Positions 1-64,000 of a DNA stretch of 64,000 bases are shown here, piece after piece. The position numbers and the translations under genes were made by a program. The stretch lies in IMG/VR virus record IMGVR_UViG_3300044673_000278, positions 187,694 to 251,693 of that record; one strand, written 5' to 3'. Source of the stretch: a virus. Lineage: Duplodnaviria > Heunggongvirae > Uroviricota > Caudoviricetes. Under the pieces are notes generated by a model, which did no database searches, was not told the origin of the DNA, and saw only the letters and a list, made by a program, of their open reading frames with translations. How positions within the stretch are numbered: position 1 is the stretch's first letter; the number at the start of each line of letters is the position of its first letter.

Positions 1-3000
1 GTACTTGATTACATTCAAGAAGTCAAACCTTATCACGTGCAAATTCGAGAATTCAACCTCAAGTACTTTGGTTCTGACACGTACCTTGGCGATGTGGCAG
101 ACTTCGATGTGCCGGCGTATTTCAACACCAGCCTTGAGATTCCGCAATTCACAAGTCCGATACTGTTGCCATATGCTCACAGCACTGTGCAAATCAGCAA
201 CGTATTGAGCGATGCCGCAGCATCCGACACAATTTGGACACGCTGGCCATACAGTCAGTGGTACAATAACTATCTGTTGGACATTGTGTCTATCACAGTA
301 GTTGATGGTGGATCGGGCTACACAGAAGCACCTGAAGTAACTATTGTAGGCGATGCCGACGAAGCTGCAACTGCTGTAGCAGTGATTAACAGTGTGGGAC
401 AAGTGGTCGCCGTTAACATAACATCCGCTGGTTCTGGCTATCGTTCACAACCCACTATATCTTTCTTTGGAGGAAACGGCGAGAGCGCTAGAGCATATGC
501 AGTGCTGATTGGCCAAGGCCAAGGTCAGTCTTACAATGTTTCTGTAACACCCAATGTGTTAGACAACTATAACTTAACACGATCGTTTAAGACTGTGTTG
601 AAGTATGACCGATACCAATATCAAACACAAGTTCAAACTTGGGTGTCAGGTACCACATACCTTGACGGTACCTTGGTTCGCTACGACAATCGAGTATGGC
701 GTGCAGCAAGCCCAGACAGTCAAGCGGTGTCTGACATAACATTCAACCTTGACAACTGGCAACCAGTTCCCGCTAGTGAACTCAGTGGTATTGACCGAAC
801 CATGGGTTACTATGTGCCTGGAGTCAACGAACCCGGCCTTGAGCTACCATTACTGGTTGACGGTATTGAATATCCAGGTGTTCAGGTATGGGGAGACTAC
901 TTCACCGGTAACGCCAAAATCGATGCTGATTACGTAAGCAGTTTCGCTGACATATTCTTAGGCACCCGCCCCACAGACATCAATGTCAATGGTGGCGAAT
1001 TCATCGGGCCTTACGAAGGTCACGCACCTGAAGAGCTAGTCAACGGTTCAGAGTTCGATACATTGGACATGAGAATCTATACTCGACCTGGCTCAGACTG
1101 GCAAATGAACGGCCACGGGTTCCAAATAGCAACAATTAACTATGTGTATCGCCCTGTCACTGACTTTGTTTTAAGTTGGGCAGGAGCAGTGGATCATCCT
1201 GTGCAGGTTCTAGTAAGCAACCAAACTACTGGACGAGATGCAATTTTGGATGTTGATTATTTTATAAACTGGAATGATCAAACCGTAGAAATCAGCCCCA
1301 GCGGCGGATTTAGCACAGGTGATATTGTCAACATCTCTGTGTACGAACTAGGTGGCGGCAGCCAGTTGTATCGAGCAAACTACATTGGTAGCGATATAGT
1401 TGATGACACTATTATTGTGCCAGTTAATTCTGCTGAGATCAACACTGTTGCAGTATTCGTCAATGGCGAAGCATCTAGCGTACCTACTTGGGAACCTTAT
1501 ATTGAGTCTCAAAACTGGATTATCACCGATGCATATGCGTTTAATACAGTAGTAAATTACTCAGATACCTATTACAGAGCCGTACAAGATGTACCAGCTG
1601 GAATTGCGATCACTGACACTGCATATTGGATCGAGTATGTTCCTACTCTGTTGAGCTTAGTTACATTGCCATTTACTCCTGAGTCTACAGATGGGTTAGC
1701 ATTGGTAGTGTTTGGCAACACAACGCCTGTACAACTCAGCTGGAGTACACCACAGCGTCAGTATATTGTGATTGATCAAGATATCATTGACACTGGAATA
1801 ATTGAGTTGGACAACAGTTTGCAAGGAACAAACACTGTAAACATGATTGTAACTCGCAATGGTTTGCGTTTAACACCGCCAGCAGGTATCGAATGGATTG
1901 GTGACGACAGTTCTGTGAGTTTTGGCCTGCCACAGCGACTAGGAACCAGCTTCTTGCAAAGTTCTATCAACGCACCCACAGACATACAGGTATGGGTCAA
2001 CAATGTGCTACAGGTACAAAGCGTTGGCGCTATCTCAGGTTCTTACAGTGTGTCAAACTGGGACGGTAGCAATACCCCAGGCCGTCAGGTAGTATTCAAT
2101 ACTCCGCCAGCTGCTGGCGACAGAATTTTGATCACTGTCAACACACTGGCCGATTACAATGTAGTTGATAATCTACTAGAGTTGGCTTTCTTGCCTACCT
2201 TTGGTGATGTTATTGCAGTGACTACCTGGAATGACACTTCGGAACAAGAAATCCTTACTCAAGTGTTTGTTGGACCTGTTGTAACCAGCTTGGTTGTGTC
2301 TGAAGGATTTGACGTTACTGAATTTGACGTAGGCACAGTAACTGGAGATCCAGGGTCTTTTGACTACAGCGTAGGCATCGGGCTCAACAAAAACGAGTTC
2401 TTGCTGCAACGTGAAAATGTCATTGCCAGCAGACTTTGGGTCACGCTCAATGGCACAAGATTGTTCGAAGGACAAGACTTTACTGTTGAAAACAACTACC
2501 TCATACTGTCGTCAGGCGCAATTGGCTTGTCTGACATAATGGTAGTAACTGAGTTCACTGACAGTATTGTACCTGAAGCTGCTGCATTCCGCATCTTCCA
2601 AGACATGCGCGGAGTACAAGCCACTTATAGAATCACTGCTAGCACAACCACTGCATTGACTCAGAATTTGACTGCGGATGCTGACATAATTTATGTTGCA
2701 AATGCTGCTGCTCTAACTGAGCCTAATTTGCCAGCTGGTCGTTTAGGTGTGATCACAATTGACGGAGAACGTATCATGTACCGCAATCGCGACACAGCGT
2801 TGAACACACTCAGTGGACTGCGTCGCGGAACTGCCGGTACAGGTGCTGCTGCACACTCAACAGGAGCAGCAGTTTACGACATAGGTGCAGGTAACCTGTT
2901 GGATCAACAGTACCAGGACTATGTTGTCAGCAATACCAGCGTAGGCGATGGTAGTACCACAGTGTTTGATGCACCAGATATTAGCTTGGTTATCCCAAAT

Positions 3001-3468
3001 CCTGATGATTCCAGCACACTGTATATCGACAACATGATCGAAGTGTATGTTGGTGGCACAAGACAGTATCCGTACAGCCAAGTTGATGCACCTGCTACTC
3101 AATATCGCTATGTGGTAACTTCTGTGAGCCCTGTAAGCATTGACTTTATAACATCCAACGATCCGTTGGATCCTATGTTACCACCCGCTGCCGGTGTTGA
3201 AGTAACTATACTACAACGTCGCGGTAAGTCGTGGTACAACACAGGTCCGATAATTCCAGCCACAGCAATGATTGCTGGACAGGAATACTTTATTCAGGAT
3301 CTAGGAACCACTGATTTTACCACAGTGGGTGCATTGGAAAATGCAACAGGTGTGTTCTTTACAGCAACCGGTCCAGCAGTGGGCACAGGCACAGTAACCA
3401 CAGCCGGTGACGGGGTTGCACTGCAAGAAAGTAGCACTATTGCTGCAAGGTTTTTGTGTGGAAATTAA
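1..3468 (+). CDS. Large tail-fibre/structural protein. The reading frame is open to nt 1, so the gene is 5'-truncated by the window.
   Basis: 1143-aa ORF with no in-frame stop upstream of the Met at 37. Low-complexity, Gly/Thr/Ser/Val-rich beta-type composition typical of phage fibre proteins. Confidence 0.6.
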   Translation, partial: VLDYIQEVKPYHVQIREFNLKYFGSDTYLGDVADFDVPAYFNTSLEIPQFTSPILLPYAHSTVQISNVLSDAAASDTIWTRWPYSQWYNNYLLDIVSITVVDGGSGYTEAPEVTIVGDADEAATAVAVINSVGQVVAVNITSAGSGYRSQPTISFFGGNGESARAYAVLIGQGQGQSYNVSVTPNVLDNYNLTRSFKTVLKYDRYQYQTQVQTWVSGTTYLDGTLVRYDNRVWRAASPDSQAVSDITFNLDNWQPVPASELSGIDRTMGYYVPGVNEPGLELPLLVDGIEYPGVQVWGDYFTGNAKIDADYVSSFADIFLGTRPTDINVNGGEFIGPYEGHAPEELVNGSEFDTLDMRIYTRPGSDWQMNGHGFQIATINYVYRPVTDFVLSWAGAVDHPVQVLVSNQTTGRDAILDVDYFINWNDQTVEISPSGGFSTGDIVNISVYELGGGSQLYRANYIGSDIVDDTIIVPVNSAEINTVAVFVNGEASSVPTWEPYIESQNWIITDAYAFNTVVNYSDTYYRAVQDVPAGIAITDTAYWIEYVPTLLSLVTLPFTPESTDGLALVVFGNTTPVQLSWSTPQRQYIVIDQDIIDTGIIELDNSLQGTNTVNMIVTRNGLRLTPPAGIEWIGDDSSVSFGLPQRLGTSFLQSSINAPTDIQVWVNNVLQVQSVGAISGSYSVSNWDGSNTPGRQVVFNTPPAAGDRILITVNTLADYNVVDNLLELAFLPTFGDVIAVTTWNDTSEQEILTQVFVGPVVTSLVVSEGFDVTEFDVGTVTGDPGSFDYSVGIGLNKNEFLLQRENVIASRLWVTLNGTRLFEGQDFTVENNYLILSSGAIGLSDIMVVTEFTDSIVPEAAAFRIFQDMRGVQATYRITASTTTALTQNLTADADIIYVANAAALTEPNLPAGRLGVITIDGERIMYRNRDTALNTLSGLRRGTAGTGAAAHSTGAAVYDIGAGNLLDQQYQDYVVSNTSVGDGSTTVFDAPDISLVIPNPDDSSTLYIDNMIEVYVGGTRQYPYSQVDAPATQYRYVVTSVSPVSIDFITSNDPLDPMLPPAAGVEVTILQRRGKSWYNTGPIIPATAMIAGQEYFIQDLGTTDFTTVGALENATGVFFTATGPAVGTGTVTTAGDGVALQESSTIAARFLCGN

Positions 3469-3633
3469 ACTGGATAAATAAAACACCATGCCAAATACTG
3501 ATTCTAAGAAACCCGTGCAAAACCCTGCTCCACAGTCGCAGCGCCGACCCAACGAGCAGGGCACTATAAGCGTAGAAGCACATATGCGTATTTTTGACCC
3601 AAAAACCAAACAAACTTACGTGGAGGGTCGAGC

Positions 3634-4239
3634 ATGATTATCCCCGGTTTAGCTAAAATCACTGGACATGTAAAGATACATGATCCCAACAACGGTGAAA
3701 TTTTTTACAACGATCACAATGCAATTCACTATGAAAACATCTCTATTGCCATGGCTCAAACTCTTAGCGATCGCAATATTGGATATATCTACGAAATGGC
3801 GTTTGGCAATGGCGGAAGCTCGGTAGATCCCACAGGCGTTATTACCTATTTGCCCCCTAACACAGTGGGTCAAAATGCTGACCTGTACAACCAAACATAT
3901 TCCAAAGTTGTCAATGACAACAGTGCCGCTGACACAGATCCTGAAAACAACAAAATGACAGTGCTGCACACAGCAGGCAATGTTTACACAGATATTTTGG
4001 TTCAGTGTTTGCTAGACTACGGCGAGCCACCTGAACAGCAAGCTTTTGACAACTCTACCAACTTCAACGGTGAGTTTGTGTTTGACGAACTTGGACTCAA
4101 AGTGTGGAACGGCTCTGCCGACAACTTGCGTCTGATTACACACGTTATTTTTCACCCGGTTCAAAAGAGCTTGAACCGACAAATTCAAATTGATTACACC
4201 CTGCGCATACAGACGCTGAGCAATATCAACGCTGTATAA
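3634..4239 (+). CDS. Hypothetical structural protein
   Basis: 201-aa ORF in the fibre-gene block. Its start ATG overlaps the TGA of a possible 49-codon upstream ORF (ATGA). Confidence 0.5.
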   Translation: MIIPGLAKITGHVKIHDPNNGEIFYNDHNAIHYENISIAMAQTLSDRNIGYIYEMAFGNGGSSVDPTGVITYLPPNTVGQNADLYNQTYSKVVNDNSAADTDPENNKMTVLHTAGNVYTDILVQCLLDYGEPPEQQAFDNSTNFNGEFVFDELGLKVWNGSADNLRLITHVIFHPVQKSLNRQIQIDYTLRIQTLSNINAV

Positions 4240-4266
4240 ATATAAGGAATAGGAACAGGTACTGAC

Positions 4267-6060
4267 ATGGCATATACAATTACTCTTACCGACGGCACAG
4301 TGTTTGCAACCATTGCTGACGGTACAATTAATACCAGCAGCTCGATGACACTGGTCGGCAAAAACTACGCTGGCTACGGAGATTTTCTAAACGAAAACTA
4401 CATTCACTTGCTGGAAAACGGTTCAAACACCACAGCACCCAGCGCACCGCTGACTGGTCAGCTTTGGTGGGACAAAACCAACAGCCTGCTCAAAGTATAC
4501 AACGGTTCGACATTCAAAACCATCAGTGCTGCTACCAGCTCTTCCACTGCTCCTACATCAAACGTCACTGGCGACCTGTGGTACGACACAGTAAACCAGC
4601 AGCTTAAAGTTTGGTCAGGCGCAGCGTTTATTGTTGTTGGTCCTGCTTATTCCAGCAGCCAAGGTACATCTGGTGCTATTCCTGAAACTATCACAGACAG
4701 CGTTGGTGCTACCAAGTATATTACCAGTATCTATGTCAACAACAACCGTGTGGCCATTGCTTATGATGGTGCTCAGTTTGTTCCGCAAGCTAGCTTGTTG
4801 AGTACATTCCCTATTATCTATCCTGGTATTACTTTAACAACTACTAATAGTCCTATTTTCGCTGGTACTGCCAACAACGCAAGTTACCTAAACAGCTTGC
4901 AGAGCTCGCAGTTCATGCGCAGTGATGCAAACACCAGCACCACTGGCACACTAAACGTTCTCAACAATTCAGGCTTGACTGTTGGTGCAACCAATGCTAT
5001 CAGCATGACACAGAGTACCAACGATGGCCTGGTGCGCAGCAGCATCAGTGGTGCTAACTTAACAATTCAAAGCAACGTTGGTGGAACTATTTTCAACGTT
5101 GCATCTGCACTGGGAGCCAACGGTACATTTGCTATTGCCAACGCTGCTACAGTAGGAACAACATTGGTTGCCACTGGCAACATCACTGGCGGCAACGTCA
5201 ACACTGCCGGTTTGGTATCAGCCACTGGCAACGTGCGCGGTGGTAACATTGTGTCTGTTGCCAGTATCTCTGGTGTAGGAGTTACAGCAACTGGCAACAT
5301 CACTGGTAACAACATCAGTTCTACTAATGCAATTTCTGCAGGAACCACTATCAGTGCAGCAGGTAACATCACTGCTGGTTCGGGTTCTTTCTTTATCGGT
5401 AACGGTAGTCAACTCACCGGTTTGAGTGCTGCTGTTAGCGTGACCAAAATTGAAAACGGCACATCGGTTGTGCAAATTGGTGCATCTGGCGGCAACGCCA
5501 ACGTCACTATCGGTGGCACCAGCAACGTGGTTGTGTTCACAACCAGTACCACATTCTTTGCAGGCAACGTCAGTGTACCTGCTATTGAAAAGACTGGTAC
5601 CAACGCAGTCGGTAACATCGGCAGTGCATCGAACTATTTTAACCGTGTGTTTGCTACTGCTACCACAGCACTGTACGCTGACGTTGCAGAACGCTTTGAA
5701 GCCGATGAGATCTTGAAGCCAGGTACTGTGGTTGAACTAGGCGGTGCTAAAGAAATTACTCGTGCCCGCGACGACCTAACTGAACGTGTGTTTGGCGTCA
5801 TAAGTACAAGACCTGCATATACTATGAACGGTGGAGCAGGGGATGATGACACCCACCCAGCAGTGGCCATGACTGGTCGTGTACCAGTTCAAGTGATTGG
5901 TGTAGTACGCAAAGGTGATCGTTTGGTCTCAGCAGGCAACGGATACGCTCGTTCTGCGCAACCCGGTGAAGCTACTGCATTCAACGTAATTGGTCGAGCA
6001 CTGGTTGACAAACTAGACCCAGAATCTGGTACAATTGAAGCAATTGTGACGATCAAATAA
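4267..6060 (+). CDS. Tail-fibre protein with repeated GNITGGN/GNVRGGN beta-helix-like repeats and a C-terminal chaperone-like domain
   Basis: N-terminus carries the conserved phage-fibre motif GQLWWDKTNSLLKVYNGSTF (recurs as GDLWYDTVNQQLKVWSG). Central part has ~10 degenerate 'GN(I/V)xxxN(I/V)' repeats. The C-terminal ~130 aa (ADVAERFEADEILKPG...ERVFGVIS) resembles an intramolecular-chaperone domain. Confidence 0.65.
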   Translation: MAYTITLTDGTVFATIADGTINTSSSMTLVGKNYAGYGDFLNENYIHLLENGSNTTAPSAPLTGQLWWDKTNSLLKVYNGSTFKTISAATSSSTAPTSNVTGDLWYDTVNQQLKVWSGAAFIVVGPAYSSSQGTSGAIPETITDSVGATKYITSIYVNNNRVAIAYDGAQFVPQASLLSTFPIIYPGITLTTTNSPIFAGTANNASYLNSLQSSQFMRSDANTSTTGTLNVLNNSGLTVGATNAISMTQSTNDGLVRSSISGANLTIQSNVGGTIFNVASALGANGTFAIANAATVGTTLVATGNITGGNVNTAGLVSATGNVRGGNIVSVASISGVGVTATGNITGNNISSTNAISAGTTISAAGNITAGSGSFFIGNGSQLTGLSAAVSVTKIENGTSVVQIGASGGNANVTIGGTSNVVVFTTSTTFFAGNVSVPAIEKTGTNAVGNIGSASNYFNRVFATATTALYADVAERFEADEILKPGTVVELGGAKEITRARDDLTERVFGVISTRPAYTMNGGAGDDDTHPAVAMTGRVPVQVIGVVRKGDRLVSAGNGYARSAQPGEATAFNVIGRALVDKLDPESGTIEAIVTIK

Positions 6061-6073
6061 TTAGGATTTTAGA

Positions 6074-7039
6074 ATGAGTTATACAGTTGGTGGATTAATT
6101 GAAGCTACAGATTACAACGGTTTTGTGAGCACCACTGTGGGCGCAAACGTAAATGCTACTTGGAGTACTAGCACTAGTTCAGCCGGCTACGGACAAACTG
6201 CGCTGGCCACTGTGAGTTCGGCTGGCACAGTGACCGCAGCCCAATGGGCCAGTCTGGTTAACACTATTGCTGCCATGGCCAACCACCAAGGCACCACAAT
6301 CACTGCTAGAACTGCTCCTACTGCTGGTACATTGATTTCTGTATTGAGTGCTGTAAACACCGACATTACTAACTGCTACAACAACCGCGGCAACGCAGTA
6401 GCAGTTGGAAGCCAATTCACCGGATGGACAGGAACTAACTCCAAGACCACTACTACATCTGGCGCCAGCTGGACTATTACTTTTACCAATACAGTGACGT
6501 TTGCAGATGCCAACGCAGCTCGATACTTCTTCAATGCTGGTGGCATTGTTGTGTTGGACGTTGCCAAGTCAGCCACAGGCCAAACAGGTGACCCAGAGTG
6601 GAACGACTTGGCCAATACACTGTGCGGCGAAATTCGATTCACAGGCGGCGCCTTTAGCCAGACCATTGCAGGTACTGTCTACACCGGTACAACCAAAATT
6701 GGCGGCACAGGCACACCCAACATTTTGACCACCGGTACTGGTTATTTTGACTTGACTCCGGGTGGTGCAGCAACTATCATTTACAAACAGTTTGCTGACA
6801 CTGCTCCATACACTGCAAACTTTATTCAACACAGTGTTGCACTAAACGCTGCATCGAACATCCTGACATTTACCACACTTTGGTCAGCTAGCGACGGCGA
6901 CCCAATTTCAGGTGGTACTGCAAGTTCGGGCGCAACACCAGGCACAGCACCCACAACCATCTGTACCTATTTCCCACCTAGTACCACATATCTAACCAAT
7001 ACCTGGGGTACACCCAGTATTGCTGCTACCACAGTATAA
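6074..7039 (+). CDS. Tail-fibre-associated/structural protein (Thr/Gly/Ala-rich)
   Basis: 321-aa ORF directly after the fibre gene, followed by an intrinsic terminator. Confidence 0.5.
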   Translation: MSYTVGGLIEATDYNGFVSTTVGANVNATWSTSTSSAGYGQTALATVSSAGTVTAAQWASLVNTIAAMANHQGTTITARTAPTAGTLISVLSAVNTDITNCYNNRGNAVAVGSQFTGWTGTNSKTTTTSGASWTITFTNTVTFADANAARYFFNAGGIVVLDVAKSATGQTGDPEWNDLANTLCGEIRFTGGAFSQTIAGTVYTGTTKIGGTGTPNILTTGTGYFDLTPGGAATIIYKQFADTAPYTANFIQHSVALNAASNILTFTTLWSASDGDPISGGTASSGATPGTAPTTICTYFPPSTTYLTNTWGTPSIAATTV

Positions 7040-7043
7040 CCAA

Positions 7044-7070
7044 AAGGCTCTTCGGAGCCTTTACTTTTCT
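7044..7070 (+). terminator. Rho-independent terminator ending the fibre operon
   Basis: Hairpin aaggctcttcggagcctt followed by a T-rich tract (tacttttctc). Confidence 0.6.
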
Positions 7071-7094
7071 CTAGTTTTCCTGTAAAATATCAAG

Positions 7095-7400
7095 ATGGAT
7101 ACTGATAATCTTGTTGCTCACGCACGAGCACGTTTTGATCATGCTGTTGCAAAACGCATACTCAAAGAAAAATACGAAGCCCGAATGCTGTTCGCTTATG
7201 CTGGCGGCATGTGGCGTGCTGGCCCAGAACTACAGACCACACTGCTGACCTGCCCAGGTACAGAAGCAGTGCTGTTGGATCTATACGAAAATCCTGTTCG
7301 AGTAGATACCAAAGAGTTATATGCTCAAAGTCAACAACGTTGGCAAGAACAGATGAACGCTTGGTTGGTAGAACACGAAGCAAACAATCGAAAACGATGA
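7095..7400 (+). CDS. Hypothetical protein
   Basis: 101-aa ORF; its stop TGA overlaps the next start (ATGA at 7397-7400). Confidence 0.45.
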   Translation: MDTDNLVAHARARFDHAVAKRILKEKYEARMLFAYAGGMWRAGPELQTTLLTCPGTEAVLLDLYENPVRVDTKELYAQSQQRWQEQMNAWLVEHEANNRKR

Positions 7401-8200
7401 CCACTGGCGCACTGATATTTGCATTCAACAATGAAAAAACCGACTACCTTGCTATGGCTGGGTGGAGTGCTCAACGCATTCGTCGCCACCTCAACATTCC
7501 AGTTGCAGTTGTCACAGACTGCACAGACCATAAACGAACTCAGGGATTTGATCGAGTCATTTGCACAGCAGCTGAATCCGGAGGAACCCGTTGGTTCGAG
7601 GATTATGCGTCTACTGTGTCTTGGCACAACGCTGGTCGTGTAAATGCCTACAATCTGTCACCCTGGGACGAAACCCTGGTACTGGATGCTGACTATGTGG
7701 TGTGTAGCGATGTACTAAGTCGTGTATGGAATTACAATCGTGATTTTTTGTGCTTCAAAAATGCATGGAATGCTGCCACTGGAGACATGTTAGAAGGATT
7801 AAACACTTTTGGGCGTTTAAAAATGCCCATGTGGTGGGCCACAGTGATGTATTTCCGACGGTCAAACTCGGCACAGTATATTTTTGATAGTATGCAAATG
7901 GTGCGGGACAATTGGCAGCACTACAGGGACTTGTATCACATTGATCGTGCAACCTATCGCAATGACTTTGCACTCAGTATTTCTCTAGGCATTGTAAGTG
8001 GACACACTCTACAGGTTGACAACATTCCTTGGAACCTAGCATCTGTGTTGCCAGATACCAAGCTCTCACAGTTAGATGAAGATTATTTTTCAATTGAGTA
8101 TCAAGATCAAAATGGTGTGCCACGCACAGTGGGCATATCAGGCACAGACTTTCATGCCATGGGCAAAGCACACCTGGAGAACATAATTGCGGCCCGTTGA
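7397..8200 (+). CDS. Putative nucleotide-sugar glycosyltransferase-like protein (DxD motif)
   Basis: Start re-assigned to the ATG at 7397 that overlaps the upstream stop. The ORF-track start at 7211 lies in the preceding gene's frame overlap. The motif LVLDADYVV is DxD-like. Confidence 0.45.
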   Translation: MTTGALIFAFNNEKTDYLAMAGWSAQRIRRHLNIPVAVVTDCTDHKRTQGFDRVICTAAESGGTRWFEDYASTVSWHNAGRVNAYNLSPWDETLVLDADYVVCSDVLSRVWNYNRDFLCFKNAWNAATGDMLEGLNTFGRLKMPMWWATVMYFRRSNSAQYIFDSMQMVRDNWQHYRDLYHIDRATYRNDFALSISLGIVSGHTLQVDNIPWNLASVLPDTKLSQLDEDYFSIEYQDQNGVPRTVGISGTDFHAMGKAHLENIIAAR

Positions 8201-8954
8201 AGAACAAGGTTACATTATTCCTGCATGGAACATAGGCGGTCGGGACTATGTGGACTGTGCCCGGACCTTGGCCAAAACACTGCTGCAACACAATCCTGCT
8301 GCACGTATCTGCTTGTTGACCAATGTGCCTGATGCTGCTGAACCTTTTTTGTTTGCCTACACTCATGTAGTACAAAACATTGATACCCAAAACCCCTGGG
8401 CCAATGACTGGCTGGTAGCAAAGCAAACGCCGTTTAGGGAAACTATCAAACTAGAAGCAGACATGCTGATAGCCACGCCCATTGATCATTGGTGGAACTT
8501 GTTTAGACATCGTGATGTTGTGATTTCAACAGGCTGCAGAAATTGGCAAGGAGAAATCAGTTCAGCAAGACAGTATCGTCGTTGTTTTGATGAGAACTCA
8601 CTGCCTGACGTGTACAACGCCATTACCTATTGGCGCCGCAGCGAAACAGCACAGGAATTTTTTGATCTAGTGCGTGACATATTTGTGAATTGGTCAGACG
8701 TTCGTAAACTGTTGAAGTACGCCGAAGATGTACCCAGCACAGATCTTGTGTATGCTGTAGCGGCTCAAATCATGGGACCAGAACGTGTGACCATGCCCTA
8801 TGCCAGCTATCCACAAATAGTGCATATGAAGCGACATCATGCCGGTACTGAAACTGAAGACTGGATGAAAGAACTAACATTCGAAATGAATCCCATTCGC
8901 ATCAACACAGTGGCACAATGGGGTGCTGTACACTACAGGGCACAGAGAACATGA
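8187..8954 (+). CDS. Hypothetical protein, possibly glycosyltransferase-like
   Basis: 255-aa ORF translationally coupled to its neighbours (overlapping start and stop). Confidence 0.4.
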
Positions 8955-9274
8955 TTGAATATGAAATGAACTTTGCTGAACCCCGGCCTGTGTTCTACAG
9001 ACTGTATCACAATGAGCAAGGTGTTCCGTTATTCTACAGCATGGAAGACTTGCCAGGTACATACATCGAAATTGACGCGGCAACATTTGCAAGGTCGCCC
9101 TCACGTGTGCGTGTGCGTGACGGTCGGCTGGTAGAGCTAACTTGGAAAACCACTGCAAGACTAGAACAAACAGATGACCGTGGAACGCCTTGCCATCCCC
9201 AAGACGTTGCCATTGTAGTCAACACCAAACAACCACACCAATGCTGGAGCAAACAAACTTATGAACAAAATTGA
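8951..9274 (+). CDS. Hypothetical protein
   Basis: Start moved to the ATG at 8951 (ATGA overlap with the upstream stop). About 107 aa. Confidence 0.4.
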
Positions 9275-10184
9275 CATCGCAGATTTAGACTGCATTTACC
9301 TAACATATGATGAACCTCAACGTGAAGAATTTTGGGTTAAAATTAAGAACATGGTGCCTTGGGCCAAACGGGTGGACGGTGTTAAAGGCAGCGATGCGGC
9401 TCACAAAGCGGCGGCCGCATCGTCGGATACAGATCGATTTATTCTCATCGATGGCGACAACATCCCCAATCCAGATTTTTTTAATCAAACGCTTGTTCTT
9501 CCTAACGAAGAATATGAGAACGCTGTGTTCCGTTGGCGAGCACGTAATCACATCAATGGACTGATGTATGGAAATGGTGGTTTATCTAGTTGGACTAAGA
9601 AGTTTGTTAATGATATGCAAACTCATGAACATTCAGATGGACGAGCGGAAACACAAGTGGAATTCTGTTTTGATCCCCTTTATTGGGCCATGCACGATTG
9701 TTTTTCTACGACCTATCCCAACGGATCGCCTTTCCAAGCCTGGCGTGCAGGGTTTCGTGAGGGTGTTAAAATGTGTCTGCAACGTGGCCGCAAGCCCACC
9801 ATCGAAGAGTTTAAGAATCAAGTTCTAAGAAACTTGGACAACTTGACTATCTGGCACAACGTGGGGTCAGACGTAGAACACGGCGAGTGGGCCATGGCTG
9901 GCGCACGCCAAGGCACATACATGACCATGCTCACAAACTGGGATCACACACAGGTACAGAACTTTGATGCCCTGGCCGAATTGTGGGAATCTGTAAAAGA
10001 TTCCAACCCACGTATTTTGTCCAATCAACTGGGCCCAGAAATTGGAACACAGTTAGCATTGCCTATGGCCATACTGGAATCAGAGCAAAGTGCATTCTTC
10101 AAACATCACTATCGATCAAATTGGCACAACCAAGGTGTCATGGTCAGAGAAATAGATGTTATTCGCAAGCTAGAAGGATGGTAA
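9261..10184 (+). CDS. GT-A-like glycosyltransferase-family protein, homologous to the C-terminal domain of the 1004-aa repeat protein
   Basis: [10 protein letters not shown] is a DxD-like motif. The segment ...[17 protein letters not shown]... closely matches ...TPWQAWRTAFREAIKLC... in ORF 26660-29674. Confidence 0.5.
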
Positions 10185-11563
10185 TGAACAAAGGCGACCA
10201 GAGCAAGTTCATGAGTTCAGCTGAACAAATGAAGCAGGATCTGGGTCCTGCTCTTTGTCTTGCCAAGTGGAAACAGGTTAGCTTTCACTTGCCTACTGGA
10301 CTCAACAACAGTTGTTACCATCCTCCACTGCATCAAATATCAGTGGAAGATCTAAAGCGCACTGGCGGCCTGCACAACACCGACCACAAGAAACAGCAAC
10401 GTAAATTGATGTTGAGTGGCCAACGCCCTAGTGAATGCCAATACTGCTGGAACATGGAAGACCTTGGGCAACTGTCTGATCGACACTACAGGTCAGGCGA
10501 ACCCTGGGCTGCTGTGGACTTTGAAAAAATTCGTAATTCAACCGGAGACGAAGATGATGTCATTCCCAGCTATGTTGAGGTTAATTTTAATAACGCTTGT
10601 AACCTTAAGTGCAGTTATTGTAGTCCCCAGTTTAGCTCTAGCTGGGGAGACGAAGCTAATCGTTATGGCGCTTATCCTACTTCCGTACCACACAATTCTC
10701 CAGAACATTTTACTGGGGCTAGACGTGTTATACCCGCTAGGGAAAGCAATCCCTACGTTGAAGCGTTTTGGCAGTGGTGGCCTACACTGTACCCGCAGCT
10801 TAGACATTTCCGAATGACCGGTGGCGAGCCACTGATGGACCGGAACACTTACAGAGTGTTTGACTATGTGTTGGCTCTTCCCAAACCTGATTTGCATTTA
10901 AATGTAACATCGAACTTTTCTGTGGAACCTGCACTGTTTGAAAAGTATTTGGACTATGTAAAACGACTGTGCAACACTCAAATTGAGCACTTCATGCAAT
11001 ACGTAAGTCTAGACTCTGGTCGTGGATTTCAAGCTGAATACATACGCCACGGTATGGATTCACAGCGTGTGGTCGGCAACGTCAATCGCTATTTGCACGA
11101 AGTTCCATATCGCAACAGCCTAACGTTTATTATCACAATGAACAACTTGAGTGTAACAGGGTTCCGCGAATACATGGAATGGATCTTGCATCTACGTAAG
11201 AGCTACTCTAAGACGTATCAACGTGTATGGTTTGACACACCTGTGCTGCGACAACCAGCCTGGCAGAGTCTGCAGATCTTGCCCGAAAGTTATGCAGCAA
11301 AATTAGAACAGTGCGCAGATTGGATGGCCACACAGGTCACTGCGGACGGGCTGCACGGCTTCCGCGATTACGAAGTACAACGTCTGCGTAGAGACATTGC
11401 ATGGATGCGTGAAGGACAAAAACAAAACAACGATACGGCCAAAGCAGACTTCTATCGTTTCTTTTCTGAACACGACCGTCGTCGAGGCACAGACTTCTTG
11501 CGTACTTTTCCTGAAATGAAAGCCTGGTGGGCAGAATGTGAGTATCATGCTAGGGCAGCATAA
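10184..11563 (+). CDS. Radical SAM enzyme, paralog 1, with an N-terminal Cys-rich twitch/SPASM-like domain
   Basis: CNLKCSYCSP is a CxxxCxxC motif and GGEPL is the SAM-binding glycine motif. The N-terminus reads C..W....TG...SCYHPP...CQYCW. Start set to the ATG at 10184 (TAATG overlap, GAAGGA SD). The ORF-track start at 9983 is an out-of-context 5' extension. Confidence 0.7.
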   Translation: MNKGDQSKFMSSAEQMKQDLGPALCLAKWKQVSFHLPTGLNNSCYHPPLHQISVEDLKRTGGLHNTDHKKQQRKLMLSGQRPSECQYCWNMEDLGQLSDRHYRSGEPWAAVDFEKIRNSTGDEDDVIPSYVEVNFNNACNLKCSYCSPQFSSSWGDEANRYGAYPTSVPHNSPEHFTGARRVIPARESNPYVEAFWQWWPTLYPQLRHFRMTGGEPLMDRNTYRVFDYVLALPKPDLHLNVTSNFSVEPALFEKYLDYVKRLCNTQIEHFMQYVSLDSGRGFQAEYIRHGMDSQRVVGNVNRYLHEVPYRNSLTFIITMNNLSVTGFREYMEWILHLRKSYSKTYQRVWFDTPVLRQPAWQSLQILPESYAAKLEQCADWMATQVTADGLHGFRDYEVQRLRRDIAWMREGQKQNNDTAKADFYRFFSEHDRRRGTDFLRTFPEMKAWWAECEYHARAA

Positions 11564-12659
11564 AATTGTTTGTGACGAATGGGCAGAAGTTTGGGATCTA
11601 CTCAAGCCCTATGCCGATGAAAGCTTCTGGCGCTGGACAGACGTTGACTTTGATCCTACAAAGATCTATATTGTAGGACGTGTGGTTCTCAAAGACAATT
11701 GGCAAGCTATTACAGACTTAGCTACTAAACACCCAGGGCGTATTGTGTTTTCAAATCCTGCCGAAGGCAGTGAAACCATACTGTTGCAGCTAAAACGTCT
11801 ACGTATCACAGAGCATGTGCGTGATGGACGCATAGGACTATTAACTTCAGGCGACTTAGAGCCTGGCTGGCACTATTGCAAAACAGACTGCTATTTTTCC
11901 AACATTGTGGAATATGATGAAAACCGGGCAGCACAAATACAGGCTGCTATGGATTACCGGCATCATCGTCCCTATCAATTTTTGTTCTTGAACGGCCGTC
12001 TACGGCCACACCGCAAATATCTAATAGATACTTTGAGAGACCTTGGACTGTTAGATCACGCACTATGGACCAATTTAGGTAGTCGTGTGGAAATGGGATT
12101 TACCTCATCGTTGACTACATTTCCAGTGGAGCCCATACGATTGTTGCCACCTGAGTATGAAATTGAACGTGCTGTACCTAACTTAACCACTGTAGAACAA
12201 CAGGGATTTGTCAAACATCAATTGTTTAACAATACCTGGGGCGATGCCATTGTAAATCCACGTTGTTACACGGACTCGTGGTTCAGTCTGGTAACAGAAA
12301 CTATTTTTGATTATCCTCATACATTCCGCACAGAAAAAATTTGGAAGCCCATACTGATGGCGCACCCTTTTGTAGTTGCTGCCAATCAGGGATACCTGCG
12401 AGACTTGCAAAACGCAGGATTTAAAACGTTTGGTCATTTAATAGATGAAAGTTACGATCAAATTGATCGCGCCGAAGTGCGAATAAGTCGTATAATAGAC
12501 ACAATGACCTGGCTGTGCAAAGATTCCAATGCTGCTGAATTCTGGGAAGCCAGCCGTGATATTTGTAAATACAATCAACAACATCTTGTGGAATACAATC
12601 GTCAACAGCGAGCTGAATTGCCACAACAACTCTTGACATATCTCAATGAACGATCTTGA
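11538..12659 (+). CDS. GT-B-like protein, paralog 1 (C-terminal Rossmann-like motif)
   Basis: C-terminal motif KPILMAHPFVVAANQGYLRDLQNAGFKTFGHLIDESYD is shared with ORFs 16857-17849, 24357-25547 and 25531-26661. Confidence 0.5.
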   Translation: MSIMLGQHKIVCDEWAEVWDLLKPYADESFWRWTDVDFDPTKIYIVGRVVLKDNWQAITDLATKHPGRIVFSNPAEGSETILLQLKRLRITEHVRDGRIGLLTSGDLEPGWHYCKTDCYFSNIVEYDENRAAQIQAAMDYRHHRPYQFLFLNGRLRPHRKYLIDTLRDLGLLDHALWTNLGSRVEMGFTSSLTTFPVEPIRLLPPEYEIERAVPNLTTVEQQGFVKHQLFNNTWGDAIVNPRCYTDSWFSLVTETIFDYPHTFRTEKIWKPILMAHPFVVAANQGYLRDLQNAGFKTFGHLIDESYDQIDRAEVRISRIIDTMTWLCKDSNAAEFWEASRDICKYNQQHLVEYNRQQRAELPQQLLTYLNERS

Positions 12660-13971
12660 ATTTCGCCGGGAAGTCCTGGACAAGTTAAGCGATAGTTTCT
12701 GTGCTGCAAAGTGGTATAATGCTACCATTTGGCTTGGTAGCGGCATGAGCACCAGCTGCCACCACCCGCCAGCTCACTTGGTGGACAAAGATAAAGTCCG
12801 GGCCAACCCTAGGCTGCTGCACAATACTCCGCAGAAAAAAGACGACCGACGCAAAATGTTGGCTGGCGAGCGCCCTGCAGGTTGCGAATACTGTTGGAAA
12901 ATCGAAGACATGGGACGCAATGCTATTTCGGACCGTGTGTACAAATCACGAATCTATCCCATAGAGGCCTTGCATGAAGCTAGAGCTACACCCGCAGATC
13001 AAGACGTCAACCTCCGTACTTTGGAAATTGCTTTCGATCGTACTTGTCAGTTTGCTTGCAGCTATTGCAACCCAGCTTTCAGTACGACATGGGTTAATGA
13101 TATTCGGCGTAACGGACCCTATAATGGTTTGGTTAGTGACGGCCGCAATCACTTCACTCACACTCATGACAGTAGTCAGCTCTATAAAATTACTGAGAGC
13201 AACCCATACATTGATGCTTTTTTCTCTTGGTGGGAGTCGGACCTACACCATACACTTCAGGAACTCAGAATCACAGGTGGAGAGCCCCTCATGTCCGGCC
13301 ACACCTGGCGACTCATTGATTGGTTCCGGGATAATCGCGGCCGTAGCCAGACTCGCTTGGCAATCAACTCAAATCTTGGTCCGCAGGTAGATATATATCG
13401 ACTGCTGGACTCTACTGAAGGCATGGATGTAGAAATCTACACTAGTCAGGAAGCAGTGGGCAAACAGGCAGAGTATATTAGAGATGGCTTGGATTACCCA
13501 CTTTGGCGTCAAAACGTCATGGCTTTGCTAGACGCGGGTCGCACTGTGCATGTTATGTGTACTATAAATGCACTGTGCTTGACTACACTGCCGCGCTTGT
13601 TGAATGAACTGGTAGAATGGAAACGCACATACGGGCGTGACCGTGTTAATTTCACTTTGAATATCCTACGCTTCCCGTCATTTCAATCGCCTTTGGTTTT
13701 ACCTGATCATTTACGTGAACAATTCAAAGGTGATTTGACACAATGGTTGGTCGATCACCGTGGCTATAGTTACATGCAAGAACACGAAATTAATCACACG
13801 CAACGATTAATAGATTATTTGGATGTTGTTAAAACTCCGCATTCAGATGCATTTGAAATGCCCAAGCTGCACAACGACTTTCGCGAGTTTTATCGACAGT
13901 ACGATCAACGCCGCGGACGAGATTTTGCTGAGTATTTCCCCGAATTAAAAGAATGGTATCAATCATTATGA
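12646..13971 (+). CDS. Radical SAM enzyme, paralog 2
   Basis: CQFACSYCNP (CxxxCxxC) and GGEPL motifs. N-terminal CAAKWYNATIWLGSGMSTSCHHPP...CEYCW. Confidence 0.7.
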   Translation: MNDLEFRREVLDKLSDSFCAAKWYNATIWLGSGMSTSCHHPPAHLVDKDKVRANPRLLHNTPQKKDDRRKMLAGERPAGCEYCWKIEDMGRNAISDRVYKSRIYPIEALHEARATPADQDVNLRTLEIAFDRTCQFACSYCNPAFSTTWVNDIRRNGPYNGLVSDGRNHFTHTHDSSQLYKITESNPYIDAFFSWWESDLHHTLQELRITGGEPLMSGHTWRLIDWFRDNRGRSQTRLAINSNLGPQVDIYRLLDSTEGMDVEIYTSQEAVGKQAEYIRDGLDYPLWRQNVMALLDAGRTVHVMCTINALCLTTLPRLLNELVEWKRTYGRDRVNFTLNILRFPSFQSPLVLPDHLREQFKGDLTQWLVDHRGYSYMQEHEINHTQRLIDYLDVVKTPHSDAFEMPKLHNDFREFYRQYDQRRGRDFAEYFPELKEWYQSL

Positions 13972-15650
13972 CTGTAGAACACACATTACAACATCTGCGC
14001 CAACAATATAATGTTGTAGCCGAAATTGATTTGAATTTTTGGAACGACAGTTATGAACAAAGTGTGGAAACTCTGATTCAAAAACTGCAACAAGCACATG
14101 CCCCTGCCTACACCGACAATCAACGCATTGTGTTTATACATCAACACGACTACTATGTTGGCCGCAGCACGGTTGGATTGATCTTAAAAAACATTCAAAT
14201 TCAATTGAACGAAGTTGATATCAGCAATTATTTTGCCATAGTGGTCAGCACTGCTGAAGATATCAGTGAGCAAATAAAGTCTCTTAAAGAAATCAGCACA
14301 GATTCTGTACCTGTGGGATTTGAATCAGCAGCAGGTGCTTTTGTTCGACATCAATTGGATCGCCATCCCTACAGCAGAAAAGAAGAATATCAATATGGAT
14401 CCAGCAATCCTATAAAAATTGACGTGAATGAATTGACTGACCGTGAACGTTTTTTGCTGACAGAAAGCCGGACATTTTGCATTTATCCTTGGATACACAT
14501 ACACGCTTATCCCACAGGCGAAGCCTATCCTTGCTGTCACGCTGAAATGAAGCCCGGTGTAGTGGGCAATTGTCGCACACAGACCTTGGAGGAAATATGG
14601 CAAGGGGAACCCATGCAGCGTCTGCGCGACGACATGCTAAACGAACGTGAACATCCTGCATGCACACGTTGTTACGAACAGGAAGCATCGGGGTTCTTTA
14701 GTGGTCGTAGATCTGCCAACAAGCATCACGGGCATCACATAAAGAAATTAGAAGAGAATCCGTTTGAATTAACGTATTGGGATATTCGATTCTCCAACCT
14801 TTGTAATCTACGTTGCCGCAGTTGCGGTCACATCTTCAGTAGCCAGTGGTATCAAGATCAAGCAAAACTAGCAGGACCAGAATGGAAACTCAATAATTCA
14901 GTGTTGAACTATGCTGGACGCACAGAAACGGACATGTGGCAACAGCTGGAACCACATCTTGATTATGTAGAACAAATTTACTTTGCCGGCGGCGAACCAC
15001 TGCTCATGGAAGAGCACTACAATATTCTAGAAGAATTAGTACGCCGTGGGCGCACAGATGTGCGATTGATCTACAACACCAATTTTACACACACCGACCT
15101 AAAAGGACGCAGTGTATTTGAATATTGGAAACAATTCAAGAGTGTGGCAGTGGGCGCTAGCCTAGACGACATGGGCAGTCGTGGGGAATACATTAGAAAA
15201 GGCACTGCATGGGGACAGGTTGAAAAGAATCGCGAAGACATGCTGCGAATTTGTCCCGAGGTAGACTTTTACATTAGCCCTACGCTGAGCATAATGAACG
15301 CACGTCATTTGCCCAAGTTTCATCGTGTGTGGGTCGAAAAGGGCCTAATTCGTGCGCAGGACTTGAATGTAAACATCCTACAAGATCCTGCACATTATAG
15401 AATTGACATTGCTACCCCAGAATACAAAGCAGAACTAACTGGCCTGTATCAACAACACGTAGCATGGTTGAAATCTGTAGGAGATCCGTTGGGCCGAGCC
15501 ACGCAGGGATTTGAATCCGCGATCACATTTATGAACGCCACAGACAACAGCCATTTGATTCCCAAGTTCTGGGAAAAAACCAATCAATTGGATGCTATTA
15601 GAAATGAAAGCTGCTTGGATATTATTCCCGAGCTAGGAGCCTTGAAATGA
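13968..15650 (+). CDS. Radical SAM enzyme, paralog 3 (longer N-terminal extension)
   Basis: CNLRCRSCGH and GGEPL motifs. N-terminal CIYPWIHIHAYPTGEAYPCCHAE...CTRCYEQE. Start set to the ATG at 13968 overlapping the upstream TGA (ATGA); the first in-frame ATG at 13953 is an alternative. Confidence 0.65.
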   Translation: MTVEHTLQHLRQQYNVVAEIDLNFWNDSYEQSVETLIQKLQQAHAPAYTDNQRIVFIHQHDYYVGRSTVGLILKNIQIQLNEVDISNYFAIVVSTAEDISEQIKSLKEISTDSVPVGFESAAGAFVRHQLDRHPYSRKEEYQYGSSNPIKIDVNELTDRERFLLTESRTFCIYPWIHIHAYPTGEAYPCCHAEMKPGVVGNCRTQTLEEIWQGEPMQRLRDDMLNEREHPACTRCYEQEASGFFSGRRSANKHHGHHIKKLEENPFELTYWDIRFSNLCNLRCRSCGHIFSSQWYQDQAKLAGPEWKLNNSVLNYAGRTETDMWQQLEPHLDYVEQIYFAGGEPLLMEEHYNILEELVRRGRTDVRLIYNTNFTHTDLKGRSVFEYWKQFKSVAVGASLDDMGSRGEYIRKGTAWGQVEKNREDMLRICPEVDFYISPTLSIMNARHLPKFHRVWVEKGLIRAQDLNVNILQDPAHYRIDIATPEYKAELTGLYQQHVAWLKSVGDPLGRATQGFESAITFMNATDNSHLIPKFWEKTNQLDAIRNESCLDIIPELGALK

Positions 15651-16864
15651 ACCTACCGCACGATAAATTTTGCGTATTACCGTGGATCAGCTTGGAAGCG
15701 TCGCCTATTGGCACAGTGCGCCCATGCTGCTTGGCCGATGACGAGATTTTAGATAATCAAGGCAACAAGTTTAGTCTACTCACTGCTGACTTCTCAGACA
15801 TACAAAACAGCGATAATATGCGCAGTCTAAGACAGCAATTTCTTGCCGGAGAGAAACCACAGACTTGTAGAAAATGCTGGAACGAAGAACGTGCAGGTCG
15901 TACATCAAAGCGTATGCATACCTTGGACAGACTCAAGCATGTGATTGGCAACACTGAGTGGACTGAGGATGCCAAACCCCTGATGTTCTTGGACTTGAAG
16001 CTGGGCAACATCTGCAACCTAAAATGCCGTATCTGCGGATCGTGGAGCTCTAGTCAGTTTGCCACAGAAGAAATCAATGACGCTCCACCAGAAGAAAAGA
16101 AGCATACATATGCTTATCAAATGTTACGTGCTGGTGCCTGGCCCAGAGAAAATCAACAGTTCTGGCAACAAATTGATCAACACTTAAATGATATTCGTTA
16201 CATTGAATTCACTGGTGGCGAGCCTTTTATGATCCGGGAACATTTCGCTATGTTGCAAGGCATTGTGGATCGTGGCATTGCTCATCAAGTTGAAATTCAT
16301 TACAACACCAATGGTACCATTTTCCCCGAAGAAGCCGAACACATTTGGAAGCATTTTAAAACAGTGGAAGTCGCATTCAGTATCGATGATGTAGGTGAAC
16401 GTTTTGAATATCAGCGAAGCAATGCTGTGTGGACAGAAGTGTGTGCTAACTTGGATCGTTTCCGTGATCTCAAAGAGATTTATCCCAATATTGTGCTGCA
16501 AGTATGCACCACAGTGAATGTGTTTAATGTTCGCTATTTGGATCAAGTAGCACATTGGATATACCGCAATCGAGAAAGCTTTAATTTTGTGTATTGGAAC
16601 ATGATGCACGATGCTTGGTATTTCTCCATTGCTACCTTGCCAGACACGGCAAAGCAAGCCATTGCTGACCACTTGCAAACAGCAGACATTCCTGCTGTGT
16701 ATCGAGAAGAAATCAATCGCATCATTGATTTTATGAATCGCGGTGCATCAACGGACGGATTTATGACACGCATGAAAATTCGTGACTTGGATCGCAAGCG
16801 CCAGCAAAACTTGGCCACTGTGGCTCCGGAATTTGCTGCACTGATTGAATACAGTTATGAGTAA
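15647..16864 (+). CDS. Radical SAM enzyme, paralog 4
   Basis: CNLKCRICGS and GGEPF motifs. N-terminal CVLPWISLEASPIGTVRPCC...CRKCWNEE. ATGA overlap with the upstream gene. Confidence 0.7.
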   Translation: MNLPHDKFCVLPWISLEASPIGTVRPCCLADDEILDNQGNKFSLLTADFSDIQNSDNMRSLRQQFLAGEKPQTCRKCWNEERAGRTSKRMHTLDRLKHVIGNTEWTEDAKPLMFLDLKLGNICNLKCRICGSWSSSQFATEEINDAPPEEKKHTYAYQMLRAGAWPRENQQFWQQIDQHLNDIRYIEFTGGEPFMIREHFAMLQGIVDRGIAHQVEIHYNTNGTIFPEEAEHIWKHFKTVEVAFSIDDVGERFEYQRSNAVWTEVCANLDRFRDLKEIYPNIVLQVCTTVNVFNVRYLDQVAHWIYRNRESFNFVYWNMMHDAWYFSIATLPDTAKQAIADHLQTADIPAVYREEINRIIDFMNRGASTDGFMTRMKIRDLDRKRQQNLATVAPEFAALIEYSYE

Positions 16865-17849
16865 AATCCGTTTCATTTACCAGCAAGGCAATTATCCCTG
16901 TTTTATAAACGGGGATATTCAGCGCATTGTTGAATCCTGGTACGACATTGAAGTGTATGATCCTGCCAAAACATACAATCCTCAGGACACTGTGATTCTA
17001 ATAACTCATGTAGAAGAAGTAGAAACAAGAAATAGCACTGGATGGTTTACCCCTTTTGAACAAGCTGGATTTAGAGTGGTAGTAGATCATTTGTGGGATA
17101 GCGATGTTGACACACCCAGCATGATCAAAAATGGTCGTTTAATTCTACGCAACGGTAATTGGGTTTGGTATAGAGAATGTATCAGATTCATTGAGCAAGG
17201 CTATCATACATATGAACCGCAAAGGAATTACAGTCATGCGTTCTTTATGCCCATGCACAAAACACGCTGGCACAGAGATCAAGCACAGGAACGACTGGCG
17301 CCTGTTTTGCAACACGCTTTATGGAGCTATGTTGAAAAAGGCATTCTTGTAGAAGGAGATGTAGATCATTCTACTCCTAGCAATATCTTTTGGGAATTCT
17401 ATGTCAATCCTGAGTGGTACAACAGTACATTTTTCAGTGTGGTATCTGAAAGTTACATGAGATCTGACCGGTGGGTTCAAAGTCCTTTTGTACCTAACTA
17501 TAGAACAGAAGTCAGTGAAAAGTTATTCAAGCCCTGTATGTTTTATCACCCCATGGTAGTGTATGGTTCATTGGGCACACTGGAATATCTGCACCGCGAA
17601 GGTTTTGAAACTTTTAGCAATCTCTGGGACGAAAGTTATGACACTGTGCCCACAGACCAGCAGCGCCACGATGTAGTGACCAAATTGATTCTGGACAATG
17701 TTGATAGATTTTTGCGAGGAGATCTTGGTATAGATTCGCTGACTCAACAAAAGCTCGAACACAATCACGCTAGAATATTTGACCACAACCTAGTGCTGCA
17801 AAGATTTGAACGTGAGATCATTGGTGACCTGCAAAGGTTCTTGGGATGA
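16857..17849 (+). CDS. GT-B-like protein, paralog 2
   Basis: C-terminal FKPCMFYHPMVVYGSLGTLEYLHREGFETFSNLWDESYD motif. First ATG at 16857 overlaps the upstream stop; the ORF-track start at 16845 is a TTG. Confidence 0.5.
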   Translation: MSKIRFIYQQGNYPCFINGDIQRIVESWYDIEVYDPAKTYNPQDTVILITHVEEVETRNSTGWFTPFEQAGFRVVVDHLWDSDVDTPSMIKNGRLILRNGNWVWYRECIRFIEQGYHTYEPQRNYSHAFFMPMHKTRWHRDQAQERLAPVLQHALWSYVEKGILVEGDVDHSTPSNIFWEFYVNPEWYNSTFFSVVSESYMRSDRWVQSPFVPNYRTEVSEKLFKPCMFYHPMVVYGSLGTLEYLHREGFETFSNLWDESYDTVPTDQQRHDVVTKLILDNVDRFLRGDLGIDSLTQQKLEHNHARIFDHNLVLQRFEREIIGDLQRFLG

Positions 17850-18448
17850 AACGAGTCTACGTCTGCGGTGATAGCTTTTGTGTGCCTGATCCTGACTACG
17901 GACCGTGCTGGGTTGATTATTTGGCGCAGCATAGATCTGTACATAATCTGGCACAGGTAGCAGCCACCAATTTAATGATTAGCATGCAAGTGGATCGTGC
18001 CATTGCAGAATCAGCTGATTTTGTTATAGTGCAAGGCACAGCATGCACTCGCAGTCAAACACGATATCAGGGCAAAATTGTACCCTACAGTTACCACACA
18101 GCCAGCGAAACAACCACTCCGTTTGACCGCACCAAACTCAGTGTACTCAAGCACTATTATGTTGAATTTTTTGATTTAGACTTGGCTATCTATGAGAATA
18201 AATGTATAATTGAAAATACCCTGCAGAAATTAGTCGACAGAGGTATTGATTTTTTGTTCGATCAAGGTGGATTCGAACATGCTAGCTTTGGCGGCGCCAC
18301 TGAGTATTTTACACAATACAGTCAATATCGCAGTGCAGTAAATCTGTGGGACCATGCACATACACGAGATTATAGGCCTTACTATCACATTGTAGATGAT
18401 GCTGTGCATCGCTCAGTGGCTGAATATTATACAAGGAAAACACAATGA
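17846..18448 (+). CDS. SGNH/GDSL-family hydrolase-like protein
   Basis: N-terminal VYVCGDSFCVP is a GDSx block I with the nucleophile Ser. 200 aa. Confidence 0.45.
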   Translation: MKRVYVCGDSFCVPDPDYGPCWVDYLAQHRSVHNLAQVAATNLMISMQVDRAIAESADFVIVQGTACTRSQTRYQGKIVPYSYHTASETTTPFDRTKLSVLKHYYVEFFDLDLAIYENKCIIENTLQKLVDRGIDFLFDQGGFEHASFGGATEYFTQYSQYRSAVNLWDHAHTRDYRPYYHIVDDAVHRSVAEYYTRKTQ

Positions 18449-19410
18449 AAAAAATTCTAGTGTGTGGCGCCGGGGGATTTATTGGTACCCATTTGGTTCG
18501 CAGTTTGCGAGCACAAGGCCATTATGTCATAGGTGCAGATCTGCACAGGCCTGAATTTAGTGCCACTGACGCCAACGAATTTCACATTGTGGATCTTCGC
18601 AACCAGCGACAAGTAACACGGCTAATCACAGCAGACATAGACGAAATATATCAGTTGGCAGCAGACATGGGCGGCGCAGGCTATATTTTCACAGGCAACA
18701 ATGATGCTGAAATCATGCACAATTCGGCTATCATTAATTTGAACATCCTACACGAAATGGTGTTTAAGAAAATCGAGAAGATCTTTTACAGTTCCAGTGC
18801 CTGCATTTATCCTGCATACAATCAAGAAGATCCTGACAATCCTGTAATGAGTGAGGAATCGGCCTACCCAGCAGCGCCCGATTCAGAATATGGATGGGAA
18901 AAGTTATTCAGTGAACGGTTGTATGCTACATTTGCTCGCAATCACGGCATAGATGTACGCATTGCAAGATTGCACAATGTATTTGGCCCAGAGTCGGCTT
19001 GGACTGGCGGCAGAGAAAAAGCACCTGCTGCACTGTGTCGCAAGGTAGCGCAGTGCGACAATCAAGGTATTATTGACGTTTGGGGCCCAGGCACACAAAC
19101 TCGTAGTTTCTTATATATAGATGAATGTATAGAAGGTATTCATAGACTTATGGCCAGTGATCATACACAGCCTATCAATATTGGTAGCAAAAGAATGATC
19201 AGCATAAATCAATTGGTGTTTTTAATTGCCGACCTGGCCAACAAGTCAGTGTCTATACGTAACATAGATGGGCCACGTGGCGTAATGGGACGCACCAGCG
19301 ATAATACTTTGATACAACAAGTCCTGGGGTGGGAACCACCGGACAACTTAGAACACGGATTAACGCAACTATACAATTGGATCAGTGAACAAATTTATGC
19401 AAAAGCCTGA
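18445..19410 (+). CDS. GDP-mannose 3,5-epimerase-like NAD-dependent epimerase (extended SDR)
   Basis: GAGGFIGTHL Rossmann motif, YSSSACIYP and a YGWEK catalytic YxxxK. The strings WTGGREKAPAALCRKV and TRSFLYIDECIEG are near-identical to plant GDP-mannose 3,5-epimerase. Confidence 0.75.
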   Translation: MKKILVCGAGGFIGTHLVRSLRAQGHYVIGADLHRPEFSATDANEFHIVDLRNQRQVTRLITADIDEIYQLAADMGGAGYIFTGNNDAEIMHNSAIINLNILHEMVFKKIEKIFYSSSACIYPAYNQEDPDNPVMSEESAYPAAPDSEYGWEKLFSERLYATFARNHGIDVRIARLHNVFGPESAWTGGREKAPAALCRKVAQCDNQGIIDVWGPGTQTRSFLYIDECIEGIHRLMASDHTQPINIGSKRMISINQLVFLIADLANKSVSIRNIDGPRGVMGRTSDNTLIQQVLGWEPPDNLEHGLTQLYNWISEQIYAKA

Positions 19411-20695
19411 CACACTGTGCCTAGCACCTTGGACACACACATATCTCAGTCCACAAACGGAGCGTAGAATGTGCTGTGCCAGTCGCGAGCCAGCACAGAA
19501 TTTTGAACAGTACATTGATACATCTGCTGGCACCGGGCGGTATATTCCGCTGACATTGGAACAGCACTGGAATTCAGAGCACATGCGAAGTGTACGCCGA
19601 AGAATGATGGCCGGAGAAACCTTGCCTGAGTGCGATGTGTGCAACAACAAACTGTTAAATACCTCAGTATATCGAGATTACTTTGGTCACCTCTTTGGAC
19701 ACAAACTAGATGAAGTCTACGCAACAACTACCGCTGACGGTTATACAACCATGGAGCCTGTGTCCTGGGACTATAGGTTCAGTAATCTCTGCAACTTTAA
19801 ATGTAGAACTTGCGGGGACATGCTCAGTTCTGCGTGGGAAAGCGAAGAGAAAACTCATGACATGGTTAATTGGGCAAATCCTAGTAATAACTGGATGCGC
19901 AGTGATGTTAGGCAGCAAATATCACAGTTTCAGGATACACAGATTGAGCAAGAATTCTCTGATGCTGTGGAACAGCATCGAGTAGAAGAAGTCTACTGGG
20001 TAGGCGGCGAACCCTTGATGTATGAACAACATTGGCGTTATATGAAACGCATTGTTGAATTAGGAGACGGAGGACGACTATATGCCAGGTACAACACTAA
20101 TCTCAGCAGGATTAGTTATCGCGGCTGTGACTTATATCGTGATCTGCTGGTACATGTACGCGACTGGCAAATTTGCGCCAGTATTGACGGAACAGGAACA
20201 ATCGGAGAGTACATACGTACTGGTCTGGACTATGGGGTTTTTCTAAAGAACTTCGAAGCTGGTGTGGCCGTACAAAAAAATCGTCGACAGATGAGATTGG
20301 ATTTTACGTTGACGCTGCCGGGCATGTTTGAAGTCAATGCAATACAACAGCTTGCTCGCACATACGATGTAGAGCTATTGGCCAAAGTGATCTTTAGTTT
20401 TACCCCAGATATTGCAATGAGTCCATTGGCTTTGCCCAGGCAGCTATTAGACGACTGGGTTGATGAGTTGGTACCCGAATGTACATCAGGGGCCATGCGC
20501 GATGTTCTACTACAGTTAAAGAATCGTCCTACGTTTGAACAACAATGGCCCGATCAATATCGTGCAGGGCTTGCAAAAGGCAAAGCTCGTGTGTTAAAAT
20601 TAGAAAGCATACGCACACAGTCAATAACCATGGGGGAAATATTGGCTCAGCGTCCAGAAGTATTGAAATGGTGGAACGAAATTGAACCCAATTGA
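19385..20695 (+). CDS. Radical SAM enzyme, paralog 5
   Basis: CNFKCRTCGD and GGEPL motifs. N-terminal CLAPWTHTYLSPQTERRMCC...CDVCNNK. Confidence 0.7.
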   Translation: MNKFMQKPDTLCLAPWTHTYLSPQTERRMCCASREPAQNFEQYIDTSAGTGRYIPLTLEQHWNSEHMRSVRRRMMAGETLPECDVCNNKLLNTSVYRDYFGHLFGHKLDEVYATTTADGYTTMEPVSWDYRFSNLCNFKCRTCGDMLSSAWESEEKTHDMVNWANPSNNWMRSDVRQQISQFQDTQIEQEFSDAVEQHRVEEVYWVGGEPLMYEQHWRYMKRIVELGDGGRLYARYNTNLSRISYRGCDLYRDLLVHVRDWQICASIDGTGTIGEYIRTGLDYGVFLKNFEAGVAVQKNRRQMRLDFTLTLPGMFEVNAIQQLARTYDVELLAKVIFSFTPDIAMSPLALPRQLLDDWVDELVPECTSGAMRDVLLQLKNRPTFEQQWPDQYRAGLAKGKARVLKLESIRTQSITMGEILAQRPEVLKWWNEIEPN

Positions 20696-21728
20696 AATGG
20701 ATCTCCGATCGGAGTCGGGCAATATATTAACTGTTTACATAGATGTAGCACACAACAGTCTAAGCCGCAAATGGGTCACAGCACTAAAGGAGTTAGTGGA
20801 AAATGATTACCATTTGGAAAAGAATTATTGCTGGTTTGGCTGGACTCAAAGCCGACGCAACGCCGAATACCTATGCGGATCCATTAACAGTAGTATCAAT
20901 GCTATTAATAGAGCTAACCTGGGTTATCGCATTGATTGCCCTAGTTACACAGTTTCTAACACAATAAAAGATGACTTGGATATCAATCATGAGCGCATGA
21001 ATTGGTTGCATCGATATTTTGAAGATCTGCAGGGTGTGTCGGGTAGAATGAGTCCCTACTACGAAGCAGCTGATGCAGAAACACGCTGGCATATACGCCA
21101 ACTCAATTTGTTGTGCCATGAATACGAAAGCCTGGTGCTGAGCATGCGCAAAGACGTACAGGCACCTGAGTGGAAAAGACCCAGTCAGCTGATGTGCTGG
21201 TTGCATGCACCGCGCTTTGAGTTGGATGAAGAAGACCACGAACTGTTTGGTATTGAAACCATTAATCGCAGCCTGGGTGGTGTGTATGTGGGGGTAAACA
21301 AAGCAGTAGGTAAACATCACTGGGAAGTATTCAATGATGAAGGTCGAGACAGTCGCATTGATGAACTAGTGACTACCACACTCAAAACTCAAACTGAAGC
21401 AGCAGGGGACTTTGACATTGAATGGGCTCGTGATCCGGGTGCATATCATTGGCAACAAGTAAAATTGCGAGAATTTCGCCAATGGCTGCTGGACAACGGT
21501 TTTGATCCCGACGACAAAAGTCTAACCATTGGACACCCCAAGGTTGCGCAGGTAGATCTTTTACGCAGTTTTGGCACAGAAGACTACCAACAAATCTGGA
21601 GCTTGTTGGCACAACACCTAGATGTATATAAAATCCGTGTAGACGGCTGCGAAGCTACATACAACTATAACTGGAGTGATCCAGATTATATGCAGCAGCA
21701 AGTGGCTGCAATCAAACAAGGAAAATAA
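20682..21728 (+). CDS. Hypothetical protein (348 aa)
   Basis: ORF with overlapping start inside the island. No recognisable motif. Confidence 0.45.
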   Translation: MNPIEMDLRSESGNILTVYIDVAHNSLSRKWVTALKELVENDYHLEKNYCWFGWTQSRRNAEYLCGSINSSINAINRANLGYRIDCPSYTVSNTIKDDLDINHERMNWLHRYFEDLQGVSGRMSPYYEAADAETRWHIRQLNLLCHEYESLVLSMRKDVQAPEWKRPSQLMCWLHAPRFELDEEDHELFGIETINRSLGGVYVGVNKAVGKHHWEVFNDEGRDSRIDELVTTTLKTQTEAAGDFDIEWARDPGAYHWQQVKLREFRQWLLDNGFDPDDKSLTIGHPKVAQVDLLRSFGTEDYQQIWSLLAQHLDVYKIRVDGCEATYNYNWSDPDYMQQQVAAIKQGK

Positions 21729-21827
21729 CATGGGCTGGATTCGAAGAATGATTGAGCGAATTCGTTTAGAAATTCGCTATCGTAAAAAACTCAAAGAACT
21801 GCGCAAGCGTGATCCATTCATTTACAA

Positions 21828-23306
21828 ATGAACATTCTTGGTATTTCAGCAGGATTTCATGATGCTGCCATTGCTGTACTCAGTGACTCTGGCGAAATAA
21901 GATTTGCCAGCCACAGCGAACGCTATAGCAAAAACAAGCATGACACAGACCTATGTGATGCTATCCTAGATGACATTGATCAGTACACCATAGGGCAGAT
22001 TGCATACTACGAACGTCCTTGGGCACGACAGTTGCGACAGCTATGGGCTGGTCAAGGCGTAGACTGGAATCAACTCACTGTGAAAGAAATTGTGCGCCAG
22101 CAAACTGGCTCAAGATTTCGCGGTGTAAAAGCTCGCGGATACAATCATCATCTATGCCATGCAGCCGCAGGGTTTCAAACATCGCCTTATAATCGTGCCA
22201 CAGTTGTTGTAATCGATGCCATTGGCGAATGGGACACAATAACAATATGGGGAGCAGAATATGATTCAAAAGGTCGTGCGCAGTATAAAAAACTTTGGAG
22301 TCGCGGTTACCCGCATTCAATTGGACTCTTCTACAGTGCAGCTACTAGCCGCGTTGGCCTACGCCCACTAGACGAAGAATACATACTCATGGGCATGGCC
22401 GCCTATGGTGAACGTGGATTCGGCAGTCTCATGCGTCAAGACCTTGTGGCTGATGCTTGGGAAATTGAGTTCAAGCAAAACCTGCACATGGGACTGGAGC
22501 AGAAGTATCTCAGTTATGTGGCGGACATGGACATTGCCGCTGGCGCACAAGATTTAGCCGAAGATCTCATCATGAATGTCATGCGTAGAGCTCGAGCATT
22601 TGGCTGGAGCAACAACCTTGTGTACATGGGCGGTGTTGCACTGAATTGCAGTGCCAATAGGAGGTTAGGTGAGTGTTTTGATAACATATGGATTATGCCT
22701 TGTCCTGGTGATGCTGGCTCTAGCCTGGGCGCCGCCGCACTGGCTTACGGTAGTAGGATTAATTGGCACGATGCTTTTCTGGGCCATGATATTAGAGGCC
22801 CTTACCCTGTTAATGCCATTCTGGACGAGCTTGTGTCTAATCGTATCGTTGGTGTTGCTAGTGGCCGTGCTGAGTTCGGTCCGCGAGCGTTAGGCAACAG
22901 AAGTTTATTAGCGGACCCTAGAGGTCCAGAAATCAAGGATCAAGTAAATGCAATCAAACGTAGACAAAAATTCCGACCCTTTGCCCCAGTTATTTTGGAG
23001 GAACTGGTTGATCATTACTTTGACATGCCTCGCAATTGGGATCGTAGTAGGTATATGCAAGTCGTCGCTACTTGTAGGCGTCCTGACTTATTTCCTGCTA
23101 TCGTTCACGCTGACGGGACTAGTCGTGTACAGACTGTGCCAAAAGATGGATCGGGAATACGAGAACTGCTTGAAAAATGGTATGTAATGACTGACTGCCC
23201 CATGCTGCTGAACACCAGCTTGAACATACGCGGTGAGCCTATGGTCAATGATCGATTAGACGCAGATAGATTTGAAAAGTTATACGGTGTACGAGTATGC
23301 AGTTAA
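21828..23306 (+). CDS. Carbamoyltransferase (NodU/CmcH/TobZ family)
   Basis: N-terminal MNILGISAGFHDAAIAVL is the Kae1/YgjD-like ASKHA motif of O-carbamoyltransferases. 492 aa. Confidence 0.7.
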   Translation: MNILGISAGFHDAAIAVLSDSGEIRFASHSERYSKNKHDTDLCDAILDDIDQYTIGQIAYYERPWARQLRQLWAGQGVDWNQLTVKEIVRQQTGSRFRGVKARGYNHHLCHAAAGFQTSPYNRATVVVIDAIGEWDTITIWGAEYDSKGRAQYKKLWSRGYPHSIGLFYSAATSRVGLRPLDEEYILMGMAAYGERGFGSLMRQDLVADAWEIEFKQNLHMGLEQKYLSYVADMDIAAGAQDLAEDLIMNVMRRARAFGWSNNLVYMGGVALNCSANRRLGECFDNIWIMPCPGDAGSSLGAAALAYGSRINWHDAFLGHDIRGPYPVNAILDELVSNRIVGVASGRAEFGPRALGNRSLLADPRGPEIKDQVNAIKRRQKFRPFAPVILEELVDHYFDMPRNWDRSRYMQVVATCRRPDLFPAIVHADGTSRVQTVPKDGSGIRELLEKWYVMTDCPMLLNTSLNIRGEPMVNDRLDADRFEKLYGVRVCS

Positions 23307-23309
23307 AAC

Positions 23310-23336
23310 AAAAGCCCCGACAGGGGCTTTGTTGTT
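23310..23336. terminator. Bidirectional intrinsic terminator between convergent genes
   Basis: Hairpin aaagccccgacaggggcttt flanked by A-rich and T-rich tracts. Confidence 0.6.
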
Positions 23337-24385
23337 TATAGATAAGTTTCTAAACCTCCACGACGACGGATATCCTGTGTGCAACAAGATATACCGCCGT
23401 CCCAGAAGTAGCTGTGACGCAACTCACTTATAATCGGATTGATCCGATGCTGCTTACAGTAATCAAACACCTGCTTGTTGTAGGCGCTGAAGATTACATT
23501 CTCTTCGTCTAGCACAAGACAGTTTACATCAAACACTGTCTCAGCCACAAATCCTGTCCATTTGGTTAGATATGTGTTCACAAAGTCTGTGAACTCTGGG
23601 GTAGGAGTTTGACCTTGCACATACCATGCACCGGGGCTGGATTCATATTTGAACTTGCCCACTTCCATGGCAGCCCAGATTGAACTATCCCAAATCTTGC
23701 ACACATCCCAGCCCGGGAAATCCTTGGCCAAGTCCAAGTTAACATCGTGCTTGCTACTGAGCAGCACGCCGGGCTTGAGTATGGCAAACACAGCATCACC
23801 GTGGCCGTCTGTGACAGCTTCGTGTATGCGATATTCCGGACCCAGCACATTGTCTACAATCCAACGTGTCTGCTCGGGCTTTAGGAAATCCGAATTGTCA
23901 AAAAACACATCACGGCCCACACGCACAATGCAACTGGCGCTGGCACCATTTAGGATACAATCAGGATCCCATTGGCTGCGATGTGGATTGACCACTGTGG
24001 CACCTTGACCAGCATAGTCATTGCAAATAGTGTCTAGTTCGGGCATGTTGAGCACACGCAACAGTTTGTCACCCAGTGTAATTTGCCAGTCACGTGGAGT
24101 CAGTGGGGGCAACGGCGCACCGCCACCTTCGGTTTGAAACCATACAAATTGATCTTTGTTGGGCAAATCAGGTCTACGAACAGTGGCACCGTAGCGTTGA
24201 ATAGTCTTGGCCAAGTTGTCAAGGTCTTCTTCGGTTTCTGCTAGGATCTGTTGCAGTTGGTTACGCACCTGCGGATTGTCGATGAAATCAAAATAATCAG
24301 GTGAGTAGGCGCGGCCTACAATTACTTCTTCCAGTGGTTGCCACGATGTATAACTGTTAACGATATTGCTCATGTATTTTCTCAA
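23336..24385 (-). CDS. Pentein-fold amidinotransferase/DDAH-like enzyme
   Basis: C-terminal FWDGGISCCTQDIRRRG resembles the catalytic-Cys motif (GGGxHCxT) of the amidinotransferase/arginine-deiminase superfamily. TDGHGD is a candidate His/Asp site. Confidence 0.45.
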   Translation of the reverse strand: MRKYMSNIVNSYTSWQPLEEVIVGRAYSPDYFDFIDNPQVRNQLQQILAETEEDLDNLAKTIQRYGATVRRPDLPNKDQFVWFQTEGGGAPLPPLTPRDWQITLGDKLLRVLNMPELDTICNDYAGQGATVVNPHRSQWDPDCILNGASASCIVRVGRDVFFDNSDFLKPEQTRWIVDNVLGPEYRIHEAVTDGHGDAVFAILKPGVLLSSKHDVNLDLAKDFPGWDVCKIWDSSIWAAMEVGKFKYESSPGAWYVQGQTPTPEFTDFVNTYLTKWTGFVAETVFDVNCLVLDEENVIFSAYNKQVFDYCKQHRINPIISELRHSYFWDGGISCCTQDIRRRGGLETYL

Positions 24386-25547
24386 TCAAGCTATTTAAAC
24401 GTTGACTCTTGTTGGCCTGAAATAATTGCTGGTTGTGTTCAATATCTCCACGGGCCTGCTCAAACAGCTCAGGAAGATTTCTACTGGCAGCAACTATGCT
24501 TTCTTTGAGAGCTTGCCAACGTTGTGTATGATTTGTGATAGCATCATATCTGTTGTCCAACACATTATCAAATGTTCTGTAACCCAAATCTCTTAGTGCC
24601 TGCAAACTGCCAGTAGCCCCAGCCACAAAGAACAGTTGTCCGTGCTTGATGGCTTTGAATGTTTTTTCTGTGACAAAAGCGCCGCCGCTTTGATCTACAT
24701 CAAATTGACTTTCCAACACAATTTGACAGTAGCTGTCGTTGTAAAACTTGGGCTCCATCACTGAGTGATTGTTGCGATCGCTGTCAGACAGATCATCGCA
24801 ATAGTAAGGAGCGTTCTGCAAGAATCTTGATCTATCGTAACGCAGACGTTGGATCAAATCAACTTCAATAGGGCAATCATTGTCTTCCCCCGTGGCTGCT
24901 TCACAATAACTCCAGTAACTGTGATCTAACACACCAGTGCGCCATAAGTCAGCCATCACAGTGGCACGCCACCATTTGTGTAGTCTGCTGAGACAAGTAA
25001 ATTGTTTGCTTCTAGGCAGTTGATGCACTGGCATAGGCTCAACATCAATGTTTCTTTGATAATACCAAAGCTCAAAATCGTCAAAATGCACAAAGCCATT
25101 GAGCTTGGCAGCAGCGGTGTTGGCACTGACAAACACGTAACACTGCGGTGGCAGCTCATGATCCAACAACAATTTGTCAATTCTTTGTTTGATTCTACCA
25201 GGGTTGTCACCTTCGTGATAGTAGAACAACAAACGTAGACGCTGCTGTTTCACTGCACGAGTCACGTCCTTGGGCAACAAGGAAATATAATCAATTGAAA
25301 AATCAAAGAATCCCAAGCCAATGGGGTACAGTGAATCAGCAGGAAAATTGTCGTTGATATTGAATATGTTGACTGCTACTCCGTGCTGATTGCAGTATTC
25401 TTGTAACCTCAGCGGTACTGTATAAGGCCAATGCTGACCAAATTCTCTCCAGGGTTGAGTGTATGGCCTGGCCTCGTGCTTGGTCAGCGCAGGGTATATT
25501 CTGCCTTTGAGAACTTGATCTGCAATTAGATTAAGGCTCAATTTCAT
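24357..25547 (-). CDS. GT-B-like protein, paralog 3
   Basis: C-terminal TEKTFKAIKHGQLFFVAGATGSLQALRDLGYRTFDNVLDNRYD motif. Confidence 0.5.
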   Translation of the reverse strand: MKLSLNLIADQVLKGRIYPALTKHEARPYTQPWREFGQHWPYTVPLRLQEYCNQHGVAVNIFNINDNFPADSLYPIGLGFFDFSIDYISLLPKDVTRAVKQQRLRLLFYYHEGDNPGRIKQRIDKLLLDHELPPQCYVFVSANTAAAKLNGFVHFDDFELWYYQRNIDVEPMPVHQLPRSKQFTCLSRLHKWWRATVMADLWRTGVLDHSYWSYCEAATGEDNDCPIEVDLIQRLRYDRSRFLQNAPYYCDDLSDSDRNNHSVMEPKFYNDSYCQIVLESQFDVDQSGGAFVTEKTFKAIKHGQLFFVAGATGSLQALRDLGYRTFDNVLDNRYDAITNHTQRWQALKESIVAASRNLPELFEQARGDIEHNQQLFQANKSQRLNSLIEKIHEQYR

Positions 25548-26661
25548 TCAGCATCTCAATGAGTTCTTTCCACAGCACTTTTTCAAATCCGCCATTGTAA
25601 AAATGGTTCCAATTGTGCTCAATTACTTCGCGACACTGATCAAACAACTGTTGTTTGGCTTCTACACTCAGTTGATCTAGACTGCGCAACAAACTAGCAA
25701 TGCGTTCTATGCGAACATCGTCCTCGGCATCGTCGTAACTTTCGTCCCATATGCCCTCAAAGGTTCGAAACCCGTATTCTCTGAGATATTTCAAACTGCC
25801 CTTGGTCCCAACAATAATAAATGGCATGCCCATGGCAATAGGTTTGAAAGTTTTTTCTGTGAGGTGCAATCTTTTTCCTGTGGCCACAGTTTCTGTCACA
25901 AGATACAACAAACTTTCAGCAGCTTCGTCAAACAGACTCAACCAGCAACTGTGCATGGGATGATCAGTTTCGCCGGCAAAATTGATTGGTAATTGTTGAG
26001 ATCCGAATACTTGCTCAATATCAGGATACTTGTTTTTTAATAATTTTACAGCATCAATGATATTGATATTCTCTGCTGGGCACACATCGGGGCAACTGAT
26101 GTGGTTGTCTAGCATGTTGTTTTTAAAGATATGGTACAACATTTCTAATCTATGTTGACGTTCGCCAGCAATGATTCTGTTTGGAGCAAGAAAAGTTTTG
26201 GTAATAGTTCGTTCAGTCCACGGCTTTATCAAAAACGTTTTGTCGTACCCGCGATACCAATCTAACGCAGCCCAGCCGTGAAAGAAATAGTACAAAGATT
26301 TCCACTTGAACCTAGAACATACGTATTCAACACTGACACTGTTTTTCTCACTGGTCATAACATATCCAGCATTTTTTATACGATTGGTATCAAAATTTTC
26401 AATTCGGTTATCGGTGTGAGTGATATCTAAGTTTAACCCTGCAACTTGGCTAAACGTAGGAAGATGAATGTTCAAATGTATTGGCTCTTGATCAAAAAAG
26501 AATATATAATTGTGTTCAGGGATGTCGTCTCTACCGTAGTTCATAACACTTTCGGGATCACTTCTGCCAAAAGGCTCACAGAAAAATGCTCTGTACCCGG
26601 GCCTATTCTTTTTTAACCAAGGCCAAAATGTATTGTTGTAGAGTTCGTCGATTCTAATCAT
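25531..26661 (-). CDS. GT-B-like protein, paralog 4
   Basis: C-terminal TEKTFKPIAMGMPFIIVGTKGSLKYLREYGFRTFEGIWDESYD motif. Confidence 0.5.
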   Translation of the reverse strand: MIRIDELYNNTFWPWLKKNRPGYRAFFCEPFGRSDPESVMNYGRDDIPEHNYIFFFDQEPIHLNIHLPTFSQVAGLNLDITHTDNRIENFDTNRIKNAGYVMTSEKNSVSVEYVCSRFKWKSLYYFFHGWAALDWYRGYDKTFLIKPWTERTITKTFLAPNRIIAGERQHRLEMLYHIFKNNMLDNHISCPDVCPAENINIIDAVKLLKNKYPDIEQVFGSQQLPINFAGETDHPMHSCWLSLFDEAAESLLYLVTETVATGKRLHLTEKTFKPIAMGMPFIIVGTKGSLKYLREYGFRTFEGIWDESYDDAEDDVRIERIASLLRSLDQLSVEAKQQLFDQCREVIEHNWNHFYNGGFEKVLWKELIEMLNEIEP

Positions 26662-29600
26662 GTTTGATGTTTTTTATATAGGAACTAAACCAAATCTATT
26701 GCCGCATGAACAATCTGCGGATAGCATTGAACATGCTCAAAGTTTGTGTCGTACAAGATTTTGTTGGATTGTATCGTACTTAGCGGATCTCGACGGTTGG
26801 GATTTTCTTTGGGAACCTGTGCCTTGGCAAGCCAATTTTGTTCATGTTTGGCCCAGCGAAGTAGAAGGATATGCTGCGGTACAACTAGTACCAAAAAACG
26901 TTGTCACTTTGGAGTATCACTATCACAACACAGTGGTGCCATCCAAGTCAAGACCAGAAAACTATTGCACACTGGTTGACTCAGAGTTTGACTATAATTG
27001 GTTGCCAAGCCCGTGGGATCCTCCTTACATTTATGTGTTTGGTAATCAGCATTGGCCTGCAGAAGTGCAGCCCACAGTGGAATATCATGTGCCTGGTGCT
27101 ACAGAACGCAAATACATGGAGTGGCCTGTGGCACAGTTAAAGCCGTGTCGTAACAACTGGCTATTGAACGAAAACATCGATGAAGAATCTTGGGATTGGT
27201 CTTGGCGGCCAGACCCAGGAGATCCACCTTACATCTATGTGTTTGGCAATCAATGGAACCCTCCTGAATACAAAACCAGTGTGGAATATCATGTGCCTGG
27301 TGCTACAGAACGCAAATACATGGGCGCTCGCACACAGCGTTTGCCCAACTATGGCAACAATTGGCGTGTGCTGCTCAGCGTCGAAGAGTTTGATTATAGC
27401 TGGGAACCAAATCCATTTGATCCTCCTTATATCTATGTGTTTGGCAATCAGTGGTATTCAGCAGAAGTTGAACCCACAGTGGAATACCACGTACCGGGTG
27501 CCACAGAACGCAAGTATGTTCATGATATTGCGGCCCGAGTTCAAGCCAACTCATTGAACTACTATCAACACTGTGCTGTGGAGTCGTTTGATTACTCATG
27601 GCATCCTGATCCCGGTGAGCCACCTTACATCTATGTGTTTGGAAATCAGTGGTATCCAGCAGAGATCATGCCCACAGTGGAATATCGTGTGCCAGGCGCC
27701 ACTGAGCGGAAGTACATGGATGCTCCGCGGGCAACATTGCCCCAGCGACACGACAATCGTTGGCATACCTTAGAAGATTGCGAGTGGGATTACAGTTGGG
27801 TACCCGATCCGGGAGATCCTCCTTACATCTATGTGTTTGGCAATCAGTGGTGGCCAGCAGAAAAATGGCCCACTGTAACATATACAGTGCCCGGTGCCAC
27901 AGAGCGCAAATACATGCAAGAGCCTGTGGCCAAGCTGTTGTCTAACACACAAAATTGGATCAGTTTGACAGATCGTCAGTTTGCATTTGACTACTCGTGG
28001 CAACCTGATCCTGGCGATTCACCTTACCGTTATGTGTTTGGTAACCAATGGCATAGTGCTGAAGTCATGCCCACAGTACAATGGCTACATCCAAATGCTG
28101 ACAAGAACACACCTATAAAATACATAGACTGGCCACGTGCAGAGTTACTGCCTGACTCAACCCTCTGGACACTGCCAGCAGGTGTAAATCCTGCCAGTGT
28201 AGACTTCTCCTGGGTACCAGATCCTGGCGAACCTCCCTACATATATCAATTTGCCACACAGCACCAGAAAACTGGTGGACCTGTGTACACAGTGCCCGGC
28301 GCCACTGAGATCAAATACCTTGAACACGTAGAGGTAAAAGTCGAAGCCGAAACTGTGCCCATTGTGGAAATTGATCACTTGGACGGCAATGCTGGACAGA
28401 TAGCCAATGTTGTCAAACGTGTGCGTTATTTTGACAACTACAGAGACACACTGATTCGCATTGCCAAGAGCCTTGTGGGTCAGCATGAGTTTGTGTGGGT
28501 ATGTTCCAGCATCTGTGATTACACAGGTTTTGACTTTACCTGGCATCCTGAGAAATGGCAAAACACCATGCTGCATGTATTTGCCAGCAATGATCAAAAG
28601 TTCGGCGACACATTCTACATGCATGTGCCTACCTTTGCTGAACGTGCTGAGAAGAAAGCACTGTTGGAATGGTATGCTGTGAATTATGTGCCGCGCAAGT
28701 CAGTGCCTCGCAGACCCATGCCAGTGATTGAACACACTGCTGATTCACATGTGGATGCTGTGAAGAACACAGACTGGGCAGGACCCGTGGCATTGTTCTC
28801 TACCAACGGTGTTCCTTTTACCTTGCCCACTGTCCCTCTTTGGCGTGAAGAAGTCAAAACAATTGTGCCACTCAGTGCTGGTGCCAGTGCAGTGATTGTG
28901 CCCAAGGTGGCCAAGGGCAGTGTCAAAACACAGTTGTACGACTATCCTTACATAGACAAAACACAAAGCAAGCGACACGGCGATCAACCGCTGGACATTG
29001 TGTTTATCAGTAACGGAGAAGCCAGTGCTGACAAAAACTATCGTCGACTAGAAGACAGCAAGTACAATCGCAACAATCGTCTAATGAGAGTTGACCGTGT
29101 AAATGGTCGTGCAGCAGCTTATCATGCCGCTGCTCGGGTCAGCACCACACCATGGTTCTTTGCTGTGTTTGCTAAGTTAGATGTTCGTATGGATTTTCCC
29201 TGGGATTGGCAACCTGATCGCATGCAACAGCCCAAGCACTATATCTTTCATGCGTTCAACCCTGTCACTGGATTGGAATATGGGCACCAAGCCATGATTG
29301 CCTACAACCGAGATCTAGTGTTGAACAACCCAGGCGTGGGCCTTGACTTTACGCTAGACAGCGCACACGAAGTTGTACCCATCAACTCAGGTACAGCATG
29401 GTACACAGACACACCGTGGCAAGCTTGGCGCACAGCGTTTAGAGAAGCAATCAAATTATGTGCCAGCATGCCCGATGTTGAAAGCGAATACAGACTCAAC
29501 GCCTGGCTCAACAACGGCGACGGATGGAATGGTGATTGGAGTCGACATGGTGCTGCTGATGGCGTTGAATACTATCAGCAGGTCAATGGAGATTTTGCAG

Positions 29601-29674
29601 AATTGAGGAAAAGCTACGAGTGGGACTGGCTGGCCAGTTATGCATTTATAAAAAGAGGGCTAACCAATGACTAA
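26660..29674 (+). CDS. 1004-aa protein with ~8 tandem ~75-aa repeats and a C-terminal GT-A-like domain
   Basis: Repeat unit: DYxWxPDPGDPPYIYVFGNQWxxAExxPTVEYHVPGATERKYM. C-terminal ~300 aa homologous to ORF 9261-10184 (QAWRTAFREAIKLC). Confidence 0.65.
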   Translation: MFDVFYIGTKPNLLPHEQSADSIEHAQSLCRTRFCWIVSYLADLDGWDFLWEPVPWQANFVHVWPSEVEGYAAVQLVPKNVVTLEYHYHNTVVPSKSRPENYCTLVDSEFDYNWLPSPWDPPYIYVFGNQHWPAEVQPTVEYHVPGATERKYMEWPVAQLKPCRNNWLLNENIDEESWDWSWRPDPGDPPYIYVFGNQWNPPEYKTSVEYHVPGATERKYMGARTQRLPNYGNNWRVLLSVEEFDYSWEPNPFDPPYIYVFGNQWYSAEVEPTVEYHVPGATERKYVHDIAARVQANSLNYYQHCAVESFDYSWHPDPGEPPYIYVFGNQWYPAEIMPTVEYRVPGATERKYMDAPRATLPQRHDNRWHTLEDCEWDYSWVPDPGDPPYIYVFGNQWWPAEKWPTVTYTVPGATERKYMQEPVAKLLSNTQNWISLTDRQFAFDYSWQPDPGDSPYRYVFGNQWHSAEVMPTVQWLHPNADKNTPIKYIDWPRAELLPDSTLWTLPAGVNPASVDFSWVPDPGEPPYIYQFATQHQKTGGPVYTVPGATEIKYLEHVEVKVEAETVPIVEIDHLDGNAGQIANVVKRVRYFDNYRDTLIRIAKSLVGQHEFVWVCSSICDYTGFDFTWHPEKWQNTMLHVFASNDQKFGDTFYMHVPTFAERAEKKALLEWYAVNYVPRKSVPRRPMPVIEHTADSHVDAVKNTDWAGPVALFSTNGVPFTLPTVPLWREEVKTIVPLSAGASAVIVPKVAKGSVKTQLYDYPYIDKTQSKRHGDQPLDIVFISNGEASADKNYRRLEDSKYNRNNRLMRVDRVNGRAAAYHAAARVSTTPWFFAVFAKLDVRMDFPWDWQPDRMQQPKHYIFHAFNPVTGLEYGHQAMIAYNRDLVLNNPGVGLDFTLDSAHEVVPINSGTAWYTDTPWQAWRTAFREAIKLCASMPDVESEYRLNAWLNNGDGWNGDWSRHGAADGVEYYQQVNGDFAELRKSYEWDWLASYAFIKRGLTND

Positions 29675-30332
29675 GCATTTTTCGGAATCAGAATTTATTT
29701 TAAATTTTGGTGACAGTTGGGCACATGGCGGCGATGTTGAACGAGATCAACGATATTGTTATTTGTTGTCGTGTAGTTTGAGAAAACAGTTAAAAGACTA
29801 CAGTGTATCTAGTAGTAGTGCTGGCAACATGATTTTACAGTTGCAGGAATTTTTAAACAACGATTACGATCCTAATCATAGTTACACTGCTTTGTTTTTT
29901 GTAACTGCACAGGAAAGACAGTTGTTGTTTGACAAACAAGGTCGTCCGGTTGATTTATCACCGCAATCAGATAGCGAATACTATCTAAAGTACTACAACA
30001 ATCGACTGGGCAATTTTTCTCTCAACAACACCTTGATTACTTTGCAAGCAATGTGCCGCAGATACAAAATCAATGATTACTATTTGTTGGGCTGGCAGTT
30101 GCCCACACTGTGGCACGAAGTAGACGTTACCAAATTTTATGATCATGCACAGAGTAATGCGTTAAACATGATGGCCGGTCCAGACGCACCCAGCTTGATC
30201 GATTTAATGACGCAGGGCCATCGTTGTTTGGTGTCGCCTACCAATGGGCATCCTAGCAAAGAGGGGCATAGGATGATCTATGAGCACTGGCTCAAGTGGA
30301 TACAGCAACCGCGGCCAGAACTTGATCGCTGA
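29667..30332 (+). CDS. SGNH/GDSL-family hydrolase-like protein
   Basis: N-terminal ILNFGDSWAHGG is a GDSx block I motif. Confidence 0.45.
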   Translation: MTKHFSESEFILNFGDSWAHGGDVERDQRYCYLLSCSLRKQLKDYSVSSSSAGNMILQLQEFLNNDYDPNHSYTALFFVTAQERQLLFDKQGRPVDLSPQSDSEYYLKYYNNRLGNFSLNNTLITLQAMCRRYKINDYYLLGWQLPTLWHEVDVTKFYDHAQSNALNMMAGPDAPSLIDLMTQGHRCLVSPTNGHPSKEGHRMIYEHWLKWIQQPRPELDR

Positions 30333-31407
30333 TGTATTCAACTTCAAGGTCTGTGAGTTCAGGGTACAGTGGCAAACTGAGAACTCTACGTGCTAGACTG
30401 GAACTCACAGCCAACATGTCGGGACCCGGCCACTGACGGTATACATCAATCTCGTGTATGGGACGCTCGTAATGCACACGAGTTTCAATCTTGCGATCTG
30501 CTAGCTTTTGTTTGACAGTATCACGACGGTCAATGTCAATCACAAACTTGTGATGTGCATGATTATGTGCGTTGCCTTCGTCGATCAAACAGCGTATCTT
30601 TGATCTATTGTCAAAACGTTCGCGCCAGTAATCTGATATTTTTGCACGCCGCGCCTGCCATTGATCAATGTATTGAGTTTTGACTAACATGGTAGCACAA
30701 TCTATTTCGCTCATGCGACTGTTGGTACCTGCATAGCCGTGCGTGGGTTTGCCGTTGTCTCTCCACGCCCTGGCAAATTCTGCAAGATCCAAACTGTCTG
30801 TGACCACAGCACCACCGTTGCCATAACAGCTTAGATTTTTCATGGGATCAAAACTGATAGCAGCAGCATCGCCTATGCGTTGGCAGTCATTGGACAACCA
30901 GTGTTGTGCAGCATCTTCGATCACAATGGTATTGGTAGCAACCCAGTGGTTCCAGGATCGCACATGTGCAGAATGTGTGATTGATTTGCCGTAAAGCCCT
31001 ACCAGCACCACAGCATCGTATTCTACCAACTGCGGAAACTTAGTATCGTCCATGATGCCATATGCATCGGTGTCAATAAAGTGAAGATCCCAGCCAGCAC
31101 GGATAAAAGCATTGGCAGTGGCCACGTAGGTAAAACTGGGCATGAACACTCTGGGGTGTTTGGCCAACTGTGTTGCCCAATACTCTGCAATGATTTCCAA
31201 GGCCTGTGTGCCCGAGTGGCAGGTCACAGCATACTTCACACGGTTCCGTTTGGCAAGCCAGTGCTCAAACTCCACAGTGTTGTTGCCGTTCATGAGAGCA
31301 CCTGAACGCAACACTTCATCGGTTGCGTTCAGTACTTGATCTCTCAGTGTGTTATACTGTTTTCGGAGACCAGTAAACGGAATTGTCAAGCCAGTCATAG
31401 TAGGCAC
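30292..31407 (-). CDS. DegT/DnrJ/EryC1/StrS-family PLP-dependent sugar aminotransferase
   Basis: Family-typical N-terminus. FDPMKNLSCYGNGGAV contains the PLP-binding Lys. 371 aa. Confidence 0.7.
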   Translation of the reverse strand: MPTMTGLTIPFTGLRKQYNTLRDQVLNATDEVLRSGALMNGNNTVEFEHWLAKRNRVKYAVTCHSGTQALEIIAEYWATQLAKHPRVFMPSFTYVATANAFIRAGWDLHFIDTDAYGIMDDTKFPQLVEYDAVVLVGLYGKSITHSAHVRSWNHWVATNTIVIEDAAQHWLSNDCQRIGDAAAISFDPMKNLSCYGNGGAVVTDSLDLAEFARAWRDNGKPTHGYAGTNSRMSEIDCATMLVKTQYIDQWQARRAKISDYWRERFDNRSKIRCLIDEGNAHNHAHHKFVIDIDRRDTVKQKLADRKIETRVHYERPIHEIDVYRQWPGPDMLAVSSSLARRVLSLPLYPELTDLEVEYISDQVLAAVAVST

Positions 31408-32323
31408 GGAAACCTTCTTTCACATCAACTTTGGGATCGTAACCAAGAATGGTACGAGCACGATCAATATTTAAGGCTCCGCGGCTGGGGAAGTCTTGAT
31501 CTCGATCTTGCACTTCAATGGTACCTTTGCCCACCATCTCTACAATCATTTCAGCAGCTTCCAGCAAGCTTACACTGTGAGATTTAGTGATGTTGTAGGT
31601 ATTGTTACGTGCCATAATCCGCGTAGCCGCAGCCACAATACCATCAGCTGCATCATCAACATACGTGAAGTCCAAAGTTTCTCCCGCTCCGTTGACTCGT
31701 AGCACACCACCACGCATTGCAGTGAGCATAAATTTTGCAACAACACGATCCTCCACATCCAAAGGACCGTATACCGCTGACGGGCGGATAATAACGTATT
31801 CCATACCAGTTCTGCGAGCATAGTCTTTGACAAGCCATTCTCCTGACAGTTTCATGATACCGTACTGTCCTTGCGGATTGCACGTATCATCTTCCAGCAC
31901 TTGATCTTCAAAGTCACCGTAGACCATAGAGCTAGAAATGTACACAAAGCGTTCTACTTTGTGTTTTTTGGCACTCTCGAGAAGATTGATCAATCCACGC
32001 ATCATGACTTCTGCGCCCCAACTGGGGTTGGCATTGACTACTTTTTGTCTAGGAAAACTAGCACAGTGAATGATCACTTCGGGCTTTTCTTTTTCTACAA
32101 TGGTGTCAATTTCGTACCCATCAGTAATGCACTGCTGATAATGAGTGTGAGGTTGCAGCTTCTTAAGACGCTCTGCCATAAGGTAATCGATCTCGCCTTG
32201 TGGGATAATACCATAGGTGGTGTGCGTGTCAATCACTGCCACAGTTTCGTCACGGCCTTGTAGTCGAGCCACAACATTGTGACCAATCAATCCGTGTCCG
32301 CCTGTTACTAAAAATTTACTCAT
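31352..32323 (-). CDS. NAD-dependent NDP-sugar epimerase/4,6-dehydratase (extended SDR)
   Basis: VTGGHGLIGHNV Rossmann motif, YISSSMVYG and YGIMK (YxxxK). Confidence 0.7.
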   Translation of the reverse strand: MSKFLVTGGHGLIGHNVVARLQGRDETVAVIDTHTTYGIIPQGEIDYLMAERLKKLQPHTHYQQCITDGYEIDTIVEKEKPEVIIHCASFPRQKVVNANPSWGAEVMMRGLINLLESAKKHKVERFVYISSSMVYGDFEDQVLEDDTCNPQGQYGIMKLSGEWLVKDYARRTGMEYVIIRPSAVYGPLDVEDRVVAKFMLTAMRGGVLRVNGAGETLDFTYVDDAADGIVAAATRIMARNNTYNITKSHSVSLLEAAEMIVEMVGKGTIEVQDRDQDFPSRGALNIDRARTILGYDPKVDVKEGFRAYYDWLDNSVYWSPKTV

Positions 32324-32655
32324 TTGTTTTTACCCCATTTAAGTCGCCAAAATACTTCGTCCTGTTCGCTGAGCCTGGCCATGATTCTAACACGATACCC
32401 ATAAGCGTTTATATCCATGTGTTGTAGATAGTAAGGTTGGGTAGCAGCATGCTCCATAACCCAGCATCCTGATTCGCTTTGCTGCCATTCCCAAATTGGT
32501 GCAGCAGCATAGATGTCAGGGTCATCGACGTCGCCTAACAGGAATTCATGCACACATACGTCACGAAAACGCACTGCGCGATCTCCAATGATTTTTACTT
32601 CTTCGGGTCGCCAGTGCGAATATTCTGCTGGTGCGTGTCGTTGAATCAAAGCCAT
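32320..32655 (-). CDS. Hypothetical protein (111 aa), cupin/sugar-epimerase-like?
   Basis: ORF overlapping the upstream stop. Its position between the dehydratase and thyX is compatible with a small sugar 3,5-epimerase, but no motif was verified. Confidence 0.35.
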   Translation of the reverse strand: MALIQRHAPAEYSHWRPEEVKIIGDRAVRFRDVCVHEFLLGDVDDPDIYAAAPIWEWQQSESGCWVMEHAATQPYYLQHMDINAYGYRVRIMARLSEQDEVFWRLKWGKNK

Positions 32656-32675
32656 ACCTTAGTATAGCAGATTGA

Positions 32676-33368
32676 TCAGTCCTTTGCAATCATATCGGTT
32701 GCCATGGGAAAGATTTTGGCAATGACTTCTGCACAGGCTCTGGCAATCAACATGTGTTCTTTTTGTGTGCCGTTGCCCGAACGCAGCTCAATAAAGTGAA
32801 TCCAACTACGCAGTGTACCATTCATGTACATGCGGCTCACAGTAAGACCTTCGGGCAGCACAGCACGGGCTTGTTCTTTGGCAATGCCATTTTTAATAGC
32901 CCAGGCATACTCTTGTTTCACTGAGAACAACACACGTTGTTGAGCACGTTCCCATTCGTAGGCCAGTAGACGTTGTTCTTGATTGTCTTGATCAAGCTCT
33001 ACACTGTTTTGTCGATTCTTGAGGTCCTGGAATCGAGCCTCACGTAGCACAAACGCTTGGTCAAGCTCAGCTGTAGGATCAGCATATCGCTGGGAAAACT
33101 CTTGGAAGCTGAAACTTCTGTGACGTAGAATCTGTCGGGCAATGTCACGGGTGGTGGTGATTTCACAACAGGCCGAGACCATTTCCAACGGGCTCCAATG
33201 CTTGTGCCGAACCAGGTATCGAATAAGTTTTTCGCTTGTTTCGGTATTGAATTGGTTGGCTGGATTGGACACACGGGCGCAATAGGCGATGAGTTCTTGG
33301 GCGTCGTCGATTCCCAGCTCTGCAAATGTCTCGGTGGGTTGGCTGTAGGATACAAGTTTAACATCCAT
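32676..33368 (-). CDS. thyX: FAD-dependent thymidylate synthase ThyX
   Basis: ThyX signature RHRSFSFQEFSQRY (RHR-x7-S). 230 aa. Confidence 0.8.
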   Translation of the reverse strand: MDVKLVSYSQPTETFAELGIDDAQELIAYCARVSNPANQFNTETSEKLIRYLVRHKHWSPLEMVSACCEITTTRDIARQILRHRSFSFQEFSQRYADPTAELDQAFVLREARFQDLKNRQNSVELDQDNQEQRLLAYEWERAQQRVLFSVKQEYAWAIKNGIAKEQARAVLPEGLTVSRMYMNGTLRSWIHFIELRSGNGTQKEHMLIARACAEVIAKIFPMATDMIAKD

Positions 33369-33369
33369 G

Positions 33370-33711
33370 TTACTTTAGTTTCTCTAAAATTTTATCAGTT
33401 TCGGGTTGGACAATTTCTGCGACCAAAGCAGCGTCAACAATGAATTCAATGTCGCGTACTTGGCCATCTAGCTCTAGCAGAGTTCGAGTAAGGACTGTTT
33501 CGATTTCTTCGATATCCAGTCCTTGCTTTCGTAGGGTATCAAGATTGATGGTTCGCTGTCGCTTACCATACATTTTAATGATTATTTTTTTAAGGCACTC
33601 AAGTGGGACTTCAGTCTTGGGTGCTTCCTTGATTAAATGTTCCCACTTGTCGAAAAATTCATCACTGAACAGCATTAGCAGCCACCGCTTTGCTCTTGGC
33701 TGGACGTCCAC
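33370..33711 (-). CDS. Hypothetical protein
   Basis: 113-aa ORF. The 5' end overlaps the upstream gene by 50 nt, so the true start is uncertain; an internal ATG at 33675 is possible. Confidence 0.4.
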   Translation of the reverse strand: MDVQPRAKRWLLMLFSDEFFDKWEHLIKEAPKTEVPLECLKKIIIKMYGKRQRTINLDTLRKQGLDIEEIETVLTRTLLELDGQVRDIEFIVDAALVAEIVQPETDKILEKLK

Positions 33712-34414
33712 GACGTGTGGCTTTTTCTACGGGTGCAGGTTCTTCGGCCGCTGGGGCAGCAGTTTCCTTGGGTACTACACCTGGGTGCATGCGCTCGGCT
33801 TCCTTTTTCATGCGGGCAGCTTCGGCAATCATGCCACGTGCTTCTTGCTCCATGCGCTTGGCTTGTGCAACCATGTTGGCAGCCAGAGCCTTGTCATCTA
33901 GAGCACTGTTGGCATCGGCTTGCATGGGAGGCAGTCCCTTTTGTGCTCGTGCAGCTTCCTCTTCAAGACGGCGGCGCTTGAACTCGCGCTCTTGTTCACG
34001 CTTGACAGCAGGATCGACCAAGCCAGAGTTGGCATCCAGCTCTTGCATACGCTTGCGAGCATCTTCACCGCTTTCCATTTCCTTGACCAGTCGGTTCAGT
34101 TCGTCCAGCTTGACAGAGCTAGCAGGTGTGGGAGTAACAATGACTTGATTGGTACTGACTTTCTTCAGCATGCCTTCGCGGTGCAATGCTTCCAGAATAG
34201 GGCGACCATCGGGCAGCAGGTTGCGATGCAGAGCATTGGCCAACACAGATTCTGCTTGACCCACTGGGCTCTCGATCACACGCATCACTGTGTCGTGAAT
34301 GTGTGTGGGCAGTACATCGGGATAAATCACAAGGCACATGTGTTCTTCGCCGGGGATTTCTCTAAAAATAATAGCAACCTTGCGGTCGCCGTGTCTTCCA
34401 ACATGTTTAAGCAT
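33662..34414 (-). CDS. Hypothetical protein with an Ala/Glu/Arg-rich coiled C-terminal half
   Basis: Start set to MLKHVG (ATG at 34414) preceded by AAGGAG and overlapping the upstream stop. The plus-strand ORFs across the same region are low-complexity mirror artefacts. Confidence 0.5.
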   Translation of the reverse strand: MLKHVGRHGDRKVAIIFREIPGEEHMCLVIYPDVLPTHIHDTVMRVIESPVGQAESVLANALHRNLLPDGRPILEALHREGMLKKVSTNQVIVTPTPASSVKLDELNRLVKEMESGEDARKRMQELDANSGLVDPAVKREQEREFKRRRLEEEAARAQKGLPPMQADANSALDDKALAANMVAQAKRMEQEARGMIAEAARMKKEAERMHPGVVPKETAAPAAEEPAPVEKATRRGRPAKSKAVAANAVQ

Positions 34415-34607
34415 TTTGATCTCCTTGTGCTTGTTGTTGCTGCTGACGCAGTTGTTCGGCACTGACTTCTAAGAACTTAGAAAGCTTGTCGTACAATGCG
34501 CCCACTTGACTCATTTCATTGACTTTGAATACGCCACGATTGGCGGCAAGTTCAATAAGTGCTTTGATACTGGCCATATCGGCCACTGTGAGTTGAACGT
34601 TTTCCAT
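34407..34607 (-). CDS. Hypothetical small protein
   Basis: 66 aa. Translationally coupled to the downstream gene. Confidence 0.45.
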   Translation of the reverse strand: MENVQLTVADMASIKALIELAANRGVFKVNEMSQVGALYDKLSKFLEVSAEQLRQQQQQAQGDQNA

Positions 34608-34672
34608 GCAGATATTTACTGTGCAAATGCCTGTGGAAATTATTTCTCACGGTGGTTTTGGCAAAATTGAGA

Positions 34673-34951
34673 TTACTTGTAGACTTTAACGTCGCGGTGT
34701 TTGACAAAAATCACAGTGTGAACTTGATCTTTGAACTTGATTGGGAGATCAACATGTACGCTGATGCGCGGACCTTCGAGTTCGCTGATCACTGTGTCGT
34801 TGCCCACAGTGCCCACAAACGGAATTTTATTCCACTTGCCAATCACTCGATCGCCAATTTGGTACACAGGTTTGTAACCTATGCGATTGAAGTAATCAGT
34901 TTGATTGCCCATTACTGCAACCGAATTTTGGACAGTTTGTAGTTGATCCAA
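34673..34951 (-). CDS. Hypothetical small protein
   Basis: 92 aa. Confidence 0.4.
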   Translation of the reverse strand: MDQLQTVQNSVAVMGNQTDYFNRIGYKPVYQIGDRVIGKWNKIPFVGTVGNDTVISELEGPRISVHVDLPIKFKDQVHTVIFVKHRDVKVYK

Positions 34952-35130
34952 ATCAGCACTGCTTGAACCACGGCCCAGGTGTATTCTTGTTTGACAAGGT
35001 TGTCAAGCATTCCAAATGCCAGCCAGCCAATGATAAACCAAGTGATAGCGTCTTGGTTACGCACGTACCAGTTTCTAAATTGTGTCATCATAGTTTTCTT
35101 TCGTGTACCAGCTGTTCGAATGTGCTCCAC
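34912..35130 (-). CDS. Hypothetical small membrane protein
   Basis: 72 aa with one hydrophobic helix (FIIGWLAFGML). Confidence 0.4.
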   Translation of the reverse strand: MEHIRTAGTRKKTMMTQFRNWYVRNQDAITWFIIGWLAFGMLDNLVKQEYTWAVVQAVLIWINYKLSKIRLQ

Positions 35131-35300
35131 AGTCGATCAAACTTCTTTTCGTAGTATGCAGCCAGTGTCTTGAAATCTTCTACGCTAGAACCTTGCTCAA
35201 TGAACATAGTGATGTCATTGGTCACTTTCCAGCACTCAAGAATTTCCTGTTCGAGATCAAAACGACTGCGAGTCGTTGTTTCAGTGTTTTCGCCACTCAT
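35088..35300 (-). CDS. Hypothetical small protein
   Basis: 70 aa. Confidence 0.4.
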   Translation of the reverse strand: MSGENTETTTRSRFDLEQEILECWKVTNDITMFIEQGSSVEDFKTLAAYYEKKFDRLWSTFEQLVHERKL

Positions 35301-35496
35301 TTTGTGCTACCTTTGCTTCGTGCCAAATTTTCTTTAGGATCGCCCATATAGGGTATGCGAAGTATCCAAATGCAAACCCATAGATAAACGGTCCCAGTGC
35401 ATTTAAAAAGTCCGTCATACAATCTTTCCAATACCGTACCAGATCAGCTGATCCAGTTCGTGCTGATAGTCCCGGCCTTCTCTGCGCTTGATCCAA
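35281..35496 (-). CDS. Hypothetical small membrane protein
   Basis: 71 aa with a hydrophobic segment (FIYGFAFGYFAYPIWAIL). Confidence 0.4.
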   Translation of the reverse strand: MDQAQRRPGLSARTGSADLVRYWKDCMTDFLNALGPFIYGFAFGYFAYPIWAILKKIWHEAKVAQNEWRKH

Positions 35497-35645
35497 ACCT
35501 GTGTCAACAACTCACGCATTGAATCACCGTCAATGTATTTGCTGTTAAGGTCCAGCCCACGGCGTTCCATTTCTTCAATGAGATCATCGTCGTCAAAGCT
35601 GTCAAGATCAACGTCTACTTCAACTTCAGTGTATACCGTGGGCAT
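35415..35645 (-). CDS. Hypothetical small acidic protein
   Basis: 76 aa. Confidence 0.4.
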   Translation of the reverse strand: MPTVYTEVEVDVDLDSFDDDDLIEEMERRGLDLNSKYIDGDSMRELLTQVWIKRREGRDYQHELDQLIWYGIGKIV

Positions 35646-35655
35646 TTGGCACTCC

Positions 35656-36450
35656 TTACTTGGGCAGCATCAAGCTGGTCATGTTGCTAGGCACAACGAT
35701 AGTCTGAACCTTGCCGTTCTTAATACCTTCTGAGATGTTAAGAGCAGCCTGAGCATTCATGAATGCAATGGAACTGGCTGAGTTGTTAGCCAGAGCAGCC
35801 ATACGGCGTGCTTCTGCTTCAGCAGTCTTGACTTCAACTTCTTTCTGCTTGAGCTCGTTCTTGGCACGAACCAGTTCGTTGGCGCTGGCCACCACACTGT
35901 CAGCTGGCATGACATTACGAATCATAACTTGGCTGATAGTAATACTACCGTCCAGTTTTTCTTCAGCAAGGTTGCGAGTGATTTCATCCTTGATAAAGTT
36001 TTCCATGTCAGTGCGATTGTCTGCCATGTCCAATGCTTCGTACTTACGTGCAGCCTTGTAGATAGCATTGCGAGCGTTCTGAACGATGTAATTGTACATC
36101 AGGTAAACGTCGCCCTTGTGTTCTGCGTGGAACGATTTGTTCTTGGTGCTATACAGTTCAGCAACCTGGTTCTGGTTGATGTTGTACACAACCACAGCAT
36201 CCAAATCTTTCATGGTACTGTTGTCTTTGGCCACAGGGGTCATATTCTCAAGAGAGACATTGACGTCCTTGACGGGGAAGGTCAACACATCACCAACAAG
36301 AACCTGATTGAACGAGCCGGGTAGCAGTTCTCCGGACTTGACTTGTTTGTCAAAGCCCACACGCACACCAACTTCGCCAGTTTCAATACGGGTACAGCCA
36401 GTGGCCAGCACAGCAGCGGCCAGGATGGAAAGGGTAGCAAAACGTTTCAT
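35656..36450 (-). CDS. SPFH (band-7/prohibitin/HflC-like) domain lipoprotein
   Basis: Start set to MKRFATLSILAAAVLATGC, a signal peptide with lipobox LATGC. The body has SPFH-like beta/alpha segments and a C-terminal coiled coil (ELVRAKNELKQKEVEVKTAEAEARR). Confidence 0.6.
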   Translation of the reverse strand: MKRFATLSILAAAVLATGCTRIETGEVGVRVGFDKQVKSGELLPGSFNQVLVGDVLTFPVKDVNVSLENMTPVAKDNSTMKDLDAVVVYNINQNQVAELYSTKNKSFHAEHKGDVYLMYNYIVQNARNAIYKAARKYEALDMADNRTDMENFIKDEITRNLAEEKLDGSITISQVMIRNVMPADSVVASANELVRAKNELKQKEVEVKTAEAEARRMAALANNSASSIAFMNAQAALNISEGIKNGKVQTIVVPSNMTSLMLPK

Positions 36451-36547
36451 ATCAAAGAACTCCAGTAGAAAAAAGGAAAAAACAAACCGCAAAGCCCAGT
36501 GCAAAATACAAGGGCCTCAGCCAAAAATCGTTAATCATAACAGTCCT

Positions 36548-36733
36548 TTAGAACATGATTACAACAAAAGAAAGTAGCACACCGGCTACAGCAGAACATA
36601 GTGTAGCATAGGCAACATATTTTGTCAACTGCCACTGCTCCTTTCCAGCTAGACTGCGCCAAGCGGAAATACCAAATCCAATCGCTAAAGAAAGGATCAA
36701 CCACATTAATAGTGCTCGGACCATTATTTGCAC
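36548..36733 (-). CDS. Small membrane protein
   Basis: 61 aa with two hydrophobic helices. Confidence 0.4.
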   Translation of the reverse strand: MQIMVRALLMWLILSLAIGFGISAWRSLAGKEQWQLTKYVAYATLCSAVAGVLLSFVVIMF

Positions 36734-36885
36734 ACCTTTGCAATATCATCTACGGGCATTTTTGCTTCAATAGCAGCGATTCGGCACTGCTGGCGATTGT
36801 AAGTTTCGATGCCTAGACCCACAAACATGCTGCCAAAAAGGCCTACCAATATAACTGCCAACCATTTCATTTCCATATCGACCTC

Positions 36886-37074
36886 TCAAGGATAACTGGG
36901 ATCACGTTCTGCTACCAGCGGAACATTCCGCCACTCGCTCCACTGCATGTTTTTGGCACTGTCAGGAAACGGGCCCAGCCCTGCGTAGACAGTGACATCT
37001 ATTTTTTGCCGGTACTGTAGTCGCTTCTCGCCTTCTACAGGAACAAACCAACGCAGTTCAATCATCACTCCCAC
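36886..37074 (-). CDS. Hypothetical small protein
   Basis: 62 aa. Confidence 0.35.
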   Translation of the reverse strand: MGVMIELRWFVPVEGEKRLQYRQKIDVTVYAGLGPFPDSAKNMQWSEWRNVPLVAERDPSYP

Positions 37075-37295
37075 TCCTGAATTTTAGCATCTGTCATGAT
37101 TTCTGTATCCACTTCGTGGAAGTCGTACTCAACAGGTTCGCCATCCTCGTCCACTTGCTGACGGATAAAGTCGATACGAGCTTGGCGTTTTTCGGCACTG
37201 TCAAAAACTTCGCAAGGTGTGTAGAAGGTGTTCCAGGCCTCGCGATTACCGTAGTCAACATCGTAATACAGCAGATAAAGTTTCATTTTTGGCAC
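37065..37295 (-). CDS. Hypothetical small protein
   Basis: 76 aa, translationally coupled. Confidence 0.4.
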   Translation of the reverse strand: MPKMKLYLLYYDVDYGNREAWNTFYTPCEVFDSAEKRQARIDFIRQQVDEDGEPVEYDFHEVDTEIMTDAKIQEWE

Positions 37296-37477
37296 TCCTT
37301 GCCTAGTTGTTTTTCAGCTTCGGTTTGGCGTTCCCAAAGGATACTTTCGTACCCTTTGTAGAACAGCCATGTGTCGCACACAGCCAGCACACTTAGAAAG
37401 ATCCAAAAACCAAGCCACGCCATGTCACTTCTTCCGTTCTTCTTCGTAGTATGCATGAGCACCCCAGGGCGGAACAA
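37283..37477 (-). CDS. Hypothetical small membrane protein
   Basis: 64 aa with an N-terminal transmembrane segment. Confidence 0.35.
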   Translation of the reverse strand: MFRPGVLMHTTKKNGRSDMAWLGFWIFLSVLAVCDTWLFYKGYESILWERQTEAEKQLGKECQK

Positions 37478-38702
37478 TGGTAGTGGTACCGTGCAGGATC
37501 CAAGTCACGTCACAGTATTCTTCATCGCCCCACGAACCAAACGGGTAGCCGTCTGTGAACACAACCAGCCGGCGCGGCTGAATGTCTTCGTCCTTGAGGT
37601 AACGATAGATAGCAGTGAAGTCAGTGCCACCACCGCCAGCAGGTTCATAGTCAATGATACTATCCAGGTTGTCGGAATTGTACTGTGCAGGATTGTAAGT
37701 TTCAGTGTCGAAGCTGAACACATGAATCTTGTATGCAGGGAACGAATCCATGATGCCTTGGATTTCGCCTAGGAAGTCCTTGAGCATTTTCTCGCCGATT
37801 GAGCCCGAAGTGTCAATTGCAATAGCAATGTCGATCATTTCGTCGTTCTTCATGCCGGGCATCACAGCGTCCATGTGCCAGCCACGACGGCTTGCTCGCA
37901 TCCAAGTGAAGTCCGACTTGATGGTGCTTTCAAGGTTCATGCGTAGCAGTTCGCGCCAGTTCATCTGGGGCTCGGTGAGCTCCTTGATCAGTCGCATAAC
38001 GCCTGCAGGAATGTTGCCAGCACCGTCCACAGTTTGAGCCGCAGCCAGCATGGCTTCTTTGATCTCGTCCTTGATCTGTTGACGTTCAGCATCGGAAAGC
38101 TTGGGGCGGCCTTTACCTTCTTTGTCGCCGTCGCCATCACCTTCGCTGTCACCTTCTCCGTCAAGGTGCTCGTCGATCATCTTGTCCAGCAGATCAGAGA
38201 TGTTGATCTTTTGTGCGTTTTCAAACAGTTTGTCGTAGATCTCTTCGGAGCTCATGCCGTCGTACTTGGAATCGTGCAGGCAAGGCACAGTGGTGATCTT
38301 TTCGCCCACACGGTGCTTGATCAAGTCTGCGTTGACAGCAAAGTCGTTGGCAATGTTGAACAGTTGCGGATCACGATCGCCACGGCGGCCAAAGTGATCG
38401 TAAACACAGTGCAGAACCTCGTGACCAAACAGGAATTCGATCTCCTTGGGACGAAGCATCTGAATGAAACGGCTGTTGTAGTAGAAGTGGCGGCCGTCTG
38501 TGGCGGCAGTGCTACACCATTCATCAGCATTGACCAGCTTGAGTCGGGTAGCAAGGTTGCCAAAGAAGCTGGCACGAAGCAGGAGGCCCACGCGGGCAGT
38601 GATCAGTTTTTCGCGAACTTCGCGGTCAATCTTGGGGTCAGTGGGACCCAACAGGTTAGCAAATTTTTGTTTGTCGTCTTTGGTCTGGGTAGTTGCAGTC
38701 AT
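37425..38702 (-). CDS. VWA-domain protein with an N-terminal HExxH metallopeptidase-like domain (DUF2201/CoxE-like), partner of the MoxR ATPase
   Basis: HEVLHCVYDHF is an HExxH motif. DIAIAIDTSGSIG is a VWA MIDAS motif (DxSGS). Start re-set to the ATG at 38702 (AAAGGA SD) because promoter P1 (-10 at 38727-38732) lies inside the ORF-track 5' extension. Confidence 0.65.
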   Translation of the reverse strand: MTATTQTKDDKQKFANLLGPTDPKIDREVREKLITARVGLLLRASFFGNLATRLKLVNADEWCSTAATDGRHFYYNSRFIQMLRPKEIEFLFGHEVLHCVYDHFGRRGDRDPQLFNIANDFAVNADLIKHRVGEKITTVPCLHDSKYDGMSSEEIYDKLFENAQKINISDLLDKMIDEHLDGEGDSEGDGDGDKEGKGRPKLSDAERQQIKDEIKEAMLAAAQTVDGAGNIPAGVMRLIKELTEPQMNWRELLRMNLESTIKSDFTWMRASRRGWHMDAVMPGMKNDEMIDIAIAIDTSGSIGEKMLKDFLGEIQGIMDSFPAYKIHVFSFDTETYNPAQYNSDNLDSIIDYEPAGGGGTDFTAIYRYLKDEDIQPRRLVVFTDGYPFGSWGDEEYCDVTWILHGTTTIVPPWGAHAYYEEERKK

Positions 38703-38726
38703 GTCAGTCCTTTGTGTCAATGTGTT

Positions 38727-38755
38727 ATTATAGCACAATGCGAATTATTGATCAA
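38727..38755 (-). promoter_or_regulatory. Sigma70-type promoter P1: TTGATC-17-TATAAT with upstream TG
   Basis: Minus-strand reading ttgatcaataattcgcattgtgcTATAAT. Confidence 0.6.
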
Positions 38756-39126
38756 ATCCAGCGTCCTGCATTGTCAATTTCATCACGGGTGAATTGTCCG
38801 CCTGAACGGTCGGGATTTTGTTGCCAATGTGCCCAAGTAGAAAACTCTTTACCTTTCACTTCACACTCAACAAGATCATCCAAGATGCGGTTGAGTTCGT
38901 CAATGTTGATTTTCAGGAACTCAATGGTTGCCCTATTAGCAACTATCTCGCTGGTTGAGTTGAACCAGCCTTGTTCGTTTCGCTCGATCTTCTCTGCCAG
39001 CATCTTTTCCTTGCCGGCGATTGTGTTCTTCAGGTTAGTGATTACGGTTTGCAGGTTCATATCAAACTCCTTTGGCGGCAAGATAGCCCAACAATGCCAA
39101 TGCGGCAAAGTTAAACACAATAGCAA
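38752..39126 (-). CDS. Hypothetical protein
   Basis: 124 aa. Confidence 0.45.
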   Translation of the reverse strand: MLLCLTLPHWHCWAILPPKEFDMNLQTVITNLKNTIAGKEKMLAEKIERNEQGWFNSTSEIVANRATIEFLKINIDELNRILDDLVECEVKGKEFSTWAHWQQNPDRSGGQFTRDEIDNAGRWI

Positions 39127-39147
39127 CGAAACACCAAAATAACGCTG

Positions 39148-39393
39148 TCATTCTTCAATTCCAAAATGTTGTTTGACCTTGCCTAAATCAGGAATGCCAT
39201 TGTCGTTAGCACTCTCGTTCATAATGAAGTCGTACATTTCTTCCAACAATACCTCGGCGAACTTTGCGTCCACACTGTCTTGTAGTTCACGATTGTGACG
39301 AATGTTTTCCCAGAAATATTCCTTTTTACACATATTCTGTTTGGCAACAAAATCAAAAGCCTGTTTTTGAAGTTCTCGAATTCGTTCGTTCAT
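39148..39393 (-). CDS. Hypothetical small protein
   Basis: 81 aa. Confidence 0.45.
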   Translation of the reverse strand: MNERIRELQKQAFDFVAKQNMCKKEYFWENIRHNRELQDSVDAKFAEVLLEEMYDFIMNESANDNGIPDLGKVKQHFGIEE

Positions 39394-39602
39394 ACCAACT
39401 CCAGTTCTTCAATATGCAGGGCACGGCGATCAATACCGTATTCACCAATCATAAACTCGACGTCTGCTTCTGCAGCCTCGCGGCTTTGAAACGCTCGGTC
39501 ACAATTCTCCCATTGAGTGCCATCGCCAGTGTCAGACATGTCAATTTGCACAATGTAGATTTTCATCTCAGGCCTTTCGAACGGCAAACAGTTGGAACTC
39601 AA
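39390..39602 (-). CDS. Hypothetical small acidic protein
   Basis: 70 aa, overlapping start and stop. Confidence 0.45.
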   Translation of the reverse strand: MSSNCLPFERPEMKIYIVQIDMSDTGDGTQWENCDRAFQSREAAEADVEFMIGEYGIDRRALHIEELELV

Positions 39603-39858
39603 AAGTCAGCAAGGTCACAGCCCAGCCGCGGATTTCGGGATTGGGGCTCTGGCGGAAGCCAACCATCTTGGTGTTGCGAACCATGTCAAAATTCCAACCG
39701 ATTGCATCCAGAAACAAGGAGCCGGCAACCAGCACAACAAAGAAGGGCCAGAACACACTACCAATGATCACAGCCTGACAATCTTGATGCGGAGTGCGAA
39801 CTGCGGCCAGGGCTTGCAGAACAAAAATGATTGCCACGTAACCGATTGCGTATTCCAT
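39568..39858 (-). CDS. Small membrane protein (3 TM helices)
   Basis: 96 aa, hydrophobic throughout. Confidence 0.45.
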   Translation of the reverse strand: MEYAIGYVAIIFVLQALAAVRTPHQDCQAVIIGSVFWPFFVVLVAGSLFLDAIGWNFDMVRNTKMVGFRQSPNPEIRGWAVTLLTFEFQLFAVRKA

Positions 39859-39888
39859 TCAGTGCTCCTTTTTGCTGTCTATGTGTAT

Positions 39889-39917
39889 ATTATAGCAGTT
39901 CGGGTATTTTTGAGCAA
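39889..39917 (-). promoter_or_regulatory. Sigma70-type promoter P2: TTGCTC-17-TATAAT
   Basis: Minus strand: ttgctcaaaaatacccgaactgcTATAAT. Upstream of the gene that starts at 39858. Confidence 0.6.
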
Positions 39918-39979
39918 CCAAAATTGTAGTACTAAAAAAGTATACATTTTTGGTGATCAGAACGTTTTACAGCGTTTTT

Positions 39980-40288
39980 TCAGATGATTCGTGTGTCCGC
40001 GCCTGCTGGATTGTTTAAGTAGCGCAACAAAAACCAACTCTGTGTACTTTCGTTGTAGAAATCCAGGTGTATTTGTTCTTCTGCATAGTGGCGCACCCTC
40101 TCGCCTGATCGATCAAACGGAATCCACTCAGTGTGTTTGCGTACTGTGAATCCTAGTTCGCGTTTCAGCACAAAACTGAGGTTGATTGTTGGACCATGTT
40201 CAGCCCGAATACGCCGCCAGATTGCATCCCAGTCACTGGCGTTTTTAAATATCACTAGATTCTTCTTTACAATCACCTTTGAGGACAT
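39980..40288 (-). CDS. Hypothetical protein
   Basis: 102 aa. Confidence 0.45.
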   Translation of the reverse strand: MSSKVIVKKNLVIFKNASDWDAIWRRIRAEHGPTINLSFVLKRELGFTVRKHTEWIPFDRSGERVRHYAEEQIHLDFYNESTQSWFLLRYLNNPAGADTRII

Positions 40289-40586
40289 TCCAAAATCTCC
40301 AAGTTTTGTCGTACAGATCTACGTCCTCTCGGTGACGTATGAAAATAGTTATCTTGGTTCCGCCTTCAAAATCCCAGCGATCTCCGCGAGTGCCAAGTGT
40401 AGCCCTGCACCATTTTACACGGGCCAAGGCATCAACATCGTGTGCCTTGAAGTCAAATCTGTGTGTCATTCCGCGCATGGATGCACCATTTGAAACCAGC
40501 TGAGTTCTTGATCTCCTTTGAGATAAATGCGGTAGTTTTTGTATTGCACTGCATAAGCCCAATGCGGATTGATTTGGTCGTCCCAT
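40245..40586 (-). CDS. Hypothetical protein
   Basis: 113 aa. Confidence 0.4.
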   Translation of the reverse strand: MGRPNQSALGLCSAIQKLPHLSQRRSRTQLVSNGASMRGMTHRFDFKAHDVDALARVKWCRATLGTRGDRWDFEGGTKITIFIRHREDVDLYDKTWRFWNVLKGDCKEESSDI

Positions 40587-40801
40587 GGCTCAAATCGTCG
40601 ATTGAGAATCCGTGCCATGTCGTTCATAGTTTCAACATCCTGACTCCAACCCCAGGTTTGATTCATCCAGCGCCTGGCTCGATCAAAGTCCAGCACGCCA
40701 GTGCCGGTCCATTCGCTTCGTGTGAACTCTAAACACCAGCGAAAGTTTTTGCTCCAGGCATAACGATTGTCTAACTTAACTACCTTGTATTGCATAAGCA
40801 A
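40466..40801 (-). CDS. Hypothetical protein
   Basis: 111 aa. The frame overlaps 40245-40586, so one of the two may be spurious. Confidence 0.35.
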   Translation of the reverse strand: MLMQYKVVKLDNRYAWSKNFRWCLEFTRSEWTGTGVLDFDRARRWMNQTWGWSQDVETMNDMARILNRRFEPWDDQINPHWAYAVQYKNYRIYLKGDQELSWFQMVHPCAE

Positions 40802-40844
40802 AAAGGGGCAGTGTTGCCACTGCCCCCGTCCTCACCACCACAGT

Positions 40845-41930
40845 TTAGGCGCTAGCCTGGAGGATGTACTTACCAAAACGCTGGTGGAACTCGTCGAAGT
40901 TCTTGAGCTTGGTAGGCTGGAACGGCAGGTTGTAAGTGGTCAGTGCAATACGAGCACCCATAACAACCAGCTCGGTCTCAAAGTTCTTCATCATGTAGCC
41001 GAAGAAGTTGTCTGCCATCTCGTGGAACTTCTTGTCTTCGATCTTGTTCTCAATCGCAGACTTGAGTTCGTAGCACATGGAAATCACCAGCGAGTACATC
41101 GCCGACACTTCCTTGACGTTGAGGTCCTTGACCTTGCCGTTGAGGATATCAATCGGAGCAGGCATACGACCTGCAATCTTGCGGTGAGCCATGAACTTCA
41201 CAGCAAGGCCTTCGCCCACAGTACCTGCAATTAGGTTCATTGCAGTGTCGTCGTCCAGGCTTTCGTCCTCCAACAGCTGGCTAACAAAGTGCCACGAACG
41301 CGGAGTAGCGAATGCACGGCTGGAGCTCTTGGCATCAAAGTCGTAGAGGTCCTGCTTGGCAAAGCTCAGGTAACCAACCACGTCCTTGTGCTCATTGTGT
41401 TGCACAGCCCACTCTTGCCAGCTAGCAAAGTCCACCTTCATTTCCTGGTGCAGGAAGCGGTTTGCCAGCGGAGTAGGCATGCGGAAAGTAACACCTTTGT
41501 CGCTTTCACGGTTACCTGCGGCAACGATAACCACGTTGTCAGGCAGCACATACTTGCCAATTCGGCGGTTCAGGATCAGCTGGTAGGCAGCCGATTGCAC
41601 TGAGGCAGGGGCCGAGTTCATTTCGTCCAGGAACAGGACCACAACAGGATACTGAGCGGCAGTGTCAGCATCGGGCAGATCGATGGGAGGGGCCCAGTCC
41701 ATCTTGCCATTTTCTTTGTTGAAATACGGAATACCACGAATGTCAGTGGGCTCCATCTGACCTAGTCGCAGGTCATACATGATACCGCCCAGGTCTTGGG
41801 TAATACCTTCAACCAGTTCGGACTTGCCGATACCAGGAGGGCCCCACAGGAAGATAGGACGCTTGACTTTGAATGCAGTCAGAATAGACTTGCGGGCTTG
41901 GACGGAAGTGACGGTGCGGGTATCGCTCAT
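40845..41930 (-). CDS. MoxR/CobS-like AAA+ ATPase
   Basis: Walker A RPIFLWGPPGIGKSE, a Walker B-like VVLFLDEMN, and a length of 361 aa typical of CobS/MoxR. Confidence 0.7.
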   Translation of the reverse strand: MSDTRTVTSVQARKSILTAFKVKRPIFLWGPPGIGKSELVEGITQDLGGIMYDLRLGQMEPTDIRGIPYFNKENGKMDWAPPIDLPDADTAAQYPVVVLFLDEMNSAPASVQSAAYQLILNRRIGKYVLPDNVVIVAAGNRESDKGVTFRMPTPLANRFLHQEMKVDFASWQEWAVQHNEHKDVVGYLSFAKQDLYDFDAKSSSRAFATPRSWHFVSQLLEDESLDDDTAMNLIAGTVGEGLAVKFMAHRKIAGRMPAPIDILNGKVKDLNVKEVSAMYSLVISMCYELKSAIENKIEDKKFHEMADNFFGYMMKNFETELVVMGARIALTTYNLPFQPTKLKNFDEFHQRFGKYILQASA

Positions 41931-41999
41931 TGCATTGCCTTTCGGTGGTGGGAAAAATGTTTAACTAAGCTTCTATTGTATGCGAAGTTGAATTTCTAG

Positions 42000-42177
42000 T
42001 CAACTGTTGATTGTTGCAAAAGGACTACAGTCTTCCGATTGCTTTTGTTCGATGATCTCTGCGGCTTCAACCACAAAGTGTACAGGGATCTCTAGGTCGC
42101 GGGCCACTTGAGCAAAGCTCTTGCCTTGTTCTAGCATGTCCTCGATGTCTAGTACTAGATCACTCATTCTGCTCATG
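42000..42177 (-). CDS. Small helix-turn-helix protein (58 aa), not in the ORF track
   Basis: MSRMSDLVLDIEDMLEQGKSFAQVARDLEIPVHFVVEAAEII... contains an HTH-like KSFAQVARDLEIP. It sits directly downstream of promoter P3. Confidence 0.45.
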
Positions 42178-42208
42178 GTGTGCTCCTTTGTTGCTGTCTA
42201 TGTGTGTA

Positions 42209-42236
42209 TTATAGCAGACCTGGAATTTCAGGTCAA
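42209..42236 (-). promoter_or_regulatory. Sigma70 promoter P3: TTGACC-17-TATAAT
   Basis: Minus strand: ttgacctgaaattccaggtctgcTATAAT. Confidence 0.65.
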
Positions 42237-42261
42237 AAAATAACCCCGACCAGCGGGGTTG
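42232..42261 (-). terminator. Rho-independent terminator (minus strand)
   Basis: Minus strand: AACCCCGCTGGTCGGGGTT hairpin followed by ATTTTTTGACC. Lies just downstream of the PP-loop gene's stop. Confidence 0.65.
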
Positions 42262-42281
42262 CAAAATGTAACACTTGAGTA

Positions 42282-43409
42282 TTACAATTTTTTAACAGGC
42301 CACATTCCTGTGATGAATCCTGTAAAAGTAACATTGCCATCTATGGTATTGAAATACTTTTTGTCAACGACTTTTTGTAGATAGGCAAAATTGTCTCGTT
42401 GCAGACCTCGAAGTTTTTCTTCGTATCCAACTTTGAACAACAAAGTATCCAATCCAAAGTTCATGTCCTTGGGCTTTTCTACTTGAAAAAATCTCAAATC
42501 CAACTTGGGATAAATTATTGCTCTTGACGCAGTTTCGTAAAATTGTCTATGAGCTGGATTGCTGACCGGCCATTGGATGAATTGTTTGAATTGTGGCATG
42601 CTTTCAAAAAATTTAACCAGCAGGTGAGCTTGCTTGGCCAGGATCTTCCAGCTGTCTTTGCTCCAATAAAACAAATCAAATCCCACATTTTGTTTGTAAA
42701 ATGCAGAGCTAAACGTAGGACCGTTGGCAGTTAGTACATCTAAAAAATACAACCGATAGGCATTGTCGTTGATACACACCCTGGGTTTGTCTGTCCCAAA
42801 CACAACACCGACATTTTCACCGTTGTTGATTCGATCACGAATGGACGGAATCAGTTGCAAATCCCATTTGGCATTTGCATAGGGTGTAAAGTTGTGATTG
42901 CGATCGGCAATGAAGTCGTCAGCTAGCTTGATGCCGCTGATGGCCTCAACCCAATCGTACACAGTGATTTTTATGTTTGGGTGGTCGTTGGCTAGTTTCT
43001 GTAGTCTGGGCTTGATGTTAAAATCCCATTCCGAAAGGATATTGTTCCAACTAAAATTTGTGCTGTCAGGAACATAGGTGTTTCGTAGACTGTCTGCCCA
43101 GATTACAACAATCTCGTCGATTCGAATGTTGTTTTCTAAGCAAACGTCAAGAATGGTTTGACTGTCTGAGCCACCGCTGTACATCAGCACAAGGTAGTCG
43201 TACTTTTCTCTCAGTTGTTGAGCACGTTGTTTATACAGTTCGTAGATATCTTCGGCAGGTTCTTGTGTCCAGTCGATGTGATCAAAAAAATCATTGTTGA
43301 ATTTCCACTCAACATGAATGTTTTGTTTGGTTCCCTCCAGCAAGGCCGCAACCTTGCTGGTGAACACAGTATTGCCTACAGTATAATAACCTGTGTCGGT
43401 GTTGATCAC
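42282..43409 (-). CDS. PP-loop (SGGxDS) ATP-pyrophosphatase family protein, paralog 1
   Basis: LVLMYSGGSDSQTILDV PP-loop motif. 375 aa. A paralog lies at 50446-51606. Confidence 0.55.
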   Translation of the reverse strand: MINTDTGYYTVGNTVFTSKVAALLEGTKQNIHVEWKFNNDFFDHIDWTQEPAEDIYELYKQRAQQLREKYDYLVLMYSGGSDSQTILDVCLENNIRIDEIVVIWADSLRNTYVPDSTNFSWNNILSEWDFNIKPRLQKLANDHPNIKITVYDWVEAISGIKLADDFIADRNHNFTPYANAKWDLQLIPSIRDRINNGENVGVVFGTDKPRVCINDNAYRLYFLDVLTANGPTFSSAFYKQNVGFDLFYWSKDSWKILAKQAHLLVKFFESMPQFKQFIQWPVSNPAHRQFYETASRAIIYPKLDLRFFQVEKPKDMNFGLDTLLFKVGYEEKLRGLQRDNFAYLQKVVDKKYFNTIDGNVTFTGFITGMWPVKKL

Positions 43410-44314
43410 TGCCAGTACTTTCTGATAACAGTTCGTTGAGATTGAATGTTGTCTACAAGTTTTTGACCTGTCAACCCATCTGCACTGCTGACTGCATTGT
43501 CAGCAAAGGTTTGAAATTTTTCTTGACGGACAATAAACTCAATGCGTTTTGCTAGCAGTTCTTTAAACGCAGGATCAGCATTTTTAGGCACTGCAATACC
43601 AAACCAAGACTCAATGTTGGCTAGTTCTTTGCTGTTGAGTGCAAAATTTTGATACTGTTTGAGTCTGGAAGTTTTGCCAGTTGCAGTATAGCCAACAACT
43701 TTGAACTTGCCTTCTTCGGCTACACCAACGCCGCCGCCGGAGTCAAATGCCAGATCAAGAGTTCCGTCGATCAAGCTAGGATACATTTGAGGACCGTTTT
43801 TAAACATTACCACATTGGTATCCAAACCATAGGCCTTGGCAAGGTACTGTACTACAGTGCGGTTTGGCCCTTGAAACACACCAACGTTGATTGGTCTCTT
43901 TAGAGATTTAAGATATGAAACATATTCATCCAAGCTCTTGACTGCAGGAGTACGGTTAGGACCGTACCACACTGTGGGGAAATTTACCACTTTGACAACC
44001 ATTTCAAGATCGTCGCCGTGTGTTTTGGCATCAGGAAACAGATACTTGTTGTAAAGAATCATAGTGCCGCCAGCGCAGATAGCCTTGTTGGCAGCAGTGC
44101 TGTCTAGCATGTCTCGAGATGCAATTTCTCCTGATGCTCCTTGTTTTAAGTGCAACACAGAAGATGTTTGGAAATAAGTGTCATATGTGTTCCACAATGT
44201 GCGGCACACAGTTTCTAAGTTTCCTCCGGCAAAAGGCAACCATACATTGTTGATTTCTTTTGCGTGAGCAAAAATTGGCAGTGCCAATGCTAGGGATAAT
44301 AAAAATTTAGTCAT
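43406..44314 (-). CDS. Secreted periplasmic substrate-binding-protein-like protein (TctC/Bug-like?)
   Basis: Signal peptide MTKFLLSLALALPIFAHA. About 300 aa of alpha/beta SBP-like sequence including FDSGGGVGVAEEG. Confidence 0.4.
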   Translation of the reverse strand: MTKFLLSLALALPIFAHAKEINNVWLPFAGGNLETVCRTLWNTYDTYFQTSSVLHLKQGASGEIASRDMLDSTAANKAICAGGTMILYNKYLFPDAKTHGDDLEMVVKVVNFPTVWYGPNRTPAVKSLDEYVSYLKSLKRPINVGVFQGPNRTVVQYLAKAYGLDTNVVMFKNGPQMYPSLIDGTLDLAFDSGGGVGVAEEGKFKVVGYTATGKTSRLKQYQNFALNSKELANIESWFGIAVPKNADPAFKELLAKRIEFIVRQEKFQTFADNAVSSADGLTGQKLVDNIQSQRTVIRKYWQ

Positions 44315-44513
44315 AGAAATCCTTTCAAAGTAATTTTAACATTACAAGTAGTTGAAGTCAATGCTAGTGATAGAATATCACACACGGGATAGCGGCGTTC
44401 TGAGCATAACATGTCAGTAAAGGGGTTTCACTACCCCAGGCGTCACTGTTTTTGATACCGACGTCGGCCCCTGCCGGCGTTGCATTAGTATTTATTATAC
44501 TGATAATGCAATC

Positions 44514-44536
44514 AAAAAAATAGCCCTTGCGGGCTA
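44514..44536 (-). terminator. Rho-independent terminator (minus strand)
   Basis: Minus strand: TAGCCCGCAAGGGCTA hairpin followed by TTTTTTTGA. Confidence 0.6.
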
Positions 44537-44760
44537 TGAGTTACCGGTTACGTTTCCGGTGCCGCCCTATGGTGTCGGCCGTTCCACGATCACCCAACCG
44601 CTTCAACGTGTCTGCAGACCAGTGCAGTAGAGGTCAAGGCCGACTGCTACCTTTTATTAGTACCGGTTACGAATCCGGTGCAAGCATTTGGTTCTTGCCG
44701 CTCGACCCTTGGCCTTACTTTCACCCATCGCTACTTCAACATGCTTGCGCAGAGGTCAAG
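44537..44760. ncRNA. Two tandem ~110-nt structured RNA repeats (candidate riboswitch-like or sRNA elements)
   Basis: R1 spans 44537-44647 and R2 spans 44648-44760. Shared blocks are taccggttacgWWtccggtgc, tcacccaWcSctWcttcaacRtg and agaggtcaaggc. The closing stem covaries (GGCC/GGCC in R1, GCCTT/AAGGC in R2). Each repeat has a CCGG...CCGG hairpin. Confidence 0.5.
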
Positions 44761-44944
44761 GCGTGACGCCACCTTCTAACTGTTCAATTCGATCAGCAGC
44801 TTCTTCCAACAAGTCTGCAATGCGGTCTGGACGACCTTCTTGCACTGATTTGCGATCTCGAATCTGCCTACGAATCTCTGCTCGCTTACGCAGGCGAAAG
44901 ATTAGGCTCTGTTCGCTAACTGGCAAGTGACTTTCGTCTTTCAT
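44756..44944 (-). CDS. Hypothetical small basic protein
   Basis: 62 aa with an AAGGAG SD 5 nt upstream. Confidence 0.45.
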   Translation of the reverse strand: MKDESHLPVSEQSLIFRLRKRAEIRRQIRDRKSVQEGRPDRIADLLEEAADRIEQLEGGVTP

Positions 44945-44953
44945 GCCAACTCC

Positions 44954-45268
44954 TTAAAAGGGAATGTCATCATCCCAGAAGGATTCTACTTTTTTAGGCT
45001 TGGGTGCAACATAATCAGGATCGCCAAAGTTATTGAACACTTCCTGATAGTCGCCGCGCAGCCTGTCCTGATTGTCAGTAAGAATCTCTATCTTTTCAAG
45101 TTCAGTCCATGGGCGGTCCGGATGGTGGATTGTTACATATCCGTTTGTATATGTACCTTGCCACGCACCGTTTACTACCCAGAAGTCAAACTCTGTTGGT
45201 GATTTTTCTTGCTCAACATCAACTAGCAGACTAGGCTGATCTTTTGTACCTAACATTAATCTCATCAC
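44954..45268 (-). CDS. Hypothetical protein
   Basis: 104 aa. Confidence 0.5.
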   Translation of the reverse strand: MMRLMLGTKDQPSLLVDVEQEKSPTEFDFWVVNGAWQGTYTNGYVTIHHPDRPWTELEKIEILTDNQDRLRGDYQEVFNNFGDPDYVAPKPKKVESFWDDDIPF

Positions 45269-46203
45269 GCACCTACAAAGTTACGAACCCATGCCAGTCG
45301 AGCTTGCTCGTCCATGGCTGTATACTCCGCAATGTTAGCACGGATAGCATCCACCAAGGGATAGTATTCTTCGTCTAGATTGTGCTTGATGTCCCGGTTC
45401 AAGTCCACTAGCTTGTCTGTGCGTGGATTGCGGGCAACCCATTTTGAAGTCAAGTAGTAAGGTGATTTGATCTTGGCACTTACACCATCTTGAGTATAGA
45501 ATACATAACCTTCGTGCTTACAACCTTTGGCATCTTCTTTTAATTGTGCCATAGTCAAGAATCCTGCGGCTGGACTATAACAGTTAAAAGTGTTGGCCAA
45601 ATCTAGGATTACCCCTGGGCTGTGACCAACCTTGCTACGCCACGAGTTTTCACGATAGCCTAGTACATACATGCCTGGCTTTTCTGGTATGATGTGCGGA
45701 TCGTTTGGGTGAACACATTCGAACATCACAGTCATGCCACGCAAGTCGTCATTGGCAAAAGCCATTTGCCAATCAGCCCATGGAGCATGAGTTAGCATCA
45801 TTTCCTTGGCCATGGCAACATAGTCGCTGTCTGTGCTACCTGTAGTAGACACTAGAACATCTCCGTTATACCAAGTGCAAGCAACCATAAAGCCGTTGAC
45901 CTTACGGAATGCAATTACTTCAGTCTCGTCTGAGAGCACTGGTGCTTCTTTTTCGATACCGTAGTTATAAATCTTGGTAAAAGGATACGACACCAAGTTG
46001 AAGTCGGCATCTACAATAGACCCGCGACATTCAGCAATGTAGTCGTTCCACAGGTTATCGTAGAATACCTTCTTCTTGTATTTCAGCACATAGATACCTT
46101 CGCCGGCTGGCTTCATATTCACCAGCCCTGAAGTCTCTACATACCGCTTCAATTCTTCTTTAAACACTTTCAACTCCGAAATGCTGTTTGAACAAATTAG
46201 CAT
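45265..46203 (-). CDS. Putative ATP-dependent RNA ligase (nucleotidyltransferase superfamily, Rnl-like)
   Basis: Candidate motif I RKVNGFMV (Kx[D/N]G), motif IV EGYVFY and motif V DGVSAKIK. 312 aa, a size typical of phage RNA ligases. Confidence 0.45.
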   Translation of the reverse strand: MLICSNSISELKVFKEELKRYVETSGLVNMKPAGEGIYVLKYKKKVFYDNLWNDYIAECRGSIVDADFNLVSYPFTKIYNYGIEKEAPVLSDETEVIAFRKVNGFMVACTWYNGDVLVSTTGSTDSDYVAMAKEMMLTHAPWADWQMAFANDDLRGMTVMFECVHPNDPHIIPEKPGMYVLGYRENSWRSKVGHSPGVILDLANTFNCYSPAAGFLTMAQLKEDAKGCKHEGYVFYTQDGVSAKIKSPYYLTSKWVARNPRTDKLVDLNRDIKHNLDEEYYPLVDAIRANIAEYTAMDEQARLAWVRNFVGA

Positions 46204-46402
46204 CTGTTGAATCTTTAATCACAATGCTAAAGTTAAGTTTGTTTGATTCCGCTGAATAATAAAATTCACCAGAGCCATTTGTTCTAAGCCAATCTAACAC
46301 TTGGGATTGGTTAGGTTGACCCGGGGGCCAGGGTATAACAGTCCAGCCGCGTTCCTGCATCTTGGCAAAGGATGAACGATAATAGCGGCCGGTCTCTTTC
46401 AT
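46160..46402 (-). CDS. Hypothetical small protein
   Basis: 80 aa. Confidence 0.4.
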   Translation of the reverse strand: MKETGRYYRSSFAKMQERGWTVIPWPPGQPNQSQVLDWLRTNGSGEFYYSAESNKLNFSIVIKDSTDANLFKQHFGVESV

Positions 46403-46404
46403 TC

Positions 46405-46635
46405 TTAAACTCCGAAATGTTGTTTAATCAATACCTGTGCTGTGTCCATTGTTTGTGATGCCACAACACGATCAAGACCATCCAAACGATTCATTTCTGC
46501 TATCAATACATCGGCACATTCCCGAACAATCAACTCGGCGAACTTTTTATATTGAAAATCATCAAGATCGACTCGACCCCATGCATCAAGCCTTGCGCCA
46601 GATTGCATCATAAGTTCATCGATTCGTTGGTTCAT
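46405..46635 (-). CDS. Hypothetical small protein
   Basis: 76 aa. Confidence 0.4.
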   Translation of the reverse strand: MNQRIDELMMQSGARLDAWGRVDLDDFQYKKFAELIVRECADVLIAEMNRLDGLDRVVASQTMDTAQVLIKQHFGV

Positions 46636-47180
46636 TGTTCAACTCCTACATATCGGCTGGCCTCAGCATGAAGACCTCGGTCACCCTTGGTCATCACTGC
46701 AAGGAGAAGTCTCTTTTCTTCGAGATAAACTCGAGCAAACTCAGGATCGTGTTGCATGATGCTTCGGCTGTTGCTGATAAGGTCAGCGAGCTTGATCGTC
46801 TGAACTTCAGCAGGTGCTTGAGCAGTGTGCTCACGGTCGATACGCTTGCGAGTGGCTCTGTTGCCATCTTCGGGTCGACTCACATCTGTAAGCCAGTTGA
46901 CCATAGTAGCAATGTCGATACCGAATGCCATGTGTACGTCAGTAAACGTGCAACCAGTATCTTCGATCACATCGTGAAGCCAAGCAGCCGCAACCATGTC
47001 AGGGGTACTACCCGGAACGCTGGCAACAATGCTGGCAACTTCTGCTGGGTGAACGATGTAAGGCTCACCGGTATACTTGCGGACTTGCTTCACACTGGCG
47101 TGAGCAGCCATGGCATACACTTGCGCCTTGCGCACAACGTCCATACCGCCAAGTTCCATAGTAAATCCTTCCATGCTCAC
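46632..47180 (-). CDS. HD-domain metal-dependent phosphohydrolase
   Basis: H...HPAEVASIV...LHDVIEDT is the HD motif. 182 aa. Confidence 0.6.
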   Translation of the reverse strand: MSMEGFTMELGGMDVVRKAQVYAMAAHASVKQVRKYTGEPYIVHPAEVASIVASVPGSTPDMVAAAWLHDVIEDTGCTFTDVHMAFGIDIATMVNWLTDVSRPEDGNRATRKRIDREHTAQAPAEVQTIKLADLISNSRSIMQHDPEFARVYLEEKRLLLAVMTKGDRGLHAEASRYVGVEQ

Positions 47181-47198
47181 TCCTTATCCAACACATGT

Positions 47199-47227
47199 AT
47201 TATAACATTTTGGGAAATTCTGGGCAA
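47199..47227 (-). promoter_or_regulatory. Sigma70 promoter P4: TTGCCC-17-TATAAT
   Basis: Minus strand: ttgcccagaatttcccaaaatgtTATAAT. Nearly identical to P5. Confidence 0.65.
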
Positions 47228-47229
47228 CT

Positions 47230-47258
47230 AAAAAAGTAGTATTCAATCACTACTTTTA
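47230..47258 (-). terminator. Rho-independent terminator (minus strand)
   Basis: Minus strand: AAAGTAGTGATTGAATACTACTTT hairpin followed by TTTAG. Confidence 0.55.
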
Positions 47259-47636
47259 AAGGCCCAACAGTTCACGTTCTTCGTCGCTCAGCAGTTCACG
47301 AACCTTGCGTTCTGCTTCCTTCTTGACTTGATAGCGGCGTTCCAATTCGGCACGTTCTTCTTCGAGACGATCAACAGTGTAAGTCAAGTCTTCCAGTGCC
47401 GCTTGGCCACCTTCACTCCAAGCATAGGTCAGAAAATAGTCGCTACGATAACGATCGTTGCGGTCCTCGACGTTGAAACGCCCGTCTTTAACAGTCAACG
47501 TCAAAGTAGGTTCTGCGCTAACACGCTCTAGCAGGTTCATCAGTCGCAGTGGGTAAGCAGAGCGTTCTGCTTCCAGACGTTCTTCACGCTCGCGGGCTTC
47601 ACGTTCCAGACGCTCTGCTTTGGTTTCACGTGCCAT
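47256..47636 (-). CDS. Hypothetical charged coiled-coil protein
   Basis: 126 aa, Glu/Arg-rich. Confidence 0.45.
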   Translation of the reverse strand: MARETKAERLEREAREREERLEAERSAYPLRLMNLLERVSAEPTLTLTVKDGRFNVEDRNDRYRSDYFLTYAWSEGGQAALEDLTYTVDRLEEERAELERRYQVKKEAERKVRELLSDEERELLGL

Positions 47637-47666
47637 TTTGGGCTCCTTGTTTCTTACTATGCTCTA

Positions 47667-47695
47667 ATTATAGCATTTTGGGAAATTCTGGGCAA
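47667..47695 (-). promoter_or_regulatory. Sigma70 promoter P5: TTGCCC-17-TATAAT
   Basis: Minus strand: ttgcccagaatttcccaaaatgcTATAAT. Confidence 0.65.
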
Positions 47696-47697
47696 CC

Positions 47698-47723
47698 AAA
47701 ATTTTGTAATACTCAAGTATTAC
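47698..47723 (-). terminator. Rho-independent terminator (minus strand)
   Basis: Palindromic hairpin GTAATACTTGAGTATTAC followed by AAAATTTTGG. Confidence 0.5.
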
Positions 47724-47724
47724 A

Positions 47725-48267
47725 TTAGTGATGCGCCCGAATTGCACCCTTTAGCGCATCTGCAATCATAGCATCAAAGTCGCTGACCACACGGCCTGTG
47801 GCGTCAAACGCAACGTCACGAGCGCGATACCCCTCCATGCCTGTTTTACCACCGTGAACGTGTCCATAAAAATGCACAGCGCCACGATGCATTTGATCCC
47901 ACTCCCAAATAGGGTAGTGCATCATAATGACCAAGGTACCGTTGTGGTTATAACGCAGGTACTGATGTGTTTCACGTAAGCAGGCTCGGAACTCAGGGTC
48001 TTGCAACAGCTTGCGATCGTGGTTGCCCTCGATCAAGATCTTGGCACCGTTGAGTCGATGCATGATGTTTGCTGCCTTGGGTGCAGGCAAGAATGCCACG
48101 TCGCCTAGGATAAACACTTCGTCCTCGGGTGCAACACTTCGGTTCCATTCTTCAATCATGCACTCGTTCATATGGTCCACATCACGGAACCCTGCACGGG
48201 TCACAGGACAGAACTTCATGATGTTGGCGTGACCAAAGTGCAAGTCACTGGTGATCCACTTTTTCAT
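47725..48267 (-). CDS. Calcineurin-like metallophosphoesterase
   Basis: Motifs TSDLHFGH, ILGDV and GNHD. Start set to MKKW (ATG at 48267) overlapping the upstream stop. Confidence 0.65.
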   Translation of the reverse strand: MKKWITSDLHFGHANIMKFCPVTRAGFRDVDHMNECMIEEWNRSVAPEDEVFILGDVAFLPAPKAANIMHRLNGAKILIEGNHDRKLLQDPEFRACLRETHQYLRYNHNGTLVIMMHYPIWEWDQMHRGAVHFYGHVHGGKTGMEGYRARDVAFDATGRVVSDFDAMIADALKGAIRAHH

Positions 48268-48728
48268 TATACTCTCCAAATTTCTGCAAAACCTTCTTCC
48301 AAGGTTGGCATTTCAAAACTGTAAATCATAGACTTGATCACAGCATCAGGAATGTTCTTGCCTGGGCGACTGGCAAGTCGACGAGCAAGCTCTGCACCGT
48401 CGGGCGTGGCAAATACCACAGCAATATGCTCATAGTCGGGCAGCATGGCAAACTTTTTGCGTCGAGACTTGATGTTGACTGAAGTTTGATCCCAGATCAC
48501 ATCCAGGCCGTTCTCCCTACAATGCACAACATGATCAGCCATGAGTTTCACAGCAGTTGGCATGTATTCGTCAAACACTTCTGAGTAGGTTCGACCTTGC
48601 TGGGCAGCATAGGTCTCAACGTGCGCATCAGTGCTGACAACGTTCAAGCCCAGAGCCCAGGTTTGATTACGTATCCAGGTACTTTTGCCCGATCCGGGCA
48701 CTCCGATCAATTGATAACAGCGAGGCAT
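48267..48728 (-). CDS. P-loop polynucleotide-kinase-like kinase (T4 Pnk kinase-domain-like)
   Basis: CYQLIGVPGSGKSTWIRNQ matches the T4 Pnk N-terminal Walker A region (GCPGSGKSTWA). About 153 aa. Start taken as MPRCYQ. Confidence 0.55.
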   Translation of the reverse strand: MPRCYQLIGVPGSGKSTWIRNQTWALGLNVVSTDAHVETYAAQQGRTYSEVFDEYMPTAVKLMADHVVHCRENGLDVIWDQTSVNIKSRRKKFAMLPDYEHIAVVFATPDGAELARRLASRPGKNIPDAVIKSMIYSFEMPTLEEGFAEIWRV

Positions 48729-49207
48729 TATCGATCCCATCCTATGTTAGTATTCCTCCAATCATTGTCATGATCGTAGGGTTTTTCGTTGCTGTCGTAA
48801 GTCCAGCCCAGTTGCCGCATCAACTTCTGTTTGACACGCAAGTTAGGAATTCTAGTGCGTTCGCAATCTTGGAATCCCATCATTACACCCACCTCGGCCA
48901 CAGCGCCTGAACGGCAGATACCAGCATAGCAATGCACGACCACGTTCATGTGATTAGCTAGTGCATGTTTCAGCAAGCTCACAATCTCTGCGGCTTGAGT
49001 ATCGCTGATTTTTGCTTCGTCTGGGAACCCGTCTCGGTCCTCAGCGTCCAGGAACTCAAAGCGATGTGTTTCTTTGAACTCATGCGCAGGGGTGGGCCAC
49101 CACGAGGTAGCAGGATCCATGATCTGGATCAGCATGCTATTAGCACCGGCTTCGTGATGAAATCTCAGTGGTATATCAGCGGCAGCAACGTTTTCGATCC
49201 AGGGCAT
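48728..49207 (-). CDS. Cys-based (CX5R) dual-specificity/PTP-like phosphatase
   Basis: VVHCYAGICRSG is an HCxxGxxR(S/T) active-site motif. Confidence 0.6.
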   Translation of the reverse strand: MPWIENVAAADIPLRFHHEAGANSMLIQIMDPATSWWPTPAHEFKETHRFEFLDAEDRDGFPDEAKISDTQAAEIVSLLKHALANHMNVVVHCYAGICRSGAVAEVGVMMGFQDCERTRIPNLRVKQKLMRQLGWTYDSNEKPYDHDNDWRNTNIGWDR

Positions 49208-49226
49208 AAAAAATCTCCTAATGCGT

Positions 49227-49255
49227 ATTATAGCACATCAGGAGATTTGGATCAA
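49227..49255 (-). promoter_or_regulatory. Sigma70 promoter P6: TTGATC-17-TATAAT
   Basis: Minus strand: ttgatccaaatctcctgatgtgcTATAAT. Confidence 0.6.
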
Positions 49256-49268
49256 GTATACCTAAGTA

Positions 49269-49520
49269 TTACTTTTGATTTCTACGCTGATTGCGCTCTG
49301 TGGGTGCGTCTTTGAGCAAGTAACTGCGGCCAATCAAGCCGTGTTCAATTTCGCCTAGCGCAGTTACGCCTGCACTGTGGTTGCTCAACAGCTTGGGTCG
49401 ATGCCCAGCATTGAGTTCTCGGGTTCTAGCAGCCGCAATCAAGATAAGGTCATATCTGTTGCCCACTGCTTCAACAGCACCGCTGCTGGAAATTCCTGTT
49501 AGTTCGTCAAGTTTCTTCAT
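49269..49520 (-). CDS. Hypothetical small protein
   Basis: 83 aa. Confidence 0.45.
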   Translation of the reverse strand: MKKLDELTGISSSGAVEAVGNRYDLILIAAARTRELNAGHRPKLLSNHSAGVTALGEIEHGLIGRSYLLKDAPTERNQRRNQK

Positions 49521-49812
49521 TTGTTAGTCCGTTTGAATGTCTGTCTCTATTTGCTTCTAGGTTTTGAAATAGTCGTTTTTCTTGTGCAGTGAGTCGATCC
49601 TTGTGTGTTTTACGAGGATTACCGCACATAAAACATTTTGGATTGCCACAGTCCATGGCATGATGTTTGGCATGCCTGTGGGGTTCTCGGATATGCTTGT
49701 CGTTGAATCCCAGTCCGTGTTGTCGGGCAATTTTAACTTGCCTAGCAATGGCCACATCAGTTTTGTGACGTCGACGCGAATTGATGAATTTGGCTAGATC
49801 GTTGCTCACGGT
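49507..49812 (-). CDS. Small Cys/His-rich (zinc-finger-like) protein with a probable GTG start
   Basis: Promoter P10 lies inside the ORF-track ORF (49507-49986). A GTG at 49812 is preceded by AAAGGA. The protein contains HRHAKHHAMDCGNPKCFMCGNPRK. Confidence 0.35.
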   Translation of the reverse strand, partial: TVSNDLAKFINSRRRHKTDVAIARQVKIARQHGLGFNDKHIREPHRHAKHHAMDCGNPKCFMCGNPRKTHKDRLTAQEKRLFQNLEANRDRHSNGLTNEET

Positions 49813-49853
49813 GATCCTTTGTAAATGTTTGATATTTACGTATATTCTAACAC

Positions 49854-49882
49854 ATTGTACTTTTATGCAAAATACTTGTCTA
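49854..49882 (-). promoter_or_regulatory. Sigma70-like promoter P10: TAGACA-17-TACAAT
   Basis: Minus strand: tagacaagtattttgcataaaagTACAAT. Confidence 0.45.
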
Positions 49883-50458
49883 CATTGTTTGACGAATGAA
49901 ATAATCTGGAGCTTGCTCAACCGACAGCAACCACGGGTAGATCGGGGTTTTGAACTGAAATTTATAAACTCCGTTTTGACCAGCAAACTCTCCAGGCACT
50001 TGGGGTTGGTTGTTGTTTTCGCACCAATACTGTCCGGTGTCTTCGATCACACGGTGCATAGACAAATTTTCTATGTGTACAGAGTCAATTCTTATCATGG
50101 TTGATACTTCGCCAATGTCTGGTATAAAATCATGATGTTTGGAATCAAATCCAGACATTGTGATCTGCAAGCAATGATCTACCTGAGTTTCAGAATCTTC
50201 GAACAGATGATTTAACACTATACTTTTGTCAAGTGTACTGCTGATTAAAATTTTGCCGTCGAGCTCTATTGATACATGTAACTCTTGGTATGAATACTGA
50301 TACCGATCACCGAATCGCTGACGGTGGTCACTGCTGGGCACCCATTCTTGTTGATTGATCATGGTACCACTTGATAAAGCTATATCAATGGTTGCTTGTT
50401 TAATGTATGACGGCTTTCCCGGAATAGGCTGATAGTACATAATCTTCAGTGTATGCAA
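49880..50458 (-). CDS. Hypothetical protein
   Basis: 192 aa. Confidence 0.5.
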   Translation of the reverse strand: MHTLKIMYYQPIPGKPSYIKQATIDIALSSGTMINQQEWVPSSDHRQRFGDRYQYSYQELHVSIELDGKILISSTLDKSIVLNHLFEDSETQVDHCLQITMSGFDSKHHDFIPDIGEVSTMIRIDSVHIENLSMHRVIEDTGQYWCENNNQPQVPGEFAGQNGVYKFQFKTPIYPWLLSVEQAPDYFIRQTM

Positions 50459-51606
50459 TTAAAAATATAATCAAGACTGTTTCCGTACTTGGTATCAAAC
50501 TCTTTCTTGCTCAACAGAGGTAAGTTGTCTGTTCTAATCACAGATAAATCATCCAATATGCATATCCATCTTAGATCTAGCAATTCTGTTTTCTTACGTT
50601 TATAAACTGAAAATTGTATGCTATTCGCCTTGCATGTGTTTTCTAAGTATTCGTGACTTGGATAAAATTGATGGATGTACTCTTTTAGAAATTTTTTGTA
50701 GGTTTTATATTCGCCGCCGGGTTCAATGATACGGTCGGTATTGTTCCACATGTAATCTTCGAATTCTGCAAAATCAAAGAAACCTTGAAACATGTCGATT
50801 GATGGTGATTGTTGGTTGAAGAAAAAATTGATATCCCTTGGTACAAACACCTGGCTTTTGTTTATAGAATAAAACCACCACCTGGCTTCTAAAACTGTTC
50901 GAATATCTTTTCCGGATTTGCGAAAGTATCCTTCGCAAAAATCAATTAGCTGTTGATTTTGTGTTTTTTTGTAGAAAAAATCTTTCCAGCTTTGTAACAG
51001 GCCGTTGGGGCCTATACTTTCAAAAAAAGTGTCGTCGATGCTTGCAGTGAATTCGTCACCGCCGTGACCGGTAATGTTAATACCATCAAATGTGTTGTTG
51101 ATGTATATGTCACCGCTGATATCAACTGTTTGTAAGCTAGGGAATTTTTTTGTCACAAACTCAAAAAAATCACGATTCTCGTAAAGACTATAGGGAGAAT
51201 AGATTAGCCTGAGTTGGTCAATGTTGGGTGCATGTTTTAGAAAAGCAGTGACCATAGTGGTAGAATCTATGCCACCGCTCCAAAACAAGTTGAGATGATG
51301 ATTTTGTTGAGTGTATTGATTAACTCGATTGTGGAAAACAGTTTCTAAGGGTAGATTTGTTTGTGGGGGTTGCCAGGGCCGGATCACATGAAAATTCAGC
51401 GGCCACTTGAGTTCGGCTGTTCGATCCACAGGGTCACCTTTTGGCTCTGTAGAAAAAATAGCATTGATATCAACTAAATGATTGTAATCAACAAAATCTT
51501 TGATTTTAAAAATTTCGCCTACTTGTTGATAGTTGATATTTTTCCAACGAAGTAGATTAAAAAAATACTGATGGTTAACTGCCAACAGCAGAGGTTTTGA
51601 AATCAT
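50446..51606 (-). CDS. PP-loop (SGGxDS) ATP-pyrophosphatase family protein, paralog 2
   Basis: LFWSGGIDSTTMVTAF. 386 aa. Confidence 0.55.
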   Translation of the reverse strand: MISKPLLLAVNHQYFFNLLRWKNINYQQVGEIFKIKDFVDYNHLVDINAIFSTEPKGDPVDRTAELKWPLNFHVIRPWQPPQTNLPLETVFHNRVNQYTQQNHHLNLFWSGGIDSTTMVTAFLKHAPNIDQLRLIYSPYSLYENRDFFEFVTKKFPSLQTVDISGDIYINNTFDGINITGHGGDEFTASIDDTFFESIGPNGLLQSWKDFFYKKTQNQQLIDFCEGYFRKSGKDIRTVLEARWWFYSINKSQVFVPRDINFFFNQQSPSIDMFQGFFDFAEFEDYMWNNTDRIIEPGGEYKTYKKFLKEYIHQFYPSHEYLENTCKANSIQFSVYKRKKTELLDLRWICILDDLSVIRTDNLPLLSKKEFDTKYGNSLDYIFNCIH

Positions 51607-51875
51607 GCATTTCTATTCAATATTGGCCTTAGACCCATTAACAACTTTTCTAGATCTAAATCAGCTATGTCGTCTGTATCGAAATCGTAAATTTTTTTTA
51701 GAACCTGTGTTTCGTAGTCGTTTAACTGCTGAAGCATTCTAAATCTGCGTTTATAAACAGTTGGGTCTGTGGCATTAACTATCAGCTCGTTGAACAATGT
51801 TTTTCTGGCTAAATCAGTTCGTTCTAAAAATTGTTTTAGTAATTTTATTTTATAGAATTTGGTGTTAATAGACAT
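51603..51875 (-). CDS. Hypothetical small protein
   Basis: 90 aa, translationally coupled. Confidence 0.45.
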   Translation of the reverse strand: MSINTKFYKIKLLKQFLERTDLARKTLFNELIVNATDPTVYKRRFRMLQQLNDYETQVLKKIYDFDTDDIADLDLEKLLMGLRPILNRNA

Positions 51876-51881
51876 TTATCA

Positions 51882-52148
51882 TCAGTTAGTAACTGCGCTG
51901 ATTACAGCATGCGGATATTTACTAAGAATAAAACTAACCCATGCATCGGCGGCTTCTTGTGTAGGCCAATGTCTTAATGCAACTGAATTGCCATCGTCGT
52001 CACGGCTCCACTCTTTTGTAGTGTAAGCACTCATTTCTGCAGGGTCAACTCCCTGAAGTAAACTCTCTACAAACTGATCCATCTCGTCCAGTTCGACTTG
52101 TGTGCGACGAGTGTCGTCTTTTGACCATGTTACCAAGGTGTTAAACAT
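51882..52148 (-). CDS. Hypothetical small protein
   Basis: 88 aa. Confidence 0.45.
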   Translation of the reverse strand: MFNTLVTWSKDDTRRTQVELDEMDQFVESLLQGVDPAEMSAYTTKEWSRDDDGNSVALRHWPTQEAADAWVSFILSKYPHAVISAVTN

Positions 52149-52238
52149 AATAATCTCCTATGTTATATTGCAATTATTTATTCTAACCTGGTAACGATAC
52201 ACAGCCTTTGCTGTGTATGCGTTAAAACTCAGTGTGTA

Positions 52239-52802
52239 TTACAACAAACCTTCGGCTTGCAGTGTAGCAACAGTTTCGTCGCTGAGTGTGATCTCAGTGC
52301 GAACATTGAGCTCCAAGATTCGATCCTGAAGTTGTTGCTTGCTCTTTTTGAGCTCGCTCACAGTCTTCTTGATGCCAGCAATGTCCTCGGCGGTAAACAC
52401 ACTGGTATTCACAGTGTCATTGTATCCGTACAGTCTCTCGCTTTTGCTTTCGGCAATTTTGCGAAGCTTACCAGCTAGCACATCTGCACTCTGCCGCACT
52501 TCCTTGCCGGCTAGGCCAGTGTAGAACTGGATTTGCTTTTCCAAGGAAGCAACCAGTGTAAGATTTTCGTTGATGCCTGCATTGTGGTTTGCATCTGCTA
52601 CACTCTGGCGGATGTCAAGCAATGCGCCGATCAGGCGGTCTCGACGCCTGATACCGGCACTTACGTCGGCAGCGGCCCGAGCAATTTCGTCTTCTGGCTT
52701 GTGGAATTCTGTGAGAGAAATTTCAGTCTTGATGTCAATCTGCTTCAGCGCATCATTGATGGCGTTTTGCAGAACAGCGGCTTTACGTAAGGTAATTTTC
52801 AT
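52239..52802 (-). CDS. Hypothetical coiled-coil protein
   Basis: 187 aa. Confidence 0.5.
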   Translation of the reverse strand: MKITLRKAAVLQNAINDALKQIDIKTEISLTEFHKPEDEIARAAADVSAGIRRRDRLIGALLDIRQSVADANHNAGINENLTLVASLEKQIQFYTGLAGKEVRQSADVLAGKLRKIAESKSERLYGYNDTVNTSVFTAEDIAGIKKTVSELKKSKQQLQDRILELNVRTEITLSDETVATLQAEGLL

Positions 52803-53155
52803 TTTTTCTTCCTATTCAAACAACAACAATAAGGTGGCAAAAGCAAGGTCAAGTGACTGACAGAACAAGGTGCAAACGATCTATTGATCTTAATCAAAGC
52901 ACAAACAACAAGACACAGAGGCCTGCGTATTTCTGGTGATCAAATCACAAAGCTGATAACCATTCACGGGATTCCAGAACATACAAGCACGGATCAGTTT
53001 TCAAGACTGATTGTCCATAATTGATGCATCGTAAGGCACAAGGCCAACAACGATACGGCGTCAGTTCTCATCTACCCTGCTTTGCCTATCAACGCATTTC
53101 TGCGCTGACAAAAACATATTATACACTAAGCAGGCAGTGCTGCCTAGTGTTTTGG

Positions 53156-53626
53156 TTAGGCTGCTCGCAGACCTTTGAATCGGTCAGCAGCGTAACTGGC
53201 AGCAAAAGCATGCGGCTTCACAAACGGAACCACGTTGCAAGTGCCTTTGATGTAGCCCACAGCTTGGCTGATAACACAGCTTGAGCCATAGTGTTCGTCG
53301 GGGTTGATGTCCAAGTGAACTTCAACGTGACGACCTTCCAGTACTTCTGCCAACTGTAGGTACAGTTCTGAGACCTTGTACACTTCAGTCATGAGTCGCA
53401 TGGCAGGCTTGCCGGGCTTGGCATCCCACACTGGCTCGCGATGTACTTCGCCGAAGATCTTACAACCGTTGTTGCCATTGATATGCACAACGATGGCTAG
53501 AATGTAGTCGGCGTACCAACGACCGTCAACTCGCAGACGTTCACTGTCACAGCCCAGATAGATTTTGGTCTCTGGAGTCTGCGCTTCGATGAACTGGCGA
53601 ACTTCTTCTAGATTGATCTTCTTCAT
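53156..53626 (-). CDS. Hypothetical protein
   Basis: 156 aa. The gene is immediately upstream of the tRNA array. Confidence 0.5.
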   Translation of the reverse strand: MKKINLEEVRQFIEAQTPETKIYLGCDSERLRVDGRWYADYILAIVVHINGNNGCKIFGEVHREPVWDAKPGKPAMRLMTEVYKVSELYLQLAEVLEGRHVEVHLDINPDEHYGSSCVISQAVGYIKGTCNVVPFVKPHAFAASYAADRFKGLRAA

Positions 53627-53643
53627 TTTTGGCTTTCTTGAAA

Positions 53644-53720
53644 TGGTGCCCCCAGCGGGACTCGAACCCGCAAAATTCTGATTTTGAGTCAGACACGTAT
53701 ACCAATTCCATCACAGGGGC
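53644..53720 (-). tRNA. tRNA with anticodon CAA (Leu-type anticodon) but class-I architecture
   Basis: Acceptor GCCCCTG/TGGGGGC, A73, CCA encoded. Anticodon stem TCTGA/TCAGA with loop CTCAAAA. Variable arm only ATTTT. T-arm GCGGG-TTCGAGT-CCCGC. Confidence 0.5.
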
Positions 53721-53777
53721 ATTGGTTATTCAAGTATATATTATACTTGAAGTCTGGTTTGTTGTAAACCAGGTTCT

Positions 53778-53855
53778 TGGTCGGTGTAGCAAGATTCGAA
53801 CTTGCGACCCCTTGCACCCCATGCAAGTGCGCTACCCAGGCTGCGCTATACACCG
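53778..53855 (-). tRNA. tRNA-Pro (GGG)
   Basis: Anticodon stem CTTGC/GCAAG with loop ATGGGGT. T-loop TTCGAAT. CCA encoded. Confidence 0.6.
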
Positions 53856-53936
53856 TAATTGGCACGCCCTTCGGGAATCGAACCTTCGACTCTGTGGTTT
53901 TGGACACCCAGAGATCAGCCAGAGTGAGCGCATGAT
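53856..53936 (-). pseudogene. tRNA-like remnant (Trp-like anticodon loop UCCAAAA; no acceptor stem)
   Basis: Contains GGTTCGATTCC and GTCCAAAACC, but the acceptor and T stems do not pair. Confidence 0.3.
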
Positions 53937-54012
<76 letters not shown>

Positions 54013-54467
54013 ATTATATTCGTTCGCGCTTGACGCGACCTATGCGACTGGCTTTGTTCCAGTCATATGCAACACCGTCTGGGCAAACACCATCACGAAT
54101 GCTGTCTACTCCAAACATACCTACAATTTCAAAACCATCGCCTGAGATGGTAACAAAACGATTCAACAACTTGGCATGAGCCATTGCTAGATCCAGTCCA
54201 GCAAACGATGTTTCTACACCGTCACATTCAACTATAAACAATTTTTTCTCTTTTCTCTACAACAACAATAAAATGCAAACAACCGGTTTCGCTAGGGCGT
54301 GTGGCTGAGGACTATCGACCAGGGTTTGGCGCTCCGGCTCCCACAATGGATAATCTTTGACACCGGCAACAGTCAGGAACCTCTCATTCCTGCAACTTTC
54401 CGTCAGATGCGCATCACTGCGCAGAGCCATCCGGGGTATTACCCCTACACGTTTTTTGTTTGCAAAC

Positions 54468-54544
54468 TGGTGCCCTGGGCGGGACTCGAACCCGCAGCGC
54501 CACGGACCTCAACCGTGTGTGTTTGCCAATTTCACCACCTGGGC
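54468..54544 (-). tRNA. tRNA with anticodon GAG (Leu-type) but class-I architecture
   Basis: Anticodon stem CACGG/CCGTG with loop TTGAGGT. A73. Variable arm GCGCT. One A-A mismatch in the acceptor stem. Confidence 0.45.
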
Positions 54545-54555
54545 ATAGATCTTGG

Positions 54556-54631
54556 TGCGTGATGAGAGATTCGAACTCCCGACATCCAACGAGTCAAATT
54601 GGCACTCTACCAACTGAGTTAATCACGCAGA
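54556..54631 (-). tRNA. tRNA-Val (GAC), tentative
   Basis: Acceptor GCGTGAT/ATCACGC. Anticodon loop TTGACTC with a pyrimidine at position 37. T-loop TTCGAAT. Confidence 0.5.
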
Positions 54632-54680
54632 TTGCTGATTACTTGTCCTATTATACGCCATCAGCAAAGGCGAAGCTTGG

Positions 54681-54755
54681 TGTCCCTGGTAGGAATCGAA
54701 CCTGCATCTACTCTTTAGGAGAGAGTTGTTCTATCCATTGAACTACAGGGACTGA
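54681..54755 (-). tRNA. tRNA-Arg (CCT)
   Basis: Acceptor GTCCCTG/CAGGGAC. Anticodon loop CTCCTAA. Confidence 0.6.
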
Positions 54756-54760
54756 GATGG

Positions 54761-54836
54761 TGCCGCCTCCCGGGATCGAACCAGGTTCCAAGGATTTTCA
54801 GTCCTCCGCAATGACCACATTTGCTAAAGCGGCATT
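54761..54836 (-). tRNA. tRNA-Phe (GAA)
   Basis: Anticodon loop CTGAAAA. T-loop TTCGATC. Confidence 0.6.
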
Positions 54837-54838
54837 AT

Positions 54839-55001
54839 TTCTTTGGTGCAGGAACTTTCTTCAGCAGTTCACGTTTGATCAAACAATCACGTTGAGTGCC
54901 TTCGCGAAATACTCGCAAGTATTCCACACCGTCTATGCGTTGCACATCCTGAAGATTTGTGCAATAAAAACGTTCACGGTTTCGCATGTTTTCAAAATAC
55001 A
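54839..55001 (-). CDS. Small hypothetical protein (53 aa), not in the ORF track
   Basis: AAGGAG SD 7 nt upstream of the ATG at 55001. Protein: MKTVYFENMRNRERFYCTNLQDVQRIDGVEYLRVFREGTQRDCLIKRELLKKVPAPKK. Confidence 0.45.
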
Positions 55002-55037
55002 CTGTTTTCATAGATGTGCTCCTTGTTGAATTTGAGT

Positions 55038-55190
55038 AAATGCTTGTAGGATTCGAACCTACCCCTGCGTCCGCCTTCTCCGCTTACTCAGTCTGCAAAC
55101 CTTTAATCGGATACTACCTTCTGCTGTGCTAGCCAGTACACCTAACAACCTGTCCGAGTTCATTGCAGTGCCCTCGGAGCAGTCTCAAAA
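55038..55190 (-). ncRNA. Conserved ~150-nt structured element, copy A, ending in a tRNA-like T-arm
   Basis: Shares long conserved blocks (CACTGCAATG, TAGCACAGCAGAAGGTAGTA, GTTTGCAGACTgAGTAAGCGGaGAAGGCGGACGCAGGG, TTCGAATCC) with copy B at 56745-56900. Confidence 0.45.
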
Positions 55191-55193
55191 CTT

Positions 55194-55541
55194 TTACCAG
55201 TAGTAGAGATGTGGCTTGCGACCCACGCTGGGCACGTCAGCATCCACAAGATCTTCTACTCGATATTTTACAATTTGTCTCTCCCACTCTCGGCCACGAG
55301 TACGTTGTGGCTGATTCATAAACTCACGCACCCACCACATGGGAGTGGGCATGCCGTGATATTCTTGGTAGTGACGTTTTTTCTTGGTCTTTACTCCGGG
55401 CTTCTGAATGTAGCACCAGAAGTTATACCAGTACTGAAACTCAGTGCTCCACTTCTGATATGGAACTCGTTCCATACCATAATCCCAGCGAGACTCGGGA
55501 TATCTGAGTTCCCAAGGTTGATCTTTATACGATCGTGACAT
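55194..55541 (-). CDS. Hypothetical Trp/Tyr-rich protein
   Basis: 115 aa. Confidence 0.5.
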   Translation of the reverse strand: MSRSYKDQPWELRYPESRWDYGMERVPYQKWSTEFQYWYNFWCYIQKPGVKTKKKRHYQEYHGMPTPMWWVREFMNQPQRTRGREWERQIVKYRVEDLVDADVPSVGRKPHLYYW

Positions 55542-55597
55542 AGTTTTCTCCTTAGTATCACAATCGCATAATCATCTCCTTGTAAAAAATTATTTAG

Positions 55598-55689
55598 TGG
55601 TGGAAGCGGTGAGATTCGAACTCACGGGACCTGTTAAGGACCGACGGTTTTCAAGACCGTTGCAATAAACCGGGCTCTGCCACGCTTCC
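55598..55689 (-). tRNA. tRNA-Ser (TGA), class II
   Basis: Acceptor GGAAGCG/CGCTTCC. Anticodon loop CTTGAAA. Long variable arm. Confidence 0.65.
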
Positions 55690-55696
55690 GTTGTCT

Positions 55697-55774
55697 TGGA
55701 GTCTCGGGTAGGATTCAAACCTACGAATCAAACGCTTTGCAGGCGCAGCCATTAAATCACTCTGGTACCGAGAC
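55697..55774 (-). tRNA. tRNA-Cys (GCA)
   Basis: Anticodon loop CTGCAAA. U73 discriminator. Confidence 0.55.
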
Positions 55775-55781
55775 ATGAAAT

Positions 55782-55858
55782 TGGTCGGAGTACAAGGATT
55801 CGAACCTTGGACCTCTTGCTCCCAAAGCAAGCGCACTACCAGGCTGTGCTACACTCCG
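55782..55858 (-). tRNA. tRNA-Pro (TGG)
   Basis: Anticodon stem CTTGC/GCAAG with loop TTTGGGA. Confidence 0.6.
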
Positions 55859-55865
55859 AATAAAC

Positions 55866-55940
55866 TGGTACCTGGACACGGTTTCGAACCGCGGACCCTC
55901 TCCGTGTAAAGGAGACGCTCTACCCCTGAGCTATCCAGGC
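55866..55940 (-). tRNA. tRNA-Val (TAC)
   Basis: Anticodon loop TTTACAC. T-loop TTCGAAA. Confidence 0.6.
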
Positions 55941-55946
55941 AATGTT

Positions 55947-56020
55947 TGGAGCGGCGTGCGAGAATCGAACTCGCGACTTTAGCTTGGAAGGCTAAGGTAA
56001 TACCATTTTACGAACGCCGC
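55947..56020 (-). tRNA. tRNA-Gly (TCC)
   Basis: Anticodon loop CTTCCAA. U73. Confidence 0.6.
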
Positions 56021-56218
56021 TTAAATACACTATGCAACAACGTGACTTCTATGCTGCCAACGGTTGGGTGCAAATACACCTCTGCGTCAACGACACAGCA
56101 GACACCTGCTACATCTACGTCAATGATATTTACAATCAAAAACTGACCATGCGTTTTTTCACGGACACCACGGAAGCGATGTTGTGGATCAACAGCATAG
56201 ACACATTGTGAATATCAC

Positions 56219-56295
56219 TGGTGCCGCCACATGGATTTGAACCATGGACCCCCGCCTTATCAAGACGGTGCTCTAACCAACTGAGCTATGGAGGC
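56219..56295 (-). tRNA. tRNA-Ile (GAT)
   Basis: Anticodon loop TTGATAA. T-loop TTCAAAT. Confidence 0.6.
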
Positions 56296-56436
56296 AAATT
56301 TTTTCAACTACTTTTTAAAGAACAAACTGCATTGTAACAGCAATATCTTTGTTTGTCAACTGGCCGGTCCTGCAGGAATCGAACCCACATCGCCAAGTTC
56401 GAAGCATGGCATTCTATCCGTTGAAATAAAGGCCCT

Positions 56437-56511
56437 TGGTGGTTGTAGTTGGTATCGATCCAACCTCCTGGGCTTATGAAGCCCGTGCGCATCCGTCTAC
56501 GCCATACAACC
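56437..56511 (-). tRNA. tRNA-Met or Ile2 (CAT)
   Basis: Anticodon loop TTCATAA. T-loop variant ATCGATA. Confidence 0.55.
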
Positions 56512-56521
56512 AAAACTTCTT

Positions 56522-56596
56522 TGGGGTGACCACTGGGAATCGAACCCAGACTAAGAGAATCACAATCTCTGTTGCTAACCGTTACAACATGGCCAC
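56522..56596 (-). tRNA. tRNA-His (GTG)
   Basis: Anticodon loop TTGTGAT. C73. Confidence 0.6.
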
Positions 56597-56744
56597 ACCA
56601 AAGAAGTTTACCATATAAAAACACTCCCAATATCGGTTCAATGCTGGCACAAAGAACCTTTCGCCTCTGCCAGGAGACCGAAGAGATCGCCCGCTTCAAT
56701 TGCGGGATCTGTCCGTCACGAATGTTTTTATATGGTGACAAACA

Positions 56745-56900
56745 AATGCCTTGGGATTCGAACCCAACCCTGCGTCCGCCTTCGCCGCTTACTAAGTCTG
56801 CAAACTTTTCGTCGGGTACTACCTTCTGCTGTGCTACCAACACACCATGCAGCCTGTCACAAGCCATTGCAGTGTCTTGTGAGCAGTCTTGTACCATATA
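56745..56900 (-). ncRNA. Conserved ~150-nt structured element, copy B, ending in a tRNA-like T-arm
   Basis: Homologous to copy A. T-arm TTGGG-TTCGAAT-CCCAA. Confidence 0.45.
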
Positions 56901-57186
56901 GAAACACACTAACGAACCTGGCTGTGGGGTTCGACCCCACTGTTTCCCGTAGCACCAGCGGTACTGCTACGATACCGGTTAATGTGTTTGCATATGGCGG
57001 TACATGAGTTAACCTAAAACTAGTCTAATATCGCGGCCGCAATATTTCGTCTATGTCTTAGGATATACACGTTGGTACCTTGCGTACCTCACGTACCATA
57101 TGTAAACACACTAAAGCTCTCTTATCTGCATCACTAGACATTTTGTCGTAGCGTCGGTCATTGTACCCGATTAATGTGTTTGCATA

Positions 57187-57260
57187 TGGTAGGGGTGTTC
57201 GGGAACGATCCGAATTTTACCGGTTAAAAGCCGGTTACTTCACCTTAAAGTTTCACCCCC
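57187..57260 (-). tRNA. tRNA-Lys (TTT)
   Basis: Acceptor GGGGGTG/CACCCCT. Anticodon loop CTTTTAA. T-loop variant ATCGTTC. Confidence 0.55.
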
Positions 57261-57263
57261 ATA

Positions 57264-57338
57264 TGGTCCACAGCCTGAGAATCGAACTCAGTTAATCCGG
57301 GTAAGAGCCGGGTACTTCGCCAGCAAAGTTTGCTGTGG
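57264..57338 (-). tRNA. tRNA-Lys (CTT)
   Basis: Acceptor CCACAGC/GCTGTGG. Anticodon loop CTCTTAC. T-loop TTCGATT. Confidence 0.55.
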
Positions 57339-57424
57339 ATGGATTTCGTATTAAATTATCTTTAACGAGCCATCCATGTTACCATACGGGGTTACAGAAT
57401 GGCTCTACATTTTAGCAGTTCGCT

Positions 57425-58186
57425 TCATATAGTTCCTTGTTTAATTCTTCCTCTAACCCAACCGATAGGTATACTATCAGTAGAGTTTTGTCTTTTGTTA
57501 CTAACTCCGTCGTTAATCCAAATTGTGCCACGATTATTGCCATAATTTAGATTTGCTTTGTCTTCGCTAGTTCGTTTTGATACAGTTTCTTTGTATGCCT
57601 GTATCCTTCTTTCTTTATCACCAAACCCGACACCTTTATATAAAGCAGACATTTTAGCAGATTGTTTTTCTTTCCTGCTGTTAAGTTCTTCTTCAGGCTT
57701 GTTGATCCAAGAATTGCATTTTTGTTTGTAGACTTCCTTTTCCTCGGGCGTTTTGTTGGCCCACGGATTAGAGTGTTTTCTGTGTTGCTCCTTCTTCTCT
57801 TCAGGCAACGTTTTCCAATATTCTTTTTTAGAGTTTTTATAATCTTCTCTTAACTGGACAAATTCATCAACAGTTAATTGGCGACGGTCTACTCTGTTGG
57901 TAGTCATTAAATGAAACGCACATGACATTTGCTGATTACCATATGCTTTCCACAATAGGTAATGTGCTTCGTAATGTTGGGCGGTAGTCAAGTGTACCAC
58001 ATTTGATTTTTCATTTGAGCCTCCCATACTACGTGGCAAAATATGATGTAGTTCGGTTTTTAAGTTGCTGTCACTAACGGCACTCGCTATTAGCGTCATA
58101 TACAAATCTAAAAACTCTTGATTTTTCGGTGTAGGTAATAAGTCTTTCATATACTTATTTAGTCCACACGCACTATTCTGCACCAT
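57425..58186 (-). CDS. HNH homing-endonuclease-like protein
   Basis: HHILPRSMGGSNEKSNVVHLTTAQHYEAH is an HNH motif. 253 aa, inside the tRNA array. Confidence 0.6.
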   Translation of the reverse strand: MVQNSACGLNKYMKDLLPTPKNQEFLDLYMTLIASAVSDSNLKTELHHILPRSMGGSNEKSNVVHLTTAQHYEAHYLLWKAYGNQQMSCAFHLMTTNRVDRRQLTVDEFVQLREDYKNSKKEYWKTLPEEKKEQHRKHSNPWANKTPEEKEVYKQKCNSWINKPEEELNSRKEKQSAKMSALYKGVGFGDKERRIQAYKETVSKRTSEDKANLNYGNNRGTIWINDGVSNKRQNSTDSIPIGWVRGRIKQGTI

Positions 58187-58256
58187 ACGGGGGTCTAGGA
58201 TGACACTATGGTTTGCCTGAGCGTTTCATAGTGTTACCTCTTTTGTTTAAGTTCTA

Positions 58257-58285
58257 ATTATACAACAATTGCAGAATGTTGTCAA
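58257..58285 (-). promoter_or_regulatory. Consensus sigma70 promoter P7: TTGACA-17-TATAAT
   Basis: Minus strand: ttgacaacattctgcaattgttgTATAAT. Upstream of the HNH gene. Confidence 0.7.
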
Positions 58286-58294
58286 CTGTTTTTT

Positions 58295-58372
58295 TGGTGC
58301 GTCCCGAGGAATTCGAATCCCCAACCTCACGGCTTCGTAGGCCGGTGTTCTATCCAGTTGAACTAGAGACGC
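58295..58372 (-). tRNA. tRNA-Arg (ACG)
   Basis: Acceptor GCGTCTC/GGGACGC. Anticodon loop CTACGAA. Confidence 0.6.
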
Positions 58373-58377
58373 GGTGT

Positions 58378-58457
58378 TTGGCCCTTGAGGTCACTGTCGA
58401 AGGTGACGTTACCTACCATTGGCTAGGGTGTGCACGGCCCCGCTTAACTCAAGGATA
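58378..58457 (-). pseudogene. tRNA-like element with a paired acceptor stem (CCTTGAG/CTCAAGG) but an aberrant 8-nt T-loop and body
   Basis: rc: CCTTGAG...GTCAC-CTTCGACA-GTGAC-CTCAAGG-G-CCA. Confidence 0.3.
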
Positions 58458-58460
58458 TGT

Positions 58461-58536
58461 TGGTGCTGCCTCCAGGTTACGATCCTGGTTCCTCGGATTT
58501 TCAGTCCGTCGCTATGACCACATCAGCTAAAGCAGC
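58461..58536 (-). tRNA. tRNA-Phe (GAA), second diverged copy
   Basis: Anticodon loop CTGAAAA. T-loop variant ATCGTAA. About 80% identical to the 54761 copy. Confidence 0.55.
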
Positions 58537-59117
58537 ATTATTTCTTGATATTCTTCTTTTTCAACTACCGCAATATTTTTATCAGGGTAAGTTTGAAGAA
58601 CTATCTTCATTTTTTCTTTATCATCACCCCACCAAAAACCTTTTACTTCAACATACATATCGTAGTCAGGAAGATAAAAGTCAGGAGTGTACGAACGAAT
58701 TTTTCCGTTCATCTCATACTTTAATGTATCTTTGTTTGTTTTGAGCTTAATCCATTGTATATTCAGCTGTTCGAACTTAGCAGCAATATCGCGCTCCCAA
58801 GTACCTTGAACTTTTTGGCCAGCAATTTCGTACCACTTGGCACGACCGCCTTTATTGTTAATAGAAAGCTTTTCACTAATTTTACGTTTAGACTCAGCGG
58901 AATGCTTTTTTCCAGCAAAGGTGCCAGGCAGTCCTTTGTTCCAAGCAGTTGGTAACTCAGATCCTTGCTTTTTTGCAAGTATATACTGATTGCTACCTTG
59001 TTTTCCGGTCATGCCGTTTTTGTAAACCCTGTTTAGATTGCTAGGGCAACATCGCTGATGATTACGTAGAGAGTTTTCGCTTTTACACTCTTTTTGACAA
59101 AATTTACAAATAAACAT
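58527..59117 (-). CDS. PD-(D/E)xK nuclease-like homing endonuclease with an N-terminal Zn finger
   Basis: CKFCQKEC...CC zinc finger. YTPDFYLPDYDMYVEVKG is a PD...(D/E)xK motif. AGGAGA SD. Confidence 0.55.
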   Translation of the reverse strand: MFICKFCQKECKSENSLRNHQRCCPSNLNRVYKNGMTGKQGSNQYILAKKQGSELPTAWNKGLPGTFAGKKHSAESKRKISEKLSINNKGGRAKWYEIAGQKVQGTWERDIAAKFEQLNIQWIKLKTNKDTLKYEMNGKIRSYTPDFYLPDYDMYVEVKGFWWGDDKEKMKIVLQTYPDKNIAVVEKEEYQEIMLL

Positions 59118-59182
59118 ATTATCTCCTATGTTTATTTAGCCCAGTCTGCTGCTCTACCTGATGAGCTACCGCGGCGTTGAAT

Positions 59183-59260
59183 TGGTCTCCATGGTACGAT
59201 TCGAACGTACAGCCTCCTGACTCCAGATCAGGCCGTCTACCAGATTGACATTACACAGAG
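59183..59260 (-). tRNA. tRNA with an atypical anticodon loop UCUGGAG (UGG-like, C33)
   Basis: Good acceptor (CTCTGTG/CATGGAG) and T-arm (GTACG-TTCGAAT-CGTAC). The anticodon loop lacks U33. Confidence 0.4.
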
Positions 59261-59269
59261 ATTAGAAGT

Positions 59270-59346
59270 TGGTCTTTGTAGCAGGGTTCGAACCTGCGAC
59301 CCCTAGTCCCCCAGACTAGTGCGCTACCTGGCTGCGCTATACAAAG
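59270..59346 (-). tRNA. tRNA-Pro (GGG), second copy
   Basis: Anticodon loop CTGGGGG. Paralogous to the 53778 copy. Confidence 0.55.
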
Positions 59347-59397
59347 ATAAAAAAGCCCAGGGACAGTCATCACGTCAGGAGTGGGTATAGGCTTGAG

Positions 59398-59471
59398 TGG
59401 TGCTCTTACCAGGTATCGATCCTGGGTTTCTACATTACCAATGTAGTGTAATGCCTTTATACTATAAGAGC
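59398..59471 (-). tRNA. tRNA-Thr (GGT)
   Basis: Anticodon loop TTGGTAA. T-loop variant ATCGATA. Confidence 0.55.
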
Positions 59472-59517
59472 GATTTGGAGCGGGAGTAGACTTACAAAAT
59501 GTAAAAGTTACCTTCAT

Positions 59518-59934
59518 TTAGTAACTCTTTCCTTCTGCGTACCTTTGCCGTCTAGTATGTCTGCCGTTGCCTTTGTTCCTATTTTTATAGGTACTTGTTT
59601 GACTATGACAGTTGGGGCAAATTAAACACAAATTTTCTTTACTATTGTTTTCGCTATTGCCATCTTTATGCTCTAGCTCTAATACAATTTCTTTGTCGTT
59701 CCAAGTTTCGATATCACATACTGAGCATTTGTTGCCATAGTTTTCAGCAAGGTATCTTTTTAATCTTGCCTTGCCGGGAGATTTGTTCTCCCAGTTTGCG
59801 ATAGCATCTCTATAGTTCTGCTCTTGCTGACACGCAATTGAACAAAACAAGTTATTTTTAGATAACCTAAATCCTGATTCTTTATTACATACTGTACAAT
59901 TATATGTGTACGGATGAATTTTTGGCTTTCCCAT
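59518..59934 (-). CDS. HNH endonuclease
   Basis: ELEHKDGNSENNSKENLCLICPNCH is an HNH motif, preceded by a CxxC zinc finger. 138 aa. Confidence 0.6.
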   Translation of the reverse strand: MGKPKIHPYTYNCTVCNKESGFRLSKNNLFCSIACQQEQNYRDAIANWENKSPGKARLKRYLAENYGNKCSVCDIETWNDKEIVLELEHKDGNSENNSKENLCLICPNCHSQTSTYKNRNKGNGRHTRRQRYAEGKSY

Positions 59935-59978
59935 TGGTATAGCACTCCTTACATTTATTTATGCTATATCAATAAAAA

Positions 59979-60054
59979 TGGTGCCCTTTGAGAGATTTGA
60001 ACTCCCGACCTCCCGCTTACAAGGCGGATGCACTAGCCACTGTGCTAAAAGGGC
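59979..60054 (-). tRNA. tRNA-Thr (TGT)
   Basis: Anticodon loop CTTGTAA. T-loop TTCAAAT. Confidence 0.6.
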
Positions 60055-60059
60055 AAATT

Positions 60060-60135
60060 TGGAGCGGGTAAGGGGATTCGAACCCCTGACATTCACGTTG
60101 GCAACGTGATGCTCTACCAACTGAGCTACACCCGC
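60060..60135 (-). tRNA. tRNA-Gly (GCC)
   Basis: Anticodon loop TTGCCAA. U73. Confidence 0.6.
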
Positions 60136-60142
60136 AATATTT

Positions 60143-60217
60143 TGGCTCCCCAGCGTGGGCTCGAACCACGGACCAACGGATTAACAGTCCGCTACTCTAC
60201 CACTGAGCTACAAGGGA
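60143..60217 (-). tRNA. tRNA-Asn (GTT)
   Basis: U1-A72 and G73. Anticodon loop CTGTTAA. Confidence 0.6.
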
Positions 60218-60223
60218 ATATTC

Positions 60224-60313
60224 TGGCGGTGCGACTGAGACTCGAACTCAGAAACCGGCTTTCACCGATCGACGGATTAGCAATCCGCTCCAATACCATT
60301 ATGGGACCGCACC
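60224..60313 (-). tRNA. tRNA-Ser (GCT), class II
   Basis: Anticodon loop TTGCTAA. Long variable arm. G73. Confidence 0.6.
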
Positions 60314-60359
60314 ATGAACTTTTTACTTATAGACGGCACTGTGGCCACCTACAAAAACT

Positions 60360-60438
60360 TGGCTCCGTATCTGGGAATCGAACCCAGCTAATCATTGATT
60401 AACAGTCAAGCCCATGCACCATGCTTGGATTCTACGGA
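60360..60438 (-). tRNA. tRNA-Asn (GTT), second copy with an enlarged D-loop
   Basis: Anticodon loop CTGTTAA. G73. One acceptor mismatch. Confidence 0.45.
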
Positions 60439-60446
60439 ATAAAAAT

Positions 60447-60521
60447 TGGTTGCCACGGACAATTTCGAAATGTCGACCTATCGCTTATCAAGCGAGTGCT
60501 CTTCCTCTGAGCTACGCGGCA
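60447..60521 (-). tRNA. tRNA-Ile (GAT), second copy
   Basis: Anticodon loop TTGATAA. T-loop TTCGAAA. Confidence 0.5.
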
Positions 60522-60524
60522 ATC

Positions 60525-60598
60525 TGGCACGGGTACTAGGGCTCGAACCTAGAACGACAGAGTCAAAGTCTGTGGTGTTACCATTACACTATACCCGA
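60525..60598 (-). tRNA. tRNA-Gln (TTG)
   Basis: Unpaired U1-U72 and G73. Anticodon loop CTTTGAC. Confidence 0.55.
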
Positions 60599-60607
60599 AC
60601 AAAAACT

Positions 60608-60681
60608 TGGCGTACCCACTAGGACTCGAACCTAGACTGACGGTTTTGGAGACCGCGATGCTGCCATTACACTATGGATAC
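60608..60681 (-). tRNA. tRNA-Trp (CCA)
   Basis: Anticodon stem CGGT/ACCG with loop CTCCAAA. G73. Confidence 0.6.
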
Positions 60682-60690
60682 ATTAACATA

Positions 60691-60765
60691 TGGTGGACCG
60701 TAGGAGAATCGAACTCCTGCCCGAGGCTTGCAAAGCCACTGTGCTACCACTATCACTAACAGCCC
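60691..60765 (-). tRNA. tRNA-Ala (TGC)
   Basis: G3:U70. Anticodon loop TTTGCAA. Confidence 0.6.
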
Positions 60766-60768
60766 ATA

Positions 60769-60864
60769 CATTCTAAAACACACTTGAGTAGGATTCGAAC
60801 CTACCCGGGTGATCAAACCCTATGTGCCTACCTGGGAGCGACCCAGCCAAGAGTGTTTTAGAAT
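60769..60864 (-). repeat. 18-bp inverted repeat (CATTCTAAAACACTCTTG) flanking a tRNA-like core that has a T-arm but no acceptor stem
   Basis: Plus strand: cattctaaaacacacttg ... caagagtgttttagaatg. The core contains GTAGG-TTCGAAT-CCTAC. Confidence 0.4.
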
Positions 60865-61023
60865 GCAGTGTATTGCTACACCACATGACGGGGTTGATAC
60901 CCCGACCAGGAGTCTTACTACCAGTGTTATCGCCACTGGATTCATGTGTCCTGTCCGCCCGGTTTCAAACTGTTTTGGGTGTGTTTGAGGTACTGCGTCT
61001 ACCTATGTCCCACCATAAAAAAA

Positions 61024-61053
61024 CCCTGGAGTTTTTAGTTCCAGGGTCTTTTG
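61024..61053 (+). terminator. Plus-strand intrinsic terminator
   Basis: ccctggagtttttagttccaggg hairpin followed by tcttttg. Confidence 0.55.
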
Positions 61054-61250
61054 TATTCTTTGAGATTAGATTCTAGGAATCTTCTCTGCTACAAAGGACC
61101 CAGGACTTCCTGGAATACTATTCACAGTCGCAAAACCGCGTGACCAGGCTTGTGTCTGGAGGCACATTGCGGATTTCGGCAGTGAATGAGTGATAGCAGT
61201 CATTTTATTTCCTTGGGTTACTTGTCAGCATCGCTGCTGTCTAAGTGTTA

Positions 61251-61279
61251 ATTATACTTTACTTAGCGATTGTTGTCAA
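61251..61279 (-). promoter_or_regulatory. Consensus sigma70 promoter P8: TTGACA-17-TATAAT
   Basis: Minus strand: ttgacaacaatcgctaagtaaagTATAAT. Confidence 0.65.
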
Positions 61280-61536
61280 CCACTAAATGTTTTTCAGTGC
61301 TGTATTTATACCTCGCGACGAAAAACTACGAATTGGATGCGGGTGACAGATTCGAACTGCCGATGCACCGAGCTTATGAGACTGGTGTGGTGGCCACCCT
61401 ACCCGCTGTAATTATTTATCTATTCTGAAACACACTATCTGCGGGAATCTCACCCTATGTCAGCTTAATGTGTTTTAGAATAGTGGAGGACTGAGAATAC
61501 ATCTCTCCCAACAACACCTCGAGCATTATTACCAGC

Positions 61537-62175
61537 CTTGCGAGCCAGCTTTCTCTCGACTTCCACTAGATCCATATTGCTATGTAATCTAGTCTGCTGT
61601 CAGCATCGCCGTTTTTAAAGACAGGCAGTAGTCTTGTCGCCATATGCTATTCTACGCTTTCTATCCCGTTGACCTTGCGAGCCATTCAAGTGCGCTAACA
61701 CCTTACGAAACTTCTTGCATAAACAGATTTCACCTTGCGAGTTACGTCTGACTTGATTACCTTGCGGCTCAAGTATTAGATGCTTTTCACATATGACCGA
61801 GTCAGTCTTTGCGTTTTATATAAGGTTGGATTTGAACCAACAGCCTATTCCTTAAAAGGGAACTGCACTACCATTGTGCTACTTAACCTACTGCGATGTG
61901 CTGACTCAGTTGCTGCATACTCTTTTGGAATACACAATACAACACACCACGTTCCTTTGGTCTTGCGGACTACTCAGACGTCTTTTGCGATCAGTGTCGG
62001 GTCTCGGCTTTCGCATACCTCCACTTACCACTCAAACTGCATACGAGCCCTTGAGTGCAACCCCTCGGACAAATACGCTACCCTTTCTCATACCAATTAA
62101 CTGGACTGGTTTTGTTGTGAGGTCAGCACCACCTGTTACTCTCTAATGACTTGCGTTACCCTTGCAGGCGCTTGA
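61537..62175. repeat. Five dispersed copies of a CCTTGCGAG-like motif in an ORF-free region (iteron-like)
   Basis: Copies at about 61540, 61671, 61733, 61760 and 62159, with consensus (A/T)(A/C)CCTTGCGAG(C/T). Confidence 0.4.
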
Positions 62176-62570
62176 GCCACTAATTCTTTCCACAACTTCC
62201 AGCGTCATTGTTACAACCACCGGTCTTATCAGTGATCGCTACCTCACGGTAGTGAGCAGGCTTGTCTAAACGAACCATTGCTGGCGGAGTTGCGTAGGCT
62301 TACCTCCTTTGGCTGTGTCACCACAGTTATTCTTCACTAGACAGCAAGCTGCCTAGTAGGACATTAAACTGCCCTTGTATTCTATTGTAACATCAACTGC
62401 TGAACTTGTCAACAACTAATTTTACCAAATCTGTAAACAACTGCACACTATGCAGGACTTGAACCTGCCAACACTGCTCCATTCGGGGCAATGCTAGATC
62501 CACCTCTATCAGCGTGTACGGCGCCTTGATGTGCATGTGTTTAAAGACTTTTGTTACTGTCTAAGTATCT

Positions 62571-62599
62571 ATTGTATGACAAACGTCTTTGCTTGTCAA
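62571..62599 (-). promoter_or_regulatory. Sigma70 promoter P9: TTGACA-17-TACAAT
   Basis: Minus strand: ttgacaagcaaagacgtttgtcaTACAAT. Confidence 0.55.
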
Positions 62600-62802
62600 A
62601 CAGTTTTGGATAAACTGATCCGCCTACTACCCTGCGTTTAAAGGTGCTGAACACATTGCTGCGCTCACTTCCTTCCACCAACATGGTTTGACCGTGACTA
62701 GCAGTCGTGACTAGATTAGTCCCAGAGGCAGTGGATCAACAGGTGTCCCTTGGTAGTTGGGCCCATCGTCATTGAGTTTCTGACACAGGCGGACAGTTTA
62801 AC

Positions 62803-62894
62803 TGGTAGGAGTGGAGAGGATCGAACTCTCTCAAGAACGCTAATCTGGCGCTAAAAGGTTTATAAAACCTCCCTGACTACCAAGTCTCACTCCC
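62803..62894 (-). tRNA. Class-II (long variable arm) tRNA-like gene with an unusual anticodon arm (UAU-like)
   Basis: Acceptor GGGAGTG/CACTCCT, A73, CCA encoded. T-arm GAGAG-TTCGATC-CTCTC. Anticodon arm AGGTTT-TAT-AAACCT. Confidence 0.4.
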
Positions 62895-62992
62895 ATTGAA
62901 AAACACACTCTTGAACAGTCCTTCAACGTACAGTCGCTGTCTCCCTTACTGATCGGGCGGATCTGTGAGTGTGTTTATCAATGGAGTCTTGT

Positions 62993-63067
62993 TGGTACAC
63001 CGTATGGGTTTCGATCCCATCTCACTAGTTTGAAGGACTAGCGGCCACCCCAGCTGCCTCACGGTGT
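62993..63067 (-). tRNA. tRNA-Glu (TTC), tentative
   Basis: Acceptor ACACCGT/ACGGTGT. Anticodon loop CCTTCAA. T-loop variant ATCGAAA. Overlaps the 3' end of the endonuclease ORF. Confidence 0.45.
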
Positions 63068-63642
63068 GTATATTGATTATGTCCCGACACAACTCTGTTA
63101 CCTTTTAACGAGCACGAGCGAGAACAATATACTTTGGTATACTTTGATGATTTATCCTTGCCAAAGATGTTACCGCAGCAAGCACATGTATACTCAAATT
63201 TTGGTTTGTATTCATCGTAAAGTGACTTATAGTTTTTAGTATAAGTGGACTTCACATAGTTGAATTCTTCTTGTAAATCATCGGCTCTTAATACCACAAC
63301 TTCGTATCCGTTGTTGTTTGCTATTAAAGTCTTTGCATCAACTTTGGCTTGATCTTCAAAGCCCTTTATTTCAATAATCTTGTTGTTCTGAACAAAGTCG
63401 GGAAAATATTTTTTTCCGTTGAACTCTAAGAATCCTTCAAATCGATTAAAGTCTAGGCCATGATCAAGTTGGTATATGACCCAGCACAACTCATATGTTG
63501 ATCCGCAATAGATACCTTTGTAGTATCCTGTTTTTGCTCTGCCTGAACCGGGACGGTAACCTCCTTTTGAAGCTTTACCGCCACAAGTTCTAGAGCAATA
63601 TTTGTTTTTAGCATCTTTACCACAAACAATACATGAGTTCAT
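63025..63642 (-). CDS. Homing-endonuclease-like protein (Zn finger plus PD-(D/E)xK motif)
   Basis: Start set to MNSCIVCGK (ATG at 63642, AAGGA SD). FPDFVQNNKIIEIKG is a PD-(D/E)xK-like motif. Its 3' end overlaps tRNA-Glu. Confidence 0.5.
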   Translation of the reverse strand: MNSCIVCGKDAKNKYCSRTCGGKASKGGYRPGSGRAKTGYYKGIYCGSTYELCWVIYQLDHGLDFNRFEGFLEFNGKKYFPDFVQNNKIIEIKGFEDQAKVDAKTLIANNNGYEVVVLRADDLQEEFNYVKSTYTKNYKSLYDEYKPKFEYTCACCGNIFGKDKSSKYTKVYCSRSCSLKGNRVVSGHNQYTHREAAGVAASPSN

Positions 63643-63931
63643 ATTAAGTTCCTTTGTATTATTTATGACGACCTTGATTTTTATTGACCTCACCAGAAGT
63701 CTAATGCGACATGTTGAATTTGAGAGTAGTGCCACCCTGTTATAGGCACCATTCACCCGATTTAACAAGTCCGGACGGGATTCGGTACGTCACTTGGGAT
63801 TCATCCAGCGTGGTAACCATGCTACACCGATCTTCCGATCGGCCGGGAGTCGAACCCGCTTGCCTTCTATTACTCAGTACCTTCGAAGAATACTGCATAA
63901 CGTGACTTCACTTGCTGACACTCTCAAAACT

Positions 63932-64000
63932 TGGCGGTCTTAGGGGGTAACGATCCCCTTCTTCGAGCGTGACAAGCCGTCGTGCGTCCATGAACACTTT
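63932..64000 (-). tRNA. tRNA, 3' portion only (truncated by the window end)
   Basis: 3' end ...AGGGG-ATCGTTA-CCCCT-AAGACCG-CCA. The 5' half lies beyond 64000. Confidence 0.3.

What the first reader, a model, noticed from the sequence alone, without database searches (positions are those of the whole stretch)
21828..24385. Convergent carbamoyltransferase and amidinotransferase-like genes sharing a bidirectional terminator
A NodU/CmcH-type O-carbamoyltransferase and a pentein-fold enzyme (FWDGGISCCTQDIRRRG) point to carbamoyl and amidino/guanidino decoration. This is aminoglycoside-like chemistry, unexpected in a phage.
Basis: partly seen in the sequence, partly recalled or inferred. Interest (0 to 1): 0.6.

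Follow-up and report, generated by a model that had tools for sequence, protein, structure and literature searches.

The report
Phage sugar-tailoring pair: carbamoyltransferase plus amidinotransferase
Two real enzyme genes, one adding carbamoyl groups and one moving amidino groups, sit tail to tail inside a large, fast-changing sugar-decoration gene island of an uncultured giant phage; the same enzyme combination recurs in unrelated phages, but nobody knows what it makes.

Summary
ORF 21828-23306 (+) is a two-domain NodU/CmcH/TobZ-type carbamoyltransferase. ORF 23336-24373/24385 (-) is a pentein-fold protein whose only solved sequence relatives are amidinotransferases (AGAT, StrB1, HsvA, SxtG). 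A perfect 8-bp hairpin with A and T tracts fills the 29-bp gap.

The catalytic Cys, the His and two guanidino-binding Asp are invariant or nearly so. The third triad residue (AGAT Asp254) is Ser here and varies across the subfamily.

The pair lies in a ~22-kb island of a jumbo phage with five N-twitch radical SAM genes, four GT-B-like genes, two sugar-nucleotide SDRs and a DegT aminotransferase. Across the 73 related viral loci that hold both genes, the amidinotransferase is the best-conserved enzyme (82-92% identity). The junction with the carbamoyltransferase is an insertion hotspot, and only two of those loci keep the hairpin.

Most likely both enzymes tailor a phage-made glycan: amine to guanidino, hydroxyl to carbamate. 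This is inferred, not shown.

It is not unprecedented. Amidinotransferase plus radical SAM plus glycosyltransferase modules were noted in Campylobacter phages (2010) and in a cyanophage (2025), without a known function. There is no evidence for an aminocyclitol antibiotic pathway.

The parts
21828..23306 (+). O-carbamoyltransferase of the NodU/CmcH/TobZ family (492 aa). It has a Kae1-like N domain with HHLCH (22146-22160) and GDAGSS (22707-22724), and a YrdC-like C domain with GPRALGNRS (22878-22904), FRPFAP (22971-22988) and NTSLN (23211-23225).
   Evidence: Pfam PF02543 1.9e-35 and PF16861 6.3e-47. phrog_1601 1.3e-87. PDB: NovN 2.8e-48, GdmN 3.7e-40, TobZ 8e-33, with the motifs aligned. Motif coordinates.
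23311..23330 (.). Perfect 8-bp GC-rich hairpin (AAAGCCCC GACA GGGGCTTT) with an A-tract upstream and a T-rich tract downstream. It has the form of a bidirectional intrinsic terminator and sits in the 29-bp gap between the two stop codons.
   Evidence: Equivalent hairpins with slightly different stems occur at the same site only in L005 and L020.
23336..24373 (-). Amidinotransferase-like pentein-fold enzyme (345 aa from the ATG at 24373; an alternative TTG at 24385 gives 349 aa). Key codons: Cys330 23384-23386, His191 23801-23803, Asp193 23795-23797, Asp95 24089-24091. Ser145 (23939-23941) sits at the position of AGAT Asp254.
   Evidence: phmmer against PDB: AGAT 4e-16, StrB1 6e-14, HsvA 2e-13, SxtG 6e-11. 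Profile against PDB. AF2 model and Foldseek. Column conservation. Codon coordinates. No Pfam hit.
24357..25547 (-). GT-B-fold glycosyltransferase-like protein 'GTa' (396 aa). Its stop overlaps the amidinotransferase start by 17 nt, so the two are probably co-translated.
   Evidence: No Pfam or PDB sequence hit. The AF2 model (pLDDT 83.2) matches only GT-B glycosyltransferases (SdgB 1.2e-4, SenB, OtsA, OGT/SPY) at low TM-scores of 0.3-0.4.
25531..26661 (-). 'GTb' (376 aa), a paralog of GTa and the first gene of the minus-strand GTb-GTa-amidinotransferase operon.
   Evidence: 36% identity to GTa over the C-terminal ~110 aa. Conserved synteny.
21730..21831 (+). Conserved 33-aa micropeptide gene (MGWIRRMIERIRLEIRYRKKLKELRKRDPFIYK). 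Its TGA stop overlaps the ATG of the carbamoyltransferase (ATGA).
   Evidence: Found in 72 of the 84 loci then held. Residues 13-33 are nearly invariant while synonymous codons vary freely. The C-terminal 18 aa are encoded in at least 120 IMG/VR contigs.
20682..21728 (+). Conserved protein of unknown function (348 aa). It always precedes the micropeptide, upstream of the carbamoyltransferase.
   Evidence: No Pfam, NCBIfam, PHROG or PDB hit. Homologs in the related loci show 39-75% identity. The 120 best of 4,821 database homologs carry no Pfam domain.
19385..20695 (+). N-terminal-twitch radical SAM protein (rSAM4).
   Evidence: NF033640, 271.6 bits against a cutoff of 170.
18445..19410 (+). 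NAD-dependent sugar-nucleotide epimerase/reductase (SDR1).
   Evidence: PF01370 5.6e-42. Best NCBIfam match is GDP-L-fucose synthase-like, below its cutoff.
9983..16864 (+). Four further N-twitch radical SAM genes (9983-11563, 12646-13971, 13953-15650, 15647-16864) and one protein carrying the GT-like C-domain (11538-12659).
   Evidence: NF033640 scores of 309, 288, 390 and 347 bits against a cutoff of 170. Paralogy of 11538-12659 with GTa/GTb.
16845..17849 (+). Fourth protein sharing the GT-like C-terminal domain with GTa/GTb.
   Evidence: tblastn paralogy, 27-33% identity over ~120 aa.
26660..29674 (+). 1004-aa protein with seven ~66-aa tandem repeats and a C-terminal domain of unknown function. 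It is transcribed divergently from the GTb operon.
   Evidence: No Pfam or PDB hit. Only the C-terminal domain has a homolog, in phage RsoM2USA.
30292..31407 (-). DegT/DnrJ/EryC1/StrS-family PLP sugar aminotransferase.
   Evidence: PF01041 1.3e-61. Best NCBIfam matches are PseC and dTDP-4-amino-4,6-dideoxygalactose transaminase, both below cutoff.
31352..32323 (-). NDP-hexose 4,6-dehydratase-like SDR (SDR2).
   Evidence: PF01370 4.6e-43 and PF16363 5.4e-33. Best NCBIfam match is dTDP-glucose 4,6-dehydratase at 130 bits, below its cutoff.

Best explanation
The two genes are tailoring enzymes of a phage-encoded sugar (glycan) pathway carried by an uncultured jumbo-phage clade.

Shown: one gene is an intact two-domain TobZ/NovN-type carbamoyltransferase. 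The other belongs to a divergent, almost exclusively viral branch of the L-arginine amidinotransferases. It keeps the nucleophilic Cys, the catalytic His and both guanidinium-binding Asp.

Inferred mechanism:
1. SDR2 (4,6-dehydratase-like) and the DegT aminotransferase turn an NDP-hexose into an NDP-amino-deoxyhexose.
2. The amidinotransferase takes the amidino group of L-arginine onto Cys330 as a covalent thiouronium intermediate, releasing ornithine. It then passes the group to the sugar's primary amine, giving a guanidino sugar.
3. The carbamoyltransferase makes carbamoyl-AMP from carbamoyl phosphate and ATP and O-carbamoylates a sugar hydroxyl.
4. The four GT-B-like proteins assemble the glycan. 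The five N-twitch radical SAM enzymes, together with the methyltransferases and other genes that come and go at the junction, diversify it.

The acceptor of the finished glycan (virion protein, host envelope or something else) is unknown. The hairpin between the genes is a local bidirectional terminator present in only a few genomes.
For: Enzyme identity: carbamoyltransferase; amidinotransferase.

Active site: Cys330 50/50, Asp193 50/50, His191 49/50 and Asp95 49/50 across relatives of 27-94% identity.

Strong constraint: in the 73 IMG/VR loci that hold both genes, the amidinotransferase is 82-92% identical to the window's, the carbamoyltransferase 61-85%, and GTa, GTb and DegT mostly 27-76%.

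Operon structure: GTb, GTa and the amidinotransferase overlap one another, and GTa has a GT-B fold.

Sugar-nucleotide enzymes in the island.

Genes inserted at the junction are glycan-tailoring types: FkbM/RfbT-like and class I methyltransferases, GT25, an APS-kinase/cytidylyltransferase protein, and more radical SAM/SPASM genes.

The same combination recurs independently:
- CP220: four radical SAM genes, the amidinotransferase, a fifth radical SAM gene, then two GT-A genes (PMC2853527).
- S-SCSM2R ORF301-310: GT, GT25, GT, DegT-like aminotransferase, radical SAM, GT, 2OG oxygenase, amidinotransferase, GT2. ORF266, of the window's subfamily, lies next to KdsA/KdsB and a GT.
- AG-345-D19: amidinotransferase, carbamoyltransferase and radical SAM genes within 8 kb.
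- MAG contigs where distant amidinotransferases sit in arrays of N-twitch radical SAM genes or between GT-like genes.
Against: No substrate, product or activity was tested; the acceptor is pure inference.

The residue equivalent to AGAT's triad Asp254 is Ser and is not conserved, so catalysis may differ or be weaker.

The protein has no Pfam hit.

The GT-B assignment rests on Foldseek E~1e-4 with low TM-scores of 0.3-0.4.

Nine cluster genes are orphans whose roles could change the picture.

SPASM/twitch radical SAM arrays and a highly conserved 33-aa peptide are also typical of peptide-modifying (RiPP) systems.

Adjacency of the carbamoyltransferase and the amidinotransferase is often broken by insertions, so they need not act on the same molecule.

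No nucleotidyltransferase that would activate the sugar was found in the window.
Confidence: 0.5

Rival explanations
1. Small-molecule metabolism. The amidinotransferase works on its own on a free metabolite: glycine to guanidinoacetate as AGAT does, lysine to homoarginine, or polyamines as HsvA does. It would be an auxiliary metabolic gene unrelated to its neighbours.
For: The closest solved relatives act on small molecules (glycine, polyamines, inosamine phosphate, the saxitoxin precursor). Databases already label relatives 'glycine amidinotransferase'. Some distant homologs lie among unrelated small phage genes (L085, L093, L096, L099).
Against: The gene overlaps the two GT-like genes upstream of it. 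The association with radical SAM and GT genes recurs in at least four unrelated lineages. No guanidinoacetate methyltransferase or polyamine gene is conserved beside it.
Confidence: 0.12
2. An aminoglycoside- or aminocyclitol-like secondary metabolite. The island would be a phage-borne biosynthetic gene cluster for a diffusible guanidino- and carbamoyl-decorated pseudo-oligosaccharide. This is the first reader's reading and that of the S-SCSM2R authors ('antibiotic synthesis genes').
For: The gene families match streptomycin, butirosin and tobramycin pathways: a StrB1-type amidinotransferase, a StrS/DegT aminotransferase, a twitch radical SAM (from my own knowledge, BtrN is one), a TobZ-type carbamoyltransferase, and glycosyltransferases. 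PMC12801897 proposes this reading.
Against: None of the ORFs scanned gave a hit to an inositol-phosphate synthase, a 2-deoxy-scyllo-inosose synthase, a resistance gene or an exporter. Having four or more GTs, with constant gain and loss of tailoring genes among close relatives, looks like O-antigen or capsule-type diversification. A lytic jumbo phage has little time to profit from an antibiotic.
Confidence: 0.1
3. DNA hypermodification. The glycosyltransferases, the carbamoyltransferase and the amidinotransferase would decorate bases of the phage genome to evade restriction.
For: ThyX lies at the edge of the island and travels with it in relatives. Phage GT plus epimerase pairs are known to glycosylate 5hmC in DNA (10.1101/2023.12.21.572611). 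From my own knowledge, not checked here, a 5hmC carbamoyltransferase from viromes has been described. CP220-type phages have fully modified DNA.
Against: No dCMP/dUMP hydroxymethylase, TET/5mYOX enzyme, C5-methyltransferase, DpdA or hmdU kinase was found in the 64-kb window. ThyX makes ordinary dTMP. An amidinotransferase needs a primary amine acceptor. CP220's modification (7-amido-7-deazaguanine) is explained by other genes.
Confidence: 0.1
4. Peptide or protein modification (RiPP-like). The N-twitch/SPASM radical SAM enzymes would modify a peptide such as the 33-aa micropeptide, or the repeat protein. The amidinotransferase would convert Lys or Orn side chains to homoarginine or arginine, and the carbamoyltransferase would cap a side chain.
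For: SPASM/twitch radical SAM enzymes are classically peptide maturases; weak NCBIfam hits to sactipeptide maturase appear. A 33-aa ORF with a nearly invariant, Lys/Arg/Tyr-rich C-terminus lies in the operon. A seven-repeat protein lies in the island. S-SCSM2R ORF266 was found in the virion proteome (PMC12801897).
Against: The micropeptide has no Cys, and its pattern (variable N-terminus, invariant C-terminus) is the reverse of the usual leader/core layout. It is absent from the distant loci that still pair the amidinotransferase with radical SAM genes. A sugar-nucleotide dehydratase, aminotransferase, epimerase and many GTs are hard to place in a RiPP pathway.
Confidence: 0.08
5. Inactive or repurposed pentein protein: a pseudo-enzyme or binding protein, because the triad Asp is missing.
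For: Ser145 replaces AGAT Asp254 and the column is variable. In this clade His-Cys has become Ser-Cys just before the nucleophile. There is no Pfam match.
Against: Cys330, His191, Asp193 and Asp95 are invariant or nearly so over 50 sequences, down to 27% identity. It is the most conserved enzyme of the island. A pseudo-enzyme would not need to keep the nucleophile.
Confidence: 0.05

Closest known systems
L-arginine amidinotransferases of the pentein (guanidino-group-modifying) superfamily: human AGAT (1JDW), StrB1 (1BWD), HsvA (5WPI), SxtG (6U1R)
   Same: Same fold (Foldseek E 5e-22 to 3.5e-21, TM 0.65-0.68). These are the only PDB families found by the profile (E 2e-35 to 3e-31). The nucleophilic Cys in the C-terminal ...GGxxC.T.D..R motif, the catalytic His, and the two Asp equivalent to AGAT Asp170 and Asp305 are all conserved.
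   Different: Only 18-22% identity. No Pfam PF02274 hit. The triad Asp254 position is Ser and variable. The subfamily has its own invariant motifs: R-H-x-x-F-W-D-G-G before the Cys, and W-x-G-x-x-x-E-T-x-F-D-V-N. It is shorter than AGAT (345 aa against 386-423 aa). Among 185,579 species genomes it is found only in 15 MAG loci and in no isolate; otherwise it occurs in viral contigs.
The 'radical SAM + putative glycine amidinotransferase' interchangeable module of Campylobacter phages CP220/CPt10 (Timms et al. 2010, PMC2853527)
   Same: An amidinotransferase embedded among about five radical SAM genes with adjacent glycosyltransferases. It is the most variable region between related phages and lies next to virion structural genes (searches compared).
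   Different: The CP220 amidinotransferase is of the classical type; it was reached only through S-SCSM2R ORF309, not with the window protein. Its radical SAM genes are not detectably of the window's N-twitch family. Its GTs are GT-A rather than GT-B-like. It has no carbamoyltransferase, DegT or SDR genes.
Cyanophage S-SCSM2R ORF266 ('glycine amidinotransferase') and the ORF301-310 operon (PMC12801897)
   Same: ORF266 is the closest annotated relative in a cultured phage: 28% identity, with the same WDGG-x-C and ET-x-FDVN motifs. It lies next to KdsA/KdsB and a GT. ORF309 sits in a GT / DegT-like / radical SAM / GT25 / GT2 operon that mirrors the window's gene mix.
   Different: A T4-like cyanophage rather than this jumbo clade. 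Its carbamoyltransferase is 21 kb away. The authors interpret the genes as antibiotic synthesis genes and report ORF266 in the virion proteome. No biochemistry has been done.
TobZ / NovN / GdmN O-carbamoyltransferases (NodU/CmcH family), and the 'Nol-like carbamoyltransferases' of cyanophages and pelagiphages
   Same: The same two-domain architecture with conserved HxxxH, GPRALGNRS, FRPFAP and NTS-N motifs. The family is common in marine phages (136 records; phrog_1601).
   Different: Shorter (492 aa against 576-702 aa). Not a NodU ortholog (127.8 bits against a cutoff of 1000). Best phage relatives are jumbo phage RsoM2USA (44.5%) and marine virus AG-345-D19 (49%), not cyanophages (26-30%). 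The substrate is unknown.

Membership tests
Amidinotransferase family (AGAT/StrB1 type, pentein superfamily) | Pentein beta/alpha-propeller fold, closer to amidinotransferases than to ADI, DDAH or agmatine deiminase | tested here: met
   AF2 model has pLDDT 87.7 and pTM 0.90. Foldseek against PDB: amidinotransferases at E 5e-22 to 3.5e-21; DDAH, ADI and agmatine deiminase at E 3e-9 to 3e-7.
Amidinotransferase family (AGAT/StrB1 type, pentein superfamily) | Significant sequence homology to characterised amidinotransferases | tested here: met
   phmmer: AGAT 4.3e-16, StrB1 6.4e-14, HsvA 1.7e-13, SxtG 6.1e-11. With the profile: 1.9e-35 to 3.4e-31, and nothing else in the PDB.
Amidinotransferase family (AGAT/StrB1 type, pentein superfamily) | Nucleophilic Cys (AGAT Cys407) near the C-terminus | tested here: met
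   Cys330 (codon 23384-23386) aligns with Cys407 and is invariant in 50/50 sequences. The triad is defined in PMC3684758.
Amidinotransferase family (AGAT/StrB1 type, pentein superfamily) | Catalytic His (AGAT His303) | tested here: met
   His191 aligns with His303 and is present in 49/50 sequences.
Amidinotransferase family (AGAT/StrB1 type, pentein superfamily) | Third triad residue Asp (AGAT Asp254) | tested here: not met
   The aligned residue is Ser145. The column reads S10, D7, N6, A5, T4, E3... among 50 relatives.
Amidinotransferase family (AGAT/StrB1 type, pentein superfamily) | Two acidic residues that hold the guanidinium group (AGAT Asp170 and Asp305; their roles are from my knowledge of Humm et al. 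1997) | tested here: met
   Asp95 (in P-R-D) is present in 49/50 and Asp193 (in H-x-D) in 50/50 sequences, aligned to the AGAT PRD and HID motifs.
Amidinotransferase family (AGAT/StrB1 type, pentein superfamily) | Match to the Pfam model PF02274 (ADI/Amidinotransf) | tested here: not met
   No hit for the window protein even at E<=1. Only 9 of 50 relatives hit weakly, best at 1e-4.
Amidinotransferase family (AGAT/StrB1 type, pentein superfamily) | Arginine-dependent amidino transfer through a covalent enzyme intermediate | not testable with these tools
   Needs an enzyme assay.
NodU/CmcH/TobZ O-carbamoyltransferases | Two-domain architecture: Kae1-like Carbam_trans_N plus YrdC-like Carbam_trans_C | tested here: met
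   PF02543 covers profile positions 2-345 of 346. PF16861 covers 3-151 of 170.
NodU/CmcH/TobZ O-carbamoyltransferases | Conserved metal/nucleotide motifs (HxxxH, GDAGSS, GPRALGNRS, FRPFAP, NTS-N; their roles are from my knowledge of the TobZ structure paper) | tested here: met
   The motifs are present and aligned to NovN.
NodU/CmcH/TobZ O-carbamoyltransferases | Orthology to NodU proper (NCBIfam equivalog NF041651) | tested here: not met
   127.8 bits against a cutoff of 1000, and only a partial match. It is a family member, not a NodU ortholog.
Bidirectional intrinsic terminator | GC-rich hairpin with a U-tract downstream on both strands, placed between convergent stop codons | tested here: met
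   MFE z-score -2.3.
Bidirectional intrinsic terminator | Conservation of the element in relatives | tested here: inconclusive
   Present only where the gap is 25-29 bp: the window, L005 and L020, with one compensatory stem change in L020. Absent from all the other related loci that hold both genes.
Phage 'radical SAM + amidinotransferase (+GT)' variable module (CP220/CPt10 type) | An amidinotransferase clustered with several radical SAM genes and glycosyltransferases, hypervariable between related phages | tested here: met
   Five NF033640 radical SAM genes. GT-B-like genes. Variable content. CP220 layout.
Phage 'radical SAM + amidinotransferase (+GT)' variable module (CP220/CPt10 type) | Homology of the module's radical SAM genes to those of CP220 | tested here: inconclusive
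   tblastn with a window radical SAM protein finds no Campylobacter phage at E<=1e-5. No profile comparison was done.
Aminocyclitol/aminoglycoside biosynthetic gene cluster (streptomycin type) | A cyclitol-forming enzyme (inositol-phosphate synthase or 2-deoxy-scyllo-inosose synthase) | tested here: not met
   No such Pfam or NCBIfam hit in any ORF scanned. Orphan ORFs remain.

The most novel reading that the evidence does not exclude
The amidinotransferase, N-twitch radical SAM and glycosyltransferase module, here with a carbamoyltransferase and a 33-aa micropeptide more conserved than any enzyme in the island, is a virus-specific biosynthetic system. It would make a cationic guanidino- and carbamoyl-decorated sugar product of a kind not yet described in any virus. 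The product could be displayed on the virion as a diversifying coat, or released as an aminoglycoside-like compound. The Asp-less amidinotransferase subfamily would be its signature enzyme.
Probability: 0.15. Interest if true: 0.85.

Novelty: new variant of a known kind. Interest (0 to 1): 0.5.

Why it matters
If the inference is right, large phages make guanidino- and carbamoyl-bearing sugars. That chemistry is otherwise known mainly from aminoglycoside antibiotics and a few toxins.

The island behaves like an O-antigen locus: a stable core with tailoring genes constantly swapped. That implies diversifying selection on something exposed, such as a virion coat, a modified host surface, or another molecule seen by defences or grazers.

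The same enzyme combination has been noted without explanation since 2010 in Campylobacter phages considered for biocontrol, and since 2025 in a broad-host-range cyanophage. This clade supplies what an experiment needs: hundreds of natural variants, a sharply conserved marker enzyme, and defined candidate substrates (SDR2 plus DegT products). That makes the old question testable.

The subfamily is invisible to Pfam. Current AMG surveys therefore either miss it or label it 'glycine amidinotransferase / creatine synthesis', which is probably misleading.

Tried and rejected
- Megablast of 18-30 kb of the window against 50,697 phage genomes found nothing.
- Pfam, NCBIfam and PADLOC-independent scans of the amidinotransferase gave no family. 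PHROGs gave only phrog_25854, of unknown function.
- phmmer of GTa, u20682 and the 1004-aa repeat protein against the PDB gave only chance hits.
- I considered DNA hypermodification. No hydroxymethylase, TET, methyltransferase or DpdA gene turned up in the window, so I ranked it low.
- I considered creatine/guanidinoacetate metabolism, following the ocean-AMG paper. That paper concerns GAMT, not this gene.
- I looked for a second amidinotransferase copy in the window; there is none.
- I tried to inspect the 3D active site for a substitute triad acid, but model coordinates are not exposed.
- I tried to search for homologs of the 33-aa peptide, but the query was too short. I used a degenerate DNA pattern instead.
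- The 'moraphage' paper on large aquatic phages mentions only generic glycosyltransferases. Whether that lineage is this clade was not established.
- The host is not established. The only hint is an 84%-identical, fully syntenic 148-kb contig binned into a Haliscomenobacter MAG. Binning is weak evidence.

Full report
**1. The observation**

The ORF listing shows a 492-aa ORF at 21828-23306 (+) and a 349-aa ORF at 23336-24385 (-), converging on a 29-bp gap. The quoted motif FWDGGISCCTQDIRRRG is in the second ORF.

The gap contains AAAGCCCC-GACA-GGGGCTTT (23311-23330), flanked by an A-tract and a T-rich tract. The terminator scan calls it on both strands. The local fold is more stable than shuffles (z = -2.3).

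The minus-strand gene most likely starts at the ATG at 24373 (345 aa), for two reasons. Its many relatives are 339-347 aa and begin MSNIV.... The TTG at 24385 lies inside the end of the upstream gene. I number residues from that ATG below.

**2. What the two proteins are**

The plus-strand protein is a full-length two-domain carbamoyltransferase:
- Carbam_trans_N 1.9e-35 and Carbam_trans_C 6.3e-47.
- phrog_1601 'Nol-like carbamoyltransferase' 1.3e-87.
- Its closest solved relatives are O-carbamoyltransferases of natural-product and sugar hydroxyls: NovN 2.8e-48, GdmN 3.7e-40, TobZ 8e-33.
- The HHLCH, GPRALGNRS, FRPFAP and NTSLN motifs align to NovN.
- It is not a NodU ortholog (127.8 bits against a cutoff of 1000).

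The minus-strand protein has no Pfam or NCBIfam hit, but the homology is clear:
- phmmer against the PDB finds only amidinotransferases: AGAT 4e-16, StrB1 6e-14, HsvA 2e-13, SxtG 6e-11.
- A profile of 50 diverse relatives raises this to 2e-35 to 3e-31, again with nothing else.
- An AlphaFold2 model (pLDDT 87.7, pTM 0.90) matches the same four enzymes at E about 1e-21 to 1e-22. DDAH, arginine deiminase and agmatine deiminase follow at about 1e-8 to 1e-9.

So the pentein fold and the amidinotransferase branch are both confirmed.

**3. Catalytic residues**

The AGAT triad is Asp254-His303-Cys407 (PMC3684758). In the 50-sequence alignment, whose members are 27-94% identical to the query:
- Cys330 (= Cys407) is present in 50/50.
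- His191 (= His303) is present in 49/50.
- Asp193 (= AGAT Asp305) is present in 50/50.
- Asp95 in a P-R-D motif (= AGAT Asp170) is present in 49/50.

The residue aligned with Asp254 is Ser145, and that column is variable (S10, D7, N6, A5, T4, E3...). The subfamily also has invariant motifs of its own: R-H-x-x-F-W-D-G-G before the Cys, and W-x-G-x-x-x-E-T-x-F-D-V-N.

The enzyme therefore keeps the nucleophile, the base and the guanidinium clamp, but lacks the classical third triad residue at the homologous position.

**4. What the window is**

Several features point to a jumbo phage:
- It carries virion-protein domains at 37-6060, ThyX, and a T4-type RNA ligase.
- It has a MoxR-like ATPase 51% identical to that of PA5oct-type jumbo phages.
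- It has 33 tRNA genes at 53.6-63.1 kb.
- It has no nucleotide-level match among 50,697 phage genomes.
- Relatives abound in metagenomes: 1,660 database proteins at E<=1e-5, and 147 confirmed IMG/VR stretches on contigs up to 364 kb.

This is an uncultured jumbo-phage clade.

**5. The neighbourhood**

From about 9.9 to 32.3 kb the window holds:
- five N-terminal-twitch radical SAM genes, all above the curated NF033640 cutoff;
- four paralogous proteins sharing a C-terminal domain (11538, 16845, GTa 24357-25547, GTb 25531-26661). The GTa model matches only GT-B glycosyltransferases, at E 1e-4 and with low TM-scores;
- two sugar-nucleotide SDRs, one most like dTDP-glucose 4,6-dehydratase;
- a DegT/StrS-family aminotransferase most like PseC or the 4-amino-4,6-dideoxyhexose transaminases;
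- a 1004-aa protein with seven 66-aa repeats;
- several orphans.

GTb, GTa and the amidinotransferase overlap one another (17 nt each), which suggests a translationally coupled operon.

**6. Comparative genomics**

In the 73 related IMG/VR loci that hold both genes, the order is conserved: ThyX, SDR2, DegT, repeat protein, GTb, GTa and the amidinotransferase, facing the carbamoyltransferase, u20682, rSAM4 and the other radical SAM genes.

The amidinotransferase is the best-conserved enzyme at 82-92% identity. The carbamoyltransferase is 61-85% identical, and GTa, GTb and DegT mostly 27-76%.

The junction between the two focal genes is an insertion hotspot. The gap ranges from -4 bp (overlapping stop codons, 11 loci) to 4.6 kb. 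The inserted genes are:
- more radical SAM/SPASM genes;
- FkbM/RfbT-like and class I methyltransferases;
- a GT25 gene and an APS-kinase/cytidylyltransferase protein;
- by eye only, SGNH-like and sulfotransferase-like proteins.

The hairpin exists only where the gap is 25-29 bp: the window, L005 and L020, with one compensatory stem change in L020. It is probably a real terminator, but a local one.

**7. Distribution of the subfamily**

An exhaustive search of 1.84 billion cluster representatives finds only 711 at E<=1e-3. The window's clade forms a single 50% cluster, and the next relatives are at most 41% identical.

Among 185,579 species genomes only 15 loci match, all in MAGs and none in an isolate. 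One is a fully syntenic 148-kb contig binned with Haliscomenobacter.

BFVD holds three viral proteins with this fold, one of them from Campylobacter phage CP20. Only 4 of 50,697 phage records match by tblastn. The subfamily is therefore essentially viral and mostly uncultured.

**8. A recurring module**

Distant homologs (28-31% identity) on unrelated contigs also sit among N-twitch radical SAM arrays (L094, L095, L097, L101, L092; L094 has at least seven) or between GT-like genes (L091). Some have cupin/Asp-Asn hydroxylase-like neighbours and a weak Kdo-hydroxylase-like neighbour.

- Marine virus AG-345-D19 has amidinotransferase, carbamoyltransferase and radical SAM genes within 8 kb.
- A Rhodospirillaceae-MAG contig has amidinotransferase, ThyX and carbamoyltransferase genes.
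- In cultured cyanophage S-SCSM2R, ORF266 (the window's subfamily) lies beside KdsA/KdsB and a GT. ORF309 (classical type; hhalign probability 99.6%) sits in a GT / GT25 / DegT-like / radical SAM / GT2 operon. The authors found ORF266 in the virion proteome and called the genes 'antibiotic synthesis genes' (PMC12801897).
- In Campylobacter phages CP220/CPt10, Timms et al. (2010) described an interchangeable module of five radical SAM genes plus a putative glycine amidinotransferase (PMC2853527). The record shows two GT-A genes and a PAP2 phosphatase next to it, just after baseplate genes.

The combination of amidinotransferase, radical SAM and GT genes is thus a recurrent phage module that has been noticed before but never explained.

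**9. Interpretation**

The best-supported reading (confidence about 0.5) is that both enzymes tailor a phage-encoded glycan. The amidinotransferase would convert a sugar amine, plausibly supplied by SDR2 and DegT, to a guanidino group using L-arginine through a Cys330 thiouronium intermediate. The carbamoyltransferase would O-carbamoylate a hydroxyl.

The family assignments are shown. The substrates, the coupling of the two enzymes and the final acceptor are inferred.

The rivals are: free-metabolite amidination (0.12), an aminoglycoside-like metabolite (0.10), DNA hypermodification (0.10), RiPP-like peptide modification (0.08) and a pseudo-enzyme (0.05). Each is set out with its evidence in the rivals section.

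**10. An unexpected extra**

A 33-aa ORF at 21730-21831 (MGWIRRMIERIRLEIRYRKKLKELRKRDPFIYK) has a stop codon that overlaps the carbamoyltransferase start.
- It is present in 72 of the 84 loci held at that point.
- Its last 21 residues are almost invariant while synonymous codons vary freely, which shows selection at the protein level.
- The C-terminal 18 aa are encoded in at least 120 viral contigs.
- It is more conserved than any enzyme in the island.
- Its function is unknown. It keeps the RiPP-like rival alive.

**11. Verdict**

The enzymes are real and probably active. The context is a hypervariable glycan-type island rather than an aminocyclitol antibiotic pathway. The shared terminator is incidental.

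Novelty: a divergent, virus-restricted variant of a known enzyme family, inside a module that has been seen before but whose function remains unsolved. Interest is moderate (0.5). It would be high if the product proves to be a new guanidino- and carbamoyl-bearing sugar made by viruses.

Noticed in passing
window 21730-21831 (+): A 33-aa micropeptide gene (MGWIRRMIERIRLEIRYRKKLKELRKRDPFIYK) lies between u20682 and the carbamoyltransferase, with an ATGA stop/start overlap. Residues 13-33 are almost invariant in 57 distinct nucleotide versions while synonymous codons vary freely. The C-terminal 18 aa are encoded in at least 120 IMG/VR contigs. It is more conserved than any enzyme in the island, and its function is unknown.
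   Followed up: partly
window 53644-63067 (-): An array of 33 tRNA genes, all on the minus strand, interspersed with small ORFs and a homing/HNH endonuclease gene (57425-58186). This is typical of jumbo phages.
   Followed up: no
window 26660-29674 (+): A 1004-aa protein with seven tandem ~66-aa repeats (FDYSWxPDPGDPPYIYVFGNQWxPAExxPTVEYxVPGATERKYM). It has no Pfam or PDB match. The repeat number differs between relatives (801 aa in L001). Only the C-terminal ~220 aa has a homolog, in Ralstonia jumbo phage RsoM2USA.
   Followed up: partly
window 23306/23336 junction, and loci L005-L084: The convergent junction is a recombination or insertion hotspot. Between close relatives, 0 to 4.6 kb of different tailoring genes are inserted: radical SAM, FkbM and class I methyltransferases, GT25, and an APS-kinase/cytidylyltransferase protein.
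   Followed up: yes
L094 (Pseudobdellovibrionaceae MAG contig JAYVPG010000050.1), also L095 and L097: Arrays of N-twitch radical SAM paralogs (seven ORFs in the 17 kb of L094) surround a distant amidinotransferase homolog, with a cupin/Asp-Asn hydroxylase-like protein nearby. These 'bacterial' MAG contigs may be mis-binned viral DNA.
   Followed up: partly
L088, L091, L093 (Haliscomenobacter sp. MAG EUL_031): One MAG carries three different amidinotransferase-like genes on three contigs. One is a 148-kb contig fully syntenic with the window (84% identity). This is either a host hint or a binning artefact. Marine virus AG-345-D19 likewise has three copies on three contigs.
   Followed up: no
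window 37425-38738 (-) and 40845-41930 (-): A MoxR-like AAA ATPase (51% identical to that of PA5oct-type jumbo phages) lies near a DUF2201 metallopeptidase-like/VWA protein, a pair of unknown role in phages. A TctC-like periplasmic binding protein lies at 43406-44314.
   Followed up: no
window 23387-23389 (Ser329, just before the catalytic Cys): In this clade only, the His that precedes the nucleophilic Cys is replaced by Ser. The other 43 of the 50 aligned relatives and AGAT have H-C, and this clade has S-C. The consequence is unknown.
   Followed up: no

What the first reader, a model, noticed from the sequence alone, without database searches (positions are those of the whole stretch)
37425..41930. 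MoxR/CobS-like AAA+ ATPase plus VWA protein with HExxH metallopeptidase domain, separated by seven small genes
This is a MoxR-VWA chaperone-like pair. The VWA partner carries an N-terminal HEVLH zinc-peptidase motif (DUF2201-like) rather than being a CobT chelatase subunit, so it may be a regulated protease or maturation system rather than a cobalt chelatase.
Basis: partly seen in the sequence, partly recalled or inferred. Interest (0 to 1): 0.6.

Follow-up and report, generated by a model that had tools for sequence, protein, structure and literature searches.

The report
Phage MoxR ATPase with peptidase-VWA partner
This uncultured jumbo phage carries the widespread, already described phage gene pair of a MoxR-type ATPase and a zinc-peptidase/VWA fusion protein (the coliphage N4 gp24/gp25 pair), whose role is still unproven but which recent screen data link to overcoming a bacterial defence system.

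Summary
ORF 40845-41930(-) is a MoxR/midasin-class AAA+ ATPase with intact catalytic motifs. ORF 37425-38702(-) is a 425-aa fusion of a zincin metallopeptidase domain (Pfam DUF2201_N, HEVLH) and a VWA domain with a complete MIDAS (Pfam DUF2201). Seven small genes lie between them.

It is not CobS/CobT. There is no CobT or CobS_N match and no cobalamin-pathway context.

The pair is orthologous to coliphage N4 gp24/gp25, two of the 14 N4-like core genes. It occurs in about 800 sequenced phages. In 76 of 80 related metagenomic loci the ATPase lies upstream on the same strand (median gap 493 bp; 22 loci have no spacer ORF). The seven-gene spacer here is a lineage-specific expansion, not a functional third part.

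Iyer et al. (2021) already described this pair in jumbo phages and proposed virion assembly. A 2025 transposon screen of the rV5-like phage Bas54 argues against that: both orthologs are dispensable in E. coli K-12 but depleted in an isolate carrying defence system DS-28, and the ATPase knockout is DS-28-sensitive.

Most likely this is an ATP-driven, MIDAS-targeted protease module with an accessory, probably counter-defence, role. It is a new member of a known kind and of moderate interest.

The parts
40845..41930 (-). MoxR/midasin-class AAA+ ATPase, 361 aa (N4 gp24 ortholog). Walker A GPPGIGKS is at nt 41820-41843, Walker B FLDE at 41622-41633, sensor-1 AAGN at 41511-41522, Arg158 (ANRF) at 41457-41459, and sensor-2 ATPR at 41298-41309.
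   Evidence: Pfam AAA_5, AAA_3 and bpMoxR, and PHROG 1297 at E 7e-96. The best solved relative is the midasin AAA modules: E 6.6e-13 for the single sequence and 9e-21 for the profile. The motifs are conserved in the PA5oct-like, N4-like and rV5-like orthologs. Coordinates were verified.
41975..42003 (-). Sigma-70-like promoter match (TTGACT-17-TACAAT) 45 nt upstream of the ATPase start.
   Evidence: Consensus scan only. The region holds 16 sites against 9.7 +/- 3.5 expected, so this is suggestive and not proven.
40804..40827 (-). Terminator-like hairpin (10-bp stem with 7 GC pairs, then TTTTTG) in the 49-nt gap between the ATPase stop and the first small gene.
   Evidence: This is a consensus match only.
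40466..40795 (-). Small gene sg1, 109 aa, with no family match. Its family recurs in the ATPase-VWA spacer of 24 of 76 related loci.
   Evidence: No Pfam or PHROG hit.
40245..40469 (-). Small gene sg2, 74 aa, found in only 1 related locus.
39980..40288 (-). Small gene sg3, 102 aa. Its family occurs in the spacer of 14 of 76 related loci.
39568..39858 (-). Small gene sg4, 96 aa, with hydrophobic segments (probably a membrane protein). It has no homolog in the related loci.
   Evidence: The membrane assignment comes from reading the sequence and was not tested.
39390..39566 (-). Small gene sg5, 58 aa, lineage-specific.
39148..39393 (-). Small gene sg6, 81 aa, lineage-specific.
38752..39060 (-). 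Small gene sg7, 102 aa, lineage-specific.
38727..38755 (-). Sigma-70-like promoter match (TTGATC-17-TG-TATAAT) 25 nt upstream of the peptidase-VWA start, followed by an AAGGA ribosome-binding site.
   Evidence: This is a consensus match only.
37425..38702 (-). Zincin metallopeptidase-VWA fusion protein, 425 aa (N4 gp25 ortholog; Pfam DUF2201_N + DUF2201).
   Evidence: Pfam and PHROG 1314. 19,047 cluster representatives match at E<=1e-3. AF2 model with pLDDT 77.
37917..38645 (-). Peptidase domain (aa 20-262). HEVLH is at nt 38409-38423, His103 at 38394-38396, Arg106 at 38385-38387, and the D120-x3-N124 helix at 38331-38345. A disordered Gly/Asp-rich loop (aa 180-199) is at nt 38106-38165.
37443..37841 (-). 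VWA domain (aa 288-420) with a complete MIDAS. D297-T-S299-G-S301 is at nt 37800-37814, T360 at 37623-37625, and D384 at 37551-37553.

Best explanation
The locus encodes the phage N4 gp24/gp25-type two-gene module. One gene is a MoxR/midasin-class AAA+ ATPase. The other is a cytoplasmic partner protein in which a zincin metallopeptidase domain is fused to a VWA domain with a complete MIDAS.

Shown here: the domain identities, intact catalytic residues in both proteins, strong genomic linkage across many phage lineages, and the absence of any conserved third gene.

Inferred mechanism, by analogy with midasin/MIDAS, CbbQ/CbbO, NorQ/NorD and RavA/ViaA: the VWA domain docks on the ATPase ring. Its MIDAS metal captures an acidic side chain of a specific target protein. 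ATP hydrolysis remodels or pulls on that target, and the tethered Zn-peptidase cleaves it. This would amount to an ATP-dependent, substrate-specific protease built from two polypeptides.

Inferred role: an accessory, host-specific function expressed in the middle phase of infection. The most likely version is removal of a host protein such as a component of an anti-phage defence system, rather than an essential step of virion assembly.

The seven small genes between the two partners are lineage-specific cargo in a variable spacer and are not required parts.

My confidence is about 0.95 for what the genes are, about 0.55 for the protease mechanism, and about 0.4 for the counter-defence role. 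The single figure given is a blend.
For: Identity:
- Pfam, PHROG and PDB matches.
- AF2 models and fold searches.
- Direct similarity to N4 gp24 (30% identity, E 3e-36) and gp25 (28%, E 2e-28).

Both proteins look catalytically active:
- Walker A and B, sensor 1, Arg158 and sensor 2 are conserved.
- HExxH, H103, R106, D120/N124 and the MIDAS residues D297/S299/S301/T360/D384 are invariant across 55-133 homologs and nine lineages.

Linkage:
- tblastn finds the peptidase-VWA in 797 phage records and the ATPase in 854, with near-identical genus counts.
- 76 of 80 IMG/VR loci have the ATPase upstream on the same strand. The 4 exceptions have under 3.7 kb of upstream sequence available.
- The genes are adjacent in N4, K64-1 and fEgEco12.

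No third partner:
- 22 of 76 spacers are empty, and the commonest spacer family is in only 24 of 76.
- The ~500-aa spacer genes in the PA5oct-like and Vibrio phages are homing-endonuclease-like.

Role:
- N4 gp24/25 are middle genes and core genes of unknown function (PMC4193335).
- In rV5-like Bas54, the orthologs bas54_0063 and bas54_0055 (29% and 26% identity, E 3e-38 and 3e-46) are both non-essential in K-12, with 60 of 64 and 81 of 86 TA sites hit.
- Both are depleted in isolate CFE311: log2FC -7.23 (q=0) and -2.20 (q=0.009).
- The bas54_0063 knockout is specifically sensitive to defence system DS-28 of that strain (bioRxiv 10.1101/2025.11.20.689424).
Against: - No biochemical evidence exists for proteolysis, for a physical ATPase-VWA interaction, or for any substrate.
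- In Bas54 the peptidase-VWA phenotype is about 30-fold weaker than the ATPase phenotype. The second validated DS-28 counter-gene is bas54_0140, not the peptidase, so the ATPase may act partly or wholly without its presumed partner.
- bas54_0140 has no relative in this window.
- The functional data are from a preprint, from one phage that is only 26-29% identical, and from one host strain.
- The host of the window phage is unknown.
- In rV5-like phages the two genes are divergently oriented and 3.6 kb apart.
- In K64-1 and fEgEco12 the pair lies at the end of a structural-gene block, which is what Iyer et al. used to argue for virion assembly.
Confidence: 0.6

Rival explanations
1. Virion assembly or maturation system (Iyer et al. 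2021). The MoxR-VWA chaperone pair helps assemble a virion part, and the fused peptidase processes structural proteins. The analogy is the MoxR (p618) and VWA proteins needed for tail development in Acidianus two-tailed virus.
For: This was proposed explicitly for the same pair in group 2.2 jumbo phages (PMC7824862). In K64-1 and fEgEco12 the pair lies directly after tail sheath, tail tube, head completion and virion structural genes. In N4-like roseophages a mid-expressed second structural module lies near the gp24/gp25 homologs (PMC4193335).
Against: Both orthologs tolerate transposon insertions at 94% of TA sites in Bas54 grown on K-12, so infective virions form without them. The N4 genes are middle genes next to nucleotide-metabolism and replication genes. 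In the window the pair sits among ThyX, Band-7 and small unknown genes and not among structural genes. gp24/25 homologs are not among the virion proteins listed for RPP1/RLP1.
Confidence: 0.15
2. Non-proteolytic MoxR-VWA chaperone. The module remodels or metal-loads a phage or host enzyme, for example a nucleotide-metabolism enzyme encoded nearby. The HExxH domain would serve as a metal-binding or regulatory module and not as a protease.
For: All characterised bacterial MoxR-VWA pairs (CbbQ/O, NorQ/D, RavA/ViaA, CoxD/E) are remodelling or metal-insertion chaperones (summarised in PMC7159879). The pair is repeatedly syntenic with dCTP deaminase or thymidylate synthase genes, in N4, K64-1, fEgEco12, Vibrio 2.275.O and the window (ThyX).
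Against: The catalytic Glu of HExxH is retained in 90-100% of homologs, along with a full set of zincin-like residues. That is hard to explain without hydrolytic chemistry. The structural neighbours of the domain are predominantly peptidases. The synteny may only reflect shared middle-phase transcription.
Confidence: 0.12
3. Cobaltochelatase-type CobS/CobT auxiliary metabolic genes, as annotated in some cyanophages and pelagiphages.
For: CobS is also an AAA_5-type ATPase and CobT also has a VWA domain. PHROG 249 ('porphyrin biosynthesis') gives a weak hit (E 4.7e-6) to aa 18-139 of the ATPase.
Against: No CobT, CobT_C or CobS_N Pfam hit at E<=0.01 and no NCBIfam hit. The VWA protein has an N-terminal zincin domain in place of the CobT N-terminal region. 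The PHROG 249 hit covers only the P-loop core and is 90 orders of magnitude weaker than PHROG 1297. There is no CobN or other cobalamin gene in 64 kb.
Confidence: 0.02
4. The 425-aa protein is an HNH endonuclease, as it is labelled in PHROG 1314 and in many GenBank and RefSeq phage records, including N4 gp25.
For: The annotation is widespread. 21 of 60 sampled phage records carry it, against 8 that say metallopeptidase. RefSeq N4, K64-1 and fEgEco12 carry it too.
Against: There is no HNH-family Pfam hit. The whole length is accounted for by DUF2201_N and DUF2201. The predicted fold is zincin plus VWA. The label is most likely an error propagated from the PHROG name.
Confidence: 0.01

Closest known systems
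Coliphage N4 gp24 (AAA ATPase) and gp25 (vWFA / pfam13203), and their homologs across Schitoviridae
   Same: The domain architecture is the same in both proteins, as are the gene order and strand. Sequence similarity is direct (30% and 28% identity, E 3e-36 and 2e-28). The same catalytic motifs are present. They are core genes of N4-like phages, of the middle expression class, with unknown function.
   Different: In N4 the genes are adjacent (168-bp gap). Here 2.1 kb with seven small genes separates them. The window belongs to an uncultured jumbo-phage clade and not to a 70-kb podovirus.
MoxR AAA+ with metallopeptidase-vWA pair of 'group 2.2' jumbo phages (Iyer, Anantharaman, Krishnan, Burroughs, Aravind 2021, Viruses 13:63)
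   Same: The nearest cultured relatives of the window genes are jumbo phages: PA5oct-like at 46-51% identity, and Vibrio 2.275.O, K64-1 and fEgEco12 at 26-37%.
   Different: I did not test whether the window phage falls in their group 2.2. Their proposed role, virion assembly and processing, is not supported by the later Bas54 essentiality data.
Bas54 (phage MaxBurger, Vequintavirinae) bas54_0063 MoxR ATPase and bas54_0055 putative metallopeptidase
   Same: They are orthologs (29% and 26% identity) with the same motifs. This is the only member with genetic data. Both genes are dispensable in K-12 and conditionally important in isolate CFE311, and the ATPase knockout is sensitive to defence system DS-28.
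   Different: The genes are divergently oriented and 3.6 kb apart. The peptidase phenotype is much weaker than the ATPase phenotype. The second validated DS-28 counter-gene, bas54_0140, has no homolog in the window.
Midasin/Rea1 (eukaryotic ribosome-assembly AAA+ with its own MIDAS domain)
   Different: Midasin is one 4,700-4,900-residue polypeptide with six AAA modules and no peptidase. The phage system has two small proteins and a zincin domain.
Bacterial MoxR-VWA chaperone pairs (CbbQ/CbbO, NorQ/NorD, RavA/ViaA, CoxD/CoxE)
   Different: None of them carries a peptidase domain. The phage ATPase scores just below the MoxR-proper AAA_3 gathering threshold (26.7 against 27), and these proteins did not appear among the listed sequence hits in PDB.
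Aerobic cobaltochelatase CobS/CobT
   Same: An AAA_5-type ATPase plus a VWA protein.
   Different: No CobT or CobS_N domains, no CobN, and an HExxH zincin domain in their place. The window pair is not a member.
Small zincin peptidases: aspzincins (peptidyl-Lys metalloendopeptidase, deuterolysin) and minigluzincins (selecase MJ1213, proabylysin)
   Different: The scores are low. The family motif here is HExxH-x4-H-x2-R followed by (A/C)-x-D-x3-N. It matches neither the aspzincin GTxDxxYG motif nor the minigluzincin HExxH-x6-H motif; those two motifs are recalled from my own knowledge. It is a separate zincin family.
CLCA proteins of animals (self-cleaving zincin metalloprotease followed by a VWA domain); the architecture is recalled from my own knowledge and was not tested
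   Different: They are secreted eukaryotic proteins without an AAA+ partner. There is no evidence of common ancestry of the fusion.

Membership tests
DUF2201_N + DUF2201 proteins (N4 gp25-like; PHROG 1314) | PF13203 and PF09967 both score above Pfam gathering thresholds, in that order | tested here: met
   135.4 bits against 23.2, and 56.6 against 26.4. PHROG 1314 is matched at positions 7-392 of 394 with E 4e-104.
DUF2201_N + DUF2201 proteins (N4 gp25-like; PHROG 1314) | Conserved HExxH with further conserved polar residues in the N-terminal domain | tested here: met
   H94, H98, H103, A118, D120 and N124 are invariant or at least 96% conserved, and E95 is 90-100% conserved. They are present in nine phage lineages.
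DUF2201_N + DUF2201 proteins (N4 gp25-like; PHROG 1314) | VWA fold with a complete MIDAS (DxSxS, T, D) | tested here: met
DUF2201_N + DUF2201 proteins (N4 gp25-like; PHROG 1314) | Zinc-dependent peptidase activity | not testable with these tools
   No biochemical report was found in the searchable literature.
MoxR-class (AAA_5 / midasin-like) AAA+ ATPases; N4 gp24-like, PHROG 1297 | Walker A, Walker B (DE), sensor 1, arginine finger and sensor 2 all present | tested here: met
   GPPGIGKS, FLDE, AAGN, R158 and ATPR are conserved in the PA5oct-like, N4-like, rV5-like and other jumbo-phage orthologs.
MoxR-class (AAA_5 / midasin-like) AAA+ ATPases; N4 gp24-like, PHROG 1297 | Profile match to the AAA_5 or AAA_3 (MoxR) families above threshold | tested here: inconclusive
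   AAA_5 scores 27.4 against 22 (passes). AAA_3 scores 26.7 against 27 (just fails). bpMoxR scores 23.3 against 27 (fails). The best PDB relative is midasin, at E 9e-21 with the profile. The clade assignment is sound but the subfamily is its own.
MoxR-class (AAA_5 / midasin-like) AAA+ ATPases; N4 gp24-like, PHROG 1297 | Genomic coupling with a VWA-domain partner | tested here: met
   76 of 80 related loci, and every isolate lineage examined.
MoxR-class (AAA_5 / midasin-like) AAA+ ATPases; N4 gp24-like, PHROG 1297 | Hexameric ring that binds the VWA partner | not testable with these tools
   No multimer prediction or experiment was available.
Cobaltochelatase CobS/CobT(/CobN) | The VWA protein aligns to CobT (PF06213 / PF11775) | tested here: not met
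   No such hit at E<=0.01. The N-terminal 285 residues are DUF2201_N.
Cobaltochelatase CobS/CobT(/CobN) | The ATPase is a CobS ortholog (CobS_N domain, full-length match) | tested here: not met
   No CobS_N hit. PHROG 249 matches only aa 18-139 at E 4.7e-6, against PHROG 1297 at E 7e-96.
Cobaltochelatase CobS/CobT(/CobN) | CobN or other cobalamin-pathway genes in the neighbourhood | tested here: not met
   None was found among the roughly 30 larger ORFs of the 64-kb window that I scanned. The rest of the genome is unseen.
HNH endonuclease (the label carried by PHROG 1314 and many records) | HNH / beta-beta-alpha-metal nuclease domain | tested here: not met
   No HNH Pfam family was matched. 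The fold is zincin plus VWA.
MoxR-vWA ternary conflict systems (VMAP or beta-propeller; Kaur et al. 2020) | A conserved third component (VMAP or beta-propeller) and effector domains | tested here: not met
   No conserved third gene: 22 of 76 spacers are empty and the commonest spacer family is in 24 of 76. bpMoxR scores below threshold. There was no PADLOC hit for the VWA protein, and only weak hits (E >= 2.7e-4) for the ATPase.
Aspzincin / minigluzincin peptidase families | Family-specific third-ligand motif and close fold match | tested here: inconclusive

The most novel reading that the evidence does not exclude
The module is a phage counter-defence protease. The MIDAS domain recognises a host immune protein (in Bas54, a component of the two-gene system DS-28), the AAA+ ring extracts or unfolds it, and the zincin domain cuts it. 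The hypervariable spacer between the two genes, which holds seven small orphan genes here and is empty in 22 of 76 relatives, would then be an anti-defence gene island nucleated by the module. Its small proteins would act as adaptors that redirect the protease to other targets, or as independent inhibitors. If true, this would be an ATP-dependent anti-immune protease common to N4-like, rV5-like and several jumbo phages.
Probability: 0.3. Interest if true: 0.7.

Novelty: new member of a known kind. Interest (0 to 1): 0.35.

Why it matters
The pair is among the most widely conserved phage gene pairs still lacking a demonstrated function. It is core in Schitoviridae and present in Vequintavirinae and several jumbo-phage lineages. 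It occurs in about 800 of 50,697 sequenced phages, and the family has more than 19,000 cluster representatives in metagenomes.

Three practical points come out of this window.
- The catalytic residues of both proteins are conserved, so an active ATP-dependent protease-like machine is the sensible working model.
- About a third of sampled public records, including RefSeq N4 gp25, label the peptidase-VWA as 'HNH endonuclease'. That label is wrong and hides the pair from comparative analyses.
- Published transposon data, read alongside the orthology shown here, show that both partners are dispensable in a laboratory host and depleted together in a DS-28-carrying isolate. This redirects the hypothesis from virion assembly to host-specific counter-defence and makes it directly testable in N4 or Bas54.

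The window itself adds no new kind of system.

Tried and rejected
- CobS/CobT chelatase was rejected.
- HNH endonuclease was rejected as a propagated misannotation.
- A conserved third partner in the spacer was rejected. Clustering spacer ORFs from 76 loci found no universal family. The ~500-aa spacer genes of the PA5oct-like and Vibrio phages are homing-endonuclease-like.
- A homolog of the second DS-28 counter-gene bas54_0140 was sought in the window and in all fetched loci. None was found.
- The PADLOC defence-system library gave no hit for the VWA protein and only weak, partial hits for the ATPase (DolB and IetA, E >= 2.7e-4). NCBIfam gave no hit.
- Fold search with the full-length model returned only VWA hits. 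The N-terminal domain had to be modelled alone to recover zincin neighbours.
- The genome-contig scan found relatives only in aquatic MAGs assigned to many phyla, mostly on short contigs and probably mis-binned phage. It gave no host or chromosomal context.
- The search for related loci with the most diverse alignment failed for lack of conserved stretches, so the linkage statistics come from the 57-84% identity clade plus hand-picked isolates.
- Literature searches for DUF2201, COG3864, the Pfam and InterPro accessions, and Schitoviridae with metallopeptidase found no functional study. The CRISPRi-ART paper does not mention the pair.
- I could not read model coordinates, so the zinc-ligand geometry (H103 versus D120) is unresolved.

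Full report
OBSERVATION

ORF 40845-41930 (minus strand, 361 aa) matches Pfam AAA_5 above threshold, matches AAA_3, AAA and bpMoxR weakly, and matches PHROG 1297 'ATPase' end to end at E 7e-96. ORF 37425-38738 (minus strand) matches PF13203 DUF2201_N ('putative metallopeptidase domain', E 3.6e-39) followed by PF09967 DUF2201 ('VWA-like domain', E 3.6e-15).

The listed TTG start is probably wrong. Homologs and public gene calls are 421-426 aa, and the ATG at 38702 is preceded by AAGGA and a promoter-like site. I therefore use the 425-aa protein, nt 37425-38702. HEVLH is residues 94-98, nt 38409-38423.

Seven minus-strand small genes (109, 74, 102, 96, 58, 81, 102 aa) occupy the 2.1 kb between the two genes. 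They are called identically on a public contig that encodes the identical ATPase. None has a Pfam or PHROG match.

THE ATPASE

Walker A (GPPGIGKS), Walker B (FLDE), sensor 1 (AAGN), Arg158 in ANRF, and sensor 2 (ATPR) are present. They are conserved in the orthologs of PA5oct-like, N4-like, rV5-like and other jumbo phages.

The best solved relatives by sequence are the AAA modules of midasin/Rea1: E 6.6e-13 with the single sequence and 9e-21 with a profile. Generic Clp and p97 hits follow far behind. The protein therefore belongs to the AAA_5 (MoxR / midasin / dynein) clade but forms its own subfamily. It scores just under the gathering threshold for AAA_3, the MoxR-proper family (26.7 against 27).

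It is not CobS. No CobS_N domain is found, and the CobS PHROG (249) matches only residues 18-139 at E 4.7e-6.

THE PARTNER PROTEIN

An exhaustive search found 19,047 cluster representatives at E<=1e-3 and 3,067 at E<=1e-30, so this is a very large family.

In alignments of 124, 55 and 133 homologs the following residues are invariant or nearly so:
- In the N-terminal domain: H94, E95 (90-100%), H98, H103, R106, A118, D120 and N124.
- In the C-terminal domain, a complete MIDAS: D297-x-S299-G-S301, T360 and D384.

The same residues are present in N4 gp25, LUZ7, Bas54/FV3, K64-1, fEgEco12, Vibrio 2.275.O and a PA5oct-like phage.

An AlphaFold2 model (pLDDT 77, with domain cores at 85-92) shows two parts. 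The first is a helical N-terminal domain with a three-stranded sheet, the HExxH helix (85-103) and a following helix that carries D120/N124. A poorly predicted linker joins it to a VWA domain.

The domain is therefore a zincin, but not close to any solved family. The i/i+4 pair D120...N124 on the helix after HExxH resembles the gluzincin/aspzincin arrangement, in which the third ligand sits on that helix. Whether D120 or H103 is the third zinc ligand is my inference, and I could not check it.

There is no signal peptide or membrane segment, so the protein is presumably cytoplasmic (from reading the sequence).

IT IS NOT COBT AND NOT AN HNH ENDONUCLEASE

No CobT or CobT_C hit and no NCBIfam hit were found. 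Scanning about 30 of the window's larger ORFs found no CobN or cobalamin-pathway gene.

PHROG 1314 is named 'HNH endonuclease'. Of 60 phage records sampled evenly across the hit list, 21 carry that label for this gene and 8 say metallopeptidase. RefSeq N4 gp25, K64-1 gp060 and fEgEco12 g309 also carry it. No HNH family matches and the fold is zincin plus VWA, so this is a propagated misannotation.

DISTRIBUTION AND LINKAGE

tblastn finds the peptidase-VWA in 797 of 50,697 phage records and the ATPase in 854. The genus counts are almost identical: Escherichia 216/215, Pseudomonas 111/112, Vibrio 104/108, Klebsiella 70/70, Erwinia 35/35.

The carriers are N4-like podoviruses, rV5-like myoviruses and their relatives, and several jumbo lineages: PA5oct-like, Alcyoneusvirus K64-1, the 350-375-kb coliphages, CBB and Vibrio 2.275.O.

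The window has no close cultured relative. At the DNA level there is only a 190-nt, 75% match inside the ATPase gene to PA5oct-like phages. At the protein level the best isolate matches are 46% and 51% identical. Metagenomes, by contrast, hold many relatives at 80-100% identity on contigs up to about 360 kb.

In 80 IMG/VR loci carrying the peptidase-VWA at 57-84% identity, 76 have the ATPase upstream on the same strand. The other four have only 2-3,649 bases of upstream sequence available. The gap ranges from 101 to 5,076 bp with a median of 493 bp.

Spacing in the isolate phages is as follows.

| Phage | Arrangement |
|---|---|
| N4 | adjacent, 168-bp gap |
| K64-1, fEgEco12 | adjacent, gaps of 76-94 bp |
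| LUZ7 | one gene between |
| Vibrio 2.275.O | one gene between |
| PA5oct-like 30-2 | four genes between |
| rV5-like FV3 and Bas54 | divergently oriented, 3.6 kb apart |

THE SPACER

Clustering all spacer ORFs from the 76 loci shows that 22 spacers are empty and that no family is universal. The commonest family, to which sg1 of the window belongs, is in 24 loci, and the sg3 family is in 14. The other five window genes have no homolog in these loci, apart from sg2 in a single locus.

The ~500-aa genes in the spacers of the PA5oct-like and Vibrio phages are related to each other and to K64-1's annotated homing endonuclease, and several copies occur in one metagenomic locus.

The spacer is therefore a variable insertion site. 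The seven genes are a lineage-specific expansion and not a functional part of the module.

A terminator-like hairpin follows the ATPase stop (40827-40804), and promoter-like sites precede each of the two genes. The partners may therefore be transcribed separately here. These are consensus matches only.

WHAT IS ALREADY KNOWN

[quoted passage not shown] They are 2 of the 14 core genes of N4-like phages and belong to the middle transcription class (PMC4193335).

Iyer et al. [quoted passage not shown] They propose a role in virion assembly with peptidolytic processing of structural proteins, by analogy with the tail of Acidianus two-tailed virus.

I found no biochemical study.

A FUNCTIONAL LEAD

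The HIDEN-SEQ preprint (bioRxiv 10.1101/2025.11.20.689424) mapped gene essentiality in Bas54, which is phage MaxBurger, MZ501093.
- bas54_0063 ('MoxR ATPase') is the gene my ATPase query hits (H88; BLASTP 29% identity, E 3e-38).
- bas54_0055 ('putative metallopeptidase') is the peptidase-VWA ortholog (26% identity, E 3e-46; same motifs).

In the paper's supplementary tables both genes are 'Non-essential' on E. coli K-12, with 60 of 64 and 81 of 86 TA sites disrupted. In the comparison of K-12 with clinical isolate CFE311, bas54_0063 drops to zero reads (log2FC -7.23, q=0) and bas54_0055 drops 4.6-fold (log2FC -2.20, q=0.009).

The text reports that knockouts of bas54_0063 and of bas54_0140, a 99-aa orphan, are specifically sensitive to DS-28, a predicted two-gene defence system of CFE311.

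The supplementary sheet titled 'CFE303' contains the same CFE311 table, so I have no data for a second host. bas54_0140 has no relative in the window or in any fetched locus.

MECHANISM

Three things are shown:
- two proteins with intact catalytic machinery,
- tight evolutionary linkage between them,
- no obligatory third gene.

The mechanism is inferred from the established behaviour of MoxR/midasin-MIDAS systems (midasin-Rsa4/Ytm1, CbbQ-CbbO, NorQ-NorD, RavA-ViaA; summarised in PMC7159879). The VWA domain docks on the ATPase ring. Its MIDAS metal binds an acidic residue of a target. ATP hydrolysis remodels the target, and the tethered zincin cleaves it.

Functionally this resembles FtsH-type AAA+ metalloproteases, but it is split over two polypeptides and has a MIDAS for substrate selection.

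For the biological role I favour an accessory, host-specific function, probably counter-defence. Both orthologs are dispensable in a laboratory host yet selected in a DS-28 host. The genes are middle-class and sit among host-takeover and nucleotide-metabolism genes in N4 and in the window.

The main caveats are these:
- The peptidase phenotype is much weaker than the ATPase phenotype.
- The peptidase was not the second validated DS-28 counter-gene.
- The data come from one preprint and from a phage only 26-29% identical.
- In K64-1-like phages the pair abuts the structural module.

The virion-assembly proposal, a purely chaperone or metallochaperone role, CobS/CobT and HNH endonuclease are the rivals. 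The last two are excluded by tests done here.

NOVELTY AND VERDICT

This is a new, divergent member of a known and already described kind, in an uncultured jumbo-phage clade. Its only local peculiarity is the expanded seven-gene spacer. Interest is moderate to low for the window itself. The gene pair as a class remains a worthwhile and now directly testable open question.

Noticed in passing
window 53644-63067 (- strand): ARAGORN finds 33 tRNA genes in about 9.4 kb, covering most amino acids. This large tRNA bank fits a jumbo phage.
   Followed up: no
window 9983-11563, 13953-15650, 21828-23306 (+); 30292-31407, 31352-32323 (-): A group of biosynthetic-looking genes: two radical-SAM-like proteins (one with a SPASM domain; their Radical_SAM scores of 28.1-28.2 are just below the 29.5 threshold), a carbamoyltransferase, a DegT/DnrJ aminotransferase and an NAD-dependent sugar epimerase/dehydratase. 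This could be a DNA, glycan or peptide modification pathway.
   Followed up: no
window 43406-44314 (-): A 302-aa protein with a signal-peptide-like N-terminus matches TctC, the tripartite tricarboxylate transporter solute receptor (33.8 bits against cutoff 27). That is an unusual gene for a phage. It lies upstream of the ATPase, past a 375-aa protein with a weak PAPS-reductase-like PHROG hit.
   Followed up: no
window 35656-36504, 32676-33368, 45265-46203 (-): A Band-7/SPFH protein, ThyX and a T4 Rnl1-like RNA ligase flank the locus. A thymidylate synthase or dCTP deaminase gene lies a few kb downstream of the pair in N4, K64-1, fEgEco12, Vibrio 2.275.O and the window. This synteny is recurrent and its meaning is unknown.
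   Followed up: partly
public records: N4 NC_008720 gp25, K64-1 gp060, fEgEco12 g309, FV3_00012 and many more: The peptidase-VWA protein is widely mislabelled 'HNH endonuclease', in 21 of 60 sampled records. This apparently comes from the name of PHROG 1314.
   Followed up: yes
L001 5440-6936; L111 13408-14919; L113 105-2108; L053 (several copies): Homing-endonuclease-like genes of about 500 aa have inserted between the ATPase and peptidase-VWA genes in the PA5oct-like and Vibrio jumbo phages. The spacer therefore also receives mobile elements.
   Followed up: yes
window 38106-38165 (-), aa 180-199 of the peptidase-VWA protein: A disordered Gly/Asp-rich loop (LDGEGDSEGDGDGDKEGKGR, pLDDT below 50) sits inside the peptidase domain, just after the conserved D177-x-H179. 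In close relatives it is a (GD)n repeat, and in distant ones it is variable or absent. An acidic loop could in principle occupy the protein's own MIDAS as an auto-inhibitor. That is speculation only.
   Followed up: no
window 40804-40827 (-): A strong terminator-like hairpin lies immediately after the ATPase stop, and promoter-like sites lie before both partner genes. In this phage the two genes may be separate transcription units.
   Followed up: partly
bioRxiv 10.1101/2025.11.20.689424, supplementary file 9, sheets Data S6 and S7: The sheet titled 'resampling_K-12_vs_CFE303' holds the same command line and numbers as the CFE311 sheet. The CFE303 comparison is therefore missing from the held file.
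   Followed up: yes
L088-L107 (genome-contig hits): Close relatives of the peptidase-VWA gene occur only in aquatic MAGs assigned to many unrelated phyla (Haliscomenobacter, Omnitrophota, Fischerella, Puniceispirillum and others), mostly on short contigs. They are most likely phage contigs binned by mistake, so they say nothing reliable about the host.
   Followed up: partly

Follow-up and report, generated by a model that had tools for sequence, protein, structure and literature searches.

The stretch of DNA analysed here, a window of 64,000 nt from a large uncultured phage, carries on its minus strand two adjacent RNA elements that are well supported as diverged members of one pseudoknotted RNA family, situated at the 3' end of the transcript of a phage RNA-repair gene cluster. 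A repeat search of the window returned three in-register repeat blocks 119, 122 and 133 nt apart, and pairwise alignment of the two copies gave a mean column identity of 77%. One 20-nt block (CACCGGANNCGTAACCGGTA) occurs twice in the 64 kb, where 0 occurrences are expected. Together with covariance-model matches to each copy, these results confirm the claim of an earlier note on this DNA that two copies of ~120 nt lie side by side. The extent proposed there, 44537-44760, holds at its start but not at its end, since the model reaches 44776, 16 nt further. Copy B begins 1 nt past the modelled end of copy A, and the terminator is next. Tandem Repeats Finder reported no repeat at the pair because hairpin-sized indels separate the copies.

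The functional strand is the minus strand, as judged from the G.U counts: 95.7% of cells pair on this (sense) strand, with 30 G.U cells, versus 86.3% on the opposite strand, and a plus-strand reading was rejected on the same grounds. The orientation raised earlier only as an alternative, with the pair on the minus strand, 3' of the gene at 44756-44944 and before the terminator, is therefore the correct one. The three sequence blocks singled out at the time are indeed conserved, but they are the reverse complements of the real GnUGGGUGA, GUUGAAG and CCUUGACCUCU.

Read in the downstream direction, the minus-strand genes comprise a P-loop kinase, a metallophosphoesterase, an HD_4 hydrolase, two small ORFs, an Rnl1-type RNA ligase, a 104-aa ORF and a 62-aa ORF. 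The terminator closes the transcript bearing both copies and is retained in locus L143 and in the element-free locus L162, and the gene 3' of the tandem pair encodes a TctC-like binding protein. Elsewhere in the window, an Rfam covariance-model scan placed a GOLLD RNA (RF02032) at 61488-61950 on the minus strand and 31 tRNA matches, every one of them on that strand too, at 53.6-61.9 kb. Similarity to isolate phages in this stretch is limited to Limnohabitans phage DC31 and Acidovorax phage ACP17, and is weak and found in coding parts only. The features are as follows.

46632-47180, minus strand: HD_4 hydrolase (profile matches)
45265-46203, minus strand: Rnl1-type RNA ligase (PF09511, phrog_562)
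44756..44944, minus strand: 62-aa ORF with an arginine-rich helical N-terminal half
44656..44776, minus strand: copy A, long subtype with an extra hairpin (covariance-model match 125.9 bits, E 2.5e-33)
44775-44770 / 44763-44758, minus strand: copy A, P1
44768-44765 with 44729-44726, minus strand: copy A, PK1 (P1 loop with bridging strand)
44757-44755 / 44740-44738, minus strand: copy A, P3
44751-44749 / 44744-44742, minus strand: copy A, P2
44729-44723, minus strand: copy A, bridging strand GAUGGGU
44714-44704, minus strand: copy A, extra hairpin
44698-44680, minus strand: copy A, P4, with loop ACC at 44692-44690
44679-44662, minus strand: copy A, P5, with loop AUUCGUAA
44537..44654, minus strand: copy B, short subtype with a longer P2 and without the extra hairpin (covariance-model match 79.1 bits, E 4.5e-20)
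44653-44649 / 44640-44636, minus strand: copy B, P1
44646-44643 with 44598-44595, minus strand: copy B, PK1
44635-44633 / 44607-44605, minus strand: copy B, P3
44627-44612, minus strand: copy B, P2
44598-44592, minus strand: copy B, bridging strand GUUGGGU
44579-44561, minus strand: copy B, P4, with loop ACC at 44573-44571
44560-44543, minus strand: copy B, P5, with loop AAACGUAA
44513..44537, minus strand: intrinsic terminator, AUAGCCC-GCAA-GGGCUAU followed by U7, stem 44537-44520 (terminator scan)

The consensus fold was scored on a covariance-model alignment of 20 distinct sequences, following an earlier round on 12. Standard pairs occupy 94.0% of the 501 cells (95.7% in the 12-sequence round), compared with 29-38% in controls in which the 3' partners were slid by 1-3 columns. 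Twelve pairs show compensatory double changes among the 20 sequences, and the observed covariation score was reached by 0 of 500 shuffles. This upholds the earlier proposal of a structured RNA with real covariation. The closing stem offered as evidence at the time, GGCC/GGCC in one copy and GCCUU/AAGGC in the other, does not survive alignment: in copy A, GCCUU forms the 3' side of P1 and has its partner, AAGGU, at the 5' end, whereas GGCC/GGCC in copy B joins the P1 loop and 3' strand to the 5' strand of P4. The two stems occupy non-homologous columns and therefore represent no compensatory change.

The fold starts with P1 (AAGGU-N8-GCCUU), in which the fifth pair is U.G, U-A or C-G. P3 consists of three base pairs, the middle one A-U, G-C or C-G and the inner one C-G, U-A or U.G, and encloses P2, a small variable hairpin that is mostly UGC-N4-GCA and is extended to 4-5 bp in copy B, L559, L305 and L295. 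An optional hairpin marks the long subtype (GGCC/GGUC, GGCG/CGUC or GGCGC/GCGUC). P4 has five base pairs closing the hexaloop ACCANA and is extended by a covarying A-U/C-G pair at columns 100-107; apart from this pair, comparing all columns with one another in search of additional tertiary pairs gave noise. P5 also has five base pairs, four of which show double changes, and its loop, A-N-N-CGUAA, always ends in CGUAA. In total, ~35 unpaired nucleotides are conserved in the long form.

Two pseudoknots connect these hairpins through a 7-nt bridging strand, GACG-GGU. In the first, PK1, the P1 loop is paired with the four nucleotides that precede GGGUGA; when the registers were placed by hand, pairing held in 46 of 48 cells, versus 10-28 when slid. 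Double changes are present at three of the four PK1 pairs in the larger set, including C-G to U-A in L569 and L572, where the pairing, mostly CGUN:GACG, becomes UGUU:AACA; in L559 it is CACC:GGUG. In the second, PK2, the probable partner of the bridging strand's GGU is ACC in the P4 hexaloop. Since PK2 is invariant, covariation offers no test of it and we infer the pairing; it is favoured because L295 and L567 have the alternative partner GGU in P1 changed to GGC with GGGU retained, and because the short module described below, which lacks the 5' domain, has another P4 loop. The loops of both hairpins would thus be linked by a single strand of 7 nt.

For most copies, the folding energy of the individual sequence is no better than that of shuffles. 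An alternative long-range helix, of 7+3 bp in copy B and 11 bp in L143, is the minimum-free-energy fold only in these two (z = -3.9 for L143). Over 12 homologues it is 67.9% paired, above the slid controls (11-41%) and below the 94-96% of the consensus fold. It is mutually exclusive with P1, PK1 and P4, and is broken where P1 has compensatory U-A or C-G pairs. At most, it is a possible conformer of the subtype represented by copy B and L143.

Copies A and B belong to two diverged subtypes, which rules out a fresh tandem duplication; two lineages meet in the pair. L143, L563 and L559 fall with copy B, and L093, L128 and L567 with copy A. The nearest relative of copy B is the single copy in L143, which occupies the identical site before the same terminator.

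The 62-aa ORF has ~8000 homologues, every one annotated 'hypothetical', and no Pfam or PHROG match. Its last six codons and UGA stop fall within P1 and the first part of P3 of copy A, with the stop in the conserved CCUUGACCUCU block. Comparison of homologues shows that the C-terminal five residues are hypervariable with the RNA pairings nonetheless kept, and in L570 and L571 the stop is lost and the ORF extends 14 codons into the element, implying that RNA constraint overrides protein constraint here. Stop-codon read-through or a SECIS element was rejected, as there is no conserved extension: the frame after the UGA is open through copy A, closing after 3 codons in L093 and 13 in L128, and the stop is UAA in L560 and lost in L570.

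Homologues were searched for by IMG/VR pattern scans and an nhmmer screen, and then with covariance model R1. The first viral pattern produced mostly chance matches. IMG/VR pattern scans recovered ten further distinct full-length copies and variants of the 62-aa protein led to eight more, giving 18 further distinct homologues in all, from uncultured phage and metagenome contigs. One pattern scan of the genome collection gave 17 matches, approximately the chance number, with a best covariance-model score of 20 bits; in the loci from one loose-pattern metagenome scan, nhmmer gave only chance-level scores; and 79 loci with a related phosphoesterase gene contained short-module or weak matches only. 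Neither the long element nor the short form was found in 50,697 isolate phage genomes.

The element measures ~105-125 nt and is single in 18 of the 19 loci; tandem arrangement, which the earlier note likened to that of glutamine-binding RNAs, is no trait of the family, being seen in this window only. Every copy begins within ~20 nt of a stop codon: that of the 62-aa ORF, which falls just 3' of P1, or the UAA of a ~200-aa metallophosphoesterase ORF, just 5' of P1. Both contexts represent the 3' end of one syntenic RNA-repair-type region (kinase, phosphoesterase, HD, Rnl1), downstream of which lies either a 58-aa ORF with a MoxR-like AAA ATPase or a 388-aa gene in convergent orientation. Downstream genes differ by locus (TctC-like, PP-loop, dioxygenase-like, acetyltransferase-like, AAA ATPase) and are convergent in L093, L128, L559 and L572. 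Reading of the flanks identified a terminator-like hairpin and U-run within ~40 nt downstream of most of the first 12 copies, and in L094 and L295 the next ORF follows the element directly, without a terminator. There are thousands of loci with the 62-aa ORF, most of them without the element. L162 is an empty site in which the ORF, terminator and downstream sequence are as in L143 and the window, and L565 and L566 hold a relic with an internal deletion.

No known family accounts for the pair. We ran cmscan with 4227 Rfam 15 models over the whole window at gathering score and over 44250-45000 at E<=10 with lax filters, and in both cases no match overlaps 44537-44776; the Rfam comparison proposed in the earlier note thus returns no family for the pair. 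Its suggested resemblance to glnA RNA or Downstream-peptide is excluded, because RF01739 and RF01704 are unmatched even at E<=10. Hammerhead, twister, twister-sister, pistol, hatchet, hairpin and HDV-like ribozymes are likewise without a match at E<=10, and ARAGORN called 0 tRNA or tmRNA genes in 43000-46000. A type III toxin-antitoxin RNA was rejected since 18 of 19 loci are single-copy and the downstream gene encodes a TctC-like binding protein, not an endoribonuclease toxin. Also rejected was a diversity-generating retroelement, with no reverse transcriptase and, by inspection, copy differences that are not adenine-specific. The pair does have the layout of a 3'-UTR module: it lies on the strand of the upstream ORF and extends from the stop codon to an intrinsic terminator.

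The 3' half of the element also exists on its own. Weak R1 matches in L303 and L304, 3.7 kb from full copies, consist of P4 and P5 alone, directly after a stop codon. A pattern for P5 (CTGGAAYTCGTAACCAG) is found in at least 120 IMG/VR stretches, and ~93 of the matches listed are real and distinct. At these ~93 listed loci the layout is AAAYCG, P4 with the loop AA(C)GAUWGA, a gap of 1-3 nt, P5 (GCUGG-AAYUCGUAA-CCAGC), 2-10 nt and a terminator, which follows nearly always among the matches listed. The module is ~45 nt long and lies between stop codon and terminator, with a distance of ~27 nt from stop to P5 in most loci and one or two copies per contig stretch examined. Its P4 stem covaries (CCAC/GUGG, CCGC/GCGG, GGUAC/GUAUC, GAUGU/ACAUC and others) and its loops are conserved. 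P4 and P5 therefore form an autonomous module that is used in the same phage group without the 5' domain. The upstream genes are mostly those of pstS-like binding proteins, with several other families, and there is no linkage to repair genes; we judge the ~470-aa proteins upstream of some modules to be porin-like from their C-terminal ...F. The short module has no Rfam match, and no complement to the P4 or P5 loops was found nearby in cis. Kissing between its P4 and P5 loops (ACGA:UCGU) was rejected, since it is not conserved and the C is missing from many loops, and so was a likeness to the CRISPR type I-E 5' handle (AUAAACCG before P4), where the 'spacer' is base-paired and position 6 varies.

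Based on position and conservation, we propose that the element acts as an RNA at the transcript 3' end, and that the invariant loops of the P4-P5 core would be a recognition site for a trans factor (protein or base-pairing RNA). Together with the terminator, the compact fold could yield a nuclease-resistant 3' fragment, which would protect the upstream mRNA or persist as a stable 3'-UTR-derived RNA. In the long form, the P4 loop would be occupied in cis by the 5' domain. The tandem arrangement in the window would represent two subtypes joined, with the module doubled and no cooperative riboswitch. We assign this explanation as a whole, a new 3'-end RNA family together with a module recognised in trans, a probability of about 0.4, its functional half being a proposal from position and conservation. 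Counting against the proposed function, two pseudoknots and ~35 conserved unpaired nucleotides exceed the needs of a decay barrier or a typical base-pairing small RNA, and such complexity is more typical of aptamers or ribozymes. The same side of the balance includes the two loci without a terminator after the element (L094 and L295), the negative search for complementary targets in cis, and the folding energies of most copies.

Several other readings of the same features were weighed. The nascent core could be a nut- or put-like site that binds RNA polymerase or a travelling phage factor and alters the polymerase at the next terminator, leading to antitermination or enhanced termination at the operon boundary. 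A small ORF, a structured RNA and an intrinsic terminator a few nucleotides on recall the lambda cro-nutR-tR1 arrangement, the short module stands 2-10 nt before terminators in most of the ~93 listed loci, its two hairpins are 1-3 nt apart with invariant loops, and the 62-aa ORF has an arginine-rich helix. We nevertheless regard control of termination as doubtful: read-through would be pointless in the four loci with a convergent gene downstream, inspection showed neither a boxA nor a boxB consensus, promoter-like sequence often follows the terminator, and the 62-aa ORF is present in thousands of loci without the element. Self-cleaving or other catalytic RNA, acting in 3'-end processing of the operon transcript, appears unlikely. 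In its size, its two pseudoknots and the abundance of conserved nucleotides at its junctions the element is like a typical small ribozyme; phages carry it singly or, in this window, in tandem; and self-cleavage produces 5'-OH and 2',3'-cyclic phosphate ends, the very ends on which the neighbouring kinase, phosphoesterase and Rnl1 ligase act. Against this, Rfam 15 contains no ribozyme model that gives a match even at E<=10, there is no assignable cleavage site, and the short P4-P5 module, which holds the most highly conserved nucleotides, is too simple and is unlinked to repair genes. Less probable still is a catalytic RNA coupled to its own cluster, which would cleave itself and be healed and sealed by the adjacent kinase, phosphoesterase and ligase, with the tandem releasing a ~120-nt RNA through two cleavages. 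In that catalytic scheme the unit-length ~120-nt RNA could be circularised or re-ligated, constituting a phage ribozyme/ligase system.

A ligand-sensing riboswitch or conformational switch, including the tandem glutamine riboswitch, would be consistent with the complex conserved fold, with the terminator directly after the element in this window, and with the alternative helix, which excludes P1, PK1 and P4 and pairs above its slid controls. This helix breaks exactly at the compensatory U-A or C-G pairs of P1, however, and no riboswitch model, RF01739 and RF01704 included, matches. The term 'riboswitch-like' used in the earlier note also sits poorly with an element located 3' of ORFs instead of in a 5' leader, before genes that are varied or convergent, and in tandem at 1 of 19 loci; the terminators vary whereas P5 is invariant, so that no conserved antiterminator pairing is possible. 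We consider a switch of any kind improbable. There is a slim chance that the element is a decoy that shields a host RNA in infected cells, for instance by mimicking an anticodon loop or the 16S decoding site, and so titrates a defence nuclease and complements the RNA-repair genes. The P5 loop, (N)U-CGU-AA, is laid out like an anticodon loop; GGGUGAA, UCGUAAC and CACCAU correspond to E. coli 16S positions 1487-1493, 1495-1501 and 1409-1414; the predicted GGU:ACC pairing corresponds to helix 44 pairs; and the phage has ~30 tRNAs as well as RNA-repair genes. Local alignment of 12 elements with E. coli 16S (rrsH) nonetheless scored no better than shuffled sequences, on which basis helix 44 mimicry was rejected as more than a low-probability lead. 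The matching blocks also match unrelated 16S sites, the adjacency of the invariant blocks has a p of about 0.05 by a rough post-hoc estimate, ARAGORN and the Rfam tRNA model are silent here, and U33 is missing in copy B and L143. We give almost no credence to readings in which the pair is not RNA at all but a protein-coding repeat or a DNA site (an origin, a recombination site or an attC-like site). A 79-aa plus-strand ORF does span both copies, and, as with integron attC sites, the element is positioned immediately behind stop codons. The block spacings given above and indels that are not multiples of three speak against coding, and the compensatory changes and G.U pairs suit one strand only, as RNA. 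An attC-like site or an inverted-repeat transposable element was rejected because the strand is wrong and because comparison of empty and filled sites revealed no terminal inverted repeats and no target duplication.

Returning to the 3'-end RNA family that we favour, we rate it as new and set apart from all Rfam 15 models, with a rare long form and an abundant short core. A 2023 survey of candidate structured RNAs in IMG/VR viruses gives 10,006 unnamed candidates (PMC10690425), and the element may be among them. What emerges is a covariation-supported RNA with two pseudoknots (PK2 being predicted), unmatched in Rfam 15 and recurrent in uncultured lake phages, whose two-hairpin core is very common in that phage group and often follows porin-like genes and the pstS-like genes of phosphate uptake. 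Should the core serve a phage or host factor as its recognition site, this would represent a new control of phage transcript 3' ends through stability, termination or small RNAs. If instead the long form is catalytic, or a decoy tied to the repair enzymes, it would be a new RNA class linked to phage counter-defence. The structure is defined well enough for direct testing.

Among known systems, the 3'-UTR-derived small RNAs of enterobacteria, such as CpxQ and SroC, resemble the element in starting at or after the stop codon, in sharing the terminator of the mRNA and in having one or two hairpins with conserved unpaired nucleotides. They differ in that our long form has two pseudoknots and far more structure, and shows no sequence relationship to them. 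REP-type elements, which are 3' stem-loop stabilisers of mRNAs, likewise place hairpins directly after the stop codons of highly expressed genes, as the short module does after pstS-like and porin-like genes. Unlike REP-type elements, the module has invariant loops and covarying stems, implying sequence-specific recognition, and is no dispersed repeat, with one or two copies per stretch examined. Lambda nutR and HK022 put are cis-acting antitermination RNAs; the order of small gene, structured RNA and terminator is shared with nutR, and the two adjacent hairpins with conserved features with put, whereas boxA and boxB consensus sequences were not seen, and the element is located at the ends of transcription units, several with convergent downstream genes, and not near promoters. 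The glnA RNA and Downstream-peptide motifs, three-stem junctions with an E-loop and a pseudoknot that are located in 5' leaders of nitrogen-metabolism genes or ahead of a short conserved ORF, are also small and pseudoknotted and can be tandem. The UCACCC and GAAGUAG likeness to them is superficial, since the two sequences are on different strands here; the covariance models give no match at E<=10, nitrogen-metabolism genes are lacking, and the position is 3'. GOLLD (RF02032) shares with our element an origin in uncultured lake phages, covariation support and the status of an orphan structured RNA, but exceeds 400 nt where ours has ~115 nt, provides no model match to it, and lies among tRNAs, whereas the element described here is fixed at the 3' end of genes.

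The two-hairpin 3' half of the element (P4 and P5) is homologous to a short module of about 45 nt that lacks the 5' domain and was recovered at about 93 distinct loci among the matches listed, including the following on other contigs:

L303, 2960-3005: short module
L304, 9586-9630, minus strand: short module
L379 and L390: short module
L438-L557: short module

In this module, AAAYCG is followed by P4 with the loop AA(C)GAUWGA and then by P5 (GCUGG-AAYUCGUAA-CCAGC), and the whole lies between a stop codon on one side and an intrinsic terminator on the other. The genes 5' of it mostly encode pstS-like binding proteins and porin-like proteins. Uncultured phages are rich in the module, which had no Rfam match and was absent from the 50,697 isolate phage genomes searched.

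Two further features are:

Window 44485-44512, minus strand: TTGAC-like box at the terminator end, also in L143 (a single-copy relative of copy B), L162 (an empty site), L300, L304 and many short-module loci
Window 44395-44492, minus strand: second conserved non-coding motif, also in L143, L162, L303, L561 and L570

The TTGAC-like boxes directly continue the terminator U-tracts, and in the window and L143 a TATAAT-like hexamer lies just 10 nt away (TTGAYTGCA..N..TATAAT). A sigma-70 promoter would not have its boxes this close together. The pair is either a phage promoter of the activator type or a piece of the second motif's conserved AUAAAUA block. That motif, possibly a leader RNA, reads AUAAAUA-N5-GCAACGCCGG..CCGACGUCGG, then GACGCC with a hairpin, then GAACGCC; it comprises three ACGCC boxes, each adjoined by a hairpin, and had no Rfam match at E<=10. 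It directly follows P5 of the element in L303, L561 and L570, and comes after the terminator in the window, L143 and L162. Downstream are auxiliary genes of varied type (TctC-like, PP-loop, dioxygenase-like and acetyltransferase-like).

Decay of the element in place is possible, because internally deleted relics precede the same terminator at two loci, retaining a start that resembles P1 and, in degenerate form, a hairpin like P5 (CCGGG-AACGCA-CCCGG):

L565, 1430-1500: relic
L566, 860-925: relic

The short subtype may additionally adopt another fold:

Window 44537-44654, minus strand (copy B), and L143 3169-3275: alternative helix region

In this subtype the 5' region (GGUGACGGCCG in L143) shows perfect complementarity to CGGCCGUCACC, a stretch covering the junction, the 5' strand of P4 and the loop ACC. 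The resulting 11-bp helix (z = -3.9 in L143) is mutually exclusive with P1, PK1 and P4. It may form as an alternative conformer, or it may be a by-product of GGCCGGCC, which is palindromic.

Other features of the window are:

About 45265-48700, minus strand: conserved phage gene cluster, also in L093-L172 and L559-L572
53647-61888, minus strand: cluster of about 30 tRNA genes adjoining GOLLD RNA
61488-61950, minus strand: GOLLD RNA (198.9 bits)
61817-61888, minus strand: tRNA embedded in GOLLD RNA

The gene cluster has an RNA-repair flavour, encoding a P-loop kinase, a metallophosphoesterase, an HD_4 hydrolase and an Rnl1-type ligase, together with an arginine-rich helical protein of 62 aa that has about 8000 homologues, none annotated.

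Likeness of the element to 16S rRNA (E. coli rrsH) was not significant in a shuffle test. The exact matches of conserved blocks in copies A and B are GGGUGAA (16S 1487-1493), UCGUAAC (1495-1501) and CACCAU (1409-1414), all in the decoding region, together with GACGGGUGA, which is identical to positions 107-115.
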